From an uncultured Pseudomonadota bacterium (GTDB taxonomy: Bacteria; Desulfobacterota; Binatia; Binatales; Binataceae), in assembly GCA_963759165.1 (NCBI GenBank), contig CAVWXK010000001.1:2849579-2913578 (forward strand): a stretch of DNA of 64,000 bases, in the 5' to 3' direction. Below, piece by piece: positions 1 to 64,000 of this stretch. The notes beneath the pieces are model-generated. The model was given only the letters and a program-made list of their open reading frames with translations, searched no databases and had not been told where the DNA came from. How positions within the stretch are numbered: the first letter of the stretch is position 1; the number at the start of each line of letters is the position of its first letter. The translations under genes were made by a program, and so were the position numbers.

Positions 1-974
1 AGGGCACGCTGCCTCCAAGTATCCCGACCACCTCGCGCCTGGTGCGAACGCTGGTCCATTCGGCCAGCATCGTGCGAATCTCGGGCGCGCGCTTCACACG
101 CTCGTCGTTGGTGGCGAAGTGTGGATCCGCCCCGAGCTGGGGCAATTCGATCTTGCGGCAGAGTTCCACCCAGTGATTGTCGGTCGGCGCGGCGATAACG
201 ACCCATCCGTCGCTGGTCGGCAACACCTCGTATGGGCACAGGAATGAAGTCACATTTCCTTCCGGAACCGGAATCTTGCCCTGAAGCGAGTACTGGTAAA
301 CGATACGCTCGCAGAGCGCCAGCACTCCGTCGTACATCGCGACGTCGACCATCTGGCCCTCGCCGGTGCGCTGGGCGTGCCACGCCGCAGCCAGGATGCC
401 CACCGCCAGCATCATCGCCGGCACGGTGTCGCCGATGCCGGGACCGGTCTTCATAGGCCGATCCGGCGCCGGCCCCGTGATGCTCATCAGCCCGCCCATC
501 GCCTGCACCACAAGATCATAGGCGGGACGATTCATGTGCTCGCTCGCGCCGGTCCTGGGATCGCCGAAGCCGCGGACACATCCGTAGACCAGACGGGGAT
601 TCACCTTCCGCAGCGATTCGTACGACAATCCCAGCCGGTCCATCACGCCGACGCGGAAGTTTTCGACTAATACGTCGGCATCTTTCACCAGGCGCATCAG
701 GATTTCGCGTCCCTCGGGAAGCCGGAAGTCGAGCGCGACGCCCTTCTTGCCGCGATTGATGCTCTGGAAATAGCCGCCCAGAACCCTGAGGCGATCATCC
801 GGCGCATACGGGCCGAAATCGCGGATCGGATCGCCGCCGAGCGGCTCGATTTTGAGCACGTCGGCGCCGAGATCGGCGAGCATCATGGTGCAGAACGGCC
901 CGGCGAGCATTCGGGTCAGATCGATCACCTTGAGACCGCTCAGCAGCGCCGGGAGATTTCGCGACGCCGCTCAT
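1..974 (-). CDS. CoA-transferase family III (CaiB/BaiF-like); C-terminus cut by window edge
   Basis: Reverse-strand ATG at 974..972 opens a frame encoding [56 protein letters not shown]..., a typical family III CoA-transferase N-terminus and core. The frame stays open to position 1. Its start overlaps the stop of the upstream MaoC gene as ATGA. Confidence 0.8.
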
Positions 975-1457
975 GCCTTCGCTTTATAGCTGCGCCGCTT
1001 CATCAGCACCCGCCGCTCAGCCTCGAAGACCACCTGATCGTTCTGGTTGATGCCCCAATGGCGAAACAGCACCTCTCCCGTATCCGGCCGCTCGCCGTCG
1101 CTCTTCTCCACGACCTCGCTGAAGGCATAGAGCGTATCGCCGTGGAGCACGGGCGTCTTGAAACGTACCTTGTTCAGAGCTCAGCTCGGCGAGCGCATTC
1201 TCGCCCGTATCCTGCATCGCGAGTCCGATCACCAGCGACGCCGTGACGCCGCCGAAGGTGATTCGATGCTTCAACGGCGTCGCGGCCATCTGATGCTCGT
1301 TGAAATGCGCCTGCGCGGTGTTCATCACCAGATTGGTGATCAGCACGTTATCGATCTCGCCCACGGTCTTGCCGCGGGCATGCCGGTAAACGTCGCCCAC
1401 CTTGAAATCCTCGAAGTAGTTGTCTTTTCCCGTCATCTCTTGTGCTTCGATAAACAT
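971..1457 (-). CDS. MaoC-like hotdog-fold enoyl-CoA hydratase/dehydratase, interrupted by an apparent 1-nt frameshift near 1175-1187
   Basis: ORF 1017..1457 gives an N-terminal hotdog sequence (…GGVTASLVIGLAMQDTGENALAEL) and then becomes nonsense. A second frame continues as LNKVRFKTPVLHGDTLYAFSEVVEKSDGERPDTGEVLFRHWGINQNDQVVFEAERRVLMKRRSYKAKA and stops at 971. Confidence 0.65.
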
Positions 1458-1515
1458 TTTCTCACCTATCGATTCTTCCGGTTTACGCTAGCTTCCTTTT
1501 GGCGACGCGGACCAC

Positions 1516-2670
1516 TCACTGGAGTCCCTCGAGCAGCCGGTCGGAAATGATGCGCAACTGAATCTCCGAGGTGCCCTCGAAGATTTTGGTCAGCCGCGCG
1601 TCGCGCCAGTAACGCTCGACGGCGAAGTCCTTGGTGTACCCGTAGCCGCCGTGGATCTGGAGCGCGGCGCTGGTCACCCGCTCGGCCATCTCGCTGGCGA
1701 ACCACTTGACCATCGAGCTTTCCTTCTCGCAGCGGCGCTTGGCGTCGGTCTCGGTCGCGACGAAGTACATCAGTTGGCGCGCGGCCTCGATCTCGGACGC
1801 CATCTCGGCGAGCTTGAACCGAATCGCCTGGAATTTTCCGATCGCGCGCCCGAACTGCACGCGCTCGCGAGCGTATTTGATCGCGTCTTCGAGTCCGCCA
1901 CGAGCAAGCCCGATCGCACGCGCCGCCGTGTGCACGCGGCCGACGTTGAGTCCGCTCATCGCGCTGTAGAACGCCTGGCCCTCCTGCCCGAGCAACGCGG
2001 ACGCCGGTAGGCGGAAATCTTCGAAATGCAACTCCCAGGTCTTCCAGCCGAAGTATCCGATCTTGCGGATGGGACTGCCGTTGATGCCGGGCGGCAGCTT
2101 GCCGCGCTCCTTGAGGATCAGGAACCGGCTGATCCCGATATGACGCCGGCGCGGATCGGGCGGCGGCTGCGTGCGGGCGAACAGGAGGATGAAATCGGCG
2201 CCGTCGGCGAACGTGCACCACATCTTCGATCCATTGATGACCCATTCGTCGCCGTCGCGGACGGCGCGGCAGGAGACGTTCGCTACGTCCGAGCCCGTTT
2301 CCGGTTCCGACAGCGCGAAGGCGCCGAGAAATTCTCCGCGCGCCATCCGCGGCAGATACTCGCGCTTTTGCTGGTCCGAGAAGCCGCCGCCGAGGCCGTT
2401 GCCGCGCGCGATGATGCTGGCGACGCTCATCCATGCCCGCGCCAGCTCCTCGCTCACCAAGGCGTACTCGAAGACGCCGAGCCCGAGGCCACCGTCTTCC
2501 TGAGGAATGAGAATCCCGTAGTATCCCAGGTCCGCCATTTTCTGGCGCAGCTTCATCGGGATGTCACCCTCGACCGGATCCAGCTCGTTGGCGATCGGAA
2601 GCACTTCCTTCATCGCGAACTCGCGCGCCGATTGCTGGATCATCTGCCGCTCATCGGTCATGTAGGTCAT
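1516..2670 (-). CDS. acyl-CoA dehydrogenase
   Basis: 384-aa ORF with ACAD N-, middle and C-terminal signatures (…GAFALSEPETGSDVANVSCRA…, …YFGWKTWELHFEDF…, …QIHGGYGYTKDFAVERYWRDARLTKIFEGTSEIQ). It overlaps the flanking genes by 4 nt on both sides. Confidence 0.9.
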   Translation of the reverse strand: MTYMTDERQMIQQSAREFAMKEVLPIANELDPVEGDIPMKLRQKMADLGYYGILIPQEDGGLGLGVFEYALVSEELARAWMSVASIIARGNGLGGGFSDQQKREYLPRMARGEFLGAFALSEPETGSDVANVSCRAVRDGDEWVINGSKMWCTFADGADFILLFARTQPPPDPRRRHIGISRFLILKERGKLPPGINGSPIRKIGYFGWKTWELHFEDFRLPASALLGQEGQAFYSAMSGLNVGRVHTAARAIGLARGGLEDAIKYARERVQFGRAIGKFQAIRFKLAEMASEIEAARQLMYFVATETDAKRRCEKESSMVKWFASEMAERVTSAALQIHGGYGYTKDFAVERYWRDARLTKIFEGTSEIQLRIISDRLLEGLQ

Positions 2671-3158
2671 TTGGCGGGACCTCGCTTGGTAACAAGGTTG
2701 GTGCGATGGAAATCTATGACCCGCTCGCCGCGATGGTTGAAGCCCTCGGTATGCCAGGTGACGATGCCGCTATCCGGGCGGCTCCCTGACTCGCGCTTAT
2801 CGACCACCTTGCTTCGGGCAAAAAGCGTATCGCCGGAATAGACAGGCTTCTCGAAAGTCAGATCGTCCACGCCCAGGAAGAGCCCACCGGCTTCGCTCAG
2901 GTCCTCGACCGACAGACCGAACACAGTCAGGAAGACCAGCATCGAATTGACCTTCACCCCGGGATGGCCGTGCGCCCGTGCGTACTCGTTGTTGAAGTAG
3001 AGCGGGTTGTAGCTGAGCGTCAGCGTGGTGAACAGGCTGTTGTCGCCCTCGTTGATGCTGCGGCCCCAATGATGCTGGAAAACATGGCCCAGCTCGAAGT
3101 CTTCGTAATGGTTCCCCTTCGGCCATTTCCTGGCTTTCGCGCGTAGCTCCTCAGTCAT
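2667..3158 (-). CDS. MaoC-like hotdog-fold dehydratase (second copy, probably a heteromeric partner of 971..1457)
   Basis: 163-aa ORF with a MaoC N-terminal motif (HYEDFELGHVFQHHWGRSINEGDNSLFTTLTLSYNPLYFN). It is translationally coupled to the ACAD gene through an ATGA overlap. Confidence 0.85.
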   Translation of the reverse strand: MTEELRAKARKWPKGNHYEDFELGHVFQHHWGRSINEGDNSLFTTLTLSYNPLYFNNEYARAHGHPGVKVNSMLVFLTVFGLSVEDLSEAGGLFLGVDDLTFEKPVYSGDTLFARSKVVDKRESGSRPDSGIVTWHTEGFNHRGERVIDFHRTNLVTKRGPAK

Positions 3159-3292
3159 GGTTGCCCTCCGTAATTGGCTGGTAAAAGGACTCGATCATTT
3201 ATCGACAAAAGTCCAGACGCGGCTTTTGCGTAGGGTCACGGTTTCGGCGATACAGGGTATTCAACCGACAGCACGGCCGAAGGGAGGAGCCT

Positions 3293-4096
3293 ATGAAATT
3301 CGAGGAATATCGGCATCTGGTCTTTGAGCGCCCTGGCGATGGCGTCCTGCTGATCACCATCAACCGTCCCGAGGCGCTTAACGCGGCCAACGCCCGGCTG
3401 CACTGGGAGTTTGGCCAGGTGTGGAAGGATGTCGGCGAAGATCCAGATACGCGCGTCGCGGTGATAACCGGCGCCGGCAAAGCGTTCTCCGCGGGCGGCG
3501 ATAACAGCATGATCGAGAATACCGCCGGCAGCTACGAGAAAATCGCCGCTTTATGGAAGGAAGCCAACGACATCGTTTACAACATGATGAATCTCGACAA
3601 GCCGATCATCTCGGCGATCAACGGTCCGGCGCTCGGCGGCGGGCTGGCGGTCGCCCTGATGGCCGATATCCCGATCGCCGCCGAATCGGCGCGAATCATC
3701 GATCCGCACGTGCGACTCGGAGTGGCGGCCGGCGACCACGCGGTAATCATCTGGCCGCTGCTGTGCGGGATGGCGAAGGCTAAATACTATCTGCTCACCG
3801 CGGACAGCATGGACGGAAAGGAGGCCGAACGGATCGGGTTGGTGAGCCTCTGCGTCCCGGCGGACCAGCTGATGGGCCGCGCGATGGAGATCGCGCACAA
3901 GCTCGGACGCGGGCCGCAGCACGCCTTGCGCTGGACCAAGCGTTCCTTGAACAACTGGCTGCGCATGGCGGGGCCGGCGTTCGATACCTCGCTCGCCTTC
4001 GAGATGCTCAATTTCTTCAGCGCCGACCTGAGCGAGGGGATACGGTCGATCATCGAAAAACGCCCCGCGATTTTTCCAAGCACGCAAACTCCTTGA
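3293..4096 (+). CDS. enoyl-CoA hydratase/isomerase (crotonase family)
   Basis: 267-aa ORF with crotonase motifs ([16 protein letters not shown]…, …[21 protein letters not shown]). The RBS GGGAGGAG lies 5 nt upstream of the ATG. Confidence 0.9.
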
Positions 4097-4260
4097 GAAC
4101 GCAAGAGACGCATCCGTTATTGGTTCTCTTGCGAGCCCGGATTAATCGAATTAATGTTCGCCGGTAACGTCAGGGGCCGGATTTCCTGAAACAACGTTTC
4201 GGACGAAGGTATTTCGCGGGGCGACCACCTGGTCAGCGAAGCAACAGCTAGAGAGCACAA

Positions 4261-6390
4261 ATGTCAGGAAGAGCAATAGTTTTGGGTATCGATGCCGGCG
4301 GGACGATGACCGACACCTTCATCGTCGATGAGACCGGAGAGTTCACGGTCGGCAAGGCCGCCACCACCCCGCACGACGAATCGGTCGGCTTTCTCGAATC
4401 CGCCGCGGATGCGGCATCCTACTGGAAAACCGATCACAGCTCGCTGTATCCCCAACTCGAAGTGGCGCTCTATTCCGGCACCACGATGCTTAACACGCTG
4501 CTCACGCGGCGCGGCAAGAAACTTGGGCTCGTCACCACCAGGGGCTTCGAGGATGACATCCTGATGGGACGCGGGATGCAGAGCTGGACCGGCTATTCTT
4601 ATTCGGACCGCATCCATGCCGTGACCCACGTGCATCCGGCGCCGCTGATGGAACGCCGCCACGTCTACGGCGTCACGGAACGCGTCGACATGTCCGGCGA
4701 CGCCGTCATTCCGCTGTATGAGCACGAGGTGAAGGCGGCGGCCGAAGGGCTGATCGCGGATGGCGTCGAGGCGATCGTCGTGCACTTCCTTTATTCGTAC
4801 CTCAATACGTCGCATGAGCAGCGCGCCGGGGAAATTATTGAAGAGTCTCTCGCCCGTGCGGGCCGAAAGATTCCGGTCTATCTGGGCAGCAGCCTCCGGC
4901 CCGTGATTCGCGAAAACTCGCGCTTGAACGCGGCGCTGATTGAGGCATTCGCCGTCGGCCCGGTTCGCGAGCAGTTGTACAAGGTTGAAGAGGCCGTGCA
5001 GACGCGCGGCTATCGCTACTCGCTGCAAACGCTGCTGGCTTACGGAGGCCTGTGCAACATCCGCTATCCGCGCCTGCACGAGACCCTGATTTCGGGGCCG
5101 GTCGGCGGCGTGATGGGCGCGAAGTACATCAGCGCGCTGACCGGGATGGAAAATATCATCGTGACCGATCTCGGCGGCACCAGCTTCGATATCGGCACGA
5201 TCACGCGCGGCTACGTGCCGGTCGACGCCGAGCCGGTGATGGCGCGCTTCAAGATGAATCTGCCGACGCTCGCGATGGAGAGTATCGGCGCGGGAGCGGG
5301 AAGTTACGTCACGGTCGATCCGGTCACCAAAAAAGTCCAGGTCGGCCCCTCCAGCGCGGGCTCCACGCCGGGACCGGTATGCTTCGACAAGGGCGGCAAG
5401 ATCGTAACTATCACCGATTGCGATCTGCTGCTCGGCTACCTCAACCCGGACTATTTTCTCGGCGGCAAGCAGAAGCTCAACAAGCAGCTTGCGCTCGACG
5501 CTCTCAAGGAGCAGGTCACCAATCTTATCGGCGTTGACGTTTACACCGGCGCCGAGGCGATCGTGCGGATGACTGAGCGCGAGGCCCGCGACGCGATCCG
5601 GGCGGTCGCCTCGGCGCGCGGGCTGGACACGACGCAGTATTATCTTTTCGGGTACGGCGGCGCCGGCCCGCTGCATGTGGCGGGTTACTCGGAGGGACTG
5701 GATTTCAAGGGTGTTCTGACCTTCCACTTCGCCGCCGCGTTTTCGGCTTTTGGCGCGACAACCGCCGACTACGAGCATCGCTACTCGCGCTCGGTGCCCC
5801 TGGCATTGCCGGCGGGATCCGATCCGAGCGCCAAGCTCGCGGTCGCCGAAGCCATCAACAAGACCTGGGAGGAGATGGAAAAGGCGGCGCGCGCCGAGAT
5901 GACAATGGAGATCGCGCGGGGCGAAAAGATCAAGTTCGCCCATCTCGCGATGATCCGTTACGGCGGACAACTGAGCGACCTCGAAGTGGTCTCGGCGCAG
6001 CCCCGATTACGCTCGGACCGTGATGTCGATCGGCTGATCGCGGACTGGGAGGAACTTTACTCCAAGATTAATTCGCGCGTGGCGCGCTACGAGCAGGCCG
6101 GCTACCAGATCTTCGAGCTGGGGCTGCTGGCCTCGGTCGGAAAGGTCAAACCGCGCATCGTCAAGCAGCGCAAGGTCGGCGCGAAGCCCGACAAGAAAGC
6201 GTCCAAGGGCACACGCAACATATTCTGGAAAGGCCGGTGGGCGCCCGCCTCGTTGTGGGAGATGGAGCTGCTGCGCCCCGGCAATCGCATCGACGGACCC
6301 GCGGTCATCGAGCACCCGGCCACCACCCTGGTCGTACCTCCAGGCAAGCGGGTCGAAATCGACGAATTCAATTTCTTCTGGCTAAAGTAA
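4261..6390 (+). CDS. hydantoinase/oxoprolinase family protein A; acetone-carboxylase beta-subunit-like
   Basis: 709-aa ORF whose N-terminus AIVLGIDAGGTMTDTFIVDETGEF matches Hydantoinase_A / acetone carboxylase AcxA. It is followed by B-type and gamma subunit genes. Confidence 0.85.
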   Translation: MSGRAIVLGIDAGGTMTDTFIVDETGEFTVGKAATTPHDESVGFLESAADAASYWKTDHSSLYPQLEVALYSGTTMLNTLLTRRGKKLGLVTTRGFEDDILMGRGMQSWTGYSYSDRIHAVTHVHPAPLMERRHVYGVTERVDMSGDAVIPLYEHEVKAAAEGLIADGVEAIVVHFLYSYLNTSHEQRAGEIIEESLARAGRKIPVYLGSSLRPVIRENSRLNAALIEAFAVGPVREQLYKVEEAVQTRGYRYSLQTLLAYGGLCNIRYPRLHETLISGPVGGVMGAKYISALTGMENIIVTDLGGTSFDIGTITRGYVPVDAEPVMARFKMNLPTLAMESIGAGAGSYVTVDPVTKKVQVGPSSAGSTPGPVCFDKGGKIVTITDCDLLLGYLNPDYFLGGKQKLNKQLALDALKEQVTNLIGVDVYTGAEAIVRMTEREARDAIRAVASARGLDTTQYYLFGYGGAGPLHVAGYSEGLDFKGVLTFHFAAAFSAFGATTADYEHRYSRSVPLALPAGSDPSAKLAVAEAINKTWEEMEKAARAEMTMEIARGEKIKFAHLAMIRYGGQLSDLEVVSAQPRLRSDRDVDRLIADWEELYSKINSRVARYEQAGYQIFELGLLASVGKVKPRIVKQRKVGAKPDKKASKGTRNIFWKGRWAPASLWEMELLRPGNRIDGPAVIEHPATTLVVPPGKRVEIDEFNFFWLK

Positions 6391-6409
6391 CGGCGGAGGC
6401 ACTGTATCG

Positions 6410-8640
6410 ATGAAAGCCGCAGTAAAACGCGTTGCGAAGGTTTCCCCAGGGCATCGAGGGAGCGGTCCCGGCGGGTTGACCCTGCTCGAAGCTCTTAAGC
6501 GCAACCGTGAATTGTTCGAGAAGACCGGCCACTATCACGGGATCAAAAATCTCAAGCTGAAGGCCGACAACTACCTGCGCTATGAAAGTCTTCATGCGCG
6601 CCTGCGTTCGGCGGTAGTCAACGCCCGCGAGATGTCGAAAAAGATCTCGGCCTCGCCGGGCGTGCGCGAAGTCGGCGAGTCGGTGGTCGCGCTTTATACG
6701 CCGGAAGGCGACAGCATCGCGCTCTCCACCGGCATCATGGTCCACGTGCATACGCTCAGCCGCTTCATCCAGTGGATGATCGAGCACGATTACGAGACCG
6801 ATCCGGGAATCGCCGCGGGCGACGTCTTCGCCAACAACGATCCTTTCATCTCCGACGTCCACCCGCCCGACCTGATGAACGTCGCGCCCATCTTTCACGA
6901 GGGCGAACTGATCGCCTGGGTCGGCACCGTCGCCCACGAACTCGAAATCGGCGGCGTGACCGGCGGCGCCAACCAATCGACGACGGCGGAGCGATACGGC
7001 CAGGGGCTGACCGTAAGCGCCGAGAAAGTCGCGGTCAACGATGTAATCCGCCGCGATTTCCTGGTGCGCGCCGAGATGAACCTGCGCACGCCGATTTATT
7101 ACATCCTGGATGAGAAGGCGATGGTCGCCGCCTGCATCGAGGTGCGCGAGAAGGTGCTCGAGATCGTCAACGAAAACGGCATCGATTATTTCAGGCAGGC
7201 GGTCCGCGACATCATCGAGGAAGGCCGCCGCGCCCACCTCGAGCGGATGAGATTGCTGACCGTGCCCGGCCGTTATCGTTCGGCGGCGTTTTGCGGCCAC
7301 GTCTTCGAAGGCAAGGTGGGCACATCGGGGCTCAGCAACAACTGCATCGTTCACATACCGCTCGACATGACCATCGACCGCGACGCCCTTATGACCATCG
7401 ATTACGAAGGCGTCGGACCCAAGATGTGGAATCCGTACAACTGTCCGCCGGCGGCGATGGACGGCGGTTTCTTCGTGACGCTCACGCAGTTCATCGATTT
7501 CGACGGCAAGGTCAACGACGGATGCTGGTACGCGACGAAAATGATCCTGCCGCCCGGCAGCTGGGCCAATCCGATGGATAACGCGACATCCACGTCGTCG
7601 GCGTGGGCGTCGTTGATGCCGGGCTTCGGCTCTCTGCAGCGGATGATCAGCCGCAGCTTTTACGCGCGCGGCTTCCGCGAAGAAATCTTCGTGGGCCAGG
7701 TCAACACTCCGATCATGGAAGGCGGCGGCATCAACCAGTACGGACAGCGCTTCGGCGCGCAGAACCTCGATGCGCCGCCGAGGGCAGCGGCGCGCGCGGC
7801 ATCATGGACGGCATCGATTGCGGCTACGTCGGATGGAATCCGGAATCCGACATGGGCAACGTCGAGGTCTGGGAGATGTCGATCCCGATTCTGTATCTGG
7901 GCCGGCGCATCTGGCGCGATTCGGGAGGCGCGGGCAAATACCGGGGCGGAGCGACGTTCAGCTCGCTCCTGATGATCCACAAGACGCCGCTTTACAACCT
8001 TGTCTCGACGATCCATTCCGACAAGCTGTTCGACAATCAGGGCATGTGCGGCGGCTATCCCGGCCCGACCGCGCGGTTCCAATATGTGGGCCGCAACAGC
8101 AACATTCGCGAGCTCATCGCGAATCAGGCGCCGCTGCCGCATGTCGAAGGCGACCCGCAATCGCCCGATATGGAGCGCCTGGTCAAGAGCGAATTCGAAA
8201 CCGTGGACGGCGTGTTCCTCGACCGTCCGCTCAGCGACGGCGACCTGTTCCAGTTCTTCTATAACACCGGCGGCGGATACGGCGATCCGATCGAGCGCGA
8301 TCCCGAAGGCGTGCGCGTCGACCTCGACAAAGGCATCCAGTCGGCCGAGCTTGTGGCCAAGGTGTACGGCGTAGTCGCCCGGTTCGATCCCGCGACCAGG
8401 TTGCATACCATCGACGCGGAAGCGACCCGCAAGACACGCGAGCAATGCCGTCGCGATCGTGCGGCGCGCGCGATGCCGGTAAAGGATTGGATGGCCGGAC
8501 AGCGCGATCGCCTGCTCAATCAGAATGTCGGCCGGGAAGTCAAAGATATGTACAACGATGTATTCAGATTTTCCGAACGATGGGGCAGCGAGTATCGCGA
8601 GTTCTGGAATCTTCCCGCCGATTTCACTTTCAAGGTCTGA
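6410..8640 (+). CDS. hydantoinase B / acetone-carboxylase alpha-subunit-like, interrupted by an apparent 1-nt indel near 7770-7785
   Basis: ORF 6410..7972 carries the Hydantoinase_B N-terminal two-thirds (…GINQYGQRFGAQNLDA). The -1 frame (ORF 7603..8640) continues as EGSGARGIMDGIDCGYVGWNPESDMGNVEVWEMSIPILYLGRRIWRDSGGAGKYRGG…. The switch lies in gatgcgccgccgagggc. Confidence 0.8.
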
Positions 8641-8657
8641 GGTTCAGGGAGCGTCTT

Positions 8658-9143
8658 ATGAATAGCTATCCCAAGGATGTGGTTCGGGATTTGATCGACG
8701 GCAAGCTGCCATGGCCGACGACCAAACAGATAATGAGCGACTTCAAGGATGCGGGCCGCTTCGAGACCTACCTTGAAATCATGCAGGAGCGCGTGCCGTG
8801 GAAGGAGCGCATCCTGTTGCCGATCGGCGAGCATCTTTACATCGTGCAGAAAGGGAAGGCCCGCATCGTCAAATGCGACTGCGGCCACGAGTTCGGCCCG
8901 TACACCGAGAACTGGAAGCTGTCGGCATTGATTTACGTCCGCGACAACGCGGAGAAGCTCGAAGAAATTTACCCCGGCCATCGCAAGTGCGATCCGAACT
9001 GGATGGAGATTCGCGAGTACTACTGCCCGGGATGCCATACGCAGCTCGAAACCGAAGCGGTAACGCCCGGCTATCCGATCGTGTTTGATTTTCTGCCGGA
9101 TCTGGAGGCCTTCTACCGCGACTGGCTGAAAAAGCCATTGTAG
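8658..9143 (+). CDS. acetone-carboxylase gamma-subunit-like small Cys-rich protein
   Basis: ATG at 8658 is preceded by AGGGAG. The 161-aa product (MNSYPKDVVRDLIDGKLPWPTT…CDCGHEFGPY…YYCPGCHTQLE) has a CxC…CxxC zinc motif and the length typical of AcxC. It lies immediately downstream of the A/B subunits. Confidence 0.75.
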   Translation: MNSYPKDVVRDLIDGKLPWPTTKQIMSDFKDAGRFETYLEIMQERVPWKERILLPIGEHLYIVQKGKARIVKCDCGHEFGPYTENWKLSALIYVRDNAEKLEEIYPGHRKCDPNWMEIREYYCPGCHTQLETEAVTPGYPIVFDFLPDLEAFYRDWLKKPL

Positions 9144-9275
9144 GCAGACTTCAAGCGCCTTAAGAACAGGCCGGCCGATGCGACTGGCCCAGTCCGCGCA
9201 ACCAAATTTGACTGAGATCTGCCCGCTTGCGAAAATCGGGGTGCTTTCACTCGCACTGAAGGGGGACTCACGAGT

Positions 9276-9632
9276 ATGCAAAACGAGATCTCGGCGGCCA
9301 TCGCAGCGCATTCCGTATGGAAGAGCAGGCTCCGGACGGCGATCGACAGCGGGAAGAGCGAATTTTCTCCTGCCGTCGTAGCGCAAGACAACCATTGTGA
9401 CTTCGGCAAGTGGTTGCATGATACGGCGGCAACGAGTCTCAAAAACTCTCCGCACTACGGCAAGTGCGAGGAACTCCATCGCCAGTTCCACGCCAGCGCA
9501 GCCAAAGTATTGTCCTTGGCGTTGAGCGGAAAGAAGGACGAGGCGCATCGGTCCATGGATCTGAACGGCGACTATGATGTCGCCTCGACAGCGCTGACCA
9601 AGGCGATGATGGACTGGAAAGCCGCGAAATAA
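9276..9632 (+). CDS. standalone chemoreceptor zinc-binding (CZB) domain protein
   Basis: 118-aa ORF containing the CZB ligand set: HSVW (H-xx-W), CDFGKWL (C-x-F-G-x-W) and HRQFH (H-xxx-H). GGGGGA lies 9 nt upstream of the ATG. Confidence 0.75.
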   Translation: MQNEISAAIAAHSVWKSRLRTAIDSGKSEFSPAVVAQDNHCDFGKWLHDTAATSLKNSPHYGKCEELHRQFHASAAKVLSLALSGKKDEAHRSMDLNGDYDVASTALTKAMMDWKAAK

Positions 9633-9671
9633 GATAGCCGCGGACCGTCTCGAAGGCGCGACGGATTCGCC

Positions 9672-9912
9672 TTATCCCCAAGGAACGCATAAGAGGCGGC
9701 GCGCTGGGCCGACTCGATGCTGCCCTCATGCACAAGACGGGAGATGCCTTGCGCCTTCACCTCGATCTCTAGCCGACGCATACGAACAAAGGGGAAAGCA
9801 CAAAATCATTACACCAAGGGACGGATTAGGCGCGGATGATGTTAGACGACCTGGGCTGATGTTTGCGGGGCGCCTGGCTGTAATCGCCGAAGGCGCGGTC
9901 GCGCTCGGCCGT
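9672..9912 (+). repeat. upstream copy (R1) of an imperfect ~240-bp direct repeat; a degenerate duplicate of the mazF 3' end plus the 3' end of the crotonase gene
   Basis: 9675-9771 differs at 5 positions from 10469-10565. 9829-9908 is identical to 10603-10680. The spacer between the two blocks differs between the copies. Confidence 0.8.
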
Positions 9913-9989
9913 CGCGATAAAGCGTCTGCCTGTACCTGGTACCGTCGCCGAGCATGAGCCTCGCACAGGCGCACCTTATTTGCTACCAT

Positions 9990-10016
9990 AGTTCTTACCA
10001 ATGGTAGGAACATGGT
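9990..10016 (+). promoter_or_regulatory. inverted repeat CTACCAT-N13-ATGGTAG immediately upstream of the antitoxin start; candidate autoregulatory operator
   Basis: ctaccatagttcttaccaatggtag ends 3 nt before the mazE-like ATG. Type II antitoxins commonly bind palindromes overlapping their own promoter. Confidence 0.35.
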
Positions 10017-10241
10017 ATGAGTGTGGCAAAACTTTCGGTTTCGCTTCCTGACTCGCTGGCCGGGTTCGTCGAAAACTATCGCAAAAAGCGCGGCTTGAAG
10101 AGCCGCTCCCAGGTCTTCGAGGAAGCGATCAAGCTGCTGAGAAGCCGGGAGTTGGAGGCCGCTTACCGGCAGGCGAGCGCGGAATACGATAAGGCATGGG
10201 ATAGCACTGTCTCGGACGGGCTGGCCGATGAGACGTGGTGA
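10017..10241 (+). CDS. ribbon-helix-helix antitoxin (ParD/CopG/MazE-like)
   Basis: 74-aa ORF MSVAKLSVSLPDSLAGFVENYRKKRGLKSRSQVFEEAIKLLRSRE… (RHH fold). It overlaps the toxin gene by 14 nt. Confidence 0.75.
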   Translation: MSVAKLSVSLPDSLAGFVENYRKKRGLKSRSQVFEEAIKLLRSRELEAAYRQASAEYDKAWDSTVSDGLADETW

Positions 10242-10563
10242 AATCTACTACGCGGATCTAAGCCCCACCGTCGGCTCCGAGATCAACAAACTCCGCCCGG
10301 TACTCATCGTCAGCAACGACGCGAACAACCGGGCGGCAACCACTGTAACCGTGCTTCCCATCACTTCCAACGTCAACAGGATTTATCCCTTCGAGGTCCA
10401 TCTGTCGTCCAAGGACAGCGGCCTACCAAAACCCTCGAAGGCGCAGGCGCAGCAAATCCGCACCATCTCCAAAGAACGCGTAAGAGGCGGCGCGCTGGGC
10501 CGACTCGATGCTGCCCTCATGCGCAAGACGGAAGATGCCTTGCGCCTTCACCTCGATCTTTAG
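10228..10563 (+). CDS. MazF/PemK family endoribonuclease toxin
   Basis: 111-aa ORF with PemK motifs (RGEIYYADLSPTVGSEINKLRPVLIVSND…VTVLPITS). Confidence 0.85.
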   Translation: MRRGEIYYADLSPTVGSEINKLRPVLIVSNDANNRAATTVTVLPITSNVNRIYPFEVHLSSKDSGLPKPSKAQAQQIRTISKERVRGGALGRLDAALMRKTEDALRLHLDL

Positions 10564-10682
10564 CCTATCGTTTTTTTTCTTTCGGAACCTCGCCCACTAA
10601 ACGCGGATGATGTTAGACGACCTGGGCTGATGTTTGCGGGGCGCCTGGCTGTAATCGCCGAAGGCGCGGTCGCGCTCGGCGA
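10467..10682 (+). repeat. downstream copy (R2) of the ~240-bp direct repeat (the native mazF 3' end, the intergenic spacer and the 3' end of the convergent crotonase gene)
   Basis: See R1. Together R1 and R2 bracket the antitoxin gene and the 5' two-thirds of the toxin gene. Confidence 0.8.
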
Positions 10683-11562
10683 CCATCGCAGACACGCCCT
10701 CGCGCTCGGCCATCTCGATGAAGCGGCGGGCATCGGGGGTGTTGCGCATCAGCCCGTCGAGGATCGGCCCGAGCGTCTGCGTCGAGGCGAGGCCCATGTT
10801 CTCGAACGCCTGGTTGACGACGAGCTTCATCGCCGCGAGCTGCGAGAGCGGAATCGATGCCAGCTCGCGCGCCGCCTGACGAACCTCGCTTTCGAGGCGC
10901 TCGAACGGCACCGCGATGTTGATCAGCCCGATCTCCGCAGCCTTTGCGCCGGAGAGCGGCTTGCCGGTCAGCGCGAACTGCTTGGCTCGCGTGAGCCCGA
11001 GGCGATAGAGCCACATCCCGGTCAGATAGCATCCCCACATTCGCGAGTAAGGCGTGCCGATTTGCGCGTCCTCGCTGGCGATCACCAGATCGGCGCACAG
11101 CGCCAAGTCGCTTCCGCCCCCGACGCACCATCCGTGGACCTGCGCGATGACCGGCTTGGGCGAGCGCCAGATGCTCATGAACTTCGGCACCGGCCCCAGG
11201 CTGGGCGCGGTAGCCATCACGAAGTCTTTGCCGGGATCCCACTTGCCGTCGGTGGTCAGCAGATCGTCCCAACGATGAAAGCCGCCACCGAAGTCGAACC
11301 CGGCGCAGAACGCGCGCCCGGCGCCGCGAAGCACGATTACCTTGACGTCACTATCGGCGACCGCGCGATGCACCGCGGCCTCGATCTCGTCTGGCATCGG
11401 CGGCACGATCGTATTCAGCCGGTCGGGGCGGTTGAGCGTGATCGTCGCGATCGCATCGTTGACCTCGTAGAGCAGCGTCTCGTATCGGACGCGGTTCGGC
11501 CTCGGAGTTTTCTTCAGGCTCTCGCTCCGAGCCTTTACCGGAATCCTCTTTCGAGTCTTCAT
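10597..11562 (-). CDS. enoyl-CoA hydratase/isomerase family protein
   Basis: Crotonase motifs (VIVLRGAGRAFCAGFDFGGG…, …VHGWCVGGGSDLALCADLVIASEDAQ). The start is placed at MKTRKRIP because AAGGAGG lies 7 nt upstream. The longer ORF to 11742 has no RBS. Confidence 0.85.
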   Translation of the reverse strand: MKTRKRIPVKARSESLKKTPRPNRVRYETLLYEVNDAIATITLNRPDRLNTIVPPMPDEIEAAVHRAVADSDVKVIVLRGAGRAFCAGFDFGGGFHRWDDLLTTDGKWDPGKDFVMATAPSLGPVPKFMSIWRSPKPVIAQVHGWCVGGGSDLALCADLVIASEDAQIGTPYSRMWGCYLTGMWLYRLGLTRAKQFALTGKPLSGAKAAEIGLINIAVPFERLESEVRQAARELASIPLSQLAAMKLVVNQAFENMGLASTQTLGPILDGLMRNTPDARRFIEMAEREGVSAMVAERDRAFGDYSQAPRKHQPRSSNIIRV

Positions 11563-11615
11563 GCGGAGCCTCCTTTGCGTTTTAGGCAGGAACGGGGGTG
11601 CAACGACGATGGCCG

Positions 11616-12431
11616 TCACTTCGCGAGGCTGGAGGCGCGGCACATTCCGTCGTCTGAGCCGCGCTCGTAGCGGTTCGGTTCCTTGTCGTCCCAGATTCCC
11701 TTGCGCGCCTCGAAGTATCCCCGCCAATGGCCAAGCCACCACTCCATCGCATCGACCCAGACGTAGTTGCGCTTCGCTTCAAGCAGTTTCTGCTTTCGCG
11801 GATCGGGATCGACGGAGAAGGATTCGCTGAATCTCCCATCGGACATGAGATACCAGTCGGTGCTCGCGGCGCCGCCGGCGTCCACTTCATTGGTGCGCGA
11901 TTCGTCCCAATAGGTCGCGCACTGCCAGTTGAGGTAACTCTGAACCGAGCAGTTATGAAGAAAACCGTCGAAGCCGCCGATAGTAGATCTGTACACCTGC
12001 TCACTCAGGACCGAGACCGAAAACGTCGTCGGATTGAGCGGTTTGTCGAGCTTGCCGCAGCACAGATTGCCGCGCGCCACCCTGCCCTTGCACTCGACCG
12101 GATAGAGCCGCACTTTGTGGGTCAGCGGCGAGGCGAAGTTGAACAGCAGATCGTTGAGATCGAAAAGCGCCCCGCAGATTAAGCAAAGGAGCGCGAACGA
12201 AGGCGCCCCGATCAGTGTGACCCAAGCCAGCCGATCGCGCGATCTCTTACGCAGAATCCGGAAAAGCAGAACCGCCAGCGCGGTGACAATCCAAAAAGCG
12301 GGAGCGATCGCTGCCTGAACGAGTACTTCCCCGAGCAACCCCAAAGCCGCGCCCTCCGTTTGTTGACGCCGCCGAATTTGCTGCCGCCGTCGCGCGATTT
12401 CGTCGTGGTATGAAAAACGCCCCCGTGGCAT
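11616..12431 (-). CDS. hypothetical membrane protein with two N-terminal TM helices and a Cys-rich extracytoplasmic domain
   Basis: 271-aa ORF. Hydrophobic segments ([35 protein letters not shown]) precede a domain with 8 Cys and many Trp. It lies in the same orientation immediately upstream of the crotonase. I did not recognise a family. Confidence 0.5.
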
Positions 12432-12600
12432 CCGGGATGGCGATATGGGAAATGCTCATTGTCGTCCTTATGTCCCTTGGCCTTGGGCGCGGTCAAGCGG
12501 ACGACGCCACGCGGGACATGGGGTTGTGGACACTTCGGGGCTCTTGATAGGGGTAAAGTGTAAGGATTTCCGGCCCTCTATCGAGGGAAGCGAGCGAAAA

Positions 12601-14664
12601 GTGAAACCGGGCGAGAACTTCTTCAATCTCTACAATCACGACTTCGCCCGTGTCGCCGTGGCGCTGCCCGCGCTTCGAGTGGCCGATCCTGCCTTTAACG
12701 CCGAGCAGACTATCGCGCTGATGCGCCAGGCGGCCGAGCAGAAGGCCGTCCTGGTCGTCTTCCCCGAACTCGGCCTTTCGGCCTACTCGTGCGAGGATCT
12801 CTTCCATCAGGGAGCGCTGCTTGATGCCTGCGAGAGCGCGCTTCACGCCGTGCTCGACGCGTCCGCGTCGTTGCCGCTCATCGCCGTGGTCGGCGTCCCG
12901 CTCAGGATCGACCATCTGCTTTACAACTGCGCCGTCGTGATGAATCGCGGGCGAATCCTCGGCGTGATTCCGAAAACGTACCTTCCCAACTATCGGGAAT
13001 TCTACGAAGCGCGCCAGTTTACGCCGGGAGACGTCGCGCTCCGCGATCAGATCGATCTTTGCGGCCAACGGGACATCCCGTTCGGCAGCCGATTGCTCTT
13101 TCAGGTCGAACAGCAGCCGCTGCTGAAGTTTCACGTCGAGATCTGTGAAGACCTGTGGGTACCGGTTCCGCCCTCCTCCCATGCCGCGCTCGCCGGCGCG
13201 ACCGTGCTGCTGAATCTCTCGGCATCGAATATCACGATCGGCAAGGCCGACTATCGGCATCGACTCGTCGCCGGCCAATCGGCGCGATGCCTCGCGGCTT
13301 ACCTTTACTCCGCCGCCGGACCGGGCGAATCCACGACCGACCTTGCCTGGGACGGCCACGCGCTGATCTACGAGGACGGCAATCCGTTGGCGGAATCGCG
13401 CCGCTTCAACTACGAGCCGCAACTGGTCTGCTCCGAAATCGATCTCGAACGGCTGGCGCTGGAACGGATGAGGCAGAACAGCTTCGGCCAGAGCGTGCGG
13501 CGCGAACAGGATGAACTGCGCAGGTTCCGCACCGTTCGATTCTCCGCCGAGATTCCGTGCGAGGGGCGGCTACTGCCCTCTCGACGCTACGAGCGGTTCC
13601 CCTACGTGCCTTCCGATCCTGGCAAGCGCGACGAACGATGCTCGGAGGTTTACGAAATTCAGGTCCAGGGACTGGCCAAGCGGCTCCAGTCGACGGGCAT
13701 CAAGCGGGTCGTTATCGGCGTTTCCGGCGGACTCGATTCGACGCACGCCCTGCTGGTCTGCGCGCAGGCGATGGACCGGCTCGGTTATCCGCGCGAGAAC
13801 GTGCTCGCCTACACGATGCCCGGATTCGCGACCAGCGAGCGCACGCTCCAGCAGGCGCGTCGCCTGATGCGGGCGGTAGGATGCCGCGCGCAGGAACTCG
13901 ACATCCGCCCGAGCTGCCTGCAGATGCTCAAAGATATCGGGCATCCGTACGGCGAGGGCAAAGAGGTCTACGACGTCACTTTCGAGAACGTGCAGGCGGG
14001 CGAGCGCACCAGCCATCTGTTCCGGCTCGCCAATCTGCGCGACGCGATCGTGGTCGGCACGGGAGATCTGAGCGAGCTGGCGCTGGGATGGTGCACCTAC
14101 GGCGTCGGCGATCACATGTCGCATTACAGCGTCAACGCCAGCGTGCCCAAGACCCTCATCCAGCACGTGATTCGATGGGTCGCGCAAACCGAGCGGTTGG
14201 GTAAGGAAGCGAGCGCGACGCTGCTCGAAATTCTGGCGACTCCGATCAGTCCAGAATTGGTGCCGAGCAGCGCGTCCGGCCCCGGGCCTTCCCAGGAGAG
14301 CGAAGCAGTGGTCGGACCGTACGAGCTACAGGACTTCAATCTTTACTATATTTTGCGGTTCGGATATCCGCCGACCAAGGTCGCGTTTCTCGAATACTGC
14401 GCCTGGCGCGATCGCCAACAGGGAGCGTGGCCCGATATTCCGGTGGATGAGCGCCGCCAGTACACGATCGCGGAGATCAAGCAGCATCTTCGGACGTTTC
14501 TTCATCGATTCTTCAAGCTGAGCCAATTCAAGCGAAGTTGCATCCCCAACGCTCCGAAGGTCGGGTCGGGGGGATCGCTGTCTCCGCGCGGCGATTATCG
14601 CGCACCGAGCGACAGCGAAGCCGAACCCTGGTTGCGCCAAGTCGAGCTAGTCCCGGACAAGTAG
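12601..14664 (+). CDS. nadE: glutamine-dependent NAD(+) synthetase (N-terminal CN-hydrolase domain plus C-terminal NAD-synthase domain)
   Basis: Nitrilase-type N-terminus ([19 protein letters not shown]…[17 protein letters not shown]) and NadE P-loop ([18 protein letters not shown]). GTG at 12601 fits typical N-termini better than the ATG at 12445. Confidence 0.9.
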
Positions 14665-14682
14665 AATCACCAGCCGCCAACC

Positions 14683-14712
14683 TTGACTGTAAATCTTGGT
14701 GACGCCTATAGT
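14683..14712 (+). promoter_or_regulatory. sigma70-type promoter: TTGACT - 18 nt - TATAGT
   Basis: Near-consensus -35 (14683-14688) and -10 (14707-14712) elements sit about 95 nt upstream of the nuoI-like gene. A tandem 10-bp repeat GCGGATTTCA x2 (14787-14806) abuts the ATG. Confidence 0.5.
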
Positions 14713-14825
14713 TGCCAATATAAGTCCAGTAATCGAGGCAACTCCCAGTAAGAGCGAGGTATTACCGGATTGCTCTGGCTAAACCGGCGGATTTCAGCGG
14801 ATTTCAAATGAAAAGACGAGAAGAA

Positions 14826-15512
14826 ATGACCCTTTCGGAGCGGATTTACCTGCCTGAAATCCTAAAGGGTCTGGTCGTCGTAAATTACCATTTCTTTCGT
14901 AACCTGGCTCTCCATATGGCTCATGCGATGGGCCTTGCCAAGGGGCGGCGGGCGTCGGCCACGACCCAGTATCCCGACGAGCGCAAACGCTACCCCGACG
15001 GTTACCGCGGCAGCCATCGGCTGACGCTTCGGCCCGATAATTCGGTGCGCTGCACCTCGTGTTTTTTGTGCGCTACGGCCTGCCCCGCGCAATGCATCTA
15101 TATCGAAGCCGGCGAGCATCCGGACCCCCATATCGAGAAGTATCCGGTGCGTTACGAAATCGACACGCTCCGATGCATCTATTGCGGGCTTTGCGTCGAG
15201 GCGTGCCCGTGCGACGCGATCCGGATGGACACCTACGTGCATCCGCGAATCTGGGGCTTCGATCGCAAGGATTTCGTCGAAACCAAGGAAATGCTGATGC
15301 ATCGCTCCGAGGTGCTCGCGACCAAGGGCCGCGAGGGAAACATGGAGGAGATGCTGGCGTGGTACAACGAGCAGGCAGCGCAGGTTTACAATCCGACGCG
15401 CCCCGAGCTCAAGACCTACAGCGAGCGCGGCGTGAAGCGACTGCGTCCGCAGGAAGTCTCCGGCCCAAAGGAACTCGAAGCGGTAAGCCTTCACAGCGAC
15501 CTTGGCGGGTGA
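14826..15512 (+). CDS. NuoI-like 2x[4Fe-4S] ferredoxin (NADH-quinone oxidoreductase subunit I family), orphan copy
   Basis: MTLSERIYLPEILKGL… N-terminus like NuoI. Two CxxCxxCxxxCP motifs (CTSCFLCATACP, CIYCGLCVEACP). Alternative start at 14808. No other nuo genes are nearby. Confidence 0.8.
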   Translation: MTLSERIYLPEILKGLVVVNYHFFRNLALHMAHAMGLAKGRRASATTQYPDERKRYPDGYRGSHRLTLRPDNSVRCTSCFLCATACPAQCIYIEAGEHPDPHIEKYPVRYEIDTLRCIYCGLCVEACPCDAIRMDTYVHPRIWGFDRKDFVETKEMLMHRSEVLATKGREGNMEEMLAWYNEQAAQVYNPTRPELKTYSERGVKRLRPQEVSGPKELEAVSLHSDLGG

Positions 15513-15516
15513 GTCG

Positions 15517-15765
15517 ATGACCCGCATCACGACCGGACTCACGGCATTCGCGCTGATCGGATTGTTCGTCGCGTACGGCAAGGGCGTCGGATTGCTTCAC
15601 GGAGGAAATCCGCTGGGCCACATGTATTGGGCAACCGGAGCGGTGCTGGCCGTGGCGCTGGCCAACTTCATCGCGATCGCGCATCTGTCGCGCAGCGAGC
15701 GGATGGTGCGGGAGTTGCGCGGCATCTGCGAGAAGCACGGCATTCCGCTCGACGACCTGGAATGA
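15517..15765 (+). CDS. small hypothetical membrane protein (2 TM)
   Basis: MTRITTGLTAFALIGLFVAYG… and GAVLAVALANFIAIA hydrophobic helices. It is tightly linked downstream of the nuoI-like gene. Confidence 0.45.
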   Translation: MTRITTGLTAFALIGLFVAYGKGVGLLHGGNPLGHMYWATGAVLAVALANFIAIAHLSRSERMVRELRGICEKHGIPLDDLE

Positions 15766-15879
15766 ATGAAATGCATACGGCTCTGAAAAAGGCGCGGCAC
15801 GCCGACGGCTGATGCGGTAGTGCCCGGTGGGAACTTCACCCCGGTGAGCGCGTTATATTTTTTGTAGAGGTACCAAACC

Positions 15880-17196
15880 ATGACCCAACTCGAGGCGGCA
15901 CGTAACGGGACGATAACCCGGCAGATGCGCGAAGTGGCGGAGGACGAGTGCCTCGCGCCGGAAGAGGTCCGCGATCTGGTCGCCGCCGGCGAGGTGGTGA
16001 TTCCGCACAATATCCATCACGAATTCCGCGCGATCGGAATCGGCAAGCGGCTGCGCACCAAGGTCAACGCCAATATCGGCGCGTCCAACTTCCATCAGTT
16101 TCTGTCCGAAGAAATCGAAAAGCTTTACACCTCGGTGCGCTTCGGCGCCGACTCGGTAATGGACCTTTCGACCGGAACCGACCTCGACCGTATCCGGGTC
16201 GAGCTGCTGTCACGATGCCCGGTCATTCTGGGCACGGTGCCGATCTACCACGTGGCTTCCGAAGGCTCGGCCATGCGCCTTGATGCCGAGTTTTTCTTCG
16301 AGGTAATCGAACGGCAGGCGCGCCAGGGCGTCGATTACATGACGCTGCACTGCGGCGTGACTCGCGAGACCGTAAAGCGGCTGCGCGGCCACGAGCGGAT
16401 CGAGGGAATCGTTTCGCGCGGCGGCGCGCTGATAGCCGCGTGGATCGAACGGACCGGCAAGGACAATCCGCTGTACGAAAACTTCGACCGGCTGTGCGAA
16501 ATCCTGCGCGAGCATGACGTCACGATCTCGCTGGGCGACGGGCTCAGGCCGGGCGCGACCGGCGACGCGACCGATCGCGGACAGATAGCCGAACTGCTGG
16601 TGCTGGGCGAATTGACCCAGCGCGCGCGCGAGCTCGGCGTTCAGGTGATGATCGAGGGCCCGGGCCACGTGCCGCTCGACCAGATCCAGGCCAACGTCCA
16701 GCTCGAAAAGCGAATCTGCGGCGGCGCGCCGTTTTACGTGCTGGGACCACTGACCTGCGACGTCGCGCCCGGCTACGATCATATTACAGGCGCGATCGGC
16801 GGAGCGATCGCCGCGGCGGCGGGTACCGATTTTCTCTGCTACGTAACTCCGGCAGAGCATTTGCGCCTGCCCGACGTCGACGACGTGCGCGAGGGCGTGA
16901 TCGCCACCCGTATCGCGGCCCATTCCGGCGATCTGGTCAAAGGCGTACGCGGCGCCAAGATGTGGAACGACCAGATGTCGCGCTATCGCAAGGCGCTCAA
17001 CTGGGAGGGCATGTACGCGCTGGCGATGGATCCCGACAAGGCCCGCCGCTACAAGGAAGAAAGCGAGGCCGCCGGCTCGAACGTCTGTACGATGTGCGGC
17101 TCGCTATGCTCGATCAACGTCGATAATGCCGCGATCAAATTCGTCAGGAAGCAGGTAATCGCCGACGCGGAGGCTGAGGCGCACGCGGCGGGCTGA
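15880..17196 (+). CDS. thiC: phosphomethylpyrimidine synthase ThiC
   Basis: 438-aa ORF with a ThiC radical-SAM C-terminal CTMCGSLCS cluster motif and conserved core. GAGG sits 8 nt upstream of the ATG. Confidence 0.95.
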   Translation: MTQLEAARNGTITRQMREVAEDECLAPEEVRDLVAAGEVVIPHNIHHEFRAIGIGKRLRTKVNANIGASNFHQFLSEEIEKLYTSVRFGADSVMDLSTGTDLDRIRVELLSRCPVILGTVPIYHVASEGSAMRLDAEFFFEVIERQARQGVDYMTLHCGVTRETVKRLRGHERIEGIVSRGGALIAAWIERTGKDNPLYENFDRLCEILREHDVTISLGDGLRPGATGDATDRGQIAELLVLGELTQRARELGVQVMIEGPGHVPLDQIQANVQLEKRICGGAPFYVLGPLTCDVAPGYDHITGAIGGAIAAAAGTDFLCYVTPAEHLRLPDVDDVREGVIATRIAAHSGDLVKGVRGAKMWNDQMSRYRKALNWEGMYALAMDPDKARRYKEESEAAGSNVCTMCGSLCSINVDNAAIKFVRKQVIADAEAEAHAAG

Positions 17197-17334
17197 ACAA
17201 TCGTCGATCGCCGACGCGGCGAAGAAGACAAAAATCACGCTGTTCGACCATCGGGCGAACGAAACGCCGCTCGATGATGTTTGCGGCTGAATCGTGGTTA
17301 AATTGAATCGAAGCTCCGCCGATTCACGGAGCGG

Positions 17335-18576
17335 GTGAAATATATGGCTAAAAGTTCGAAAAGTATCCTTGACGAGGCAAGAGCCGATATTAAGGAGATT
17401 ACTGTCGATGACGCGCGGCGGATGCTCGAAAAGCCCGGCACGGTAGTGATCGACGTACGCGAGGGCGAAGAGTGGCGCCAAGGGCATCTCCCGCAGGCGC
17501 TCGGAATCCCGCGCGGCTTCCTTGAGCTGCGAATCGAGGAAAAGGTCGCCGACCGCAAGACTCCGCTCATCATGCAGTGCGCCTCCGGCACGCGTTCGCT
17601 GCTGGCTGCCCGGACGCTGCGCGAGATGGGTTACGAGAATCTTTACAACCTGCAAGGCGGGTTCAACGCCTGGAAACAGGCGGGACTCCCCTGGATTGCC
17701 GATCGTCAGTTCAACTCCGACGAACTGCTGCGTTATTCGCGCCATTTCGTGATTCCCGAGGTCGGCGAGAAGGGTCAGGCCAAGCTGCTTGACGCCAAGG
17801 TGTTGCTGCTGGGCGCGGGCGCGCTCGGGTCGCCTTCGGGCCTGTATCTGGCCGCGGCGGGAGTCGGCACTATCGGCATCGTCGATTACGACGTCGTCGA
17901 CCTGTCCAATCTGCAGCGCCAGATTATCCATGCCAGCGATCGGGTCGGGATGCTCAAGACCGAGTCGGCGCAGAAGTCGATCGCGGCGCTCAATCCCGGC
18001 GTCAAGGTGAACCGTCACGAGGTGCGGCTCAGCTCCGAGAACGTGATGGACATCGTCAAGGAATACGATGTCGTCATCAATTGCAGCGACAACTTCCCGA
18101 CGCGCTATCTGATCAATGACGCCTGCGTATTTGCCGGCAAGCCGCTGGTCGACGGCGCGATTTTTCAGTTCGAAGGCAACGCCACGGTCTTTTATCCAAG
18201 CCGGGGAGGCCCCTGCTATCGATGCCTGTATCCGGAGCCGCCGCCGCCGGGGATGGCGCCGTCGTGCGCCGAGGCCGGCGTGCTGGGGGTGTTACCCGGA
18301 CTGATCGGATCGATCGAAGCGCTTGAGGCGATCAAGCTGATTCTGGGCGCGGGAAAGCCGCTGGTCGGCTCGATGGTGTACTTCGATACGCTTTCCGATC
18401 GCGATTTCGTGAGAGTGCTCAAGGTCAAGCGCGACCCCAACTGCCCGGTATGCAGCGACCATCCCACGCAGACGCGGCTTATCGATTACGAGGCGTTCTG
18501 CGGGCTGGGCGCCGCGCCCACGGCTTCGGCAGGCGCCGCCAACGGCCATCAGCCGGAAGAGCTGCGAGCAAAATAG
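17335..18576 (+). CDS. rhodanese-domain / ThiF-MoeB (E1-like) adenylyltransferase fusion, with the rhodanese N-terminal
   Basis: N-terminal rhodanese domain (active-site Cys in IMQCASGTRS). It is followed by the ThiF/MoeB nucleotide-binding motif (VLLLGAGALGS) and C-terminal CxxC…CPVC zinc motif. Confidence 0.9.
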   Translation: MKYMAKSSKSILDEARADIKEITVDDARRMLEKPGTVVIDVREGEEWRQGHLPQALGIPRGFLELRIEEKVADRKTPLIMQCASGTRSLLAARTLREMGYENLYNLQGGFNAWKQAGLPWIADRQFNSDELLRYSRHFVIPEVGEKGQAKLLDAKVLLLGAGALGSPSGLYLAAAGVGTIGIVDYDVVDLSNLQRQIIHASDRVGMLKTESAQKSIAALNPGVKVNRHEVRLSSENVMDIVKEYDVVINCSDNFPTRYLINDACVFAGKPLVDGAIFQFEGNATVFYPSRGGPCYRCLYPEPPPPGMAPSCAEAGVLGVLPGLIGSIEALEAIKLILGAGKPLVGSMVYFDTLSDRDFVRVLKVKRDPNCPVCSDHPTQTRLIDYEAFCGLGAAPTASAGAANGHQPEELRAK

Positions 18577-18662
18577 ATACGGTTGCAAAAACATCTACGG
18601 CGGGCACGGCGATGGCGTCCGCCGTCATCTGAAATGATTCGCCGCCTGGTGGCGCGACGACA

Positions 18663-19346
18663 ATGGCGTTAGGGCCTTTTTACGTGGCAGACAAATTGAC
18701 CGAAGACGCGCGAGTGCGGGGTACCGCGCTCCTGATGAGACATGGCGAGACGCCCTGGAACCGCGAGGGCCGGGTGATGGGACGCCAGCCGATCGAGCTC
18801 GACGAGGCCGGCCGAGCCCAGGTGGAGAGTTCGATACCGCTGGCCCGGATGCTCGAGCCGAACCTGATCATGACGAGCCCGCTCGCGCGTGCCCGTCAGT
18901 CAGCGGAGATTATTGCCGCCGGCCTCGGCGGTATCGAGATAATCGAAGAACCGCTAATCGAGGAAGTGCGTTACGGCAAGTGGGAAGGGATGACCTACCA
19001 TCAGCTGATTAACGACGAGAGCTTCCTCCAATACCGCAAGGCGCCGCTGGAAAGCGTCACGCCCGGCGGCGAAACCATCGGCCAGGTGCAGGCGCGAGGA
19101 GTCGAGGCGGTGACGCGCGCGCTTGGCGCGAACCACGGCCAACGGGTGTTGTTCGTCTCGCACGGCGACATTATCCGCACCGTGCTCTGCTACTTCATGA
19201 AACTGAACCTGGAGTATTTCCATCGTATCCGGGTGGATAACGCGTCCTTCTTCGGCATCCAGATCTCGGGCGATTTCGCGGAAATAAAATTCTCCAACCT
19301 ATTGCCCGATCCCGCGCGCGCGTTTTTGGCGCCGTTCAAGAAATAG
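18663..19346 (+). CDS. histidine phosphatase family protein (phosphoglycerate-mutase-like)
   Basis: LLMRHGETPWNREGRVMGRQ (RHG catalytic motif) and …VLFVSHGDIIR. Confidence 0.85.
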   Translation: MALGPFYVADKLTEDARVRGTALLMRHGETPWNREGRVMGRQPIELDEAGRAQVESSIPLARMLEPNLIMTSPLARARQSAEIIAAGLGGIEIIEEPLIEEVRYGKWEGMTYHQLINDESFLQYRKAPLESVTPGGETIGQVQARGVEAVTRALGANHGQRVLFVSHGDIIRTVLCYFMKLNLEYFHRIRVDNASFFGIQISGDFAEIKFSNLLPDPARAFLAPFKK

Positions 19347-19363
19347 CCGATTCAAAAGCGCGA

Positions 19364-19385
19364 ACCGCATCGGCGATTCGCACCG
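19364..19385. terminator. imperfect 9-bp hairpin between convergent genes (candidate bidirectional terminator)
   Basis: GCGAACCGC-ATCG-GCGATTCGC lies between the + gene ending at 19346 and the - gene ending at 19446. Confidence 0.3.
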
Positions 19386-19445
19386 TTTCCTGAGCAAGCC
19401 TGAATCCCGGGCGGCGTGGCATCTCGGCCTGAAACGCACGATTCC

Positions 19446-19802
19446 TTACTTCGCCGGGGAGATCTCCAAGCGAGGGTCATCGCTCGCGATGCACACGGCT
19501 CGCTTGTAGCGGATAGCGAAATATTTGTCGGCTTCGGATTTGGCCCGCAGCCAAGCCCCTATGGCGGCGCTGCAGCAACCCTTGCGATACGCTTCGCACT
19601 CGTCGGCTGACGCAAACGAATCCGCTTTCTGCCAGGTCGCAATCGGGGCTCCGTTGTAAGACACCACCGGAGGCAGCACCAGAAGCCATCGGGGGGCGGG
19701 AGGCTTGGTTACGGTGGCGCAGGCAGCAAAGCAGATCGCGATTACAGCCAGATTCCGCCGAATCGCGCCGCGGGTAGCAGGATTGGTCACTGACGCCATC
19801 AC
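19446..19802 (-). CDS. hypothetical lipoprotein
   Basis: 118-aa ORF. A signal peptide ending in the lipobox AICFAAC is followed by a small Cys-containing domain. Confidence 0.5.
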   Translation of the reverse strand: MMASVTNPATRGAIRRNLAVIAICFAACATVTKPPAPRWLLVLPPVVSYNGAPIATWQKADSFASADECEAYRKGCCSAAIGAWLRAKSEADKYFAIRYKRAVCIASDDPRLEISPAK

Positions 19803-19968
19803 GCCCTCCCTGCAGCCAGCTTAACAGTAGAGGTGAATGTTGTCCTGATTTTTCTCGGCGACGGGTCGCATCGGATAGCGCGATTGGCCGATGGCTTGAT
19901 GAGAATCGTTTCGGCTGCGCGACCGAAAACGCGGCCTCGCTGCCTCGCGTTGGGACGCCCGAAGCGCG

Positions 19969-21136
19969 CTAGCGCTCGGCGGATTCGGTACGTTCGCCGA
20001 CCGTCACGCCCTTGCGCACTCTGACCGTATCGTCGGGATGGCCGGGAACTTCGACACGCAGGTTGCGGTATCCACCGTGTTCGGGGTCGGGAGAGAGAAA
20101 GCCCACCGTGTACTGCTGGCGCAATTCCTGACTGATAGCCGCCGTAGCATTGCGCAGCGTCTCGCCATCGCCGACTTCACGGATGATGAAGGTCCGGGCG
20201 CCGGTCTCCTTCGACAACGTCGTGAGCGTTTCCGCATCGACGCGCTCGAGATCGCCGCCGCTGCCAAACACGAGGGGCCCGAGCGACATCGACATCCCGG
20301 ACGAAGAAGCGTTGGGGTCGCCGATACCGATCGAATAAACCAGCACCCCCATCCGCCGCGCCTGCGCTATGGCCTGGTTCAGCGATGAGTGGCTGGCGGT
20401 GTCCATCCCGTCGGTCACCACCAGAATCGCTTTCTTGTCGTAACGCCCGCGCTGAACCATCAACATGCCGTCGAGGATGACGTCGTAAAGCGCCGTGCGG
20501 CCGTATGCGTGCAGCAGGCCCAGCCGGCTCATCACCAGGGAGTGGTCGCTGGTGAACGGCTGAAGCAGAAAGGGGCGATCGGAAAACGCGAACAGAAAGA
20601 CATCGTCGCGTTCGTTCAGGTCTCGCAGAAACTGCGCGATCGCGGCTCGCGCCTGCTGAATCTTGGGCTGCATGCTGCCGGAAGTATCGACAAGGATGCC
20701 GACTGATACGGGGGTATTAAGGTCCTGACGCAGGAACTCTACCGGACGCTCCTTGCCGTTGACGTAAACATGGAAGTCGTTCTTGTTCAGCCCGGCGACA
20801 TAGCCGCCGCTGGGGTTGGTCACGGTAACCGTGACCTGCGTATAGCCGAGTTGGCTGCGAAGCTGACGCGACGGAATATCGAGCTCCTGCCCCGGCTGAG
20901 GAACAAGCTCCGGAACCGGCTGCGGCTCGACCTCCTGGCGGCGGGTGGCGGGGAGCTTCGAGCACCGAGCCCCCTGATTGTTGGCGGCCGGGGGCAAGCA
21001 GCTTGGGGCTCTCCTCGCCGCCCTGCTGGGCGATCGCTACGCCGCCGCCCGGCAACGCCGGCATCATAGCGATCACCGCCATAAAGGCGACCATGGCCGC
21101 CGTCGCCAATCCCTTACGGGCGTTAAACGCCATCAT
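19969..21136 (-). CDS. secreted von Willebrand factor A (VWA) domain protein; the signal-peptide exon and VWA body are in different frames (apparent 1-nt indel near 20985-21000)
   Basis: ORF 19969..20997 has the MIDAS motif (ILVDTSGSM…, …VVTDGMDT) but no signal peptide and an atypical TTG start. ORF 20717..21136 begins MMAFNARKGLATAAMVAFMAVIAMMPALP (signal peptide) and then turns into Arg/Ala-rich nonsense. The frames meet at a C5 homopolymer (cttgcccccggcc). Confidence 0.7.
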
Positions 21137-21310
21137 GGTTCAATATTCCTACTTGCGGGATACGGGGGCAAGGAGGGTGTTCTTGGCTTGCCGGCGCTTC
21201 CTGCCTCCGTTTCAATGTCGGACAGCGATTCCTCATTGTAATTTAACGTCGGATAATCCAAACATATTTGCCTTGCAGGCTGCCGTATCGACTTTCAACA
21301 GGGAGAAGCG

Positions 21311-22516
21311 ATGAAATTTGGAAGCTTCCTGGCTCCGTTCCATCCGGTTGGAGAAAATCCGACGCTGGCTCTGGAACGCGATCTCCAGTTGATTGAATGG
21401 CTCGACCAACTCGGCTTTGACGATGTTTTCGTAGGCGAACATCATTCCAGCGGATGGGAGATCATACCCTCGCCTGAAATCTTTATGGCCGTCGCGGCCG
21501 GCCGCACCAGGCGGATTATGCTCGGCTCGGGGGTGGTCAGCGTCCCCTATCATAATCCCCTCCATATCGCCGCGCGCTTCGCGTTGCTCGATCATCTCAC
21601 GCACGGCCGCGTCATTTTAGGATGCGGACCGGGGGCGCTGGCGGCCGACGCGCATATCCAGGGAATCGACACGACCACGCAGCGCGACCGGCTGATCGAA
21701 GGGATGAAGGCGATCATGCGGCTCTTCACCGAAGAGGGCGGCATCACGATCGACGGCTCCTGGTTCACGCTGCGCGACGCCCATCTGCAATTGAAGCCGT
21801 TTCAGAAGCCGCACATGCCGATATACGTCGCGAACACCTTTTCGCCGTCAGGGATGGTGGCGGCGGGCCAGCTCGGATGCGGGGTTCTGTCGATCACCAC
21901 CTTTGTCCCCGGCGGAGCCGACAATCTCAAGGAGCGCTGGGCCATCGCCGAGGAGGCGGCCGCCGAGAACGGCAAAACCGTGGATCGCCGGAACTGGCGG
22001 CTGGTCTTTCCGGTGCATCTGGCGGAATCGAAGGCCGAGGCGATGAACGACGTGCGCGACGGCGCCAACGCCTGGATTCACAGCTACCTGATCGACACCC
22101 TGGGCCAGCGCGTGATTTTCGAGGACTATCCCGGTCAGCCGCGCAAGGAAATAACCATCGACCGTTGGGCCGGACGCGGCGGCGCGATCATCGGCACCCC
22201 CGACGACGCGATCGCGCGCATCCGGGAATTGCAGGAGGCGACCGGAGGCTTCGGCGGCATGCTGATCCTGGCCAACGATTGGGCGACGCGCGAAAAGACG
22301 CTGCACTCGTACGAGCTTTGGGCTCGTCACGTGGCGCCGCAATTTCAGGGAGCGCTGGAACCGATTACGTACTCGAACCGATGGGCGAAGGACAACCAGA
22401 AAACGCTGGTCGAGAAAGGGATGGCGGGCGTGGTGAAGGCGATCGGCGATTATGCCGACAAGAAGGCGGCGCGGCGCCAGACGGCGGGAAAGACTTCTCC
22501 CGGTCCCAAGCGATAA
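21311..22516 (+). CDS. LLM-class flavin-dependent oxidoreductase (luciferase-like monooxygenase)
   Basis: 401-aa ORF with luciferase-like TIM-barrel motifs (FDDVFVGEHHSSGWE, …RVILGCGPGA). GGGAGAAG RBS. Confidence 0.9.
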   Translation: MKFGSFLAPFHPVGENPTLALERDLQLIEWLDQLGFDDVFVGEHHSSGWEIIPSPEIFMAVAAGRTRRIMLGSGVVSVPYHNPLHIAARFALLDHLTHGRVILGCGPGALAADAHIQGIDTTTQRDRLIEGMKAIMRLFTEEGGITIDGSWFTLRDAHLQLKPFQKPHMPIYVANTFSPSGMVAAGQLGCGVLSITTFVPGGADNLKERWAIAEEAAAENGKTVDRRNWRLVFPVHLAESKAEAMNDVRDGANAWIHSYLIDTLGQRVIFEDYPGQPRKEITIDRWAGRGGAIIGTPDDAIARIRELQEATGGFGGMLILANDWATREKTLHSYELWARHVAPQFQGALEPITYSNRWAKDNQKTLVEKGMAGVVKAIGDYADKKAARRQTAGKTSPGPKR

Positions 22517-22670
22517 CAGGTGGACTGGAGCGAATCCTCCGGCCCCAGACGCGACGTAACCTGAAGAACCCGGTGGTTCCGCGGCACCGCTGCGCCGCGG
22601 GATGGAATCAGGCTCCGCGCTGCGTTACGCTAGGCGGGTAATCGTAGGGAGAGAGTCGGGGAGACGAACA

Positions 22671-23048
22671 ATGAGATTGTTAAAAGCTTGCGGCTTTTTG
22701 CTCGTCGCAGGATTTGCGGTATTGGCGCTCGCACGAACCGGATTCGCAAAAGACAAGATGTCAACCATAACCGGTTCGGTTCGTGACACCGGATGCTTCG
22801 TGCTCCACAAGATGAGCGGCGAAGACCATCGGGAATGCGCGCTGGCTTGCGCCAACAAGGGCACTCCGCTCGGCATCGAAGCCGACGACGGCAATTATTA
22901 TATCGCGTTATCTCCGGGGCACCCGATGGCCTCCGCGAATTCGTTGCTCTCAAAGTACGCCGAGCAGAAGGTCAAAGTGACCGGCGTTCTCGGCGAGGCC
23001 AAGGGTCAACACGTAATCGCGGTCAGCAAGGTCGAAGCGGCCCACTGA
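22671..23048 (+). CDS. small secreted hypothetical protein
   Basis: MRLLKACGFLLVAGFAVLALA signal peptide. GGGGAG lies 7 nt upstream. The mature domain contains Cys-x8-C-x3-C. Confidence 0.5.
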   Translation: MRLLKACGFLLVAGFAVLALARTGFAKDKMSTITGSVRDTGCFVLHKMSGEDHRECALACANKGTPLGIEADDGNYYIALSPGHPMASANSLLSKYAEQKVKVTGVLGEAKGQHVIAVSKVEAAH

Positions 23049-23125
23049 TACTCCGGCGAATTTACGGGTCGAACCCGTCGTCGTCAGCCTCTGGCAACGA
23101 CAGCTCGAGCAAAACCGGCATCAGC

Positions 23126-23737
23126 TTGAAAGGCATTGCAACTTTTCCCGGCACAACCGGGCGGCGCATTTGGCTGTTCGCGGCTCTGATAGCCGCGCTG
23201 CTCGGCGGGTGCCGCACTTCGGCCGAGGGTGATCGTACGGCTTCAAGCGGCGACCAGGCCCCCGCATCCGCAGCGATTGCGGCGATTGATGGTGTCGATG
23301 CCGCCAAGCGCGAGGCCGCCGGACCTCTGGAACTCACGCTCAAGGATTTGACGGGAAAGCCGGTCAGCCTGAAGGATTGGCGCGGACATCCGGTGATCAT
23401 CAACTTCTGGGCCACCTGGTGCGGGCCGTGCCGCAAGGAAATGCCGGAGCTCAACGAGATCTATCGCCGCTATCGGAGCAAGGGACTGATGGTGCTCGGT
23501 GTATCGCTGGACGCCGTTCAAGGCGACGGGATCGAGGCGGTCCAACCCTTCATCAAGGATTTTAAGATTCTCTACCCGATCGCGATGGCAGACGAGGCGT
23601 TGGTGGAAAAACTCGCGCTTGAAGCCGTCCCTACCGCCCTGCTGGTCGGCCGCGACGGCCGCTTGCTTGCGCGAATCGAAGGCGCGGGAGATCTGGACGA
23701 ACTGACCAAGGCCGCCGAGGATCTGCTCAAGCGGTAG
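23126..23737 (+). CDS. TlpA-like thiol:disulfide oxidoreductase (thioredoxin fold), lipoprotein
   Basis: WCGPC active site (INFWATWCGPCRKEMPEL). N-terminal signal with RRIWLF and lipobox LLGGC. The start is uncertain; the first in-frame TTG at 23126 was chosen. Confidence 0.75.
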   Translation: MKGIATFPGTTGRRIWLFAALIAALLGGCRTSAEGDRTASSGDQAPASAAIAAIDGVDAAKREAAGPLELTLKDLTGKPVSLKDWRGHPVIINFWATWCGPCRKEMPELNEIYRRYRSKGLMVLGVSLDAVQGDGIEAVQPFIKDFKILYPIAMADEALVEKLALEAVPTALLVGRDGRLLARIEGAGDLDELTKAAEDLLKR

Positions 23738-23834
23738 AGCACGGTGCCGCAGGGTTTCCAAGCGCAATCAGGGCGCCAGGCCGTGCCCGCGCCATGTGGA
23801 TTTGGCCTCGCGCGGCGAGTTAAGATGTACGACA

Positions 23835-24080
23835 ATGGATCCCGAAGAGCTTAAGCTCAAAATTGAACAGGCGCTTCCCGGCGCTCAGGTCGAGGTAAAG
23901 GATTTCACCGGCGGCGGCGACCATTTCGAGGCTCTGGTCATCAGTCCAGAGTTTGAAGGGCGGTCGCTGGTCGAGCGCCATCAGATAGTCTACCGCGCCC
24001 TGGGTGACGCGATGCGCGCGCAGGTGCATGCGCTCAGTCTCAAGACTTTGACGCCTTCCCAGTTTCAGGAACGGAGGTAA
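23835..24080 (+). CDS. BolA family protein
   Basis: 81-aa product MDPEELKLKIEQALPGAQVEVKDFTGGGDHFEALVISPEFEGRSLVERHQIVY… (BolA fold). It is paired with the monothiol glutaredoxin gene. Confidence 0.85.
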   Translation: MDPEELKLKIEQALPGAQVEVKDFTGGGDHFEALVISPEFEGRSLVERHQIVYRALGDAMRAQVHALSLKTLTPSQFQERR

Positions 24081-24088
24081 TTTTCGCG

Positions 24089-24403
24089 ATGGCAGATATA
24101 ACGGAGCGGATCGAATCCGCGATCGCCGGCAATAAAGTCATGATCTTCATGAAGGGCACGCGCAGTTTTCCGCAGTGCGGCTTTTCCGCGGCCACGGTGC
24201 AGATTTTCGAACAGCTCGGAGTGCCGTTCGAGACCGCCGACGTGCTGAGCGATCCCGAGTTGCGCGACGCCGTCAAACGCTACAGCAACTGGCCGACGAT
24301 CCCGCAGGTTTACATCAACCGCAAGTTCGTCGGCGGATGCGACATCGTGCGCGAGCTGCACGAGAGCGGCGAACTCGCTACGCTGGTAAAAGCGGCAAGC
24401 TAG
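24089..24403 (+). CDS. grxD: monothiol glutaredoxin (Grx4/GrxD, CGFS type)
   Basis: VMIFMKGTRSFPQCGFSAATVQIF… with the CGFS active site. Confidence 0.9.
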   Translation: MADITERIESAIAGNKVMIFMKGTRSFPQCGFSAATVQIFEQLGVPFETADVLSDPELRDAVKRYSNWPTIPQVYINRKFVGGCDIVRELHESGELATLVKAAS

Positions 24404-24467
24404 AAACGCCCTTCGCGCCGATAATCCGCAAGCGCTTCGTGACGCCAACGCCGGCGCGACACGCGTA

Positions 24468-24487
24468 CATAGTACCGGACGCGGGAG
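24468..24487. terminator. perfect palindrome GCGGGAGGC-TA-GCCTCCCGC between convergent grxD and GT4 genes (candidate bidirectional terminator)
   Basis: 9-bp GC-rich arms lie 65 nt after the grxD stop and 1 nt after the GT4 stop. There is no obvious U-tract. Confidence 0.4.
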
Positions 24488-24488
24488 G

Positions 24489-25652
24489 CTAGCCTCCCGC
24501 GACCCTCTGATATTGCCCGAACCGGCGTCGCTCGATCGCGGCGCCGGTCACTTCGGCGTAAAGCTCAAGCGTCCGCGACGCCATTACCTCGACGCTGAAC
24601 TCCTCGCTGACCCGCCGTCGCGCGGCCTGCCCATATGCGATTCGCCGCTTCGGATCGTCAAGCAGGGCGTTAATCGCCGCCGCCAGCGCCTGCTGATTCG
24701 CGGGTGGAACGGTAAGGCCGGTTATCCGGTCCAGGGAAACGAAAGGCACTCCCGACGCCAGACTGGTGTTCACCACCGGTTTGCCGCAGGTCATCGCTTC
24801 CAACTGAACGATGCCGAACGCCTCGCTCCGGGCAACGGACGGCAGTACGAACAGATCCGAGGCATGGTAATACGGGACCACGTCCGGTATCTCGCCGAGA
24901 AAAAACACCCGATCGCGCACACCGCAGACCTCGGCCTCGCGCTCAAGGCTCGCACGCAGCGGCCCCTCCCCCACAATGAGCAGATTAGCTTCAACGGACT
25001 GCATTGCCCGGATGAGGTAGTCCAGGCCCTTGTAGTAGACCAGCCTGCCGACGCTAATCACGATCCGCAGGCCGAATTCCCTGCGGATCCTTGCCACCGC
25101 CGCCTGGTCATAGCGGCGGAATTGCCCGACCGGGATGCCGTGCGGGATGATTCTGCATCGGTCGCGATAGTCCGCGAGAATCGGCGAACTGTCAATATAG
25201 TTGCGGGACATCGCGATAATCATCGCGCAGCGGTCCAGTATCCGCCGCAGAAGCGGCGCGAAGAGTCCGCCCAGCACTCTCTGCCTGATGACGTCGCTGT
25301 GATAAGTGACGACCAACGGTGCCGGATTATCACTCATCAACCAGGCAAGCACGGCTAACGGATTCGGCAAATGTATGTGAACGATGTCGGCCCGCGTGTT
25401 TCGTATCTCGTGAACCAATCCCGGGCAAATCGGTGCCGAGGCGAAACTGACCGGCGTGCCCACGCGGGTTACGTTTACTCCGTCGATGGCGGCTTCCTCA
25501 CGCCATCGGCGATCGTTGGCGACAACCACCTTGACGTCGAGATACTTCCGCAACTCTCCGCACAGCGTCTGAAGGTGAGTCTCCATACCGCCGACGTGCG
25601 GCGGGTAATACTTGCCGACCTGAAGAACCGTGAATAGACCGTTAGCGACCAT
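24489..25652 (-). CDS. glycosyltransferase family 4
   Basis: 387-aa ORF with a GT4 N-domain (VGKYYPPHVGGMETHLQTL) and C-terminal E-x7-E region (FVLPSVARSEAFGIVQLEAMTCGKPVV). Confidence 0.85.
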   Translation of the reverse strand: MVANGLFTVLQVGKYYPPHVGGMETHLQTLCGELRKYLDVKVVVANDRRWREEAAIDGVNVTRVGTPVSFASAPICPGLVHEIRNTRADIVHIHLPNPLAVLAWLMSDNPAPLVVTYHSDVIRQRVLGGLFAPLLRRILDRCAMIIAMSRNYIDSSPILADYRDRCRIIPHGIPVGQFRRYDQAAVARIRREFGLRIVISVGRLVYYKGLDYLIRAMQSVEANLLIVGEGPLRASLEREAEVCGVRDRVFFLGEIPDVVPYYHASDLFVLPSVARSEAFGIVQLEAMTCGKPVVNTSLASGVPFVSLDRITGLTVPPANQQALAAAINALLDDPKRRIAYGQAARRRVSEEFSVEVMASRTLELYAEVTGAAIERRRFGQYQRVAGG

Positions 25653-25691
25653 CGGCCACCCCCCTTTGGTAACGATCGTCGTTGGCGAAGC

Positions 25692-26874
25692 CTATTGAAG
25701 AACGGAAACGCTGCTAGCCTGAGGGCATAACATCTCCTCGTAGACCCGAACGGTTTTGCGAGTGTACTCGCCCCAGCCGAACCTGCCTGCCCACACCAGC
25801 GCGTCCGAGCGGCGTTCATCCCATCGCCGCGGCCAGTTTCGCCGCTGGCGCAGCAAGCCGGCGACTGTTTCAGTCCATGCGGAGATGTCGGTCGCGGGAC
25901 AGTAGGTGGCCGCCTTTCCGCCGGCTTCCCGCAAAGCGGGAAGATCGCTGGCGACCACCGGAGTGCCGCAGGCCATGGCCTCGATCACCGGCAATCCGAA
26001 TCCTTCGCGCTCGGAAGGCAGCATCACCAGCGCCGCTCTTCTGTAGATCGCCGCAAGCACCGACCGCTCCACAAAGGGCAACTGCAGAATGGAACGGCCA
26101 AGATCCAGTTCCGCGATGAGTCGGCGCTGATCGGCGCTGAACGGGCCGCCGATCCGGACCAACCGCACACTGTGGAATCCCCTGCGTACCGCGGCGGTTA
26201 CGCGCAGCAGGGTATCGATTCGTTTTCGCGCGATCGTGCTCCCGACGTGGAGAATATCGATCGAATCGCCTGGAGGGCCCAGCAGGCGCGAAGCTTCGGC
26301 GTCGGCCGGCGGATCGGGGTCTGGCGAGCAGGCGGGATGCACGCCATAAGGAATCAACACGATGCGCTCGGGTGGAATCAGTCCGTGCGCCAGAATTTGC
26401 TCGCGCGTCGCGACACTCGCGCAACTCACGCGGGCGGCCTGACGAAATCCGTCGAGGATTCGCCTTGCCATCGACCTGAACAGCCTGGAACGGGGTTCGC
26501 GCTCCGGATCGAGGAGGCAACGAAACGTATCGAGGTCGTGGCAGGTCACCATGGTCCGCTCGGCTGGAAGATGATTCACCAGTTGGGCGTAACTGTGATC
26601 GAGGATGTGATACAGGTCGAATTCCCGCTTTCTCCTCGCCAAATATCGCGGGTAGTCCCAGAAATCGGTTGAGCAAACGGTCCGCAGAGTAAGCACCCCA
26701 TCTCCCGCTAAACCTTGGAAGGCGACTCAGCCGCCACACCATACGCGGACGCACGCGTGTGACCTGAACCGCGGATCGATAGTCCGCGCATAGATTGTCC
26801 AACACCATGTCCGCGATCAGGTCCATGCTCGGCCAATTCTCCTCGGCAACGTCACAGAGTAATGCGAGGCGCAT
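25692..26874 (-). CDS. glycosyltransferase family 4, interrupted by an apparent +1 indel in a T-run near 26660-26666
   Basis: The N-terminus sits in ORF 25870..26874 (MRLALLCDVAEENWPSMDLIADMVLDNL…ADRLLNRF). The body sits in ORF 25692..26696 (WDYPRYLARRKREFDLYHILDHSYAQL…). The junction is aaccgatttctgggac; one T fewer would read NRFWDYPRYL. Confidence 0.7.
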
Positions 26875-26912
26875 GGGTCTGAGCGGTTCGCGAAACGCGC
26901 GTTACACGAACG

Positions 26913-28148
26913 TCAAAGGCCGCTGTTCGCGGCGGCCCGATCGTTCAGCAGTTCGTTAATGAAATCCGTGGCGCGGGCGACTTGCCGGTCACGGTCGAAT
27001 TCCCGCATCTTGCACAGCGCGGCGCGGCGCTTTGCCATGAGTTCGCGCGCGTCGACGCGGGCAATCAGCTCTGCCAGCGCGTCTAGGTAGCGCTCGTCCC
27101 ACGGCGCGCCACCCGGCAGGCGCCACAGCCAACCCTCGTCCAAATCGTACGCCAGCGGAATCCGTCCCGTCACCACGGGCAATCCGGCAGCCAGATACTC
27201 GCTGAGTTTGGTCGTATAGCGAAAACTGCCGACGCGATCCACGCTCTGCGGCAGACTGGCTATATCCATTGCGGCCAGGTAGTGGGGTACCTGATCAAGC
27301 GGTACTGTCCCGGTGAAAATAATCCTTGTTCCCGAATCATCCGCCGCCAGTCGCTCGAGGCGCGCCCGACCGTCACCTTCTCCAATTATCAGGGCATATA
27401 CGTTGGCGCGATCGCAGCGGCGCAGGGCTTCGACCAGCTCCAGCCCGTAGCAGTAGCCGACACTTTTGGTCCAGATCAGCGTGCCGACGACGCCGACAAC
27501 CAGGCCCTCTGCCGGGATCGCGAGTTTTTCGCGTATACGATCACGGCTGCGCGCCAGCGTGCCGGAAGCGTACTCAAACGGCGCCCATCCCGGAGCGGTC
27601 ATGGCGCGCGGCGATCCGAAGCCGAGCGCGCGGCCGGTAAGGTACGGCGTGCGGCCGATGAATCCTGACGCGGCACGGCACAGCAGCCGTTCATAGAGCG
27701 AAAACATGGGCGCCAATAAAGGCCATCGCATGGCCACGAACGGGCCGACCGCATCGCCGCTGCTTATCACGTAACGAGCGCCAAACAGCAGGCGCCCGAG
27801 CAATAGCGCCGCGCCACCGGCGATTCCGGAGCCCTCCATCACGATCAGATCGTGATCGCGACGCCGAATCGCGTCCAGGAGCCCGAGAAAGGTCCGCATT
27901 TTTGCGCGGCGGTCGAAAGGGAAAATATCGACGTGGAAATTCCCGAGCAGCCCCCGCAAGTGGGTCTCCTCAACCCCGCCCGCGCCCGGAGTGGCGAATG
28001 CCAACAGTCTGAAAGGTTTTTGGGTCCCGTACCGGCGCGTATTAGTCGAGATTCCGCCTTTTGCCGCTGGCTGGCCGTCCGGATTTTCGGGTGCGCAACT
28101 CTCGCGGTGTATGCCCGAGCCCAAAGCGAATTTTGTCGACAATCGCAC
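26913..28148 (-). CDS. glycosyltransferase family 4
   Basis: GT4 C-terminal domain (…IIGEGDGRARLERLAADDSGTRIIFTGTVPLDQVPHYLAAMDIASLPQ…). The N-terminal start is uncertain. Confidence 0.8.
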   Translation of the reverse strand: MRLSTKFALGSGIHRESCAPENPDGQPAAKGGISTNTRRYGTQKPFRLLAFATPGAGGVEETHLRGLLGNFHVDIFPFDRRAKMRTFLGLLDAIRRRDHDLIVMEGSGIAGGAALLLGRLLFGARYVISSGDAVGPFVAMRWPLLAPMFSLYERLLCRAASGFIGRTPYLTGRALGFGSPRAMTAPGWAPFEYASGTLARSRDRIREKLAIPAEGLVVGVVGTLIWTKSVGYCYGLELVEALRRCDRANVYALIIGEGDGRARLERLAADDSGTRIIFTGTVPLDQVPHYLAAMDIASLPQSVDRVGSFRYTTKLSEYLAAGLPVVTGRIPLAYDLDEGWLWRLPGGAPWDERYLDALAELIARVDARELMAKRRAALCKMREFDRDRQVARATDFINELLNDRAAANSGL

Positions 28149-28155
28149 CGGTCAG

Positions 28156-29136
28156 TCATTCGCCGCGGACGGCTCGCCCGTATCGAAGCCGGGAACCGGT
28201 GCACCAACCGTCTATATGGTACTGCCATGTCCTCATCAGAATCCGGAGTTCGCGACGCGCCATCCCATAGCGTTTTATCGCCACCAGGCAACCCACCAGA
28301 CCGGGCGTGTTCACGGCCCCGAAGATCAGGAGATACGCAAGCCTGAGCTTACGTAAGGGCCGCGCGGTGTGCTTCCCCAGTATCAGCGCTTCGTTAAAGG
28401 CCGCGTTGTACACCTTTTGCTGAAGGTCGCCATCCCGACCCGAGGCGTAGACGGTATTCGAAGGATAGTGGCGGACAACATTCGCGAAATCGAACAGTAC
28501 CTTATACCCATTTGCCTTGACCTGAAGGCAGGCGTCCGCCTCGAAGCCCTGCCAGTAAGGCTTCAGCGCGTTTTCAAAGCGATCGAATGCGTGCCGCCGG
28601 ATGCTCATGTTAAAGCCCGCGAGGTGGTCGACCTCCAGCGGGGACTTTAACCGCCACTCGGGCGGATGGTCATACAGATTTCCGAAACTTCTTCCGTACC
28701 ACGTCGTGCGCCCGATCGGCGTCGCAGCCCGCTTCGGAAAACCGCGCCCCCCATCGTAGTTGTCAGCCGGTCCGCCGACGGCTCCTGTCGCCGGATCGGC
28801 GTACTGCTCTATATGGCGATTGAGCCATTCCGGGAAAGCCACGGCGTCATCGTCGATCAACATGACGATTTCCCCGTTTGAGTTCAGCAGTGCGAGGTTT
28901 TCCGCCGGCACGATCCCGAGACAGGGGCTATGGAGGATTCGAAGTTCGAAGGGGAACTGATTCCGCAGTTGCCGGGCCGCCTGCTCCGTGCCAACGTCGT
29001 CTCCCTGCCAGACGACGACAACCTCGTCGGGAGCTCTGGTTTGCGACGCCAAGGCTTCCAGACATCGGGCGAGCTTCTCGGGGCGGCGAAATGAGGGGAC
29101 CAGCACGCTCGTCGTGAGATGGCCTGACCGCATTAC
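28156..29136 (-). CDS. glycosyltransferase family 2
   Basis: TSVLVPSFRRPEKLARCLEALASQT… and IVMLIDDDAVAFPEWL (GT2 DxD region). The start is set at MRSGHLTT because GAGGCGG lies 9 nt upstream. The upstream part of the long ORF is Arg-rich. Confidence 0.8.
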   Translation of the reverse strand, partial: VMRSGHLTTSVLVPSFRRPEKLARCLEALASQTRAPDEVVVVWQGDDVGTEQAARQLRNQFPFELRILHSPCLGIVPAENLALLNSNGEIVMLIDDDAVAFPEWLNRHIEQYADPATGAVGGPADNYDGGRGFPKRAATPIGRTTWYGRSFGNLYDHPPEWRLKSPLEVDHLAGFNMSIRRHAFDRFENALKPYWQGFEADACLQVKANGYKVLFDFANVVRHYPSNTVYASGRDGDLQQKVYNAAFNEALILGKHTARPLRKLRLAYLLIFGAVNTPGLVGCLVAIKRYGMARRELRILMRTWQYHIDGWCTGSRLRYGRAVRGE

Positions 29137-29146
29137 AAAGACCGCC

Positions 29147-30667
29147 TCAGCCTGGTGTGGGGCTGAGCGAAAGCCGAATTCGTTGACGCCAGAGCGTCTT
29201 TTCGTCCTCGCGGAGTATGAACAGCCAGCTCGCGGCCGCAAAACACAGCCCCAGAACGGCAATTTCCGTCCCGAGCGCGATCCATCCCGACGGAGGATAC
29301 GCGCGCGCGACCGCCTCCGTCGCGATCGCATACGGAAGCGCCGTTGAAAGCGGAACCGCCGCCGCCATCGCCAGTTCGCGACGGCTGGTTCCGAACAGCC
29401 GACGCAGGAGCAGCGGCAGATACCACATGCTCACCGCCAGGAACGCGATCAGCGTGCCGAGCAGCGGACCGATCATCCCGAACCATCTGGTAAGCAGTAT
29501 ACTGCAGATGAAATTGATAACCGTTTGGACGACCATCGCGCTCGTCATCTCGCCGATCTGGCCGGTACCGCTGACGCACCATCCCCAAAGCGAGAAAACG
29601 GCAAGCATAATCGCGTTGACCGAGGCGATTATGGTGAGGGACTCTCCTCCATAACGGGCTGGACCGACCCATAGCGTCATGAAACGACGATTGTGGACGG
29701 AAAGCGGGACCAGACACGCGACTCCCAGGAGCGTTACCAGTGCGGTAAGTTCAAGCAGCCGCTGATTAAAGGTTGTCAGTTCGTCGCGCGAGTACAGCTC
29801 CGCCAGCGCCGCCCAACTGGCGTTGCCGATTCCCTGCAGTTCGCGTTGTGCGAGCGTCGCCAGCCGCTGGGTCAAAAAGAACGGCACCACCATCGCGGGA
29901 CCCAGGAATCCCGCGACGATAATGTTGTCGGTAAGCAGACTGACGCGGCCGCAGACATTGAAAACGAGCGTCGGCCAGTTCAGATTCCAAAGGCCGCGCC
30001 ACGCCGCGGCGGCGGGTGCCCGCGCGATCGAGATCGCGAAAATGTCGGGACAATCGCGAACGGTTTGCGCCATCACGGCGAACCTGAATGCCACTCCCGC
30101 GATCACGACGGCGAGGCATTGCCCCGTGATACCCCATCCCACCCGTGCCAGCATCAACGCCAGGCCGGTGATCAGCAGCGATTGAAGCACGAGCAGAGCG
30201 TTTATGCGGTATCCTCTTTGGCGAGCCTCGGCCAGCGCCCGAAATGGCGACAGCGGCACGAACGCGATACCGAGCAGGAGAACGATGCAGCCGCGACGCA
30301 AATCGGGCGCGTTGGCCGCACTCACCGGCACCAGCCGGGTGATAGCCGAGGCGAGGCAAACTCCGCCGATAAGCATAATCGCCCCGGCGCTCAGATAGGC
30401 TCTCAGAGCGGCAGCAAGAGTCTGCCGGATAGCCTGGATGTCGTTTCGGCCGATCGGTTTGGCCAGCAGAGCCAGCAAAGCACCGCTCAATCCCAACTCG
30501 AACAGCGAGAGATATCCGCACCAGTCGAGCGCTACGCGAAAGGCACCGAATTTTTCCTCGCCGAGCCAACGCAACAGGAACGGCGTCGCGAGCAGTCCGG
30601 TGATGACCGTGACGGCGGCAAACGCCTCTCCGGTAAGAAAGGTCAGTATCGAGCGCCTGGTACGCAA
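29147..30667 (-). CDS. Wzx-type polysaccharide flippase (MOP/PST family)
   Basis: 506-aa polytopic membrane protein with about 12-14 predicted TM segments and a typical PST N-terminus (FRVALDWCGYLSLFELGLSGAL). Confidence 0.8.
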   Translation of the reverse strand: MRTRRSILTFLTGEAFAAVTVITGLLATPFLLRWLGEEKFGAFRVALDWCGYLSLFELGLSGALLALLAKPIGRNDIQAIRQTLAAALRAYLSAGAIMLIGGVCLASAITRLVPVSAANAPDLRRGCIVLLLGIAFVPLSPFRALAEARQRGYRINALLVLQSLLITGLALMLARVGWGITGQCLAVVIAGVAFRFAVMAQTVRDCPDIFAISIARAPAAAAWRGLWNLNWPTLVFNVCGRVSLLTDNIIVAGFLGPAMVVPFFLTQRLATLAQRELQGIGNASWAALAELYSRDELTTFNQRLLELTALVTLLGVACLVPLSVHNRRFMTLWVGPARYGGESLTIIASVNAIMLAVFSLWGWCVSGTGQIGEMTSAMVVQTVINFICSILLTRWFGMIGPLLGTLIAFLAVSMWYLPLLLRRLFGTSRRELAMAAAVPLSTALPYAIATEAVARAYPPSGWIALGTEIAVLGLCFAAASWLFILREDEKTLWRQRIRLSLSPTPG

Positions 30668-30675
30668 TCGCGAAA

Positions 30676-31890
30676 CTACGATAGGTAATCTGTCGGCGAA
30701 GCCGCGGGCCCGGCCGCTGTCGGACGCTCACGAACCAAACATCTGTAGATTTCCAGGGTTCGCTCGGCGGTCGTCTTCCAGGTGAAGCGCTGCGCCAGCC
30801 CGCGAATAATGTTGCCGAGAGTCTGTCGATCTCCGGCCGCCAGCGTGTCCAATATCGCGCGTTTCGCCGCCTGATGGTCTCTGGGATCGACCAGTCGGGC
30901 CGCCACCCCGGTAATCTCACGCGCCGCGCCCCAGGCGCTCGCGACCACCGGGACGCCGCGCGCCATCGCTTCCAGGACTGGAAGACAAAATGTCTCGCGC
31001 CACGAGAGCGTCACAAACAACTCGGCGTCGTCGTAGAGATCGGTCAGCTCTTCGCCGAGATTTACGAGAAAGACAACCTCGCGGCCGGGCCGCAACCCAA
31101 GACGGATCGCGTGCGCGGGTATCGCGTCGGGCAATCCCTTGCTCCCCACGGCAACCAGCGAAAGTTCCGGCATCGCCGCGCGCACCATCGCGAACGTCTC
31201 CAGCAGGCCGTCGACGTTTTTGTGCGCTTCGTAGCCGCCGACAAAGAGCAGGTACGGCCTGCGAATGCCGAGACGATTCAAGGTGGCGGCTCGGACCGCC
31301 GCGTCGGCGGGGGGCCTCCGAAACTGCTCGTGAACCGCCAATGGAATCGCGGTCACCCGATTGGGCGGCAGACCGAGGAACCGGATGATCTCGTCGCGGC
31401 TGAAGCGCGACGGACATACGATGTGGTTCGCGCGAGCAACCTGAGCCCTCCAATAGCCGAACGCGGGACTCCTGTAATCGGACCTTGGATCGTAACCGAG
31501 GTAATCGCGCACGCGGCCGGGCAAATGTCTTGTCTCGACAAGATGACCGTAGCTGAGCGCGGTCAGGCTGTGAATCGTGAGAACCACCGGACAGCGCGCG
31601 GCCAGCGGCACTCCGTGTTCGGCTGGAGCGTGGAACAGATCGAACCTGCCGCGTCCAAGCGCGAGGGGCACGGCGACTTGCTCCCAATGCAGGCCGCCGC
31701 GATCATTCAAGCCGATCACCTCGCAACCGAGATCCCCGATGTGTTTGCTTTCGAGTGGCTGCCTGGCGCGATGAAACAGAGTTACCGCGATTCCCTGTCG
31801 GACCAGTTCCTTGACCAGTCCAACCGTATAGCGATCCCATCCGCGCAATACGGGCGAGGCGAGCGAACGAGCGTCAACCGCTACACGCAT
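30676..31890 (-). CDS. glycosyltransferase family 4
   Basis: MRVAVDARSL… start. GT4 C-domain (LLFVGGYEAHKNVDGLLETFA… EAMARGVPVVAS). Confidence 0.85.
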   Translation of the reverse strand: MRVAVDARSLASPVLRGWDRYTVGLVKELVRQGIAVTLFHRARQPLESKHIGDLGCEVIGLNDRGGLHWEQVAVPLALGRGRFDLFHAPAEHGVPLAARCPVVLTIHSLTALSYGHLVETRHLPGRVRDYLGYDPRSDYRSPAFGYWRAQVARANHIVCPSRFSRDEIIRFLGLPPNRVTAIPLAVHEQFRRPPADAAVRAATLNRLGIRRPYLLFVGGYEAHKNVDGLLETFAMVRAAMPELSLVAVGSKGLPDAIPAHAIRLGLRPGREVVFLVNLGEELTDLYDDAELFVTLSWRETFCLPVLEAMARGVPVVASAWGAAREITGVAARLVDPRDHQAAKRAILDTLAAGDRQTLGNIIRGLAQRFTWKTTAERTLEIYRCLVRERPTAAGPAASPTDYLS

Positions 31891-33106
31891 AGCGTTCGAT
31901 GGCACTCCCTTCCGGCGGCAATGGCGCCGGGACCACCCCAACCCCGGCGCCGGTTTCTTTAGAGGTAATCCGACTGGATAATAAGTGACCCACTCCGATG
32001 AGTGGGCGCTCGATCAGGTAGTAACTCGCGGCCGCAACCACGAACACGCACACAATATTGATCGGAAATGCCTGGAGCATTCCCATCGGCAGCGGACGCG
32101 GTTCCTGGCTACGGACGAGAAACAACTGCTGCCATACGTAGAGGCTGTAGGAGATCCGGCCGATCCAGCACATCGGCCGCGACTCCAGGAACCTGCCCAC
32201 AAGGCCGGTTGATCTCAAGACCGTTCCGGCCAGAACTAACGGCACCAGCATCGCCTCCCAGAGCATCGCCAGCGGCGGATGGTACGCAACGCAGCAGACC
32301 AGCGCGCCGAGCAGCATCGCCCATGTCGCCAACGTCATGCGGCTGGTCAGGAACGCTCGCCCGCCAGGCGAATCGAGCATCAACGCGATCCAGCATCCCC
32401 AGAGCAGCGCGTCCAAACGAGCGTCGGTGCGGATGTAGCAGTCGGCTCCGACCAGATGAGAGAGCCATTGTTCGCGGAAATCGAGCACCCGCCATGCCGA
32501 CACCGACAGCGCCAATATCACCGCGGCCCATCGCGCGCGGCGCGAACCGAAGAGCACCAGAAGACCCGGCCAGATGAGGTAGAAATGTTCCTCGACCGCC
32601 AAAGACCAGAAGTGGCCGAGATACCAACCGCCTTCGCGTGCGGCGATATAATTTCTGAAGAACAGCAGACTGCTCAGCCATTCCCATCGATGCACCGTCA
32701 GCACGCCCCCATAGCCCAGCAGGCCGACGATTATGAGGTAGGTTAGATAGGGCGGCAGTATCCGAAAGACGCGGCGAATATAGAAACCCGCAAGGCTGAT
32801 TTCGCCATCGCGCCGCCGCTCCTGGAGAAGCCGCGCGCAAATGAGAAAGCCACTGAGACCGAAAAAGATATCTACGCCGAACGCGCCATATCGGGTGAGG
32901 CCGTACGTAGTACGATTCGGATACGGACCGCCGTTATTAAAGAGAGCATCGGAGCCATGACAGATCAGGACGCCGAGAATAGCGATCGCGCGCCAGCCGT
33001 CGAGGGTTGGGAGGTAGCCGGAGGCCGTTGGATTACAACTCGCAGGAACCGGAACAATCCCGGCGGGCGATTCACAACCGAGCGAACGTGCCTGTGACAG
33101 TTTCAC
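31874..33106 (-). CDS. acyltransferase family 3 (OafA-like O-acyltransferase) membrane protein
   Basis: YLPTLDGWRAIAILGVLICH… start region. Multiple TM helices typical of Acyl_transf_3. Proposed GTG start overlaps the upstream GT4 stop as GTGA. Confidence 0.75.
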   Translation of the reverse strand: MKLSQARSLGCESPAGIVPVPASCNPTASGYLPTLDGWRAIAILGVLICHGSDALFNNGGPYPNRTTYGLTRYGAFGVDIFFGLSGFLICARLLQERRRDGEISLAGFYIRRVFRILPPYLTYLIIVGLLGYGGVLTVHRWEWLSSLLFFRNYIAAREGGWYLGHFWSLAVEEHFYLIWPGLLVLFGSRRARWAAVILALSVSAWRVLDFREQWLSHLVGADCYIRTDARLDALLWGCWIALMLDSPGGRAFLTSRMTLATWAMLLGALVCCVAYHPPLAMLWEAMLVPLVLAGTVLRSTGLVGRFLESRPMCWIGRISYSLYVWQQLFLVRSQEPRPLPMGMLQAFPINIVCVFVVAAASYYLIERPLIGVGHLLSSRITSKETGAGVGVVPAPLPPEGSAIERYACSG

Positions 33107-34323
33107 GAAGTTGCTTCGGTGCAAACCACCGAGCCGGGCGAGTCCGGATGCCGTGCGAGAAGAGCGGCGTAGCAGCGTTCGACCGCGTCGAGGGCGGTTT
33201 GCGGATTGCAGTATCGTTCGACCAGTTGCCGTGCCGCGCTGCGTTGTCGTTCCTGCCTGGCGCGATCGCCGAGCAGACAAACGGCACGCTCGATGAGACC
33301 GCTGTCATCTTCGGAAAGTCCCACGTGGACACCGTCGTGCGCGGGGATTCCCTCGACGCCGTCGGAGGTCGTCACTACCGGAACGCCATAGGCGAAGGCT
33401 TCGAGTACTTTGACCTTCATGCCGCTCCCGCGCTCGGGGGCATAGAGCAAGACGCCGGTGCGCTCGAAGTAGGACCGCGTATCGGAAACGTTTTCCAGCA
33501 CCTCAAGGTCGGATCCGCCCAGATAATCCTTGAGCGCCGCGCGCGCCTCCCATCCGACGATTTGAAGCTTCGCGTCAGGGACGCGTTGCTTGATCGCGGG
33601 CCAGAGTCGCGTTAACAGGCGCACCGCGGCCGAGCGGGAGGGATACCAGCCCATCGAGCCGATCATGCCGATGACAGGCTCCGAGGGCCTGCGCTCCGGC
33701 GGAACAAACGGATACAGCGCCAGGTCAAGCCCTATCGGAACGACGTGAATTGACGCGTTCGGCGCGATGGCTCGCACCGCATCTTTGAGCCGCGGCGTCA
33801 GGGTCACAAGCATAGGATAGCTTCGCAGCAGAAGACGTTCGGTTCTTCGCTGAAGCGTTCGGCGAAGCCTGTCGCGCAATCCTCGCGCCGATTGCGCCGA
33901 CTGGTCGATGTCATAGAGGTTGTGGCAGTTGAGCAAAACGTTGCGCGCTTTCTTGCCGTCGCCCAACCATCCGGCCCAGGTTTCTTCCAGATGCAGCACA
34001 TCAAAACCGCGCGCGAGTTCGGCTCCAAGCTCGCGCCGCATGAATCGACTGAACATATATGAGTAGGGTCGGCGCAGCGTTTCCCATTTCGCGCGCAGGC
34101 CACCGCGCTTCGGATGCGGGTAGCATCGCAGGTCGTAACGAGGCCAAGGGAACAGCGCCTTGGCCGCCTCGATAGCCTGCAGCCTGCTCGACGCGGCGAA
34201 AGCGGTGACGCGATGGCCGCGTTCGGCCAGTCCCTTGAGCAGAACGTACGACCAGCGCGTCGCGGCATGGCCGAAGGGCAGCGGAGGCTCGGTCGTTACC
34301 AGAATCACGCGCAAAGGTTTCAT
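33103..34323 (-). CDS. glycosyltransferase family 4
   Basis: MKPLRVILVTTEPPLPFGHAATRWSYVLLKGLAERGHRVTAFA… and C-terminal domain (VIGMIGSMGWYPSRS… EAFAYGVPVVTT). Confidence 0.85.
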   Translation of the reverse strand: MKPLRVILVTTEPPLPFGHAATRWSYVLLKGLAERGHRVTAFAASSRLQAIEAAKALFPWPRYDLRCYPHPKRGGLRAKWETLRRPYSYMFSRFMRRELGAELARGFDVLHLEETWAGWLGDGKKARNVLLNCHNLYDIDQSAQSARGLRDRLRRTLQRRTERLLLRSYPMLVTLTPRLKDAVRAIAPNASIHVVPIGLDLALYPFVPPERRPSEPVIGMIGSMGWYPSRSAAVRLLTRLWPAIKQRVPDAKLQIVGWEARAALKDYLGGSDLEVLENVSDTRSYFERTGVLLYAPERGSGMKVKVLEAFAYGVPVVTTSDGVEGIPAHDGVHVGLSEDDSGLIERAVCLLGDRARQERQRSAARQLVERYCNPQTALDAVERCYAALLARHPDSPGSVVCTEATS

Positions 34324-34327
34324 CACA

Positions 34328-35467
34328 TCATGCCGCCGTTTCGATGATCGCGACGATTTGCTCCGCCATCCGATTCCACGTGTGCGCGCGAAGCGTCCGC
34401 GACAATGGCGCCACCGCGTCGCGATAGCCATCGATCGATTCGCGCCAGGCGCGAAGGCGTGCGGCCAGCTCGGCAGGCCGGCAGGCATCCGGTATCAACA
34501 GGTCGTGCAGTTCGACGGGATAATGCTCGGCGACGCCCGCACTCCGGGTCACGAACGCCGGCAATCCTCGACAAAGCGCTTCCTGGGCAGCGCGTCCGTA
34601 AGCCTCATAATGCGCGGGGGCTACAAGAGCGTCACACGCCGCCAACACATCGGGCACATCGTCGCGAAAGCCGATGAACCGGATTCGCGAATCGAGGCCG
34701 GCTTCGGCGCCGCGCATTTTCCAGTAAGGAAGTTCACTTCCGGCGCCGATCACCGCCAAATCGGCATCCCATCGGAGATCCGCACATAGTATTTGCCATG
34801 CGGTAAAAAGCGTGGCGAAACCTTTGCGGCGATCACCAGGCGCGCCGACGAACGCGACGCACGGCCTGTTCCGGGGCCACGCCAGCGCCGCGCGAGCGGC
34901 GGCGCGATCTTCGGCGGTCACGGGACGGAACGTGTCGGCATCGACGCCGTAATAGACGAGATGAACGCGGATGCCGGGCAATCCGAGCCTGTCAATCGCG
35001 TCCTGCCGGGTGCGATTGGAGTTAGCGATCGCGATCCGCGCCCGTCGCAGCGCGGCCCGTTCTGCGGCCATGAAAAGGCGATGACTGAGCCATCCTTTCA
35101 AGCGGCCCGATACACGCTGTTCCGTTTGCGGCCGGTAAGCGGCATGAACGTAATGCAGCCAGTTGGCGTCGCCCCATCGGCAATTGCCGCCGTTCACCAC
35201 GACTCGCCCGCCGGCGCCGGCGATCCTTCGCGCCCATCAACGTCCTGCCCGATCAAGCAGCGGCTCGGCCAGGATGTAGGAGTCGGCGGGCTTTGGGACG
35301 CGGTGAAAGGTCACGTTGCTTCGAACGGCGAGGTCTTGCGCGACTCGCGTAGCAACCAGATGCACCCGATTGCCGGTATCGGCCAGATAGCTCGCAAGAG
35401 CATGGTTGGCGGCGTCCATACCGCCGGTCTTGACGAAATCTCCCGCTACCAGCAGGTAGGGCTTCAC
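34328..35467 (-). CDS. glycosyltransferase family 4 interrupted by an in-frame TGA at 35237..35239
   Basis: ORF 35237..35467 (MKPYLLVAGDFVKTGGMDAANHALASYLADTGNRVHLVATR…LLDRAGR*) and ORF 34328..35200 (…VVNGGNCRWGDANWLHYVHAAY…) are in the same frame. They are separated only by a TGA and the 12 codons WARRIAGAGGRV. Confidence 0.7.
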
Positions 35468-36852
35468 GATCGGAGCAGCCGCAACCGGTTGGGATAACGG
35501 ACGGTTTGAGATGCGGCGGTCCAGAGAAGCGTGTTGAGCAACCAGAACTCCAGTCCGCCCTGTCCGATGAACACCGGGTAAGCGAAGGTGTTGGCAAAAA
35601 CTCCGGTGTCATAGCCGCACAGCATCGCGGCCCATAGCCATAAGTCGCCGGAGTCGCGGCTCAAAGCGATTTTCAAAGTAGCCCGGACGGTCACCGCGAG
35701 AGCGGCGACATATGCCACGATCAACGGCAGACCGCCGTCCAGAAGCCATCCGGTCCACTGAATCTCGACCCAGATAGCGGGACTGTCCGGATTTGCGCGA
35801 TCACCGAAATAGTGATTTGTCATCCCCCAGCGTCCAAGGCCCGCGCCAAGTGGGTACCGCGGTAAAAGGTCCTGAATGGTTTCGGTCAGAAAGCGACCGC
35901 GCTTTTTCAGGTAGACATCGCCGGGGCTTTGTCTGAAAGCTTCCACTCGTGACAACGCATCGTTTCCGCCGACCGAGGCGGCCCAATAGAAGCTGCCCAG
36001 GACCACTGTCGCGATCAGCACCGCCATCATGATCGATTTCACTTTCTGGCCGCGCCACATCAGCATCGCCGCGAATGCCAGTTCCGATATTACGAGTACC
36101 GCCAGGATCGAGCGGACCTGACACAGATATACGCAGACCATCCCGACGCTCATGCTCGCCGCGCACGCCAGCCGCATCCAGACCCGACGCTCGCCCAGGA
36201 ACAGTCCCGTCCCGAGCAGCACGGCGTAAAGACCGGCGACCGCCGCGCCGCCCGGAACGTCGGTCAAGCCCATCGGACGGAAGATCCAGCGGCCGTCAGC
36301 CGCCGCGAAATGAAGATCTCTCACATAGGCATCGCCTACGGCGGCCACCACCGACGAGAGGTTGGGCTCGAGGCGTCCGGGAAAATAGAACTGCAACACC
36401 CCGACCAAGGCGCTAACGCTTTCGAACGTCCAGATGATCAGAATCGCGCGCCGCAACGTCACGCTATCGATTGAAGAGCGCGGCACCCAGAACAGCGGCG
36501 CAACGATAGCCAGATACAGAGCGACCTGCGCGAATCCCGACACCCATCCGTTGGTCCCCGGATGAAAGATTCCCAGCCCGACGATTAACAGCGCCAGGAC
36601 GGCCCATCTGCCGGCGGGATGAGATCGGCCGCGGGGTGGCACGATCGCCAACAGCATCAGGCTGGCCGCGAACGCGGCGATGCGCACGACGACGCGCACC
36701 CCGTTGAGCGCGGTAAACGCCAAAGCAAGTTGACAGGCGATCTCGAACAGCAGGAACGCCTCGATTACGAAGCCCGCCCGCGTCCTCGGCAACTTCGGGC
36801 GCGCGATCAGGGCCGCGTGCCGGTACGAGACTTGCCCCACTGCGGCCATCAC
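35464..36852 (-). CDS. O-antigen polymerase / ligase-like (Wzy family) polytopic membrane protein
   Basis: 462-aa ORF with about 10 or more hydrophobic helices and a central periplasmic loop, typical of Wzy/WaaL-family proteins. Confidence 0.65.
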   Translation of the reverse strand: MMAAVGQVSYRHAALIARPKLPRTRAGFVIEAFLLFEIACQLALAFTALNGVRVVVRIAAFAASLMLLAIVPPRGRSHPAGRWAVLALLIVGLGIFHPGTNGWVSGFAQVALYLAIVAPLFWVPRSSIDSVTLRRAILIIWTFESVSALVGVLQFYFPGRLEPNLSSVVAAVGDAYVRDLHFAAADGRWIFRPMGLTDVPGGAAVAGLYAVLLGTGLFLGERRVWMRLACAASMSVGMVCVYLCQVRSILAVLVISELAFAAMLMWRGQKVKSIMMAVLIATVVLGSFYWAASVGGNDALSRVEAFRQSPGDVYLKKRGRFLTETIQDLLPRYPLGAGLGRWGMTNHYFGDRANPDSPAIWVEIQWTGWLLDGGLPLIVAYVAALAVTVRATLKIALSRDSGDLWLWAAMLCGYDTGVFANTFAYPVFIGQGGLEFWLLNTLLWTAASQTVRYPNRLRLLRS

Positions 36853-36924
36853 ACCGGCACCTTAGCCGCTGTCATCGGCGTTGTGGCGGCAATCGATGGA
36901 TTGTGGTCCGCCGTCATCGCCAGG

Positions 36925-38121
36925 TCACCGGCGTGCGTCGTGAACAACTCGATTGAACAACTCATCGAGGCGGCCCATCTGCGTCGCGGAGTCACAAAGC
37001 TTGCGTGCGCGCATCGGCCCGGCCGCTCCGAGGCTGGTGCGGAGCCCGCGATCAGCGATTAGCCGTCGCAGCGACGTTGCGAGCGCACGTGCATCGCCGG
37101 GCGGCACCAGAATCCCGCAGGATTCGTCGACTATTTCCTTCGCGCCGCCGAACGCGGCGGTGACTACCGGCAGTCCGGCCATCAGCGCCTCGACGAAAGT
37201 GATGCCGAACGGCTCGGGACGGAGGTTCGGCTGGCAATGGATATCGGCAGCGGCCAGAAGTCGCGGGACGTCGGATCGTTCGCCCAGAAAGCGGACCCGC
37301 GATGCGATACCCAATCGGGCGGCCTGCTGTTTGAGATCCTCAAGGTAGCGGAGTTCGTGAGGCCGCTGATCGCCACCAATCTGCCACGACACCCAATCGG
37401 GAATCTCGTTGAGGAGGCTTAGCGCCTCCAGGTGCAACGAATGTCCCTTCCACCATTCCATGCGACTGATTTGGACGATAACGACGGCATCCTCAGGCGT
37501 GTCCAACTCCCCGCGGAGCGACGCGCGATCGACCGTCGAGTACTGTGACTTCGCGAGCGCGACCGGATGGTGAATCATTTCGGCGGGCACATTCGGAAAG
37601 ACGTTGATCAGCTTGCCTGCCGTGTACTCGCTGCAGCACAGCGCCAGGTCGGGCGGAGTGAGCGCGGCCCAATGTTCGAGCCAGTGTCGGCCGCTGATCG
37701 CGTCATGCAACCAGAAAACCAGCGGCAGACCGGCCAGACGCACCACCGGCCCGAATATCGCCTGCGACCATGGAGAATGACAGACGACCAAATCGAAGCG
37801 GGTGCGCCGCAAGAGCTCGCCCAAGCGACGGCGGGCCCGCCAGACGGTAAACGGCCGGCGCACCCGAACCTTGCCGATCAGATGAATCGGTGCGGATGCG
37901 GCGGTAAGCTCCGCGCTCAGGCGCCCTTCGAAGCAGAGGGCGAAATGCGATTCCATCGACGGACACAAATCGCGGCTCCGCGCGAGCGTCGCAAGCAGCA
38001 TCTCGACGCCGCCATACAGGTTTCCGCTGTAGCAGTGCAGAGCGCGTGTCAATTCGATGCCGAAGCGAGGGTCTGGTATATCGGGATGAGATCGTGAGCC
38101 AAGCGCGCGCGATCGAAACAA
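36925..38121 (-). CDS. glycosyltransferase family 4
   Basis: …LHCYSGNLYGGVEMLLATL… N-domain and C-domain (FLGERSDVPRLLAAADIHCQPNLRPEPFGITFVEALMAGLPVV). The true start is probably internal, near 38000-38040. Confidence 0.8.
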   Translation of the reverse strand: MFRSRALGSRSHPDIPDPRFGIELTRALHCYSGNLYGGVEMLLATLARSRDLCPSMESHFALCFEGRLSAELTAASAPIHLIGKVRVRRPFTVWRARRRLGELLRRTRFDLVVCHSPWSQAIFGPVVRLAGLPLVFWLHDAISGRHWLEHWAALTPPDLALCCSEYTAGKLINVFPNVPAEMIHHPVALAKSQYSTVDRASLRGELDTPEDAVVIVQISRMEWWKGHSLHLEALSLLNEIPDWVSWQIGGDQRPHELRYLEDLKQQAARLGIASRVRFLGERSDVPRLLAAADIHCQPNLRPEPFGITFVEALMAGLPVVTAAFGGAKEIVDESCGILVPPGDARALATSLRRLIADRGLRTSLGAAGPMRARKLCDSATQMGRLDELFNRVVHDARR

Positions 38122-39284
38122 CGCTCGGCGGCGTTTCTCCCCGCTCTTCCCAGGTCGGCACGCAGTTTCGGATTATTGGCGAGGATGGCGATACGCTCGG
38201 CCAGAGCCGCGGCGTCACCGGGCTCGTAAAGCAGCGCGTCGATATCCGCCGCGATCGGCTCCGTGGCTCCCGCCGCCCGGCTCGCGATCACCGCACGTCC
38301 GCATGCCATGGCCTCGCCAATCACCCGGCCGAAAGGCTCGGGCTGCGTGCTGGCGTGCACCACGATATCCAACGCCCGCATCGCCGCCGCGGGATGGTCG
38401 ACAAAATCGACGAACCCTACTTTGCCGGCGATGCAAAGCCTGGCCGCCAGGCCGCGCAGTCCGACAAGAGAACACTCACTGCCTTCGGTATCGTAAAGCG
38501 CGCCGCCGATTACGTAGCCGCGAATCGGCAGGTTCGGCGGCAGCAGGGACAGCGCCCGCAGGAAAACTTCGTGCCCCTTCCAGCGCGCCATCGTGGCCAG
38601 CAATCCCACCCGCACGACGCCGGAATCCGCCGGCCGCATCCGCGCCGACGTATCGAGGTTCAGCACCGGTCCTGATGGCGAAAACTCCCGCAGATCGATC
38701 GCGTCATGGATCGGATAGACCTTCAACCGGCCGGCGCAAACCGATCTCACATCGTCAGCAACGCGCTGCGAGTTGGTCACCGCCGCGGCGCACCACAGAG
38801 CGTGACGTCTCAGCAACCGCGCCATGACCGGCCGCGAAACGACATGATCGCGAATGTGCCAGAGCACCGGTACTCCGCGCTGTCGTGCCCACAACCCGAG
38901 GACGTGCATTTTGAAGCCGTTGGTATGCAAAAGATCGGGCGCGGCGTCGCGCAAGGCTCGAAACAGCCGAACCGTGTAGGGAACGACCGTCGTCGCGGCC
39001 GACGAGCATCGGCGCAAAAACGCCATACGCCCGACGCCATTACCCGCCGGCCCGCCGGCTCCGGCGTCGCCCAGGCGGGCCAAAGATTCCGGAAACGGCA
39101 CCAAGGTCGAGTCGACCCCAAGCGCAGCCGCCCTGAACGCCAGAGGACCATCGCCGGCCGTGATTAGGTGCAGAAACCAATCCGGTCGGGCCGCGCGCAG
39201 ACTGGCCAGAAGGTCGAGCAGGCTCCTCTCGGCACCGCCCAGTTGTCCGGAGGGACTGAGGTATACGATTCTCACAACACCCAA
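38049..39284 (-). CDS. glycosyltransferase family 4
   Basis: VRIVYLSPSGQLGGAERSLLDL… and EPFGRVIGEAMACGRAVIAS. Confidence 0.8.
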   Translation of the reverse strand: MGVVRIVYLSPSGQLGGAERSLLDLLASLRAARPDWFLHLITAGDGPLAFRAAALGVDSTLVPFPESLARLGDAGAGGPAGNGVGRMAFLRRCSSAATTVVPYTVRLFRALRDAAPDLLHTNGFKMHVLGLWARQRGVPVLWHIRDHVVSRPVMARLLRRHALWCAAAVTNSQRVADDVRSVCAGRLKVYPIHDAIDLREFSPSGPVLNLDTSARMRPADSGVVRVGLLATMARWKGHEVFLRALSLLPPNLPIRGYVIGGALYDTEGSECSLVGLRGLAARLCIAGKVGFVDFVDHPAAAMRALDIVVHASTQPEPFGRVIGEAMACGRAVIASRAAGATEPIAADIDALLYEPGDAAALAERIAILANNPKLRADLGRAGRNAAERCFDRARLAHDLIPIYQTLASASN

Positions 39285-39364
39285 CGTCGATGCCGCGACG
39301 CATGATCGCGCGGCAGTGGATTATTACGTCGAGGCGACCTTACCGAGTCCGCCGGAAGGTAAAG

Positions 39365-42184
39365 TTACGCGCCGCGAGCGGCGGCAATCAGTTTTCGCTG
39401 AAACTCTTCGTATTGCTTGCGAAAGACCGTGTTGTGCGGGTCCAATTCCAGGGCACGTACGTATGCTTTCCCGGCCGCGAAGTACTGATACCTTCCTTCC
39501 TCCGCGCGGCCGAGGTTGTAAAAGACGTTGGCTGATCGCGGATTGAGATCCGCGGCTCTGCGAATAGTCAGAACCGCCCGATCGAAGTCGTTCTGCGCCA
39601 GGTACAGCAGCCCCAGACGGATTTCAGCCTCACCCGATGACGGCTTAAGCAGGAGCGCCCGATTGAGCGCGGCTTCGGCCGCTTTCACATCGCCGACCTT
39701 CCGCGCCGCTTCCGCCAAAGAAAGAGACAACACGAAAGGATCGGCACCGTTGTCGATTCCTTCCATGATGACGGCCTCCGCGGAACGCAGGTCTCTTCGC
39801 GGAGCGAAAATCGCGATGGCGAGATACTGGTACGGTTCCGGATCGTCAGGCGCGACCCGCGCTGCCCGGCGAAACAGCGCTTCTGCCTGATTCTCCTCTT
39901 GTCCTCGTAGATACGATTGCCCGGCTTCGAGCAGATACCGCGCTCGCGTCGCGATGTCGGGTTCTTCTGAGGCGGCATGCTCGTAGAGTTTGCCTAGATC
40001 GGAAAAGCGCGCGAGGCCCGCGTAGAACTTGCTCAGCCCGTCAATCGCGCCTCCGTAGCCGCAACGCCTGGCCTGGATCAAGCCTGCTTCGATGGCGTTC
40101 CGTTCATCCGGCGATAACCACGCGACCGACCTCTGATCGAGATAGGCGTGCGTACAAGTGGAGGGCGACAGAAATACCGAGGTAGTCAATTCCCGCAGTC
40201 CGTCCCGTTCCCGTCGCTCTCGAAGAAGTAAGCGCGCGTACGCGTCTCGGGCGAACGGATTGTTGGGATCGAGCCACAGCGCGATCCGAAGCTCGTCGCG
40301 ACGCGCCGCGTGCGCCGTCGCGTCGTCGATAAAGTTGATCAGCGACAGGTGCGCGAACGCGCACGCCGGATGCGATCGCACCAGGCTTTGAGCATCGGCG
40401 AGCGATTCCGGCTCCCTTGTATTGTACGAAAAAGGGACCTTTTCCTGCTTCAAAGCGATCACCGCAAGCGCAGTCGCGATCGCGGCCATACTGGCGGCGG
40501 CGAAACGCCCCCGTAGGAAATCTCCCGACGCGGAACGTTTCTGCCCCCCTTTCGCCGCCAGACGACCGCCCAGCGCCATGAACAAAGTGAACAGCAACGC
40601 GTTGGCCGGGATCTGCAGACTGAAATCGACTGACTCGTGCACGGCCATCGCGCCCACAGCCGAGACCAGGGCCGCCATAATCGGGAGCCGGTCAGGCGGC
40701 AGCGTTTTGATAACGCGACAGATTCGCAATCCGTGCTGAAAGCAGAGCCAGGTGAAAATCGCGAAGCCGACGACACCCACTTCAGCGACTAATTGCAAAT
40801 AATCGTTATGCGCCTGGACAAAGTAGCCTGATTGCCAGGGTGGTCTTCGATAATGGGCGAACAACTCCCGCCAGCATCCGAGGCCGACTCCCCAGAGCGG
40901 GAAATCGCGAATCATTCCCGTGGAGTCCTGCCAGACCGAAACCCTTTCAGTGAGACTCGTCTGGCTAACCAACGTTTCCTGAAGCCGGGCGTCGATTCTG
41001 GTTCTGCCCACGGAACCGACAAGAAACAGCGCGAGAGTCGCGACGGCGACAAAGCCGATCGTATAAACGGCCCGTGCTCGTGGCCTGATGGGCCGGGATA
41101 AAAGGGACGTTACCGTATGCGGCGAACTCCGCAGAATTCGCACAAGGATGAGAATCGCCACCGATGCGGCGAGCCAGCCGCCCCGGGAGAGACTGAGGAG
41201 CAACGCGGAACCGATAACGATCGCCGCGAGGCCACAAAAAACGCGAAGGTCCGCGGCACGATCGTCCGGCGCGATAAACGTCCGACAGAGCGCGCCAGCA
41301 GTCGCGAGCGGCAGGACCATCGTGAGATAGTTGGCGAGATGGTCGGGATTCACGAACGGCCCGCCCGCGTGCGGCATATCCACACGCGGCGTCCCCCAAT
41401 CATAGGGAACGAAGAACCATAGAATCTTTCCGTTCCACCACGCGTGCTGAATGAGAGCGATCGCCGCGACCACGAGTCCGCTCGCGATAACCGCGCACAT
41501 GACGGCGCGGCAGAATCTCCGCTCGGCGTCATCCTTTGGCGAGGGATCGAACGGATAGGCAAACACCATGAGAAAGAATCCGGCGTAAGCCAGCAACTTA
41601 AGCGCCGCCGTTCGCGTCAATGAAGGCGCGATCGCAAGCGGTCGCCAGCGCGCAGCGGCGATGCGCTTCAACGCGCTTTCGTTCACGTTCCGCTCCGCTC
41701 CGCCGTCGGTGTAAGCTTCTGCCTGGAATGGCACTGACGCTCCCCGCTTCACCTCATCAATCGTTGGAAGGAACGCCGGCAAACGCTTTCGGATACCCGC
41801 CGGCGTCCCAGGAGGCGACTGTTCCAACCCGATGCGCTCCGGCCATCCGGGCAGACTTCTGGCATACAGCCCGTAGGTTGAAGGAGAGAGCACTCGCAAA
41901 ACCGACGGCGGCAGCGGGATCAGCTGAAACAACACCACGGCGATGAACAGCACGAGCGGGCCCGATGCAGGCGGTCGCGCTTTCCAATCGCGGCACAACA
42001 TAAGTTTGACCATCCAGATGCCCACCAACAGAAAGATGGCGGCTTCGACGAGGCAGAACGCCCAGGGATGGACCGAGCCGAACGGCAACGGGGTCAACGC
42101 ACAGAGGCAAACGCCGCCCGCAACGACCGCGCGATCGCAACATCGCGATATCGCTTCGGCGTAATCGTGACGCTCGCGCGGCAT
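39365..42184 (-). CDS. O-antigen ligase-domain (Wzy_C) membrane protein fused to C-terminal TPR repeats
   Basis: 939-aa ORF. The N-terminal ~550 aa are polytopic with a Wzy_C-like region. The C-terminal ~350 aa are TPR-like repeats (…AYARLLLRE…, …LLKPSSGEAEIRLGLLYLAQNDFDRAV…, ANVFYNLGRAEE…). Confidence 0.75.
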   Translation of the reverse strand: MPRERHDYAEAISRCCDRAVVAGGVCLCALTPLPFGSVHPWAFCLVEAAIFLLVGIWMVKLMLCRDWKARPPASGPLVLFIAVVLFQLIPLPPSVLRVLSPSTYGLYARSLPGWPERIGLEQSPPGTPAGIRKRLPAFLPTIDEVKRGASVPFQAEAYTDGGAERNVNESALKRIAAARWRPLAIAPSLTRTAALKLLAYAGFFLMVFAYPFDPSPKDDAERRFCRAVMCAVIASGLVVAAIALIQHAWWNGKILWFFVPYDWGTPRVDMPHAGGPFVNPDHLANYLTMVLPLATAGALCRTFIAPDDRAADLRVFCGLAAIVIGSALLLSLSRGGWLAASVAILILVRILRSSPHTVTSLLSRPIRPRARAVYTIGFVAVATLALFLVGSVGRTRIDARLQETLVSQTSLTERVSVWQDSTGMIRDFPLWGVGLGCWRELFAHYRRPPWQSGYFVQAHNDYLQLVAEVGVVGFAIFTWLCFQHGLRICRVIKTLPPDRLPIMAALVSAVGAMAVHESVDFSLQIPANALLFTLFMALGGRLAAKGGQKRSASGDFLRGRFAAASMAAIATALAVIALKQEKVPFSYNTREPESLADAQSLVRSHPACAFAHLSLINFIDDATAHAARRDELRIALWLDPNNPFARDAYARLLLRERRERDGLRELTTSVFLSPSTCTHAYLDQRSVAWLSPDERNAIEAGLIQARRCGYGGAIDGLSKFYAGLARFSDLGKLYEHAASEEPDIATRARYLLEAGQSYLRGQEENQAEALFRRAARVAPDDPEPYQYLAIAIFAPRRDLRSAEAVIMEGIDNGADPFVLSLSLAEAARKVGDVKAAEAALNRALLLKPSSGEAEIRLGLLYLAQNDFDRAVLTIRRAADLNPRSANVFYNLGRAEEGRYQYFAAGKAYVRALELDPHNTVFRKQYEEFQRKLIAAARGA

Positions 42185-42244
42185 CAGTCGTGTTTCCGGT
42201 GTGAGAACATGGCTACGATGGCCGACAGGGTCGGCCTGGAAGTC

Positions 42245-44572
42245 TCAGGCTTGCTGTGCTTCAACGTCCAACGGGTGAGTGTCGCGATATCGGCCGTAGT
42301 AATAGCCGTAGTGATTATAACAGGCGAGGTCGGGGCTTCGGAGATCGACCTGGTTCAGCAGCACGCCGAAGATCTTCGCCCGGGCATGATCAAGGCGCGA
42401 ACAGGCCGCTTTGACCGCCTGTTTTGGAGTGCGATGGCCGTTAACAACCAACACCACGCCGTCAACCATCGTCGATACCAAAAGCGCGTCGCTCACCGGC
42501 ATCACCGGGCTGCAATCGATCAACACGTGATCGAAATGCTGGTTCAGGTAGGCGAGCGTTTCCCGCATCTGTCTGGATCCCAGCAGTTCGGTTGAGTTCG
42601 GCGGCCTCGATCCGGCGCTGATCAGGGAGAGGTTGTTCACACCGGTCGGTTGAATCACCTCTTCAATCCATCTTTGGCCGATGAGCACCTCCGTCAGGCC
42701 CGGATGACCGGCCAGACGCAGCAGCTTGTGACAACGAGGACGCCGCAAGTCGGCGTCGATCACGCACACTCTCACTCCAAGCCGCGCGAAGGCCACGGCG
42801 GCATTAAGCGTGGTGATGGTCTTGCCCTCGGAATCGGTCGCGCTTGTGAAGAGAATCGCCTTGGGCGGGCCGGCGGCACGGGAGAGAAGGATGGCGGTGC
42901 GGAGCGCGCGATACGCTTCGGTCGCCACCGGCGAACTATCTGTGAGCAGTATCGGCTGGTTGACGCGCCCGGCGTGCCCATTGGCTGTCGCGCGATCGCC
43001 GGACAGATTCCGCGCCACCGCAGACCCGTTGCTCGATGCCGCGAACCTGGGCACGATTCCCAGGCTTGGAAGCCTCAAGTAGCGTTCCACCTCTTCGGGA
43101 TTTTTGAGCGTGTTGTCGAAATACTCCAGCAGCAAGGCCACAACGATGCCGGCGCCAAGTCCTACAAGCAGGCTTACAAGGAGGCTTTGAGCCTTGCGCG
43201 GCGACGACGGATTCGGCGGCGGCTCGGCCCGGTCGATTATCGAGACATTGGAGACGCGCACCGCCGTGGACACGCCCATCTCCTTGATGCGCTGGAGCAC
43301 GCTGTCGTAGAGCTGCCGATTGGTATCGACTTCGCGCTCGAGAATCGCATACTCCGCGGAGGCATCCTTCAAGCCCAGGGCGAGCCGCTGCTGCTCCTTG
43401 AGCTTCTCATGAAATTCGTTTTCCTTGGTGGCGGCCGCAAGGTAAGCGGATTGAATCCCACCGACGACTCTTTCGACTTCGCGCGCGAGGCGATCGCGGT
43501 TCTCCTCGATCTGCGCTTCGAGCTGGACCAGCGGCGGGTAATTCGATTTGAACTGCCGCGACAGGCTGGCGTATTGGGTTTCGAGCTGGATTAAATTCTG
43601 TTTGAGACTTTGAATCAGCGTGCTGTTGACGACTTCCGGAATGTAGTCGTAGCTGCGCTCGCGAATGAGCTTGACTTCGGCCTGGAGCGCGATTCGGTCG
43701 GCCTCGGCGTCGGTCAATTCCTTGTTCAAATCGCTCAGCCGGTCGACCACGATATTTTCCCTGCCGCTGAGCGAGATGATGCCCTTGTCGCGGCGGTAAT
43801 TGTTCAAAGCGGCTTCCGACTTCTCGACCCGCTCCTTCAATTCCACCAGCTTCTCGTCCAGGAATCGCTGGGCTTCGCCGCTCGCGTCGGCGTAAAGGCC
43901 GAGCCCCTCGCGGATATAAGCCATGCCGTGGGCATTGGCGATGCGGGCCGCAAGCTGGGGGTCGGCGGCGCTGTACGCGATTTTTACCAGGCGAGTACCC
44001 TGAACCGGAGTCACATCGAGACGGCTCAAATAGGAGTCGATCGAGCCGGCTTCGACCTTCGCCGTCGCGCTCCCCGCAGGTCTCCCGCCCTCGTCGAACG
44101 CCGCCATCGCTCGCCGCATCGCGTCGGCGATTCCAGCCCAGACGCCCGCGATAAGTCCGCTTTCGCTTTTGGCTCCGGCGAAGGAGCCGTCAGCGTCGAG
44201 GCCCTCCCGCCGGATCACCGTGGCGGCGAGGCTTCGGCTTTTTAATATTCCATACTGGGTCCTGTAGTAGGCATCCGCTTCGTCGGTCTCGGTCAACAAG
44301 TCATTGATGGCGAGCACTTTCGGAAAGTTGCGCTCGACGAGAATCGTGCTCTGCGCGGTATAGATCGGAGTCATCGTAAATACTCGCAGCGTGGTAACGA
44401 CAACGACCGCGGCCGCGATGCCGGCAATCAGCGACAGATGCTTTCTTATCGCTCGCCAGTAACCCCACAGAGGAGGAGCCTCTTCCGCCACGCCATCGGA
44501 ACCGATGAGTTCGAGACCGTTGTCGAGCGAAGCCGCGTTGCGCCGGATAAAATAAATTGAGGGTTCTTGCAT
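42245..44572 (-). CDS. polysaccharide co-polymerase / tyrosine autokinase (Wzc/EpsB family)
   Basis: N-terminal TM plus GumC/Wzz periplasmic coiled-coil domain. C-terminal BY-kinase with Walker A (SATDSEGKTITTLNAA), VIDADLRRP, and a Tyr-rich tail (YNHYGYYYGRY). Confidence 0.85.
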   Translation of the reverse strand: MQEPSIYFIRRNAASLDNGLELIGSDGVAEEAPPLWGYWRAIRKHLSLIAGIAAAVVVVTTLRVFTMTPIYTAQSTILVERNFPKVLAINDLLTETDEADAYYRTQYGILKSRSLAATVIRREGLDADGSFAGAKSESGLIAGVWAGIADAMRRAMAAFDEGGRPAGSATAKVEAGSIDSYLSRLDVTPVQGTRLVKIAYSAADPQLAARIANAHGMAYIREGLGLYADASGEAQRFLDEKLVELKERVEKSEAALNNYRRDKGIISLSGRENIVVDRLSDLNKELTDAEADRIALQAEVKLIRERSYDYIPEVVNSTLIQSLKQNLIQLETQYASLSRQFKSNYPPLVQLEAQIEENRDRLAREVERVVGGIQSAYLAAATKENEFHEKLKEQQRLALGLKDASAEYAILEREVDTNRQLYDSVLQRIKEMGVSTAVRVSNVSIIDRAEPPPNPSSPRKAQSLLVSLLVGLGAGIVVALLLEYFDNTLKNPEEVERYLRLPSLGIVPRFAASSNGSAVARNLSGDRATANGHAGRVNQPILLTDSSPVATEAYRALRTAILLSRAAGPPKAILFTSATDSEGKTITTLNAAVAFARLGVRVCVIDADLRRPRCHKLLRLAGHPGLTEVLIGQRWIEEVIQPTGVNNLSLISAGSRPPNSTELLGSRQMRETLAYLNQHFDHVLIDCSPVMPVSDALLVSTMVDGVVLVVNGHRTPKQAVKAACSRLDHARAKIFGVLLNQVDLRSPDLACYNHYGYYYGRYRDTHPLDVEAQQA

Positions 44573-44586
44573 GATAGCGCGACCCC

Positions 44587-45765
44587 TTACGGCGCCATCG
44601 GAACGCCCGCGCCGATACCGAAGCGGTTGAATACCGTATAGAAGAAGTATGGGACTATGCTCAGAGTGGAGTAGGTGACGACGATTATGTCATCCTGCTG
44701 CACCTCGAGATCGGGCTTTTGCCGGTTGACGATCTCGTCCAGGTCGCTTTCCAGGATAATTTTCTCGCCGCTCTTGCCGCTGCGAATGATGGCCACTGAT
44801 TTGGTATTGGCGGCGAACAGCGTCCCACCCGCCGCGGCCACCGCGCCGAGCACGGTGAGACCGGGCGTTATCCGTATCGCGCCCGGATTGTGTACCCATC
44901 CCTCGACCATCACGCTGCCGCCGCCCGGAACCACGAGCACGTCGCCCGGCCGGACCGGCAGATTGAGGTAGTTCTCTCTCCCGTCGCCGCCGCGATCGAT
45001 ATCGCCCAACGGGATGACGATCGGCGCCAGGCTGCCTTGTCGATGGGGGGCGATTTCTCCGTCGCCGCCGCGGCGTGGTGCGGCGCGAACGACATCTTCG
45101 CCGCCGACACGCTCCTTGTAGTTCGCACGCAGGACGGCGCCGCTTGCGGCCGCGACTTCATTGGCCGGCTCGGCGGGAATCAGGACGATCCGTTCGGCGG
45201 CATCCTCCCGCAATCCTCCCGCGAGAGTGAGCATGTCGAGTATGGTGTCGGTACCGCCGGTCAGACTGAAGTGGCCGGGCCGGTCTACGGCGCCCAGGAC
45301 CGCAACCTGCCGGCTTCGATACTCTTTGACGAAGACCTCGACCTGCGGACTGTACATGTAATTTTTGAGCTGCCGGCCGAGTTCTTCTCTCACCCCGGCT
45401 TCGCTCAGTCCGACGACAGGCACGACCCCGATCAGCGGCAGCGCGATGGTATTGTCGCCCGAGACCCGCACCGTGCGGTCCCTGAGTTCCTCGATGGCCG
45501 GAACCGATATTTGCAGAACATCTCCGGGTCCGACCGGATAATCGGAAAAATGTGGACCGCGGGTGCGACCCCGCCAAAGCGCAGCGAGCCGCTGGCGCTC
45601 ATCGGCGTCCTGCGCTTCCCAACCGATTGCGGCGGGATCGGGTGTGTTCGCCGCAACGATTGGATTTGATTTCGCTTGCGGCCTTGCGGCCGGTCCCGAT
45701 AGCGCGCACCCGCCTGGAACCAGCGACAACGACAGGAATCCAATAAGAAAGAGGCTGCGTACCAT
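44587..45765 (-). CDS. polysaccharide export outer-membrane protein (Wza family; Poly_export plus SLBB domains)
   Basis: Lipoprotein signal MVRSLFLIGFLSLSLVPGGC. PGDVLQISV… motif and repeated SLBB-type segments. Confidence 0.8.
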   Translation of the reverse strand: MVRSLFLIGFLSLSLVPGGCALSGPAARPQAKSNPIVAANTPDPAAIGWEAQDADERQRLAALWRGRTRGPHFSDYPVGPGDVLQISVPAIEELRDRTVRVSGDNTIALPLIGVVPVVGLSEAGVREELGRQLKNYMYSPQVEVFVKEYRSRQVAVLGAVDRPGHFSLTGGTDTILDMLTLAGGLREDAAERIVLIPAEPANEVAAASGAVLRANYKERVGGEDVVRAAPRRGGDGEIAPHRQGSLAPIVIPLGDIDRGGDGRENYLNLPVRPGDVLVVPGGGSVMVEGWVHNPGAIRITPGLTVLGAVAAAGGTLFAANTKSVAIIRSGKSGEKIILESDLDEIVNRQKPDLEVQQDDIIVVTYSTLSIVPYFFYTVFNRFGIGAGVPMAP

Positions 45766-45784
45766 GGCTGCCGGCGATCCCACG

Positions 45785-46303
45785 TCACATCGAGGGGCTT
45801 GGCGGCGAGATGTAGCGCGGACCCGAACCGAAGCCGCCGCCTGCCGCGAAGCCGCTTACCGCTCCCGCGGCACCGACCCCATCCACGATGAGTCCGAACG
45901 CATCCGGAACGACCGACGCATGTCCGCCGGGAAGTCCTCCGGCGATGCCCGGTGCGCCAATCGCGGACGCCTCCGCTGTTCGCGACAGTCTCCAATTGAT
46001 CGTCATGCCCTCTTTACCCACGAAGGCCACTGCGGTCCCTGGCTGAAAGGGGGTCCCTGCAGGATCCAAAGCGAAGTCGTGGGTCGCCGGTTCGAGATTC
46101 GTGATGCGATAATCGCCCGCGGAGTTGGTGATCGCCTTGCCGGCAACCTTGCCGGTTGGGCTTAGCGCCGCGATCTCGATCCCTTTGACGCGATTCCCCT
46201 CCGGGTCCAGAGCCGTTCCGACGACGTCGGCGCCAAGCACCGCCGAAGCCGCGCTTGCCCAAAGGAGCGCCGCCAGGATGAGCGCAACCGATCGCCTAAC
46301 CAT
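45785..46303 (-). CDS. secreted protein with a carboxypeptidase-regulatory-like (CarboxypepD_reg) beta-sandwich domain
   Basis: Signal peptide MVRRSVALILAALLWASAASA. …GTALDPEGNRVKGIEIAALSPTGKVAGKAITNSAGDYRI… is typical of CarboxypepD_reg. Gly-rich tail. Confidence 0.5.
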   Translation of the reverse strand: MVRRSVALILAALLWASAASAVLGADVVGTALDPEGNRVKGIEIAALSPTGKVAGKAITNSAGDYRITNLEPATHDFALDPAGTPFQPGTAVAFVGKEGMTINWRLSRTAEASAIGAPGIAGGLPGGHASVVPDAFGLIVDGVGAAGAVSGFAAGGGFGSGPRYISPPSPSM

Positions 46304-46664
46304 CGCATCCCTCCTCGCCGGTTTAGCGGCACGCAAACAGGCGTCCGCCATCCCGCGCCAAGCGGATCCGGCCATCGGTGAACGACGCCCCCCTCCTTCG
46401 CCACCAAAGCCGGTCCAGGCAGACGAACCGCTTCGACCACAAGACCAAACCCAACAATGTTCCTAAGGGACCCCCCCTTTGGAGCGCGATAGCAAGCTAT
46501 CGCATATCCGCGCATACCAAAATTGTCAGCGCTGTGCAAGCGCAATCGCAACTCGCGATATTCGACCTCACGCCGCGAAGCTCATCAGAAGCTTAACGAA
46601 AGCGCGACGGCGGGCGCGTCACGCCGCGTCGCAACAATAATTATCGACAGCACGTCAAAGCGGA

Positions 46665-47384
46665 TTACTGGTATTTTCCGCGCAAAAATCGCCAACGCAT
46701 GACGATCAGATCCAGAAACATCCGTGCCGAGTCGCGCACGAAGCGCACTTTGGTGTCCGGATTGTTGTCCCAGCGCACCGGGACTTCGATGACTTTTCCG
46801 CCGCCGCGTGTGATGAGCAGAAGCAATTCGGGATCGAAACCAAAATCTTGAACCCGCTGAAGATCAAAGGCGCGGCACGTGGTGTCGTGCCGAAAGAGCT
46901 TGAACCCGCATTGCGTGTCGTGGATCTTGAGTCCGGTAAAAAGGCGCACGAGGACATTGAAAAAGCGACCGGCGAAGTCACGCAACAATGGCTGGCGAAC
47001 TCCGACTAGCTCCCGCCGCAGCGCTCGTGAGCCGATGGCGGCATCGGCGCCGGAGGATTCGAGCGCGGCCTGCAGCCGGTCAGCTTCTTCGATCGGCACC
47101 GAGAGATCGGCATCGCTCATGAGAATGAACCGGCCGCGCGCCTCTGTCGCTCCCTGTCGCACGGCGAAACCCTTGCCATGGTTGCGATCATTGTGCAGCA
47201 GGCGGACTTCGGGAAAAGCGGCCACAACCTCGAACGTGCCGTCGTTGGAGCCGTCGTCGACGACGATCACCTCTACTGAAAAGGACTTCGAGTTGCTGTA
47301 CCGCCGCAGCTTCTCGAGAGTGCTTTCGATTCGCAGCGCCTCGTTGTATGCCGGGATCACGATACTCAAGTAAGGTTCAACCAT
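46665..47384 (-). CDS. GT2 polyprenyl-phosphate glycosyltransferase (DPM1/GtrB/ArnC-like)
   Basis: LSIVIPAYNE… start, VIVVDDGSNDGT, SDADLS (DxD). 239 aa. Confidence 0.85.
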   Translation of the reverse strand: MVEPYLSIVIPAYNEALRIESTLEKLRRYSNSKSFSVEVIVVDDGSNDGTFEVVAAFPEVRLLHNDRNHGKGFAVRQGATEARGRFILMSDADLSVPIEEADRLQAALESSGADAAIGSRALRRELVGVRQPLLRDFAGRFFNVLVRLFTGLKIHDTQCGFKLFRHDTTCRAFDLQRVQDFGFDPELLLLITRGGGKVIEVPVRWDNNPDTKVRFVRDSARMFLDLIVMRWRFLRGKYQ

Positions 47385-47605
47385 GCGACGAAGCCATAAC
47401 CCATGACGACCAGTAGACGCGACGACGACCAGCGTTTGCTACGCGAGCTTCCCGGTCTTCTGCCGCTGACCGTCGCGCTCGCGTTCAATATCATACTGCT
47501 CGGGCCGGAGACCACGATCGAGCGCGTCACGGTTAACGGCGGCTGGCTCTGTTTTCAACCCGCCAGTTGCAATAATAACCAGCAACGATCGCGGGAGGAT
47601 CCGCA

Positions 47606-48271
47606 ATGAGCTTTTTTGCGGCAGAGTGCTGGGAATCGATCGCGCCGATATACGGCGCGATTCTGCGCCATCCGTTTATAAGAGGACTGGCCGACGGATC
47701 GCTCTCGCGCGAGAGCTTCAAGTTCTATGTCATCCAGGACGCGCTCTACCTGCGCGAATTCGCGCGGGCGCTCTCGATCGCGGCCGCGCGGGCGCCGCGC
47801 GATGAGTGGATCATCATGTTCAACGAACACGCGGCCGGCGCGCTCAAGGTCGAGCGCGTGCTTCACGAGACGTTCTTCAAGGAGTTCGGGCTCGCGCCGG
47901 AGCAGGTCGCTGCCACGCCGCTCGCACCGACCAATCTCGCCTACACGACTTATCTCCTGGCGGCCGCGTACGGCGCGCCGTTTCACGAGGCGATCGCGGC
48001 GCTGCTCCCCTGCTACTGGATTTACTGGGAGGTGGGAAAGGAACTGGAACGCTCCGGCTCGCCCGATGCGCTCTATGAGCGATGGATCGGAACCTACGCG
48101 TCAAAGGAATTCGGTGGCCTGGTAAGCGCGGTGATCGAGGCGACCAATCAGACCGCCGAGCGACTTCGCGATGAGGAACGCGAGGCGATGCGCCGGCGCT
48201 TCATCGCGACCAGCCGCTACGAGTGGATGTTCTGGGAGATGGGGCATCGGCGCGAGCAGTGGCCGGTCTAG
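47606..48271 (+). CDS. tenA: TenA/THI-4 family thiaminase II (aminopyrimidine aminohydrolase)
   Basis: 221-aa ORF with HPFIRGLADGSL, YVIQDALYL and CYWIYWEVGK motifs. GGGAGGA lies 7 nt upstream. Confidence 0.85.
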   Translation: MSFFAAECWESIAPIYGAILRHPFIRGLADGSLSRESFKFYVIQDALYLREFARALSIAAARAPRDEWIIMFNEHAAGALKVERVLHETFFKEFGLAPEQVAATPLAPTNLAYTTYLLAAAYGAPFHEAIAALLPCYWIYWEVGKELERSGSPDALYERWIGTYASKEFGGLVSAVIEATNQTAERLRDEEREAMRRRFIATSRYEWMFWEMGHRREQWPV

Positions 48272-48332
48272 CGGCGGCGCGCTTGTCCGGACGCTGAATG
48301 CTCTGCCAAGATAGGCGCAGGCCGCCAACGGT

Positions 48333-48370
48333 GCCGAGGTGGCGAAACGGCAGACGCAGAGGACCCAAAA
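48333..48370 (+). pseudogene. 5' portion of a split tRNA-Leu(CAA) gene (acceptor 5' strand, D arm, anticodon-stem 5' strand and anticodon loop only)
   Basis: GCCGAGG-UG-GCG-AAACGGCAGA-CGC-A-GAGGA-CCCAAAA. The complementary 3' strands (UCCUC…CCUCGGC-A-CCA) are found 10.9 kb downstream at 59301-59348. The following 85 nt (48371-48454) is non-tRNA sequence. Confidence 0.6.
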
Positions 48371-48454
48371 AGAAGACCGCCCGGAAGGCTACCGACCAAG
48401 CTGACATTACATTCGGCTGCCCTATGTGATAGAAAACTCTTGGTAACCAGCCGC

Positions 48455-48784
48455 GCGGGAGTGGCGGAACGGCAGACGCAGTGGACTCAGACCAAACTTG
48501 AGTGCTCGCCGGGAAACCGGCGATGCAGAACTGCTCAAATTCGGGGAAACCTGTGAAATGGCAATCCCGAGCCAAGCCTGGAGCAGCGCTCCGGGAAGGT
48601 GTAGAGACTAGACGGGCAGCACCTAACCCGCGAACCACGTTCGCGGTACGGTGAAGGGATAGTCCAGACCCCAAACCTCAACGGGACGCCCTTGGCGCTT
48701 CCAGCGAGGACGGCGAAAGCCGTAGAGGCAAGAAAATCCACCGAGCTCACGCTCGTGAGGGTTCAAGTCCCTCCTCCCGCACCA
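48455..48784 (+). tRNA. tRNA-Leu(CAA) interrupted by a 244-nt group I intron after C34; 3' CCA encoded
   Basis: Exon 1 (48455-48488) GCGGGAG-UG-GCGG-AACGGCAGA-CGC-A-GUGGA-CUC. Exon 2 (48733-48784) AAAA-UCCAC-CGAGCUCACGCUCGU-GAGGG-UUCAAGU-CCCUC-CUCCCGC-A-CCA. All stems pair perfectly. The long variable arm, A73 and anticodon C-A-A indicate a class-II Leu tRNA. The 3' exon is very similar to plastid/cyanobacterial trnL 3' exons. Confidence 0.85.
48489..48732 (+). ncRNA. group I intron (cyanobacterial/plastid tRNA-Leu type, IC3-like), no ORF
   Basis: It contains …CAAUCCCGAGCCAAGCC… and …GGAAGGUGUAGAGACUAGACGGGCAGCACCUAACC…. These match, nearly base for base, the P3-P4 and P7/P3'/P8 core strings I recall from the Anabaena/plastid tRNA-Leu(UAA) intron. 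P1 is formed by exon ACUC and intron AG pairing with CUUGAGU. Terminal G at 48732. Confidence 0.8.
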
Positions 48785-48897
48785 CTCTTCCTCACTGTCT
48801 CTTGAGCCGGGAAACCACGAGGCGCCATGTTTCCGCCGTGGCGACAGGGGATCACAGGCTCTGCGATAAATTGGCTGGGTTTTCGGGTTGCAGCCTC

Positions 48898-49512
48898 TTA
48901 TTTTGTTGGAACCTTGGCCGGCGGTGTGGCCCAGACGATATGTCCGGCGGTCGCGATGTCGATATCGACCTGCTTTGCGACCGTGAAGAAAAGAATGCTC
49001 GGATCTTCCAAGCCCCACTCGACATACGGCAGCGAAAAATGAGAAGTGGCAATCAGGCTGTCTCCGCTCAGACGGCCCTGAACCTCCAGGTTGATTTGGT
49101 GCCCGGTCCCGTGAAGTGTCAGAACTCCCAGCAGGTTTGCGTGAAACTGACCGTCAATCTCTAGCTGACCGGTAACGCGCTTAGGCGTGAATTTGATCTC
49201 CGGGTACTTGTGAACTTCGAGTATACTGTCCTTCATCCGGTCATCACGCGCGGATAAGCCGCTGTCACCGCTCGCGGCGACAATGACGACTGAGCCGCTG
49301 GCTTGACCAGTAGCTGGATCGGCCTCGATGATTCCCCGTTCAAGCTTGAAAGTACCGTGCGTGGTATGAAAATCGCCGGGCAAGCGAAACTCGATCAGTG
49401 TCTTTGACGGCTCGAGTTCCAGCGTTGCGGAGCGCAATTCCGCCGCCGCGGCTTGATGCCCGAAGGCGGCCACGGTGAGCAAGAATACAAGCGCACGAAT
49501 GCTAAATGACAT
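48898..49512 (-). CDS. YceI-like periplasmic polyisoprenoid-binding protein
   Basis: Signal peptide MSFSIRALVFLLTVAAFGHQAAA. YceI-like beta-barrel sequence (…HGTFKLERGIIEADPATGQASGSVVI…, FHANLLGVLTLHGTGHQINL). Confidence 0.85.
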   Translation of the reverse strand: MSFSIRALVFLLTVAAFGHQAAAAELRSATLELEPSKTLIEFRLPGDFHTTHGTFKLERGIIEADPATGQASGSVVIVAASGDSGLSARDDRMKDSILEVHKYPEIKFTPKRVTGQLEIDGQFHANLLGVLTLHGTGHQINLEVQGRLSGDSLIATSHFSLPYVEWGLEDPSILFFTVAKQVDIDIATAGHIVWATPPAKVPTK

Positions 49513-50881
49513 TTATGACGCGGCGCGCCATGCCCAGAGCTTCGGTCCAGAATCCGGTCGAGGCATGCATCAACTCCACGATCGCCTCCATTGCGTCAAC
49601 GAACTCATCCAACTGCGATTCGTTTATCACCAACGCGGGCGCGACCTTGAGCACCATGAAGTTGTTCCCGCAGATTTGACTGTATATCGCCTTGTCGCGG
49701 AACAGCCGCATCACCAGCACCTGCCCGAACATCGCCGGATGAATTCTCGAGAACGCTTCGAACAGAATTCTGAGGCGAAACTTTTTGGGAGGGCGAAACT
49801 CGATGGCGGACATCATGCCGAGGCCGCGGATGTCCTTAATCATCTGATAGCGCGAAAGCCGCGCGGCCAGCTTTTCGCGCAGGTAGCGGCCCAACCGCTC
49901 GCCGCGCTCACCCAGGTTGCCGTCCGCGAGCACGTCCATCGTGGCGAGGCCGGCGCGCATCGACAGGCTGTTCTCGCTATAAGTCGATGTGTGAATAATC
50001 GAACGTTTGAACGAGGTATAGACGGAACTATAAACCGCATCCGACATCAGCACCGCCCCTGACGGAACCAGGCCGCCGCTCATCGCCTTGGCAAGGATCA
50101 CCATGTCGGGCTCGACCCTGAAGTGATGCGCGGCGAGGAACGGTCCCGTGCGATACATGCCGGTCTGCACCTCGTCGAGCACGAACAGCGTGCCATGCCG
50201 CCGGCATAGTGACTGCGCTTGTTCCAGGTAATTTGGCGGTGGAATCAAAACTCCCGCTTCGGCCTGAATCGGTTCTACTACGAACGCGGCAAACTTTCGG
50301 GACGACAACTGCCTATCCAATTGCCCAATATCGCCGAATGGAACTGCCTGTGTCCCGGGAAGCAGTGGGCCGAACTCCGCGGTCCAGAAAGGATTGTCCA
50401 TCAGGGACAGCGCGCCGCAGGTGAGTCCATGAAAGCCGCCGCCCGCGTACAGGATCCCGGGCCGCTTGGTGTGGGCGCGGGCAAACTTGATTGCGGCTTC
50501 GACGCCTTCGCTTCCGGAACTGCAGAAGAACACTTTCGACAATCTTCCGCCGGCCTGCGTGCATAGCCGCTCAGCCAGCTCGCCGGCCAATTCCGGCACG
50601 TGGCCTTGCAGCATCGCCGGTCCGTTGCGGTCGAGCTCGGCTTTGAGGGCGCGGACGACGCCCGGATGATTGTGCCCGATGTTATGAACGCAGTAGCCGG
50701 AATTGAAATCCAGAATCCGCCGCCCATTATCGGTGAGAAGTTCTGAACCGAGACAGCTCGCGTAATGCACATTCATCCCGAGAACATCGAGCAGCCGCAC
50801 CCACTGCGGATTGACGTACTGTGCGTACAGCGGCTGCCGCGCGGATGAGTCTTTCGCTTCTGACAGTGGGTTCATAACCAT
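49502..50881 (-). CDS. class III pyridoxal-phosphate-dependent aminotransferase
   Basis: 459-aa ORF with …FFCSSGSEGVEAAIKFAR…, VLDEVQTGMYRTGPF, and the Lys of ILAKAMSGG. It overlaps yceI by 11 nt. Confidence 0.85.
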   Translation of the reverse strand: MVMNPLSEAKDSSARQPLYAQYVNPQWVRLLDVLGMNVHYASCLGSELLTDNGRRILDFNSGYCVHNIGHNHPGVVRALKAELDRNGPAMLQGHVPELAGELAERLCTQAGGRLSKVFFCSSGSEGVEAAIKFARAHTKRPGILYAGGGFHGLTCGALSLMDNPFWTAEFGPLLPGTQAVPFGDIGQLDRQLSSRKFAAFVVEPIQAEAGVLIPPPNYLEQAQSLCRRHGTLFVLDEVQTGMYRTGPFLAAHHFRVEPDMVILAKAMSGGLVPSGAVLMSDAVYSSVYTSFKRSIIHTSTYSENSLSMRAGLATMDVLADGNLGERGERLGRYLREKLAARLSRYQMIKDIRGLGMMSAIEFRPPKKFRLRILFEAFSRIHPAMFGQVLVMRLFRDKAIYSQICGNNFMVLKVAPALVINESQLDEFVDAMEAIVELMHASTGFWTEALGMARRVINVI

Positions 50882-50896
50882 CTCATTCGCTAGCAG

Positions 50897-50924
50897 GCTG
50901 CTGAAAAAGGCTTTTCAGCAGCCC
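50897..50924. promoter_or_regulatory. perfect 12-bp inverted repeat GGCTGCTGAAAA-AGGC-TTTTCAGCAGCC just upstream of the aminotransferase start
   Basis: The palindrome lies 16 nt 5' of the aminotransferase ATG on the minus strand, and about 135 nt 3' of the upstream haem-lipoprotein gene. Confidence 0.35.
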
Positions 50925-51059
50925 GCTACCCCCTCTGTAGTCTCCCCCGGTGGGAGAGAACTCGAGGAAAGAAGCCAGTTTTATCGCAGGGTGCTCGCAA
51001 CCGCTTCCGACACATAAAGGTTTTTCCGCACCCTGCTAGGATTTATTTTGCGGCGTGAT

Positions 51060-51512
51060 TCAATGTGCGGGCACGGCGGGCCGAGAGGCCCAGTTCAGGA
51101 GCGCCTGCTTTTGGTCACTGTTCAGGCGCGCCGAGTGATCGAGCAACGTGTAATCTCCCGGCGGCATCGAGCCGGCGCGCACAGACTTTTCGATATTCTT
51201 CAACGCATCCGTTTTTGTCTGCGCGTCGTAAGTCTGCCAGTCGGAAAAATTCAGCGCCCGGCGCGCGGAGTTGGCGGCCATGTAGGTCGGCGAGACGGCC
51301 GCATACCACGGTGCGCCGCCCCGGGTCGAATGGCACTGGTAACACGATCGCTGGACGATCGCGTTCACTTGCGGGTCCGCACTGACCGCGTTCGCGGAAT
51401 TCGGAGCTGCCGTCTCGGGCGTGGTTGTCTCCTGAGAGCTTGAACAACCCGCGACAAAAAGAGCCATACCAACCAGCCACGCGATCGGAAATAATCGAAT
51501 CTTCATCATCAT
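51060..51512 (-). CDS. haem-binding-domain lipoprotein with a single CxxCH motif
   Basis: Lipoprotein signal MMMKIRLFPIAWLVGMALFVAGC. The mature part contains QRSCYQCHSTRGG (CxxCH) and SVRAGSMPPGDY, typical of the small haem-binding-domain family. The upstream part of the long ORF is not credible coding. Confidence 0.7.
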   Translation of the reverse strand: MMMKIRLFPIAWLVGMALFVAGCSSSQETTTPETAAPNSANAVSADPQVNAIVQRSCYQCHSTRGGAPWYAAVSPTYMAANSARRALNFSDWQTYDAQTKTDALKNIEKSVRAGSMPPGDYTLLDHSARLNSDQKQALLNWASRPAVPAH

Positions 51513-51517
51513 GCCTT

Positions 51518-52693
51518 TTAGTCGTCGAGGCTCACGAAGCGGATGAGTCCCGCGGCGAGGAAAATGATCCCGATGCCGACCGTTGCCGCTAATGGCCGCA
51601 ATGCCGCGGAGGGCGGTTGGCTGCGAATCATCAGATCGTTGAACGCCTGCATGGTCCACGTCGTCGGCATCCAGCGGGCGAGTTCGCGCATCCATCCCGG
51701 CTCAAAGTCCAGCGGCCACCAGCATCCACCGATCGCCGCCATCGCCATGCTGACGGTTACGCCCAGCGGCATCACCGAATCGTGAGCGCGCGAAATCGAT
51801 GCGACCACCAGCCCCAACGCGGCGGCGGCGAAAGAGATTCCGACCGTCGGTATGAGCAACGCGAGAGGATTGCGTCCAAAAGTGATTCCGAACAGTGCCC
51901 ATCCGACCGCGAACAGCAACACCATTTGGGCGATACCGACGATGCTACGCGCGAATAGTTTTCCGAGCAGGAGTCCGGTAACCGGAGCACCACTGACCTG
52001 AAGGCGCTTGAGGGTCCCCCAATCGCGCTCATCGAAGAGCGTCAGCGCAATTCCCAGCATCATGCCAATCAGAAGAAACGTGATGCCGAATCCGGGGACG
52101 TACTGATCGAAGGCGTTTACAGTCACCGCTTCGCCCTCGATGGCGGGTTGTTCGACGAATCCGAGATCGCCGGGGAGCGTGAGCGCCGGCGACGCCACGA
52201 AGGATTCGATTTGCGCTTGCGCCGCCGCCCGCGCTTGCTCGGTGAGTCTTCGGCACAATTCGTCAATCCGAAGTTCGAGCGCGTTTACCTCGACTCGCCT
52301 GACGGGATCGACGAACAGAAACAGCCGAGGCTGGCGGCCCGCGGCGACCGCGGCGCTGGTTCCCGCGGGAATCACCATCGCGATGGGCGTCCGGTCGCGC
52401 TGGCTCACGAGGCGCCGCGCTTCATCGGCGTCGTTGAGCATTTCCAAAGTGAGGTTGCGATCGTGGTGCAGTGCTTGAATTATTCCGTCGGAGACCTGTC
52501 CATGATCGAGGTTGACCACGGGCAGTCGAAAGGAATTCGCGGCACCGCCGTACAGACTGACGAGCGAATATCCCGCGACCGTGATGATCACGACCGGCGC
52601 GAACAGAAGCATGAACAGCACAATCGGATCCTTGACCAGGAGCCGAGCCTCGTTGTGCGCGGTGAGCCATATCGCGCGAAGCATTGCCGACAC
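51518..52693 (-). CDS. ABC-2 type transporter permease
   Basis: 391-aa ORF with N-terminal TM, a large extracytoplasmic loop, and a C-terminal bundle of 5 TM helices (ABC2_membrane_3-like). Confidence 0.85.
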   Translation of the reverse strand: MSAMLRAIWLTAHNEARLLVKDPIVLFMLLFAPVVIITVAGYSLVSLYGGAANSFRLPVVNLDHGQVSDGIIQALHHDRNLTLEMLNDADEARRLVSQRDRTPIAMVIPAGTSAAVAAGRQPRLFLFVDPVRRVEVNALELRIDELCRRLTEQARAAAQAQIESFVASPALTLPGDLGFVEQPAIEGEAVTVNAFDQYVPGFGITFLLIGMMLGIALTLFDERDWGTLKRLQVSGAPVTGLLLGKLFARSIVGIAQMVLLFAVGWALFGITFGRNPLALLIPTVGISFAAAALGLVVASISRAHDSVMPLGVTVSMAMAAIGGCWWPLDFEPGWMRELARWMPTTWTMQAFNDLMIRSQPPSAALRPLAATVGIGIIFLAAGLIRFVSLDD

Positions 52694-52695
52694 GC

Positions 52696-53652
52696 TCAGA
52701 GCACCTGGTCGCGCAGTGCGTGGCCGGTCAGCGCGATGAACGCGTCAGACAGATTCGGACTATGCAGGTTGAAGTCGATGACATTTACGTCCAGTGTGCG
52801 AAGCCCGTGCAGCACCTCGGCGACCTGGCTGAGACTGGTCATCTCGAGAGTTGCCTGGCCTTCGACGAGGGTCCCGCCTATCTCGCGCACGCCGGCAAGT
52901 CCGCCGAAACGCCCTTGCGGCAAATTCCCGCGATAGGTCAGCTCGATGCGAGGCCGGCCGCCGCCGAGTGAAATCACCTTTTCGAGGCTGCCCTCGGCGA
53001 CTAGTTTGCCGCTATCGATCAGCAGCACGCGATCGCAAATGCGTTCCGCCTCCTCCATGTAATGGGTGCTGTAGATTATCGCCGAGCCGTTATCCGCGTA
53101 GCGTCGAATACGCGTCAATATCTGTTCGCGCGATTGGAGATCGACGCCGACGGTCGGTTCGTCCAGCAGCAGCACACGAGGACGATGAACAACTCCGCAA
53201 GCGAGGTTGAGGAGGCGCTTCATCCCGCCGGAAAACCCATGCATCGGATCGTCGGCGCGCCGGCTGAGACCCACCTCCTCGAGCACCCGCTTGCAGCGCT
53301 CCTTCGCGTCGTCCCGCGAGAGTCCTTGCATTCGGGCGAAATGCCATACGTTTTGTGCGGCGCTCAGCGCCGGGTAGAGCGCGAGCGATTGTGGCACCAG
53401 CCCAAGCATGCGTCCCAGCCCGCGCCGGTCGGTGTTTGGCGGCTTGCCATCGATCAGAACACGACCGCTATCAGGTCGCAGCAGAGTGGCGAGGATGGAG
53501 AGCGTCGTGGTCTTGCCCGCGCCGTTTGGTCCCAGCAACCCGGCAATCTCACCGGGCCTCACCGCGAGGCTGACCCTGTCGAGCGCGAGACGAATACCGT
53601 AGCTCTTGGATATCTCGATCGCCTCGAGGATTGGCGCGTCAGCCGGACTCAT
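52696..53652 (-). CDS. ABC transporter ATP-binding protein
   Basis: Walker A GLLGPNGAGKTT, signature FSGGMKRRLNL-like (FSGGMKRLLNLA), and Walker B LLLDEPT. Confidence 0.9.
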   Translation of the reverse strand: MSPADAPILEAIEISKSYGIRLALDRVSLAVRPGEIAGLLGPNGAGKTTTLSILATLLRPDSGRVLIDGKPPNTDRRGLGRMLGLVPQSLALYPALSAAQNVWHFARMQGLSRDDAKERCKRVLEEVGLSRRADDPMHGFSGGMKRLLNLACGVVHRPRVLLLDEPTVGVDLQSREQILTRIRRYADNGSAIIYSTHYMEEAERICDRVLLIDSGKLVAEGSLEKVISLGGGRPRIELTYRGNLPQGRFGGLAGVREIGGTLVEGQATLEMTSLSQVAEVLHGLRTLDVNVIDFNLHSPNLSDAFIALTGHALRDQVL

Positions 53653-53659
53653 CTTGCGC

Positions 53660-54813
53660 TCACGCCGCCGTCACCATCATTCGCATTGCGCCACCCATCA
53701 GGGCCGAGAATGCCCGCGGATGTCGCATCAGCAAGTTGATTATTGTCCGCCGAGCGCGAGGATGGCGCGCGACCATCAACAGGCCGCTGGTGATAAACCA
53801 GTAGCCGCGATAGAACCGGCGCACCTCGCGTTCGTAAGGCTGCATACTCTCCTGCGTAGCGCCGCGCTTTAGAATTTCAGGGAGATGCTTGCCGAGCATC
53901 AACGCCGAGTTGAACGCGATCGACAGTCCCTCGCCGGAGATTGAATCCAGGAATCCCCCAGCGTCGCCGACCAGTACCATGCGATTGGCGTTGCGACGAG
54001 TCACAGCGTGCTCCATCGGCCCGGCTCCTTTAATCGTTGAAATCGCCGGGGCGATCCCAAGCCGCGCCCGCAGGGCCGGAAAACAGCGCATCAGCACCGA
54101 TATTTCCGGCTGCTCGATGACTCCATCTTCCCAGACGAAATTGATTCCGACGCTTTCGTCGGAGACCGGAGTCACCACAGCTTCGCCCTTGTCGTCCACG
54201 TAAACTTCGACGAAGTCGGTCCAGGGGCGAATCTGGTAATGCTGGCGCAGCGCGAAGCGGCGATGGGCGCACGGAACCGGGTCGAGGCCCGATGCCTTTC
54301 GGAGCGACGAGTGAAGCCCGTCTGCCGCGACGACCAGCCTGCCGAATAATTCGCCCTCGGTCGTGTACACCACCGCTTCGCTCGAGGTCGCCTTGTAGCC
54401 ATTGACCGAGCATCGATGGCGCAATACGGCCCCCAGTTCCTCCGCGCGGCGCGCCAGCGCCTCGACCAGTACCGTGCGCCTGATGCCCATCCCGTGGGAG
54501 GGCAGGCGCGCTTCCGCAGCGGAACCGTTTTCCTGGATGAAGCGAATTCCGGCGAATGGATAAAGACGTCGTGCGATCGAAACGATCGGCGATCTCCAAG
54601 GCGCTCGAGGGCCTTCACGCCCGGCGGCAGCACGCCTTCGCCGCAAGCCTTGTCCAGCGGGAAATCGCGACGCTCGACGACTACGACGGAGAGGCCCTGT
54701 TCCGCCGCGACGATTGCGACGGCGAGCCCCGCCGGTCCACCGCCGACTACGACGAGATCCCATATCGCGCGCGCGGGCGCTGATACATAGCTGGCGGCCG
54801 GCGTGCTAGCCAT
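53660..54813 (-). CDS. FAD-dependent oxidoreductase (geranylgeranyl-reductase / flavin-monooxygenase-like), interrupted by an apparent 1-nt indel near 54575-54600
   Basis: The N-terminus sits in ORF 54172..54813 (DLVVVGGGPAGLAVAIVAAEQGLSVVVVERRDFPLDKACGEGVLPPGVKALERLG), a Rossmann GxGxxG. The body sits in ORF 53660..54763 (…IARRLYPFAGIRFIQENGSAAEARLPSHGMGIRRTVL… GDAGGFLDSISGEGLSIAF). The frames switch inside a gatcg x3 repeat. Confidence 0.75.
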
Positions 54814-54819
54814 TTAGCA

Positions 54820-55917
54820 TCACCATCGCAGCAGAACCAACTCGCCGCAGAAACCGGGACCCATCGAGAGCAGCACCCCGTAGTCTCCTGGACGAGCGAC
54901 GTTCGCCTCCAGAAAGTCGGCCGCCACGAACAGCACCGACGCGGATGACAAATTTCCGATCGACGCGAGCGATTTCCAGGATCGCTGGAGACTGCATCGT
55001 GGTACTTCGAGCGCCGCCTCCATCGCCTGCAGCACTTTCGGTCCGCCGGTGTGAGCGATCCAATGCTTGATGTCGCGGCGCGAAAGCCCGTGCTCGTCGA
55101 GGAACGAATCCGCTCCCTGGCGCAGTTTATTTCGCACGAGGTCCGGAACGCCCGCCGACAGCACGATCTCGAAGCCGCTGTCCCCGATGTGCCAGCCCAT
55201 CATTTGCTCGGTGTCGTGAAAGAACATCGATCGCGACGCGACGATCCTCGGCAAGCGCGGCGCGCGGTCCTTCGCTCCGCCGCTTACAATCGCCGCCGCG
55301 GCCCCGTCCGCAAAAAGACCCGATGCGATTACGTTGGCAACCGACTGATCCTTCAACTGGAGCGTAAGCGAGCAGAGTTCTACTGAAACAAGAAGTGCCG
55401 TATGGCTTGGAAAAGCACGCAGGTAGTCCGCTGCTCGGGCCAACCCCGCTGCTCCGCCGACGCAACCGAGCCCGAAGATGGGAGTCCGCTTGATGTCCGC
55501 TCGCATCGACAGTCGATTCACGAGTTTGGCGTCGATGCTGGGCGACGCGATGCCCGTCACGGTAGTGAAAAAAATGTGGTCAACATCCGTCGGCGACAGT
55601 CCTGCTTGCGAAAGCGCCGATAAGGCCGCTTGTTCGCCGAGATCGGTCGCGCGTTCGATCCACTTATCGTTCGTCTTCGAGAATGAATCGAGGGCGCGGT
55701 AATCCTCCATCGGGAGCGCTAGATGGCGTCCGCGAACGCCGACCGAACGATGGATCCGCTCGAAGCGGGCGCGGCCTTCGTCGCTGCCGTCCCATTCCTT
55801 CCAAAGCGCCGCGGAAATCACTTCCTGCGGATAGTAGTTTTCCGGTAGAGCGCGGCCGATCGATCGCAATAGCGGGTGGTTCGTGGCTGATGGCTCATTC
55901 CTTGCCGTGTTGTGCAT
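54820..55917 (-). CDS. type III polyketide synthase (chalcone/stilbene synthase family)
   Basis: …LLRSIGRALPENYYPQEVISAAL… N-terminus. Active-site Cys in IFGLGCVGGAAGL. C-terminal GDYGVLLSMGPGFCGELVLLRW. The start is taken at MHNTAR (365 aa) and could be 26 codons earlier. Confidence 0.85.
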   Translation of the reverse strand: MHNTARNEPSATNHPLLRSIGRALPENYYPQEVISAALWKEWDGSDEGRARFERIHRSVGVRGRHLALPMEDYRALDSFSKTNDKWIERATDLGEQAALSALSQAGLSPTDVDHIFFTTVTGIASPSIDAKLVNRLSMRADIKRTPIFGLGCVGGAAGLARAADYLRAFPSHTALLVSVELCSLTLQLKDQSVANVIASGLFADGAAAAIVSGGAKDRAPRLPRIVASRSMFFHDTEQMMGWHIGDSGFEIVLSAGVPDLVRNKLRQGADSFLDEHGLSRRDIKHWIAHTGGPKVLQAMEAALEVPRCSLQRSWKSLASIGNLSSASVLFVAADFLEANVARPGDYGVLLSMGPGFCGELVLLRW

Positions 55918-56357
55918 GTTAACCGGGATTTCGCGCTTCCAGACCGTCGGTGTTCTGAGCCGGCAGCCTCGGTAGAGGTTTAGAGCACGATTCATGTCGT
56001 CCGCGTGTCGAGGTGATGTTCTTTGTGTGCTGCAAGGCAGCAGCGACAGGCGCACGTTCCTAGCAAACCGCCTGCCATCCGTTTACGCTGATATCAACGG
56101 CCAATCGCTAGGCTTCTCGTCGCTGCATCTCTACGACGACATGGGTTGTCCAAAAATTCGAACGCAAAAAAAGGTTCGTGTACAAACTTTTGAACGAAAT
56201 GAGATAGGCCTTACGGAATTTGGGTCATCGTCAAAAGGATTTCATTAAAGATGGCGGCATCGCGTTTGCTCATGGGGCCGTCTCCTCCGGAGACGGACAG
56301 GTGGCGATTGTTGCCACCGCTCGATTCGTTCGGACGGTTGACCGACTCTGACCAAAA

Positions 56358-57699
56358 ATGACCGAGCATAAACCGAGCGATAGTCTCTGGGCGATTAGCT
56401 CCCTTACAAGCGCGATGGGCAATGGCGCCGCCGAATTCGCGGTGGACGACCAGGAATCCTTTCGCCGGCAGGAATTCGTCTTCGCTTCTCTGAATCTTTT
56501 GCTGATTGGTGCACTGTTGGCGCTGCAAGCGATCTCGAAGTTCGTCCGTGGCAAACCTTCCGCGTCGGTTATCATCGTCCTGGCGGTGGGTTTGAGCGTA
56601 CAGGCGGCTCACCTAATCTGGCTGCGCAAGAGGAACGCGACAATTTCCCGGAGAACACGACGGTTCCTCACTTTCTGGTCTCTCGGCTTCAACTCGATAC
56701 TGGCGTTGGCGCTCACCTCGTTGACCATCAGAGGAGACACTGCGTACTACGCCCTGATGCTTCTTCCGATACTCGAAGCGGCTTTCAGGCTCGGCCTTGG
56801 CGCCACGATTGCGGTGGTTGTACTGGCGGACTTCATCAGCTTCATGGGCGCCTATGGCCTGAAATTCGGCGAGTACATCGAAGCCGGCGCGATGTCGGTA
56901 ATCTACAGCGTGATGGGGGTGCTGGTGTGGCTGCTGGTCAACAATCTACGCACTCGCGAGGCCAAATTCGTGCACAATCTCGAGGAACTCGAACGTACCC
57001 GCCAGCAATTGCTCTCTGAAGAGAAGCTTGCCGCAATCGGCCGATTGTCCAGAGCGATCGCGCACGAAATCCGAAATCCCGTTGCGATGATTTCCAGCTC
57101 GTTGGCAACCGCTATCCGGCCGGGTCAGAACAAAACAGAACGAGAAGAAATGTTCTCGATAGCGGCAAAGGAAGCCGTGCGTCTCGAACGGCTGACCAGC
57201 TGACTTCCTGGTTTACGCGCGTCCGCGTCCCGTGCAGATCGCGCGGGCAAACCTCGCCGACACTCTGAACTACGTCGCTACTCTCGCTCGCGCGCACGCG
57301 GCCAATGAAGGTGTAGCGATCGATGTCGCTGTCGACAGCAAGCTTGAGGGGGAGTTCGATGCGAACCAGATGCATCAGGCGCTCCTGAACCTGGTGCTCA
57401 ACGCAATCGACGCATGTCATCGAGGGGATGTGGTTAAGCTCGACGCGCAGATGAACGGAAACGGCACCATCCGAATCGACGTAGTCGACCCGGCTGGTCC
57501 GATTCCCGCGGAAGTCGTGGCGCGTATTTTCGAGCCGCTGTTTACCACCAAGCGGGGCGGCAACGGACTCGGTCTCGCGATCGCGCGCAACATCGCGCGC
57601 GCGCATGGCAGCGACATCGTGCTGAGATTCAACGAAACGCGGCGGGTATGCTTTTCCATCGAGATACTGGCGCACTTCCCGAGCCAATCCCTCAAATAG
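56358..57699 (+). CDS. sensor histidine kinase (membrane, HisKA plus HATPase_c), interrupted by a +1 T insertion at about 57200 that creates a TGA
   Basis: ORF 56358..57203 holds the TM region plus H-box (RLSRAIAHEIRNPVAMI) and ends …RLERLTS*. The next frame continues PADFLVYARPRPVQIARANLADTLNYV… into the HATPase_c domain (ORF 57232..57699; N-box LLNLVLNAIDA, G-boxes GGNGLGLAIARNIARAHG). The sequence agcTgac has one base more than the expected agc-gac. Confidence 0.8.
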
Positions 57700-57709
57700 G
57701 GGCCACACC

Positions 57710-59116
57710 ATGGGCAAGATACTCATTGTGGATGACGAACCGCACTTGCGGCGGATACTCATCTCCAATCTGAAGCAGGAGCATCACGAGGTAGTCGAGG
57801 CTGCCGGTGTCAACGATGCGCGAGGCGCGCTTGCCGAGCACACATTCGATGCCGTCATAACTGACCAGAAGATGGCCGATGGCGAAGGATTGGACGTCCT
57901 GGCCGCGGCGCGGGAAGCTGATCCGAATCTGTCCGTGCTTTTTCTGACCGCGTTTGCGACCATTGAACTCGCGGTGGAAAGCATGCGCCGCGGCGCATTC
58001 GATTTCATCACCAAGCCCTTCGTTCCTGAAGTCTTGCTGGCGTCGGCCACCCGCGCTATGGAGCACACGCGGCTTGTGCGTGAGAACGCCAGGCTCCGCG
58101 ACACGGTGGTGCGCCTTGAAGGCTCCTCGGAGCTCTCAGGGCGCAGCCTGGCGATTCGCCAACTCCGCGAAAAAATCGCGCGCGTCGCGCCGACCAACGC
58201 CACCGTCCTGATCACCGGGGAAACGGGGACCGGCAAGGAGCTGGTCGCCCGCGCGATTCATCGCAACAGCCTGCGTGCCGGGAAGACGCTGGTCGCCGTC
58301 AATTGTGCTGCGTTTACCGAAACGCTTCTGGAAAGCGAGCTGTTCGGACACGAGCGGGGAGCTTTCACCGGCGCCGATCGCGCGCGCGAGGGAGTCTTCG
58401 AGGCCGCGCACGAAGGTACGCTTTTTCTCGACGAGGCCGCCGAAATGTCGCTGCAGGCGCAGGCCAAGCTGCTGCGGGTGTTGACGGACGGGCTGATTAC
58501 CCGGCTCGGATCGACCAAGCCCCGGCACACCGATGTGCGGCTGCTGGTCGCGACCAACAGGGATTTGAAGCGTCGCGTGGAAGAGGGCCGCTTTCGCGAG
58601 GACCTCTACTACCGGCTGGCGGTGGTTCCTCTCACGGTTCCCGCTCTGCGCGATCATCGCGAGGACATACCCGAGCTTTGCGCCCTGTTCCTGGCGCAGG
58701 CTGTGCGCGACCTGAACACGCCGCCGCGCAGAATCAGCGCCGAAGCGCTTGGCACGCTCCTCAGCTACGATTTTCCCGGGAATATCCGCGAACTTCGCAA
58801 CCTCATCGAGCGCGCATGCATTCTCTCAGCCGAGGAGGAAATCACCCAGGAGAACTTTCCGGTGTCAACGCCTCGCAGCGCAAACGGCCTTGCGGCCCGC
58901 AGTTCCGCCGAACTCACCACCGACCAGCTTGCCGAGATGATGCCCGAGACACACAACCTGCGAGAGTTTCTCGCTTCGCTGGAAAAAGCGGTGATTCAGC
59001 GCGCGCTGAAGATAACCGATGGTGCGCAGGCGGAAGTCGCGCGCCGGCTAGGAATGTCGCGAAGCGATCTTTCATACAAGCTCGGCAAACACCGCATCAA
59101 GAGCGCGGCGAACTAA
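57710..59116 (+). CDS. sigma54-dependent response regulator (REC plus AAA+ sigma54-activator plus Fis-type HTH; NtrC family)
   Basis: Phospho-acceptor Asp in the DAVITDQKM context. Walker A GETGTGKE, GAFTGA sigma54-contact motif, and C-terminal HTH (QAEVARRLGMSRSDLSYKL). Confidence 0.9.
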   Translation: MGKILIVDDEPHLRRILISNLKQEHHEVVEAAGVNDARGALAEHTFDAVITDQKMADGEGLDVLAAAREADPNLSVLFLTAFATIELAVESMRRGAFDFITKPFVPEVLLASATRAMEHTRLVRENARLRDTVVRLEGSSELSGRSLAIRQLREKIARVAPTNATVLITGETGTGKELVARAIHRNSLRAGKTLVAVNCAAFTETLLESELFGHERGAFTGADRAREGVFEAAHEGTLFLDEAAEMSLQAQAKLLRVLTDGLITRLGSTKPRHTDVRLLVATNRDLKRRVEEGRFREDLYYRLAVVPLTVPALRDHREDIPELCALFLAQAVRDLNTPPRRISAEALGTLLSYDFPGNIRELRNLIERACILSAEEEITQENFPVSTPRSANGLAARSSAELTTDQLAEMMPETHNLREFLASLEKAVIQRALKITDGAQAEVARRLGMSRSDLSYKLGKHRIKSAAN

Positions 59117-59217
59117 CCCCGTAATCCGGCAAGGGCTTGCACATCCGTCACAGCCAGCGCGAACCCCGCTCCCGCTAGCTGCTCGGCCACGCCCTTAAGA
59201 TGATCCGGAAAGCCTTC

Positions 59218-59289
59218 AAAACTTACACATAAACTTACACAGTCTCACAGCGATGAAGATGAAAGCTCAATTCTTTCAAGGAGTTATGA
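59218..59289 (+). repeat. AT-rich (about 35% GC) segment with three direct AAACTTA(C/T)A motifs abutting the tRNA 3' fragment; candidate integrase arm-type sites
   Basis: aaaacttacacat-aaacttacacag … aataaacttatagg. This is the lowest-GC stretch in the window and sits exactly at the island/tRNA-fragment junction. A related AAAACTC / TTACA motif occurs in the left arm (48403-48432). Confidence 0.4.
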
Positions 59290-59348
59290 ATAAACTTATA
59301 GGACTCAAAATCCTCCGTGCGCAAGCACATGCGGGTTCAAGTCCCGCC
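59290..59348 (+). pseudogene. 3' portion of the split tRNA-Leu(CAA) gene (anticodon-stem remnant, loop, variable arm, T arm, acceptor 3' strand, CCA)
   Basis: AGGA-CUCAAAA-UCCUC-CGUGCGCAAGCACAU-GCGGG-UUCAAGU-CCCGC-CCUCGGC-A-CCA. UCCUC and CCUCGGC are exact complements of GAGGA and GCCGAGG in the 5' fragment at 48333-48370. Confidence 0.65.
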
Positions 59349-59415
59349 CTCGGCACCAGAACATCCTCACCCGAGCAGGCGGGGGATTCAGAGAAGCGCG
59401 CCCTTCAGCCGGCCA

Positions 59416-60743
<1,328 letters not shown>

Positions 60744-60751
<8 letters not shown>

Positions 60752-62028
60752 GCGCTTCTTTCCTCAGCGGAATATCGACGATGAACCTGCTGCCATGACC
60801 GGGTTCACTCTCCACGAAGATGCGGCCCTCGTGAGCCTCGACGATTTCCTTGGCGATGTAAAGTCCGAGCCCGGCCGATCCCGCGCGGGCCGGATTGTCG
60901 GGAAATTGCGCGTAAGGCTCGAAAATCCTGCCGAGCAGCTCGCGGGCGATTCCGGGGCCGGTATCGGACACGACAATGCGCGCCGTGCCGTCGCGGCGGC
61001 TGAGTTCCACGGCGATTCGGCCGCGCTCGGGAGTGTAACGCAGCGCGTTGCCGACCAGGTTGGTAACTACCCACGGCAGCTTGATCGGATCGCCCCAGAT
61101 CGGGATTGGGCGATCCGCGACCGTCAGCTCGAAGCGGATGCCCTTGTCCGCGGCCTGCATCGCGAGCGGGCGGCAGACTTCTTCGAGCACGGCGGCGAGC
61201 ATAATCGGGCGGCGCTCGACGCTGATGCGGGCGGCGCTTGAACGCGAGGCGTCGAGCAAATCGTTGGCAATGGCCTGGAGACGACTGAACGTCCTCGCGC
61301 AATGAGGCGAGAATTTCCCGCCGGTGGGGATTCGACTCGGCGGACATCGACTCGGCCAGCAGCTCGGAGGCGATGGTAAGTGAGGTCAGCGGCGTCTTGA
61401 GTTCGTGCGAGAGCGTGCCGATCAGATTGGTGCGGGCGCGCTCCTGATCCCGAACAAAAGTGACGTCCTGGAGCAGCACGATGGTGCCGAGCGGCTCGGT
61501 GCCGGCGGCGCCGGACTGCGCGAGAGCGTCTCCATCGTTGTGCGCCGAATGCGGACCTGTCCACGGTAATCGGCGCGCGAGATAAGTATGATCGCGACCG
61601 CGGATGAAGACCTTGAACTCGGTCGGCGCGCCGTCGCCGCCGCGATCGCGCTCGAACGCGGCCGTCAGCCGCATCACGTGAGGATTGTGCCCGGCGAGTT
61701 GCTCCAGCGAGCTTCCGAGCACGCCGTCGGGCTCAAGCCCAAGGATCGCGCGAGCGACTTCATTGATATGGACGATGGCCCCGGTGCGGTCGAGCACGAT
61801 GAGGCCGTCTTCGATACTCTCGATGATAGCCGCGGTCTTGGAACGCTCGCGATCAAGCTCGGCAACGCGCGTGCTGTAGCCCGCCTGCATCCGTGCTACC
61901 ATCGTGCGTGAAAGCGCGTAGCTAAAAACGGCCAGCATCACCGCGCTCATCAGGAGCAGCAGCATTGACTCAGCGCGCTCCGTCAAAGATGAGCGCTGGA
62001 TAACAAACGCGTCGAGCGCCGCCGTCAT
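60744..62028 (-). CDS. sensor histidine kinase (TM, PAS-like, HisKA, HATPase_c), interrupted by an apparent +1 T insertion near 61285
   Basis: ORF 60805..62028 gives the N-terminal sensor plus H-box ([13 protein letters not shown]) up to …LREDVQ, then turns into nonsense. ORF 60744..61259 in the adjacent frame continues …[36 protein letters not shown]… through the N/G boxes ([13 protein letters not shown]; DTGPGIA; [19 protein letters not shown]). Confidence 0.8.
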
Positions 62029-62182
62029 CAGGACGAGAATCAGAATCTTCAGCCGGATGTGGCCGCATCCGGCTAAAGAACGGCCACTCCGGGCGGCTTG
62101 ACCTGCCTGCGGCGGCCGATGGGTAAGACATAGCGCATTGTACCGTCGCCGGCGGCGGGCAAATCAAGACGGAGGTTCCCCA

Positions 62183-62201
62183 CTTTGCAAAATGCAAAGT
62201 C
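62183..62201. promoter_or_regulatory. perfect palindrome ACTTTGCA-AAA-TGCAAAGT about 80 nt upstream of the candidate sigma54 promoter; candidate enhancer (UAS) for the adjacent NtrC-type regulator
   Basis: 8-bp arms with a 3-nt centre, located in the divergent intergenic region between the kinase operon and the transporter gene. Confidence 0.35.
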
Positions 62202-62281
62202 GGGAATCTCGAACTTCGTTGCCGAATGCAGTCCGGCCGCTACTGGAACCCGCAAATGCTGGAATTTTTTCATTGGCGCAG

Positions 62282-62297
62282 GCTTTGCGTCAGGATA
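62282..62297 (+). promoter_or_regulatory. candidate sigma54 (-24/-12) promoter TGGCGC-AGGCT-TTGCG driving the APC transporter gene
   Basis: The GG and GC dinucleotides are spaced exactly as in the TGGCAC-N5-TTGCA consensus. It lies about 75 nt upstream of the transporter ORF. Two sigma54-dependent activators are encoded within 3 kb. Confidence 0.45.
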
Positions 62298-62372
62298 GCG
62301 GTTTAAGCGTTACCAGCTCATTCGTTTCGCAAGAGGAAGCTTCGTTTGGCAGTAGCCACTAACCCCCCCCAA

Positions 62373-64000
62373 TTGGCGTCAGCGGCGCCGAGTTCTCCAG
62401 CAGCCAGCGGCAGGCAAACCAGGGTCATCGTGGTCACCTCCGCGATGCTGACCTTTATCTCGTTCTGGCGGGTCTCGGCGATCGTGCTATGCGACCTCGC
62501 GTCGACGGCCTACTACATCGGCGGCATCGTCGAGCAGGCGGTCGGGCCAGCGGCGCCGTACTTCATCTTTGCGGTGATGCTGTTCTCGTACGCGGTGCGG
62601 GCGGTCTACGTCGAGTCGTGCTCGATGTTCACGCGGGGCGGCGTATATCGGGTGGTCAAGGAAGCGATGGGCGGCACGCTGGCCAAGCTTTCGGTTTCCG
62701 CCCTGATGTTCGACTACGTTCTGACCGGGCCGATAAGCGGGGTGTCGGCGGGACAGTATCTCGCCGGCCTGATCAACGAGACCCTGAAGCAGGCGCATAT
62801 TCCGGTGGCGCTGCCGCCGGATTTCGCCGCGGCGATATTCGCGATCGCGATTACGTTTTACTTCTGGCACCAGAACATCATGGGGATCGAGGAATCGAGC
62901 GGCAAAGCGATGCGCATCATGCAGATCACCACCGTGATGGCGGTGATCACCATCGTCTGGTGCAGCGTGACGCTCTACACCCGCGGCTTTCATCTTCCGC
63001 CCTTTGTGCCCAAGTTCACGGATACCTCCCTGGGCTGGCTGAAGCATCTGCCGGCGGCACGCACCTTCGGCCTCCTGGGCATCATGATCGCGTTCGGTCA
63101 TTCGATTCTGGCGATGTCGGGCGAGGAATCGCTGGCCCAGGTCAACCGCGAAATCGAGGCGCCCAAGCTCAAGAATCTGCTCCGCGCGGGCTTCGTGATC
63201 TTCATCTACAGCATGCTGCTGACCTCGCTGATCTCTTTCTTCGCGGTGATGATCATCCCGGACAGCGTGCGGATGGCCCATTACAGCGACAACCTGATTG
63301 GCGGCCTGGCGATGTTCGTGGTTGGGCCGCTGTGGCTCAGACTCGCGTTTCGAGCGTTCGTGGTATTCGTCGGCTTCCTGATCCTGGCGGGCGCGGTGAA
63401 CACCGCGATCGTGGGCTCCAACGGTGTGCTCAACCGGGTGGCCGAAGACGGCGTGCTGCTCGACTGGTTCCGCCATCCGCATCCCCGTTACGGCACCTCG
63501 CATCGGATCATCAACATGGTCGCGATTCTGCAGATCGCCACCATCGTGCTCTCGCGCGGCGACATGTACGTGCTCGGCGAGGCCTACGCCTTCGGGGTCG
63601 TGTGGAGCTTCGTATTCAAGAGCTTGTCGGTGCTGGTGCTGCGCTATCGCAATCGCAGCCATCGGGCGTGGCGCGTACCGTTTAATCTCCCGTGGCCTAA
63701 AATCGGCGGAGTCGAATTCCCGGTGGGACTGGCACTGATCTTTTTGGTGCTGTTCGCGACCGCGATGGTCAATCTGTTCACCAAGCAGGTGGCGACGATT
63801 TCCGGCCTCGCCTTCACGCTGGTGCTGTTTGGCGTGTTCGAGATCTCGGAACGAATGAACAGCGGCGTCAAGCATGCTTACGGCGAGGAACTCGAAAAAT
63901 TCAACCTTGAAGTGGTCGAGGATGAAAGCACCATTAGCCCGGCGACTCTGGGATTGAACGGGCATGGAAAGAAGCTAATCGCGATCCGCGATCCCAATAA
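62373..64000 (+). CDS. APC-superfamily amino acid/polyamine transporter (3' end beyond window)
   Basis: The frame is open from 62307 to the window end and is not in the ORF table because it has no stop. It encodes …IGGIVEQAVGPAAPYFIFAVMLFSYAVRAVYVESCSMFTRGGVYRVVKEAMGG… and at least 11 further TM helices. The start may be TTG at 62373, GTG at 62430, or ATG at 62445. Confidence 0.8.
   Translation, partial: MASAAPSSPAASGRQTRVIVVTSAMLTFISFWRVSAIVLCDLASTAYYIGGIVEQAVGPAAPYFIFAVMLFSYAVRAVYVESCSMFTRGGVYRVVKEAMGGTLAKLSVSALMFDYVLTGPISGVSAGQYLAGLINETLKQAHIPVALPPDFAAAIFAIAITFYFWHQNIMGIEESSGKAMRIMQITTVMAVITIVWCSVTLYTRGFHLPPFVPKFTDTSLGWLKHLPAARTFGLLGIMIAFGHSILAMSGEESLAQVNREIEAPKLKNLLRAGFVIFIYSMLLTSLISFFAVMIIPDSVRMAHYSDNLIGGLAMFVVGPLWLRLAFRAFVVFVGFLILAGAVNTAIVGSNGVLNRVAEDGVLLDWFRHPHPRYGTSHRIINMVAILQIATIVLSRGDMYVLGEAYAFGVVWSFVFKSLSVLVLRYRNRSHRAWRVPFNLPWPKIGGVEFPVGLALIFLVLFATAMVNLFTKQVATISGLAFTLVLFGVFEISERMNSGVKHAYGEELEKFNLEVVEDESTISPATLGLNGHGKKLIAIRDPN

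What the first reader, a model, noticed from the sequence alone, without database searches (positions are those of the whole stretch)
48455..48784. Cyanobacterial/plastid-type group I intron in a tRNA-Leu with anticodon CAA and a C-G (not U-G) pair at the 5' splice site
- **Intron class.** The 244-nt insert after anticodon position 34 contains …CAAUCCCGAGCCAAGCC… and …GGAAGGUGUAGAGACUAGACGGGCAGCACCUAACC…. These match, nearly base for base, the P3-P4 and P7/P3'/P8 core strings I recall from the tRNA-Leu(UAA) intron. That intron is classically restricted to cyanobacteria and plastids.
- **Exon similarity.** The 3' exon (AAAAUCCAC…GAGGGUUCAAGUCCCUC…) is also plastid-trnL-like.
- **Difference 1: anticodon.** The host tRNA reads C34-A35-A36 (Leu, UUG codon), not UAA.
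- **Difference 2: splice-site pair.** The nucleotide preceding the 5' splice site is therefore C. It pairs with the internal guide sequence (exon …ACUC | intron AG… against CUUGAGU) as C-G rather than the U·G wobble conserved in nearly all group I introns.
- **Interpretation (inference).** Either splicing tolerates C-G here, or the anticodon was retargeted after intron acquisition, or the tRNA relies on another mechanism.
- **Taxonomic context.** This is a high-GC genome that does not look cyanobacterial.
Basis: partly seen in the sequence, partly recalled or inferred. Interest (0 to 1): 0.8.

Follow-up and report, generated by a model that had tools for sequence, protein, structure and literature searches.

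The report
Island-borne intron-split tRNA-Leu(CAA) replacement gene
A leucine tRNA gene split by a self-splicing-type intron with an unusual C-G splice-site pair is real, and it is the spare tRNA carried by a mobile DNA island that inserted into and destroyed the cell's own copy, with the intron sitting exactly on the island's insertion site.

Summary
Window 48455-48784 is a tRNA-Leu(CAA) gene split after C34 by a 244-nt group I intron (48489-48732). The 5' splice site pair is C34-G (48488/48500), not U.G.

It is not a one-off. At least 36 related C-type loci share the invariant C-G pair. 47 of 85 helix pairs show compensatory changes, and in-silico splicing gives a canonical tRNA in 34 of 36 copies.

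The gene is cargo. It lies at the left edge of a 10.9-kb insertion (48365-59299) that splits a second, intronless tRNA-Leu(CAA) into halves at 48333-48364 and 59300-59358. A close relative (L191) keeps that gene intact at the same site.

Relatives carry a tyrosine-type integrase between the truncated resident tRNA and the intron-bearing copy; the window keeps only its last 40 nt.

The same islands exist for tRNA-Leu(UAA). The cargo anticodon matched the disrupted gene in 44 of 45 cases, which explains C at -1: the guide G pairs with U or C.

The intron splits the 10-bp crossover core ACT[T/C]|AAAATC. I propose, unproven, that it keeps the cargo tRNA from being an integration target.

Splicing itself is inferred from conservation, not shown.

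The parts
47606..48271 (+). TenA/thiaminase II gene; host flank to the left of the insertion
   Evidence: Pfam PF03070, 154 bits. Its 90%-identical homologue in L191 is followed by an intact intronless tRNA-Leu(CAA).
48333..48364 (+). 5' fragment (positions 1-32) of the resident, intronless tRNA-Leu(CAA); remnant of attL
   Evidence: GCCGAGGTGGCGAAACGGCAGACGCAGAGGAC. Joined to 59305-59358 it gives an 86-nt tRNA-Leu(CAA) called by ARAGORN, 84/86 identical to the intact gene in L191.
48365..48404 (+). Last ~40 nt of the island's integrase gene, including the stop codon; the rest is deleted
   Evidence: Window 48367-48843 aligns contiguously (86.7%) with L209 2230-2704, which spans the end of the integrase, the leader and the tRNA. 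Window 48331-48370 aligns with the L209 5' fragment 1.28 kb upstream. In L130 the integrase lies between the same two landmarks.
48405..48454 (+). Conserved leader upstream of the cargo tRNA (presumed promoter region)
   Evidence: 91% identity to L130 extends about 80 nt upstream of the tRNA. No sigma-70 consensus match, so promoter function is inferred only.
48455..48488 (+). Exon 1 of the cargo tRNA-Leu(CAA) (positions 1-34); the last base is C34, which is -1 of the intron
   Evidence: ARAGORN -i; acceptor, D and anticodon stems covary.
48489..48732 (+). Group I intron (IC3-like, 244 nt), ending in the terminal G at 48732
   Evidence: RF00028 at 45 bits, E = 3.9e-10. P2, P3, P5, P6a, P7, P8, P9 covary in 26 homologues.
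48485..48490 (+). P1, 5' strand: ACUC|AG (the splice site follows 48488)
   Evidence: Read from the sequence; columns 33-37 of A1 are invariant or nearly so.
48498..48503 (+). Internal guide sequence UUGAGU. G48500 pairs with C34; U48498-U48499 can pair with intron +2/+1 or with exon-2 A36/A35 (P10)
   Evidence: T44 T45 G46 A47 G48 T49 are invariant in 26/26. The C-G pair is 26/26.
48506..48523 (+). P2 hairpin with a GAAA tetraloop (48513-48516)
   Evidence: 8-10 sequences show compensatory changes at each of 5 pairs; the GAAA is invariant.
48604..48610 (+). P7 5' strand (GAGACUA); pairs with 48660-48665 (UAGUCC) as a pseudoknot with a bulged A
   Evidence: Column 181/231 shows A-U in 19 sequences and G-C in 7; all cells are paired.
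48715..48718 (+). GAAA tetraloop of the P9 hairpin
   Evidence: Invariant loop; the stem covaries.
48733..48784 (+). Exon 2 of the cargo tRNA-Leu(CAA) (A35 to CCA)
48365..59299 (.). Inserted genomic island (10,935 bp), now without an integrase. Cargo: the intron-tRNA, YceI, a class-III aminotransferase, a haem-binding protein, an ABC-2 transporter, an FAD monooxygenase, a type III PKS, a HisKA fragment and a sigma54 response regulator
   Evidence: It lies between the two halves of one tRNA gene. The empty site is seen in L191.
59300..59358 (+). 3' fragment (positions 28-86) of the resident tRNA-Leu(CAA), i.e. attR; the uninterrupted core ACTCAAAATC is at 59303-59312
   Evidence: Its acceptor strand CCTCGGC and anticodon-stem strand TCCTC are complementary to the 5' fragment.
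59416..60751 (-). Sigma54-dependent response regulator (read here as two overlapping ORFs); host flank to the right of the insertion
   Evidence: Pfam. The same kind of gene (AAA_lid_14 + HTH_8) follows the intact tRNA in L191.

Best explanation
**What it is**
- The locus is the replacement tRNA-Leu(CAA) gene of a tyrosine-integrase genomic island.
- The island inserted into the anticodon loop of the resident, intronless tRNA-Leu(CAA) gene (10-bp core ACTCAAAATC). It did not rebuild that gene.
- It supplies its own copy, which is interrupted by an IC3-type group I intron between C34 and A35, in the middle of the crossover core.
- In this window the island is a fossil: the integrase and the right part of attL are deleted.

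**How the tRNA is made (inferred from anatomy and conservation)**
1. The precursor folds into P1-P9.
2. The guide 5'-UUGAG-3' lines up exon 1 (CUC) and exon 2 (AA).
3. Guanosine attacks after C34.
4. The terminal G (48732) mediates exon ligation, giving an 86-nt tRNA-Leu(CAA).

**Why the pair is C-G**
- The cargo tRNA must carry the anticodon of the gene the island destroys.
- Sister islands that target tRNA-Leu(UAA) carry the same intron with U34.G.
- The guide G pairs with either base, so a switch of target needs no change in the ribozyme.

**Proposed role of the intron (hypothesis)**
- The anticodon loop cannot be mutated without losing tRNA function.
- An intron is therefore the only way to break the integrase's core site inside the cargo gene. 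This would protect it from the island's own or sibling integrases.
- Carrying a whole tRNA rather than a 3' half would also free the island from matching the host's acceptor stem.
For: **Shown**
- Intron-split tRNA with a C-G pair.
- Conserved, covarying ribozyme and cloverleaf in 26 homologues from Acidobacteriota, Binatia, Stellaceae, Limnocylindria and others.
- 24/26 genome copies and 10/10 metagenome C-type copies splice in silico to a canonical tRNA-Leu(CAA).
- The two halves of a second tRNA-Leu(CAA) flank a 10.9-kb segment.
- The empty site, with the intact gene (84/86 identical) between the same flanking genes, is in L191; L192, L193 and L195 also have an intact tRNA after TenA.
- An integrase homologue lies directly upstream, on the same strand, in 7 genome loci and 33 metagenome loci.
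- Reverse test: three integrase clusters (20 loci) all have a truncated tRNA-Leu 5' fragment about 150 nt before the integrase start codon. An intron-tRNA follows about 45 nt after the stop codon in 15 of the 16 loci with enough downstream sequence.
- The window aligns as an integrase-deleted derivative.
- The anticodon of the disrupted gene equals that of the cargo in 44 of 45 cases.
- The same intron subclade occurs in both isoacceptors.
- U- and C-type are interleaved in the integrase tree and partly in the intron distances: L145 is 95.7% identical to a U-type intron.
- No ribozyme core column distinguishes C-type from U-type.

**Supporting knowledge**
- In the related Azoarcus ribozyme, CAC is the best tolerated substitution of CAU but is inhibitory (PMC2241849).
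- Phages that disrupt a host tRNA and complement it with their own are established (PMC10865867).
Against: - No RNA data exist, so splicing with C-G is inferred only.
- Rfam scores the intron below its gathering threshold (45 vs 50).
- tRNA-Leu(CAA) can be dispensable where tRNA-Leu(UAA) reads UUG (own knowledge). Essentiality of the cargo copy is therefore not established, and the rest of this genome is unseen.
- About half of the C-type genome loci show no integrase or fragment within the 8 kb held.
- In L150 and L158 an intact intronless tRNA lies upstream, so not every insertion destroys the target.
- L153 looks like a recombination junction at ACTC inside an intron-bearing copy, so any immunity is not absolute.
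- The integrase matches Pfam Phage_integrase only below threshold; its family assignment rests on the SAM-like domain, motifs read by eye and the sources' own names.
- No attP or circular form was found.
- The protective role of the intron has no direct test here.
Confidence: 0.68

Rival explanations
1. The island context is real, but the intron is only a passenger. An ancestral island captured a tRNA-Leu gene that already had the widespread 34/35 intron, and the intron persists because precise loss is rare. It has no role in integration-site immunity.
For: - tRNA-Leu 34/35 introns are common in bacteria without any island hallmark: 54 U-type loci in viral contigs show no nearby fragments.
- Cyanobacterial genes L162, L164 and L178 are further examples.
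- L153 suggests the left half-core next to the intron can still recombine.
- Hatfull's phages manage with intronless cargo tRNAs (PMC10865867).
Against: - Every cargo tRNA seen next to this integrase family has the intron: 15 of 16 reverse-sampled loci with enough downstream sequence, and 40 scan loci. The scans were intron-based and the reverse sample is small.
- The intron sits exactly inside the 10-bp core.
- It has been kept through repeated UAA/CAA switches despite the suboptimal C-G pair.
Confidence: 0.25
2. The gene is an ordinary, vertically inherited chromosomal tRNA-Leu intron of the cyanobacterial/plastid kind, whose anticodon drifted from UAA to CAA.
For: - The insertion site and overall architecture match tRNA-Leu(UAA) introns.
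- The same intron subclade occurs in UAA genes.
Against: - A close relative has an empty site, and split resident tRNA halves flank the segment.
- There is an integrase remnant in the window and integrases in relatives.
- The exons resemble resident CAA genes, not the UAA cargo.
- The tRNA+intron is 78-91% identical across phyla, while the flanks share no DNA similarity.
- The core strings differ from those of the cyanobacterial loci.
Confidence: 0.02
3. The intron-bearing copy is a dead or dying pseudogene: the C-G pair blocks the first splicing step, and UUG codons are read by another tRNA.
For: - The U.G wobble is treated as universal at group I 5' splice sites (PMC4201826).
- G-C at this position perturbs the Azoarcus active-site network (PMC2241849).
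- Decayed copies exist: L128, L138, L145, and the truncated L124, L126, L139, L143.
Against: - 47 of 85 pairs show compensatory changes, and 96.6% of cells are paired across lineages that differ by up to about 35%.
- All catalytic-core invariants are kept in the window copy.
- Decay is seen only where an intact intronless gene is adjacent or the resident's status is unknown: 0/13 decayed next to a truncated resident against 2/4 next to an intact one. My recount gives Fisher p of about 0.04; one search gave 0.039 for 0/14. The numbers are small and the grouping is post hoc.
Confidence: 0.05

Closest known systems
Bacterial tRNA group I introns of subgroup IC3 (Anabaena/cyanobacterial tRNA-Leu(UAA) intron; Azoarcus tRNA-Ile intron)
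   Same: - Insertion in the anticodon loop; for tRNA-Leu, between positions 34 and 35.
- A short intron with no ORF, GAAA tetraloops on P2 and P9, a P3-P8 core and a terminal G.
- The guide sequence pairs with the anticodon-loop bases.
- The string GGUGUAGAGACUAGACGG and the J3/4-P4 string CAAAUUCGG.GAAACC match the Azoarcus sequence as I recall it (own knowledge). The same string occurs in 120+ viral-contig loci.
   Different: - The host anticodon is CAA.
- The -1 base is C, giving a Watson-Crick C-G pair instead of the U.G wobble that PMC4201826 describes as common to all group I ribozymes.
- Intron positions +1/+2 are AG in 22 of 24 distinct C-type junctions, against 3 of 61 U-type junctions.
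- The gene is carried on a mobile island.
tRNA-dependent lysogeny of actinobacteriophages (Guerrero-Bustamante & Hatfull 2024, PMC10865867)
   Same: - A tyrosine integrase recombines at a short (~10 bp) core inside a host tRNA gene.
- The tRNA is not rebuilt at either junction.
- The element carries a tRNA of the same anticodon that can replace it.
   Different: - Here the elements look like genomic islands with metabolic or toxin cargo, not phages. C-type loci are nearly absent from IMG/VR.
- The hosts are Acidobacteriota, Binatia and others.
- The cargo tRNA is split by a group I intron at the core.
- Dependence of the host on the cargo tRNA is untested.
Archaeal tRNA introns and split tRNA genes as protection against integrating viruses (Randau & Soll 2008, as summarised in PMC4090602)
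   Same: An intron placed in or next to the anticodon loop interrupts the attB sequence used by an integrase.
   Different: - There the host is proposed to protect its own gene, and the introns are removed by a protein endonuclease.
- Here the mobile element carries the intron-bearing gene, and the intron is a ribozyme.
- Both ideas remain hypotheses.
Classical tRNA-gene genomic islands (Islander-type; PMC4383910 abstract)
   Same: - Site-specific insertion into a tRNA gene.
- The integrase gene lies next to attL.
- A displaced tRNA fragment marks the far end.
- Tandem arrays and decayed, integrase-less fossils occur.
   Different: - Classical islands restore the target gene with a copy of its 3' part.
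- Here both junctions are usually non-functional fragments, and a separate, complete gene is supplied.

Membership tests
Group I intron (Rfam RF00028) | Conserved catalytic core P3-P8 recognised by the covariance model | tested here: inconclusive
   45 bits, E = 3.9e-10 on the region, but below the gathering score of 50 and not reported at gathering thresholds. Independent covariation supports P3, P4, P5, P6a, P7 and P8.
Group I intron (Rfam RF00028) | P1 helix formed by the end of the 5' exon and an internal guide sequence | tested here: met
   ACUC|AG pairs with UUGAGU; 5 pairs, 99.2% of cells paired in 26 sequences.
Group I intron (Rfam RF00028) | U.G wobble pair at the 5' splice site | tested here: not met
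   C34-G in 26/26 aligned copies and in 12 further metagenome copies. Closely related U-type introns have U.G with the same guide.
Group I intron (Rfam RF00028) | Terminal guanosine at the 3' end of the intron, and a P7 guanosine-binding helix | tested here: met
   G at 48732 is invariant in the alignment (G278). The P7 pseudoknot is 100% paired, with A-U/G-C covariation and a bulged A.
Group I intron (Rfam RF00028) | Self-splicing by two guanosine-initiated transesterifications | not testable with these tools
   No RNA or biochemical data; inferred from conservation.
Cyanobacterial/plastid tRNA-Leu(UAA) intron | Host gene is tRNA-Leu with anticodon UAA; intron between U34 and A35 | tested here: not met
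   The position (34/35) is met, but the anticodon is CAA.
Cyanobacterial/plastid tRNA-Leu(UAA) intron | Cyanobacterial or plastid genome, vertically inherited | tested here: not met
   The flanking TenA groups with Candidatus Binataceae proteins. The gene lies in an insertion that is absent from a close relative.
tRNA-targeting integrative genomic island | Insertion into a tRNA gene, shown by displaced tRNA fragments and by an empty site in a relative | tested here: met
   The fragments 48333-48364 and 59300-59358 join into a tRNA 84/86 identical to the intact gene of L191, between the same flanking genes.
tRNA-targeting integrative genomic island | Tyrosine integrase encoded next to the attachment junction | tested here: inconclusive
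   The window has only a 40-nt remnant. Relatives have a 410-440 aa ORF with the Phage_int_SAM_5 domain, which sources name integrase or tyrosine-type recombinase. Pfam Phage_integrase scores only 17 bits, and there is no NCBIfam or PDB match.
tRNA-targeting integrative genomic island | Target tRNA gene regenerated at one junction | tested here: not met
   Default ARAGORN finds no tRNA in the window. In relatives, attL ends at ...ACTCAAAATC followed by non-tRNA DNA. Exceptions: L128, L150, L158.
tRNA-dependent lysogeny (PMC10865867) | Short common core, no tRNA reconstruction, and element-encoded tRNA of the same anticodon | tested here: met
   The core is ACT[T/C]AAAATC, deduced from attL and attR junctions. 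Cargo and target anticodons match in 44/45 cases.
tRNA-dependent lysogeny (PMC10865867) | The element is a temperate phage, and the cargo tRNA is required for host survival | not tested
   No phage genes were found among the island ORFs scanned. C-type loci are rare in IMG/VR. Requirement for survival cannot be tested here.

The most novel reading that the evidence does not exclude
The group I intron is a functional part of the mobile element.

- By splitting the only sequence the integrase needs, which a tRNA cannot change (the 7-nt anticodon loop with its stem arms), it makes the element's replacement tRNA immune to the element's own and sibling integrases.
- This lets the element carry a complete, host-independent tRNA and destroy the resident one, which may also make the host depend on the island.
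- Bacterial tRNA-Leu group I introns would then have a selectable role and a vehicle for horizontal spread.
- Because the guide G tolerates U or C at -1, these islands can switch between the two leucine isoacceptors.
Probability: 0.4. Interest if true: 0.9.

Novelty: new variant of a known kind. Interest (0 to 1): 0.8.

Why it matters
**1. A natural exception to the U.G rule.**
- The C-G pair is conserved and recurrent at a group I 5' splice site, in an intron of the same subgroup as the structurally best-known ribozyme (Azoarcus).
- Matched natural U.G partners are 86-96% identical.
- This makes the role of the wobble pair testable with natural sequence pairs rather than engineered mutants.

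**2. A possible reason for tRNA group I introns, and a route of spread.**
- The introns ride on, and may serve, an abundant family of integrase islands in soil Acidobacteriota and Binatia.
- The integrase has more than 7,000 protein clusters with E <= 1e-20.

**3. Disrupt-and-replace integration beyond phages.**
- The logic of tRNA-dependent lysogeny extends from actinobacteriophages to genomic islands in other phyla, with a new component.

**4. Annotation.**
- Default tRNA finders and Rfam gathering thresholds miss these genes.
- Such genomes therefore appear to lack tRNA-Leu(CAA) or tRNA-Leu(UAA), and the island borders go unrecognised.

Tried and rejected
- **Default scans.** Default ARAGORN and Rfam at gathering thresholds found nothing in the window. 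An intron-aware ARAGORN run and an E-value Rfam run were needed.
- **ARAGORN intron positions in related loci** were often wrong (for example 'tRNA-Tyr ata', 'tRNA-Val gac'). I re-derived junctions by requiring CT-N34, a terminal G and a complementary anticodon stem.
- **Compensation in the ribozyme core.** I looked for changes that track C(-1), in J4/5, J5/4, J8/7 and elsewhere, and found none. The differing columns are helix covariation tied to G+C content, plus G204 in J8/7, which some U-type introns share.
- **Alternative P1 registers** that would restore a U.G wobble, and alternative splice sites after U33 or A35. None gives a 7-nt anticodon loop with a terminal G (by inspection).
- **attP or a circular form.** I searched viral contigs with attL- and attR-derived strings and got 0 hits.
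- **An island pattern for all tRNA-Leu(UAA) introns.** It is not seen in the viral-contig set (8 of 54 loci had weak or spurious hits). It is seen only in the soil subclade.
- **The window's own contig** could not be retrieved by exact protein look-up.
- **My first reading of 48365-48372 as a 'decayed core'** was wrong. It is the junction with the integrase 3' end.
- **An early conclusion that C-type introns form one clade** whose nearest U-type is only 74-79% identical. This was an artefact of the CTCA-biased genome scan and was corrected by the P1-independent metagenome scan.
- **Literature.** Searches for a described tRNA-Leu(CAA) group I intron, or for intron-bearing tRNAs on integrative elements, found nothing. 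Table S5 of PMC13011429, which might list such genes, is not held in full. PMC2597287 is not held.
Full report
**1.

Window 48455-48784 (+) encodes a tRNA-Leu(CAA) interrupted after position 34 by 244 nt.
Removing 48489-48732 gives an 86-nt class II tRNA-Leu(CAA) with encoded CCA.
- Default ARAGORN finds nothing.
- Rfam finds nothing at gathering thresholds. On the local region, RF00028 scores 45 bits (gathering score 50), E = 3.9e-10, with P3-P8 aligned well.
- The only splice-site choice that leaves a terminal G and a 7-nt anticodon loop is CUC|AGACC...GCAAG|AAAAUCC.
- P1 is ACUC|AG (48485-48490) with UUGAGU (48498-48503), so C34 (48488) faces G48500.
- The guide UUGAG is the exact complement of CUC+AA, so P1 and P10 form one continuous register.

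**2. It is a conserved family, not an accident**

A genome scan with a CTCA...TGAG...core pattern returned 70 loci.
- About 27 of them are tRNA-Leu(CAA) genes with the same intron. They come from Acidobacteriota, Binatia, Stellaceae, 'delta proteobacterium' MAGs, Vicinamibacterales and Limnocylindria.
- In a 26-sequence alignment (A1), RNAalifold recovers the cloverleaf stems across the intron, plus P1, P2, P3, P4, P5, P6a, P8 and the P9 hairpin.
- With P7 added as a pseudoknot, 96.6% of cells pair. Column shuffles give 84% and slid controls 33-44%. 47 of 85 pairs show changes on both sides.
- P1 never varies, and the C-G pair is present in 26/26.
- In-silico splicing gives a canonical tRNA-Leu(CAA) in 24/26 genome copies and 10/10 complete metagenome copies.

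This pattern indicates selection on both the ribozyme fold and the spliced product. It is not a demonstration of splicing.

**3. The gene is cargo of an inserted island**

- *Two halves of a second gene.* Upstream, at 48333-48364, lies the first 32 nt of a different tRNA-Leu(CAA). 10.9 kb downstream, at 59300-59358, lies the matching 3' part, beginning AGGACTCAAAATCC. Their acceptor strands (GCCGAGG/CCTCGGC) and anticodon-stem strands (GAGGA/TCCTC) are complementary.
- *They join into one tRNA.* Joined, they form an 86-nt tRNA-Leu(CAA).
- *Empty site.* A metagenome contig whose TenA is 90% identical (L191) has that gene intact, 84/86 identical, with the two differences forming a compensatory pair. 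It lies between TenA and a sigma54 regulator, the same genes that flank the window's insertion. L192, L193 and L195 also have an intact tRNA after TenA.
- *Conclusion.* 48365-59299 is therefore an insertion into the anticodon loop of the resident gene, and the intron-bearing gene is its first feature.
- *Other contents.* YceI, an aminotransferase, a haem-binding protein, an ABC-2 transporter, an FAD monooxygenase, a type III PKS and two-component parts.

**4. The island type**

- *Closest relative.* In L130 (91% identical over leader+tRNA+intron, with no similarity in the flanks), the order is: 5' fragment ending ...GGACTCAAAATC, an integrase-like ORF, the same leader, then the intron-tRNA.
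- *Genome loci.* tblastn with the intact 432-aa ORF of L179 finds a homologue directly upstream, on the same strand, in L123, L130, L147, L150, L176, L179 and L186.
- *The window is a deletion derivative.* 48367-48843 aligns contiguously with the end of the integrase plus leader plus tRNA of L209. 48331-48370 aligns with the L209 5' fragment 1.28 kb further upstream.
- *The integrase.* It has a Phage_int_SAM_5 domain. It matches Pfam Phage_integrase only below threshold, with no NCBIfam or PDB match. It has more than 7,000 homologous clusters, named integrase or tyrosine-type recombinase by their sources.
- *Reverse sampling.* Three of those clusters gave 20 loci. All have a truncated tRNA-Leu 5' fragment ending GGACTTAAAATC(C) about 150 nt before the integrase start codon. 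An intron-tRNA follows about 45 nt after the stop codon in 15 of the 16 loci with enough downstream sequence.

**5. Why C at -1**

102 hits are tRNA-Leu(UAA) (GACUU|) and 12 are tRNA-Leu(CAA).
- *Both kinds are island-borne.* An integrase lies upstream in 26 U-type and 7 C-type loci. Truncated resident fragments lie upstream in 44 of 140 loci.
- *Anticodons match.* The anticodon of the truncated resident gene equals that of the intron-bearing cargo in 44 of 45 cases. The exception (L233) is a mutated fragment.
- *The core.* Deduced from attL and attR junctions, it is ACT[T/C]AAAATC, and position 34 is inside it.
- *What a target switch needs.* A switch between the two isoacceptors needs the same T/C change in the core and in the cargo anticodon. 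It needs none in the guide sequence, because G pairs with U or C.
- *Repeated switching.* C- and U-type are interleaved in an integrase NJ tree that has no support values. At least one C-type intron (L145) is 95.7% identical to a U-type intron.
- *Origin unresolved.* C-type exons resemble resident tRNA-Leu(CAA) genes (up to 98% in the 3' exon) more than the U-type cargo exons. Whether the intron moved or the exons were converted is open.

**6. Does C-G need compensation?**

- No ribozyme core column separates C- from U-type introns.
- One correlated feature exists. Intron positions +1/+2 are AG in 22 of 24 distinct C-type junctions, against 3 of 61 U-type junctions (AA 46, GA 11). This replaces an A-U pair with a G.U pair two positions from the splice site.
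- This could offset the stronger C-G pair, or it could be shared ancestry. I could not separate the two.
- Published work on the related Azoarcus ribozyme found CAC to be the best tolerated substitution of CAU, but inhibitory. The authors argue that a G-C pair perturbs the hydrogen bonds from the guide G to A87 (PMC2241849).
- PMC4201826 describes attack at a G-U wobble as common to all group I ribozymes.

**7. Proposed mechanism and its status**

*Shown:*
- the anatomy;
- the conservation;
- the insertion, with its empty site;
- the integrase linkage;
- the anticodon matching.

*Inferred:*
- the precursor self-splices, or splices with help, despite C-G;
- the cargo copy replaces the lost function.

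*Weak support for function:* intron copies next to a truncated resident gene are all intact (0/13 decayed). Two of four next to an intact resident gene are decaying: L128 has a broken acceptor stem and L138 has lost the terminal G. My recount gives p of about 0.04; one search gave 0.039 for 0/14. The grouping is post hoc and the copies are not independent.

*Hypothesis:* the intron is kept because it breaks the integrase core inside the cargo gene.
- The argument is that the 7-nt anticodon loop cannot be changed in a working tRNA, so only an intervening sequence can remove the site.
- The nearest ideas in print are tRNA-dependent lysogeny, where the cargo tRNA has no intron (PMC10865867), and the proposal that archaeal tRNA introns disrupt viral attB sites (Randau & Soll 2008, via PMC4090602).
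- Against an absolute effect, L153 looks like a junction formed at ACTC inside an intron-bearing copy.

**8. Novelty**

- Full-text searches found no description of a tRNA-Leu(CAA) group I intron, of a natural C-G 5' splice-site pair in this family, or of intron-bearing tRNAs as island cargo.
- The 2026 survey of bacterial tRNA group I introns (PMC13011429) mentions 34/35 in tRNA-Leu without separating anticodons. Its full table is not held, so some of these genes may already be listed there.
- I rate the finding a new variant of known kinds: a group I intron with a non-canonical splice-site pair, and a disrupt-and-replace integrative element with an intron-split replacement tRNA.

Noticed in passing
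window 59416-60751 (-): A sigma54-dependent response regulator reads as two overlapping ORFs (59840-60751 has the receiver and most of the AAA+ domain; 59416-59949 has the lid and HTH). This is a frameshift, a pseudogene or a sequencing error, just outside attR.
   Followed up: no
window 53660-56055 (-): The island cargo includes a type III polyketide synthase (54820-56055) next to an FAD monooxygenase and an ABC-2 exporter, a possible small-molecule cluster brought in by the island. G+C dips to 0.574 at 56-58 kb.
   Followed up: no
window 42245-47384 (-): Exopolysaccharide export genes (a Wzc-like tyrosine kinase, a Wza-like exporter with SLBB domains, and a GT2 glycosyltransferase) lie upstream of TenA.
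   Followed up: no
window 48489-48490 and related loci: Intron positions +1/+2 are AG in 22 of 24 distinct C-type junctions but in only 3 of 61 U-type junctions. This gives a G.U pair at +2 whenever the splice-site pair is C-G. It may be compensation or shared ancestry.
   Followed up: partly
L153 about 3100-3410 (+): An intron-tRNA copy whose 5' exon is replaced by unrelated DNA right up to ACTC|. It looks like a recombination junction at the left half of the core inside an intron-bearing gene.
   Followed up: no
L128 3486-3813 (+); L138 around 7131-7486 (-): Intron-bearing copies lying right after an intact intronless tRNA-Leu(CAA) are decaying. L128 has a mismatched acceptor 5' strand; L138 has lost the terminal G and has a degraded 5' exon.
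   Followed up: partly
L165 1850-2390 (+) (Runella MAG): An HNH-type endonuclease ORF ends just before the guide sequence of a tRNA-Leu intron, so it sits in the P1 loop. This is a homing-endonuclease-bearing relative.
   Followed up: no
L200, L214, L221, L223, L225, L233, L258, L265, L280, L297, L301, L302, L306: Thirteen U-type metagenome loci share a fixed arrangement. A resident tRNA-Leu(UAA) 5' fragment runs through GGACTTAAAAGTCC, followed about 45 nt later by the intron-bearing gene, with no integrase. These look like old, fixed replacements inherited within a clade.
   Followed up: partly
L158 1-8000 (+): A tandem array: an intact intronless tRNA-Leu(CAA) at 5-91, then two core repeats (4095, 7038), each about 245 nt upstream of an intron-bearing copy (4306-4647, 7226-7571).
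   Followed up: partly
L179 2836-4526 region; proteins P0121-P0240: The island integrase family is very abundant in soil data (more than 7,000 clusters, the top 120 all at least 78% identical). Yet it has no NCBIfam model and reaches Pfam Phage_integrase only below threshold, so automated island finders may miss it.
   Followed up: partly

What the first reader, a model, noticed from the sequence alone, without database searches (positions are those of the whole stretch)
48898..55917. Island cargo: type III PKS, GGR-like flavoprotein, ABC-2 exporter, CxxCH lipoprotein, class III aminotransferase and YceI (candidate phenolic-lipid pathway)
- Inside the tRNA-bounded segment, seven co-oriented, tightly packed genes on the minus strand are read 55917 to 48898. 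In order they are: a type III PKS, an FAD-dependent geranylgeranyl-reductase-like oxidoreductase, ABC ATPase and ABC-2 permease, a small haem-binding CxxCH lipoprotein, a class III aminotransferase, and a YceI polyisoprenoid-binding protein.
- In known alkylresorcinol/alkylquinone systems a type III PKS is paired with a flavoprotein hydroxylase (this is established knowledge).
- The additional aminotransferase and the YceI/haem periplasmic proteins suggest (inference) a modified, possibly aminated, phenolic-lipid or quinone product. It would be exported to the envelope.
- The cluster is controlled by the adjacent kinase/sigma54 regulator.
- I do not know of this exact combination described as a unit.
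Basis: inference. Interest (0 to 1): 0.6.

Follow-up and report, generated by a model that had tools for sequence, protein, structure and literature searches.

The report
Mobile phenolic-lipid operon splitting a tRNA
An uncultured soil bacterium (Binataceae) carries a seven-gene set for making and exporting a phenolic lipid, found in many of its relatives but not described in the papers searched, and here it sits with its own regulators on a 10.9-kb insert that split a leucine tRNA gene and brought a replacement.

Summary
The seven minus-strand genes are real and at the stated coordinates: type III PKS (Cys152-His289-Asn322; 45% identical to M. tuberculosis Pks11), flavoprotein, ABC ATPase, ABC-2 permease, CxxCH haem lipoprotein, PigE/putrescine-type aminotransferase and YceI lipocalin.

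- **Damage:** the flavoprotein gene carries two 1-nt insertions, probably assembly errors.
- **Conservation:** the set recurs in many Binatia genomes and metagenome contigs, in several gene orders. 57 of 59 YceI-subfamily loci have a cluster gene directly upstream. The aminotransferase is present in only about half.
- **Difference from known operons:** unlike srsABC, pkqABC or hidABC, there is no ICMT methyltransferase.
- **Regulation:** a sigma-54 -24/-12 element and two palindromic upstream sites are conserved in 12 loci.
- **Island:** 48371-59299 is inserted in the anticodon loop of a tRNA-Leu(CAA). Relatives have that tRNA intact. The insert has 11-nt junction repeats, no integrase, and its own tRNA-Leu(CAA) with a group I intron.
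- **Best reading:** a sigma-54-induced alkylresorcinol or alkylquinone is exported to periplasmic YceI and haem partners. An aminated product is not supported.

It is a new variant of a known kind.

The parts
48333..48370 (+). 5' fragment (positions 1-38) of a disrupted intron-less tRNA-Leu(CAA). The last 11 nt, AGGACCCAAAA (48360-48370), are the left copy of the junction repeat.
   Evidence: 94% identical to L117 2089-2135, which is part of an intact tRNA-Leu(CAA) found by ARAGORN at L117 2098-2183. Repeat family D3.
48371..48454 (+). Left arm of the inserted segment. Non-coding.
   Evidence: Absent from the empty-site relatives L117, L118, L119 and L121. No match in other loci.
48455..48784 (+). 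Island-borne complete tRNA-Leu(CAA), interrupted between anticodon positions 34 and 35 by a 244-nt group I intron (48489-48732).
   Evidence: ARAGORN with introns allowed. Rfam RF00028 scores 40-45 bits (gathering score 50), E about 1e-9, with the P3-P8 core motifs aligned.
48898..49512 (-). YceI-family lipocalin with an N-terminal signal peptide (AAAA/E). Overlaps the aminotransferase stop by 11 nt.
   Evidence: Pfam PF04264, 66.7 bits. Distant match to the polyisoprenoid-binding proteins 1wub and 5w37 and to BcnA 5ixg. 16-sequence alignment.
49502..50881 (-). Class III omega-aminotransferase, cytoplasmic. PLP lysine lies in DMVILAKAMSGG.
   Evidence: Pfam Aminotran_3, E=9.3e-86. Best NCBIfam match is the PigE aminotransferase domain, 392 bits. 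Best PDB matches are 4PPM (E=9.6e-85), then YgjG.
50882..51059 (-). 178-nt spacer with three strong hairpins. Unique to this genome; relatives have about 15-75 nt here.
   Evidence: RNA fold -75.8 kcal/mol, z=-4.65. No copies elsewhere. No T-tract terminator.
51060..51512 (-). Haem_bd lipoprotein. Lipobox FVAGC, with invariant CxxCH and MPP motifs.
   Evidence: Pfam PF14376, 96.7 bits. Alignments.
51518..52684 (-). ABC-2 permease with six predicted TM helices and a roughly 150-aa loop between TM1 and TM2.
   Evidence: Pfam ABC2_membrane_3, E=6.6e-38. Hydropathy profile.
52696..53652 (-). ABC ATPase, DrrA-like.
   Evidence: Pfam ABC_tran. TIGR01188 drrA scores 241 bits, below its cut-off of 312.
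53660..54813 (-). FAD-dependent oxidoreductase of the type found in canonical PKS-methyltransferase-oxidoreductase operons. Broken here by two 1-nt insertions at about 54599 and 54561.
   Evidence: tblastn in two frames against the intact 383-aa orthologue. Nucleotide alignment with six relatives. GxGxxG, DG and GD motifs and KACGE are present, and there is no WxWxIP halogenase motif. NCBIfam and PDB matches.
54820..55917 (-). Type III polyketide synthase, 365 aa. Catalytic residues Cys152, His289 and Asn322; Trp242 lies in MGWHIG.
   Evidence: Pfam. PDB 4jao (Pks11), E=4.6e-92 and 45% identity, with triad columns aligned. JGI names homologues 'alkylresorcinol/alkylpyrone synthase'.
56062..56077 (-). 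Sigma-54 -24/-12 element TGGCAGGCGGTTTGCT, about 145 nt upstream of the PKS ATG.
   Evidence: It is the only site scoring at least 10 of 11 in 44-64 kb. A matching site lies between the kinase and the PKS in L001, L006-L009 and L020 and in 12 aligned loci.
56148..56195 (-). Two palindromic upstream sites: GTTCAAAAGTTTGTAC (56180-56195) and GTTCGAATTTTTGGAC (56148-56163). They are candidate binding sites for the sigma-54 activator.
   Evidence: Conserved blocks in the 12-locus alignment. A similar element is duplicated in L012.
56358..57699 (+). Histidine kinase. The N-terminal 200 aa form 5-6 TM helices with no large periplasmic domain. One extra base at 57199 breaks the frame.
   Evidence: tblastn in two frames. 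Nucleotide alignment. Hydropathy of the intact orthologue. Pfam HisKA and HATPase_c.
57710..59116 (+). NtrC-family sigma-54-dependent response regulator.
   Evidence: TIGR01818 scores 405.7 bits, below its cut-off of 558.6. Pfam Response_reg, Sigma54_activat and HTH_8 on the 90%-identical orthologue.
59117..59299 (+). Right arm of the inserted segment, with three direct AAACTTA repeats at 59219, 59231 and 59292.
   Evidence: The motif occurs nowhere else in 48-60 kb. The arm is 73% similar over 100 nt to a sequence that abuts a tRNA-Leu(UAA)-like 3' fragment in L001.
59300..59358 (+). 3' fragment (position 28 to CCA) of the disrupted tRNA-Leu(CAA). The first 11 nt, AGGACTCAAAA, are the right copy of the junction repeat.
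   Evidence: 97% identical to L117 2125-2184. Repeat family D1. Sequence read directly.

Best explanation
This is a self-contained operon, induced through sigma-54, for making and exporting a long-chain phenolic lipid. It is characteristic of Binatia and is carried here on an integrase-less inserted segment.

Shown by sequence and comparison:
- A catalytically complete type III PKS close to long-chain alkylpyrone and alkylresorcinol synthases.
- A flavoprotein homologous to the oxidoreductase of the srsABC, pkqABC and hidABC operons.
- A DrrAB-like ABC-2 exporter.
- A CxxCH haem lipoprotein and a secreted YceI lipocalin.
- A divergent membrane-embedded kinase and sigma-54 activator, with a conserved promoter.

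Inferred steps:
1. The PKS extends a fatty-acyl starter with malonyl-CoA to an alkylresorcinol or alkylpyrone.
2. The flavoprotein hydroxylates the ring, giving an alkyl-hydroxyquinol or benzoquinone. No O-methylation follows, because no ICMT gene is present.
3. The ABC-2 pump moves the lipid out of the inner membrane.
4. The YceI barrel carries it in the periplasm. The haem lipoprotein acts as its redox partner. Together they would form an envelope antioxidant or electron-shuttle module, analogous to the YceI (BcnA)/cytochrome b561 system.

The PigE/YgjG-like aminotransferase is a dispensable accessory that handles an aldehyde or amine.

The whole unit, with a replacement intron-bearing tRNA-Leu(CAA), was inserted by site-specific recombination into the anticodon loop of a chromosomal tRNA-Leu(CAA).
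For: - **Gene identities:** Pfam, NCBIfam and PDB matches.
- **Linkage across gene orders:**
  - PKS-FAD-ABC-ABC2-Haem-AT-YceI in L001, L007, L008, L009 and (Haem inverted) L020.
  - AT-YceI-Haem-PKS-FAD-ABC-ABC2 in L022 and L023.
  - PKS-FAD-Haem-AT-YceI in L012 and L017.
  - YceI-PKS-FAD-ABC-ABC2 in L019 and L036.
  - PKS-FAD-YceI followed by an AsmA-like gene in a Terriglobia MAG, L030.
- **YceI-centred test:** 57 of 59 metagenome loci have a cluster gene directly upstream of YceI.
- **Flavoprotein:** 37-49% identical to those in canonical PKS-ICMT-FAD operons.
- **Envelope context:** MlaC and MlaA, or an AsmA-like gene, lie next to the cluster in L003 (MlaA also in L008) and L030.
- **Localisation:** lipobox, CxxCH and signal peptides are conserved.
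- **Promoter:** conserved in 12 loci.
- **Literature:**
  - A hydroxylase and methyltransferase convert alkylresorcinols to benzoquinones; polyketide quinones act as electron carriers (PMC9927152).
  - A YceI homologue binds ubiquinone-8, and YceI genes are linked to a haem protein in a peroxidation-defence system (PMC9113575).
  - A type III PKS operon with a lipoprotein and a lipid/isoprenoid-binding protein exists in 'S. ferox' (PMC10896814).
- **Insertion:** empty site with an intact tRNA in L117, L118, L119 and L121; 11-nt junction repeats.
Against: - No product chemistry is known for any member.
- The flavoprotein scores best against the geranylgeranyl-reductase superfamily model and carries a GGR-like KACGE motif. 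It could be a reductase rather than a hydroxylase.
- It was not compared directly with SrsC.
- In this genome the flavoprotein and kinase genes are frameshifted.
- One Binatia lineage keeps only a 125-aa stump of the flavoprotein and lacks YceI.
- The haem protein is a c-type lipoprotein, not a cytochrome b561, so the redox-partner idea rests on analogy only.
- The role of the aminotransferase is unexplained.
- A structure model of the haem protein was unusable (pLDDT 47.5).
Confidence: 0.55

Rival explanations
1. The product is a secreted antimicrobial or allelopathic alkylresorcinol. The ABC-2 pump exports it. YceI acts as a self-protective scavenger of the hydrophobic toxin, as BcnA captures antibiotics. 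The haem protein is incidental.
For: - Alkylresorcinols are bioactive amphiphiles.
- Transporters in type III PKS clusters have been read as a sign of an extracellular role (PMC8086630).
- BcnA-type lipocalins scavenge antibiotics (PMC9113575).
- The ATPase resembles the DrrA type used for drug export.
- Carriage on a mobile segment is typical of accessory traits.
Against: - The haem lipoprotein is conserved next to YceI, with invariant CxxCH, in 24 of the 59 YceI loci and in most full clusters.
- The sensor kinase is membrane-embedded, which fits sensing of envelope state.
- Neighbours such as MlaA, MlaC and an AsmA-like gene point to lipid trafficking within the envelope.
Confidence: 0.2
2. 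The product is a membrane respiratory polyketide quinone, as in Mycobacterium and Streptomyces PkQ. It would be used as an alternative electron carrier under a specific stress. The haem lipoprotein would be its oxidoreductase partner in the membrane rather than in a periplasmic shuttle.
For: - The PKS plus oxidoreductase core is shared with pkqABC.
- The PKS is 45% identical to Pks11.
- A c-type haem protein is present in the operon.
- Expression is tightly regulated, as reported for PkQ (PMC9927152).
Against: - The ICMT methyltransferase that defines pkq, srs and hid operons is absent.
- A membrane quinone needs neither an ABC exporter nor a soluble periplasmic lipocalin.
Confidence: 0.15
3. 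In this particular genome the cluster is a decaying, non-functional remnant of a degraded island. The flavoprotein and kinase genes are true pseudogenes, and the integrase has been lost.
For: - Two 1-nt insertions in the flavoprotein gene and one in the kinase gene, absent from all relatives.
- No integrase in the insert.
Against: - A paralogous regulator outside the insert (59572-60751) is also frameshifted. Four indels in about 12 kb fit long-read assembly errors.
- Relatives come from long-contig MAG assemblies.
- The broken genes are as well conserved (80-93% amino-acid identity) as their intact neighbours.
- The other seven island genes (five cluster genes, the PKS and the response regulator) are intact.
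Confidence: 0.15
4. The seven genes are two unrelated units that merely lie side by side. One is PKS-flavoprotein-ABC for biosynthesis. The other is haem protein/aminotransferase/YceI, for polyamine or aldehyde metabolism or a general stress response.
For: - A 178-nt structured spacer separates the two halves here.
- One lineage has PKS-ABC-ABC2 without YceI, haem protein or aminotransferase.
- The aminotransferase resembles putrescine aminotransferase.
Against: - In relatives the spacer is only about 15-75 nt.
- The second half moves with the first through at least four different gene orders.
- This YceI subfamily is almost never found away from the cluster (57 of 59 loci).
- Only one sigma-54 promoter is seen.
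Confidence: 0.07

Closest known systems
srsABC (Streptomyces griseus), pkqABC (Mycobacterium smegmatis, Streptomyces sp. MNU77) and hidABC (cyanobacteria, Planctomycetota): three-gene alkylresorcinol-to-alkylquinone operons
   Same: - A type III PKS of the long-chain alkylresorcinol/alkylpyrone type sits directly next to an FAD-dependent oxidoreductase.
- That flavoprotein is 37-49% identical to those of canonical operons found here in Archangium and actinobacterial MAGs.
- Expression appears conditional and regulated.
   Different: - There is no ICMT-family methyltransferase in any Binatia-type locus, whereas 10 of 10 canonical-type loci have one.
- Added genes: ABC-2 exporter, Haem_bd lipoprotein, YceI lipocalin, and optionally a PigE-like aminotransferase or an acyl-ACP-desaturase-like gene.
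- It has a dedicated sigma-54 two-component system.
BcnA (YceI lipocalin) / LcoA (cytochrome b561) / PsrA envelope lipid-peroxidation defence system of Burkholderia (PMC9113575)
   Same: - A secreted YceI-family lipocalin is genetically linked to a haem protein.
- A cytoplasmic enzyme that acts on aldehydes lies nearby (there a reductase, here an omega-aminotransferase).
- A quinone ligand was proposed for the lipocalin.
   Different: - The haem partner is a small CxxCH lipoprotein (PF14376), not a membrane cytochrome b561.
- The operon encodes its own lipid biosynthesis and exporter.
- The YceI here is only distantly similar to BcnA (E=0.0023).
Mycobacterium tuberculosis Pks11 (PDB 4jao) and cyanobacterial CylI (8ysp)
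   Same: These are the closest solved structures (E=4.6e-92 and 5.2e-60). Identity to Pks11 is 45%, and the Cys-His-Asn triad is aligned.
   Different: The genomic context differs. The product of the enzyme here is unknown.
'Saltatorellus ferox' Poly30 pentacistronic operon: lipoprotein, lipid/isoprenoid-binding protein, two methyltransferases, type III PKS (PMC10896814)
   Same: A type III PKS is co-operonic with a lipoprotein and a lipid/isoprenoid-binding protein. Its PKS made alkylresorcinols in a heterologous host.
   Different: That operon has methyltransferases and lacks a flavoprotein, an ABC exporter and an aminotransferase. Sequence relatedness of the accessory proteins was not tested here.
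tRNA-targeting genomic islands and cis-mobilisable elements (integrase-less derivatives that keep their att sites)
   Same: - Insertion within a tRNA gene at the anticodon stem-loop.
- Short direct repeats at both junctions.
- An intact empty site in relatives.
- Repeated short motifs in one arm.
   Different: - No integrase or excisionase lies inside.
- The target tRNA is not restored by the element's end. Instead the element carries a whole second tRNA-Leu(CAA), itself interrupted by a group I intron.
- There is almost no GC deviation (0.602 against 0.62-0.63).

Membership tests
Type III polyketide synthase (chalcone/stilbene synthase superfamily) | Both Pfam domains, PF00195 and PF02797, score above their gathering thresholds. 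| tested here: met
   79.7 and 66.6 bits against cut-offs of 27.
Type III polyketide synthase (chalcone/stilbene synthase superfamily) | A Cys-His-Asn catalytic triad. | tested here: met
   Cys152 (FGLGC), His289 (WIAHTGGPKV) and Asn322 (IGNLSSAS) align with the Pks11 triad. The 4jat entry, a Cys-to-Ser variant, marks the Cys column.
Type III polyketide synthase (chalcone/stilbene synthase superfamily) | Resorcinol-directing Trp at the position equivalent to ArsB-281. | tested here: inconclusive
   Trp242 (MGWHIG) aligns with a Trp of Pks11. PMC9927152 reports the Trp as conserved in ArsB, PkqA and its Streptomyces enzyme, with M. tuberculosis PKS11 included in the same alignment. No direct alignment with ArsB or ArsC was made.
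srsABC / pkqABC / hidABC alkylresorcinol-to-alkylquinone operon | A type III PKS adjacent to an FAD-dependent oxidoreductase. | tested here: met
   The two genes are 6 nt apart. The pairing is conserved in more than 20 loci. In this window the flavoprotein gene is frameshifted.
srsABC / pkqABC / hidABC alkylresorcinol-to-alkylquinone operon | An ICMT-family O-methyltransferase in the operon. | tested here: not met
   No ICMT ORF occurs in the window cluster or in any Binatia-type locus. ICMT is present in L024-L029 and L032-L035.
srsABC / pkqABC / hidABC alkylresorcinol-to-alkylquinone operon | The product is a methylated alkylbenzoquinone. | not testable with these tools
   This needs expression and LC-MS.
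Geranylgeranyl reductase family (TIGR02032) | A score above the curated cut-off. | tested here: not met
   134.4 bits against a cut-off of 158.8. It is nevertheless the best-scoring model, and a GGR-like KACGE motif is present.
Flavin-dependent halogenase | The WxWxIP motif. | tested here: not met
   The motif is absent, although halogenases are among the top PDB sequence matches.
PigE (prodigiosin MAP aminotransferase, NF053554) | Full-length match above the cut-off, including the N-terminal domain. | tested here: not met
   392 bits against a cut-off of 850. Only the aminotransferase domain (profile positions 378-729) is matched, and the protein has no N-terminal domain.
Class III (omega) aminotransferase | The Pfam domain and the PLP-binding lysine. 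| tested here: met
   PF00202 scores 288.5 bits. The Lys in ILAKAMSGG aligns with the Lys of PigE and YgjG.
YceI-like lipid/polyisoprenoid-binding protein (PF04264) | The Pfam domain above threshold, plus a secretion signal. | tested here: met
   66.7 bits against a cut-off of 23.7. A hydrophobic N-terminus with an A-rich cleavage region is conserved. Ligand binding was not tested.
BcnA/LcoA lipocalin-cytochrome b561 system | A cytochrome b561 gene adjacent to the YceI gene. | tested here: not met
   No b561 gene is present. The linked haem protein is a PF14376 CxxCH lipoprotein.
c-type cytochrome lipoprotein (Haem_bd, PF14376) | The Pfam domain, an invariant CxxCH motif and a lipobox. | tested here: met
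   96.7 bits. C57-x-x-C60-H61, the lipobox Cys23 and M116-P-P are invariant in 22 sequences. Haem attachment itself was not tested.
Sigma-54-dependent operon with a cognate enhancer-binding protein | A GG-N10-GC -24/-12 element, upstream activator sites and an adjacent NtrC-family activator. | tested here: met
   TGGCAGGCGGTTTGCT and two palindromes are conserved in 12 loci. The kinase and regulator are syntenic in 13 genome loci. Binding and transcription were not tested.
Site-specifically integrated genomic island | Insertion in a tRNA gene with junction repeats, and an intact empty site in relatives. | tested here: met
   The 11-nt repeat AGGACYCAAAA lies at 48360-48370 and 59300-59310. L117, L118, L119 and L121 carry the intact tRNA-Leu(CAA) next to the same TenA gene, and L117 also has the same downstream regulator.
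Site-specifically integrated genomic island | A resident integrase or recombinase gene. | tested here: not met
   The insert is filled by the tRNA, the seven genes, the kinase and the regulator. A crude tyrosine-recombinase motif scan of the whole window found nothing.
Group I intron (RF00028) in a tRNA anticodon loop | A covariance-model score above gathering, and an intron between tRNA positions 34 and 35. | tested here: inconclusive
   40-45 bits against a gathering score of 50, with E of 4e-9 to 8e-10 and the core helices aligned. ARAGORN places a 244-nt intron at positions 34/35. Splicing was not tested.

The most novel reading that the evidence does not exclude
The operon would encode a complete, portable periplasmic redox-lipid system. 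A dedicated unmethylated polyketide hydroquinone or resorcinol is exported by an ABC-2 pump, held by a specialised YceI lipocalin, and cycled by a small c-type haem lipoprotein. This would quench envelope radicals or shuttle electrons. The optional aminotransferase would clear aldehyde by-products. The system would spread among Binataceae on integrase-less cassettes that target tRNA-Leu anticodon loops. These cassettes would carry an intron-interrupted replacement tRNA whose target site is masked at the DNA level by the intron.
Probability: 0.2. Interest if true: 0.8.

Novelty: new variant of a known kind. Interest (0 to 1): 0.58.

Why it matters
**Function of YceI and Haem_bd proteins.** YceI lipocalins and PF14376 'Haem_bd' proteins are abundant, yet their function is largely unsettled. 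Here both are locked to a defined lipid-biosynthetic pair and an exporter, in hundreds of environmental contigs. That gives a concrete ligand hypothesis that can be tested by expression and ligand analysis.

**Phenolic-lipid operons.** The finding extends the alkylresorcinol/polyketide-quinone operon family to the uncultured phylum Binatota. The architecture is new: no methyltransferase, plus an exporter, periplasmic carriers and a sigma-54 membrane-sensing circuit.

**Mobile elements.** The insertion is a clean natural example of three things together:
- an integrase-less cassette that disrupts a tRNA gene;
- a replacement tRNA supplied by the cassette;
- a bacterial group I intron in a tRNA-Leu(CAA) outside cyanobacteria.

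Tried and rejected
1. **tRNA detection.** Standard ARAGORN and Rfam at gathering thresholds found no tRNA, and GC content is flat. I first rejected the island claim. It was reinstated after repeat finding and an empty-site comparison.
2. **Source contig.** Proteins 100% identical to the window lie on a 3.27-Mb public contig (P0121, P0241), but neither is on record in the contig index. The source assembly could not be fetched.
3. **Haem_bd structure.** An AlphaFold model from 22 close homologues gave pLDDT 47.5, so no fold search was run.
4. **Literature.** Searches for type III PKS with YceI, Binatota with polyketide, and Binatia with T3PKS found no description of this cluster.
5. **Halogenase reading of the flavoprotein.** Halogenases are top PDB hits, but the WxWxIP motif is absent, so this was rejected.
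6. **Window-wide sigma-54 motif count.** It is no higher than chance (63 against 61). Only position and conservation make the site meaningful.
7. **Spacer as repeat element or terminator.** The 178-nt spacer has no other copies and no T-tract.
8. **Junction repeats in relatives.** A search for flanking repeats around the block in other loci found only the 315-nt eno repeat in L003.
9. **Homologous recombination between two tRNA-Leu genes as the cause of the split.** This was rejected, because it would give two chimeric full-length genes rather than orphan halves.

Full report
**1. Observation**

The region 48898-55917 holds seven minus-strand ORFs.
- type III PKS (Chal_sti_synt_N and _C);
- an FAD-dependent oxidoreductase;
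- ABC_tran;
- ABC2_membrane_3;
- Haem_bd (PF14376);
- Aminotran_3;
- YceI.

Gaps between genes are 3-11 nt or overlaps. The exception is a 178-nt spacer between the haem gene and the aminotransferase. It folds into three strong hairpins (z=-4.65) and has no T-tract terminator.

One correction is needed. The flavoprotein gene is split over two frames. Alignment with six relatives shows two extra bases, at about 54599 and 54561. The adjacent kinase has one extra base at 57199. A paralogous regulator at 59572-60751 is also frameshifted. That makes four indels in about 12 kb. The amino-acid conservation of the broken genes is otherwise normal, and relatives come from long-contig MAG assemblies. 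Assembly error is therefore the likelier cause, but true pseudogenes are not excluded.

**2. The proteins**

- **PKS.**
  - It is 45% identical to M. tuberculosis Pks11 (PDB 4jao, E=4.6e-92). CylI is the next solved relative.
  - Cys152, His289 and Asn322 align with the catalytic triad.
  - JGI names its homologues 'alkylresorcinol/alkylpyrone synthase'.
  - Trp242 aligns with a Trp of Pks11. The literature links a Trp at ArsB position 281 to resorcinol formation (PMC9927152). That equivalence was not tested directly.
- **Flavoprotein.**
  - It has GxGxxG, DG and GD motifs and a GGR-like KACGE motif, and no halogenase WxWxIP motif.
  - Its best NCBIfam model is the geranylgeranyl-reductase superfamily, but the score is below cut-off (134 against 158.8). 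UbiH-type hydroxylases come next.
- **ABC pair.** It is DrrA/DrrB-like, also below cut-offs. The permease has six TM helices and a large first loop.
- **Haem protein.** It has a conserved lipobox and invariant CxxCH and MPP motifs.
- **Aminotransferase.**
  - It aligns over its full length with the catalytic domain of PigE (4PPM, E=9.6e-85). Putrescine aminotransferase YgjG is the next match.
  - The PLP lysine is conserved.
  - These relatives act on aldehydes and primary amines.
- **YceI.** It has a signal peptide and no cysteine. It is distantly related to polyisoprenoid-binding YceI proteins and to BcnA.

**3. Organism and conservation**

Proteins 100% identical to the window lie on a 3.27-Mb public contig. 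Relatives are named Candidatus Binatus, Binataceae or Binatia.

Of 31 genome loci found with the PKS, the Binatia loci carry the same accessory genes in several orders:
- PKS-FAD-ABC-ABC2-Haem-AT-YceI in L001, L007, L008, L009 and L020 (Haem gene inverted in L020);
- AT-YceI-Haem-PKS-FAD-ABC-ABC2 in L022 and L023;
- PKS-FAD-Haem-AT-YceI in L012 and L017;
- YceI-PKS-FAD-ABC-ABC2 in L019 and L036;
- PKS-FAD-YceI followed by an AsmA-like gene in a Terriglobia MAG, L030.

One lineage has PKS, a truncated flavoprotein gene, ABC and ABC2 only.

More distant PKS loci (Archangium, actinobacteria and others) instead have the canonical PKS-ICMT methyltransferase-FAD layout. No Binatia-type locus has an ICMT gene.

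A search centred on YceI in metagenomes gave 204 relatives. Of the 80 kept, 59 show the upstream flank. In 57 of those a cluster gene lies directly upstream: aminotransferase in 27, Haem_bd in 24, PKS in 5 and ABC in 1. So this YceI subfamily belongs to the cluster. The aminotransferase is optional, and in L006 it has been deleted, leaving a remnant.

Some relatives add an acyl-ACP-desaturase-family gene between the promoter and the PKS. MlaC and MlaA flank the cluster in L003, and MlaA in L008.

**4. Regulation**

A single strong sigma-54 -24/-12 element, TGGCAGGCGGTTTGCT (56062-56077, minus strand), lies about 145 nt upstream of the PKS start. The window-wide count of such motifs is at chance level. 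The site matters because the same element sits between the kinase and the PKS in related loci.

An alignment of 12 loci shows the element conserved together with two palindromes of the form GTTCAAA-N2-TTTGTAC, about 80 and 110 nt upstream. The divergent kinase and NtrC-family regulator are syntenic in 13 genome loci.

The kinase sensor region is 5-6 TM helices with no periplasmic domain, which suggests it senses something within the membrane. Control by this pair is a well-supported inference, but it has not been demonstrated.

**5. The island**

I first rejected the 'tRNA-bounded' claim, because standard tools found no tRNA and GC is flat. Three results reversed that.

- **A split tRNA.** Repeat finding showed that 48333-48370 and 59300-59358 are the 5' and 3' parts of one intron-less tRNA-Leu(CAA). 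They overlap by 11 nt, AGGACYCAAAA, in the anticodon stem-loop.
- **An empty site in relatives.**
  - A relative with a 90%-identical TenA gene (L117) has TenA, then the intact tRNA-Leu(CAA), then the same downstream regulator.
  - Its tRNA is 94-97% identical to the two window fragments.
  - Three further contigs show the same intact tRNA next to TenA.
- **A defined insert.** Hence 48371-59299 (10,929 nt) is an insertion. It contains:
  - a complete second tRNA-Leu(CAA) at 48455-48784, interrupted at positions 34/35 by a 244-nt group I intron (ARAGORN with introns; RF00028 at 40-45 bits, E about 1e-9);
  - the seven cluster genes;
  - the promoter, the kinase and the regulator;
  - a right arm with three AAACTTA repeats found nowhere else in 48-60 kb.

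There is no room for an integrase in the insert, and a crude recombinase-motif scan of the window found none. The insert's GC is 0.602, against 0.62-0.63 in the flanks, so a related donor is likely.

Further signs of mobility in relatives:
- Flanks of the block are not shared among related genomes.
- In L003 the block lies between 315-nt direct repeats (96% identical) of the eno 5' region.
- In L001 a sequence 73% similar to the right arm abuts a degenerate tRNA-Leu(UAA) 3' fragment, about 150 nt beyond YceI.

The cassette therefore looks like a non-autonomous element moved by an integrase that targets tRNA-Leu anticodon loops. It inactivates its target and supplies a substitute. At the DNA level the intron interrupts the 11-nt core in the substitute gene. 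Whether that protects it from re-targeting is speculation.

**6. Mechanism**

Shown here: the identities, motifs, linkage, promoter conservation and insertion.

Inferred:
1. The PKS makes a long-chain alkylresorcinol or alkylpyrone.
2. The flavoprotein oxidises the ring, by analogy with the hydroxylase of srsABC (PMC9927152; PMC8086630).
3. The ABC-2 pump extracts the lipid from the inner membrane.
4. YceI carries it in the periplasm, and the haem lipoprotein exchanges electrons with it.

The last step rests on three published points. A Neisseria YceI homologue binds ubiquinone-8. YceI genes are commonly linked to a cytochrome b561. The BcnA/LcoA/PsrA system protects the envelope from lipid peroxyl radicals, with a cytoplasmic aldehyde reductase as its third component (PMC9113575). 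An aldehyde-handling aminotransferase would fit that pattern, but this is analogy only.

Precedents for parts of the combination:
- type III PKS clusters with cytochrome b5 and transporters in cyanobacteria, still uncharacterised (PMC8086630);
- an 'S. ferox' operon with a lipoprotein, a lipid/isoprenoid-binding protein and an alkylresorcinol-forming PKS (PMC10896814).

**7. Verdict**

A phenolic-lipid pathway, export to the envelope, sigma-54 control and island cargo all hold. An aminated product is not supported.

The cluster fails the ICMT criterion of the srs, pkq and hid family, so it is a new variant of that kind rather than a member. No paper in the searched library describes it.

The main uncertainties are:
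- the product;
- whether the flavoprotein is a hydroxylase or a reductase;
- the role of the haem protein and the aminotransferase;
- whether the frameshifts are real.

Noticed in passing
window 48455-48784 (+): A tRNA-Leu(CAA) carries a 244-nt group I intron between anticodon positions 34 and 35. Its core motifs resemble the classic tRNA-Leu intron. Default ARAGORN and Rfam gathering thresholds both miss it. With ARAGORN's placement the 5' exon ends in C rather than the usual U.
   Followed up: partly
window 54561, 54599, 57199 and about 59900: Single-base indels break the flavoprotein gene, the histidine kinase and a second sigma-54 regulator (59572-60751). That is four in about 12 kb, which suggests long-read assembly errors across the window.
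   Followed up: partly
L007 9162-9959; L008 9066-10016; also L009, L038, L052, L103: An acyl-ACP-desaturase-family (PF03405) di-iron gene lies between the sigma-54 promoter and the PKS in some relatives, but is absent from the window. It could be a desaturase or a CylC-like halogenase, a type known from type III PKS clusters (PMC8406957).
   Followed up: partly
L003 5751-6065 and 19402-19716: A 315-nt direct repeat (96% identical) of the enolase promoter and 5' end flanks the whole kinase-to-MlaA block. This looks like a second, different insertion signature for the same cassette.
   Followed up: partly
L001 16990-17190: A degenerate tRNA-Leu(UAA) 3' fragment lies about 150 nt after YceI. Next to it is a sequence 73% similar to the window's right arm, including the TGTGTAAGTTTATGT motif. 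This suggests a related tRNA-Leu-targeting element is present in this genome too.
   Followed up: partly
L118, L119, L121 (contig ends): Three independent short-read contigs stop at, or within 12 nt of, the 3' end of the intact tRNA-Leu(CAA). The sequence just downstream of the tRNA differs between L117, L121 and the window. This points to a variable integration hot spot.
   Followed up: no
window 50882-51059: A 178-nt spacer with three strong hairpins (z=-4.65), including a 17-bp perfect stem, is unique to this genome. Relatives have about 15-75 nt here. Its function is unknown.
   Followed up: partly
L006 15068-15748: In the closest genome relative the aminotransferase gene has been deleted. 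A C-terminal remnant (LFRDKARYSQICGNN) is fused in frame to the start of the YceI ORF.
   Followed up: no
L012 6399-6538 and 14906-15041: The palindromic upstream site and a TGGCACCGCACTTGC sigma-54 element occur twice, upstream of the kinase and again downstream of YceI. The regulator may control a further gene beyond the cluster.
   Followed up: no
window 59416-62028 (-) and 42245-45783 (-): A second sigma-54 two-component pair lies immediately beyond the right junction. Polysaccharide export genes (Wzz/GNVR tyrosine kinase, Poly_export) lie to the left. In L001 the same kind of export genes flank the opposite end of the block.
   Followed up: no
L020 12253-13620: A roughly 1.3-kb insertion with no long ORF in one frame separates the flavoprotein gene from the ABC ATPase gene in this relative.
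   Followed up: no
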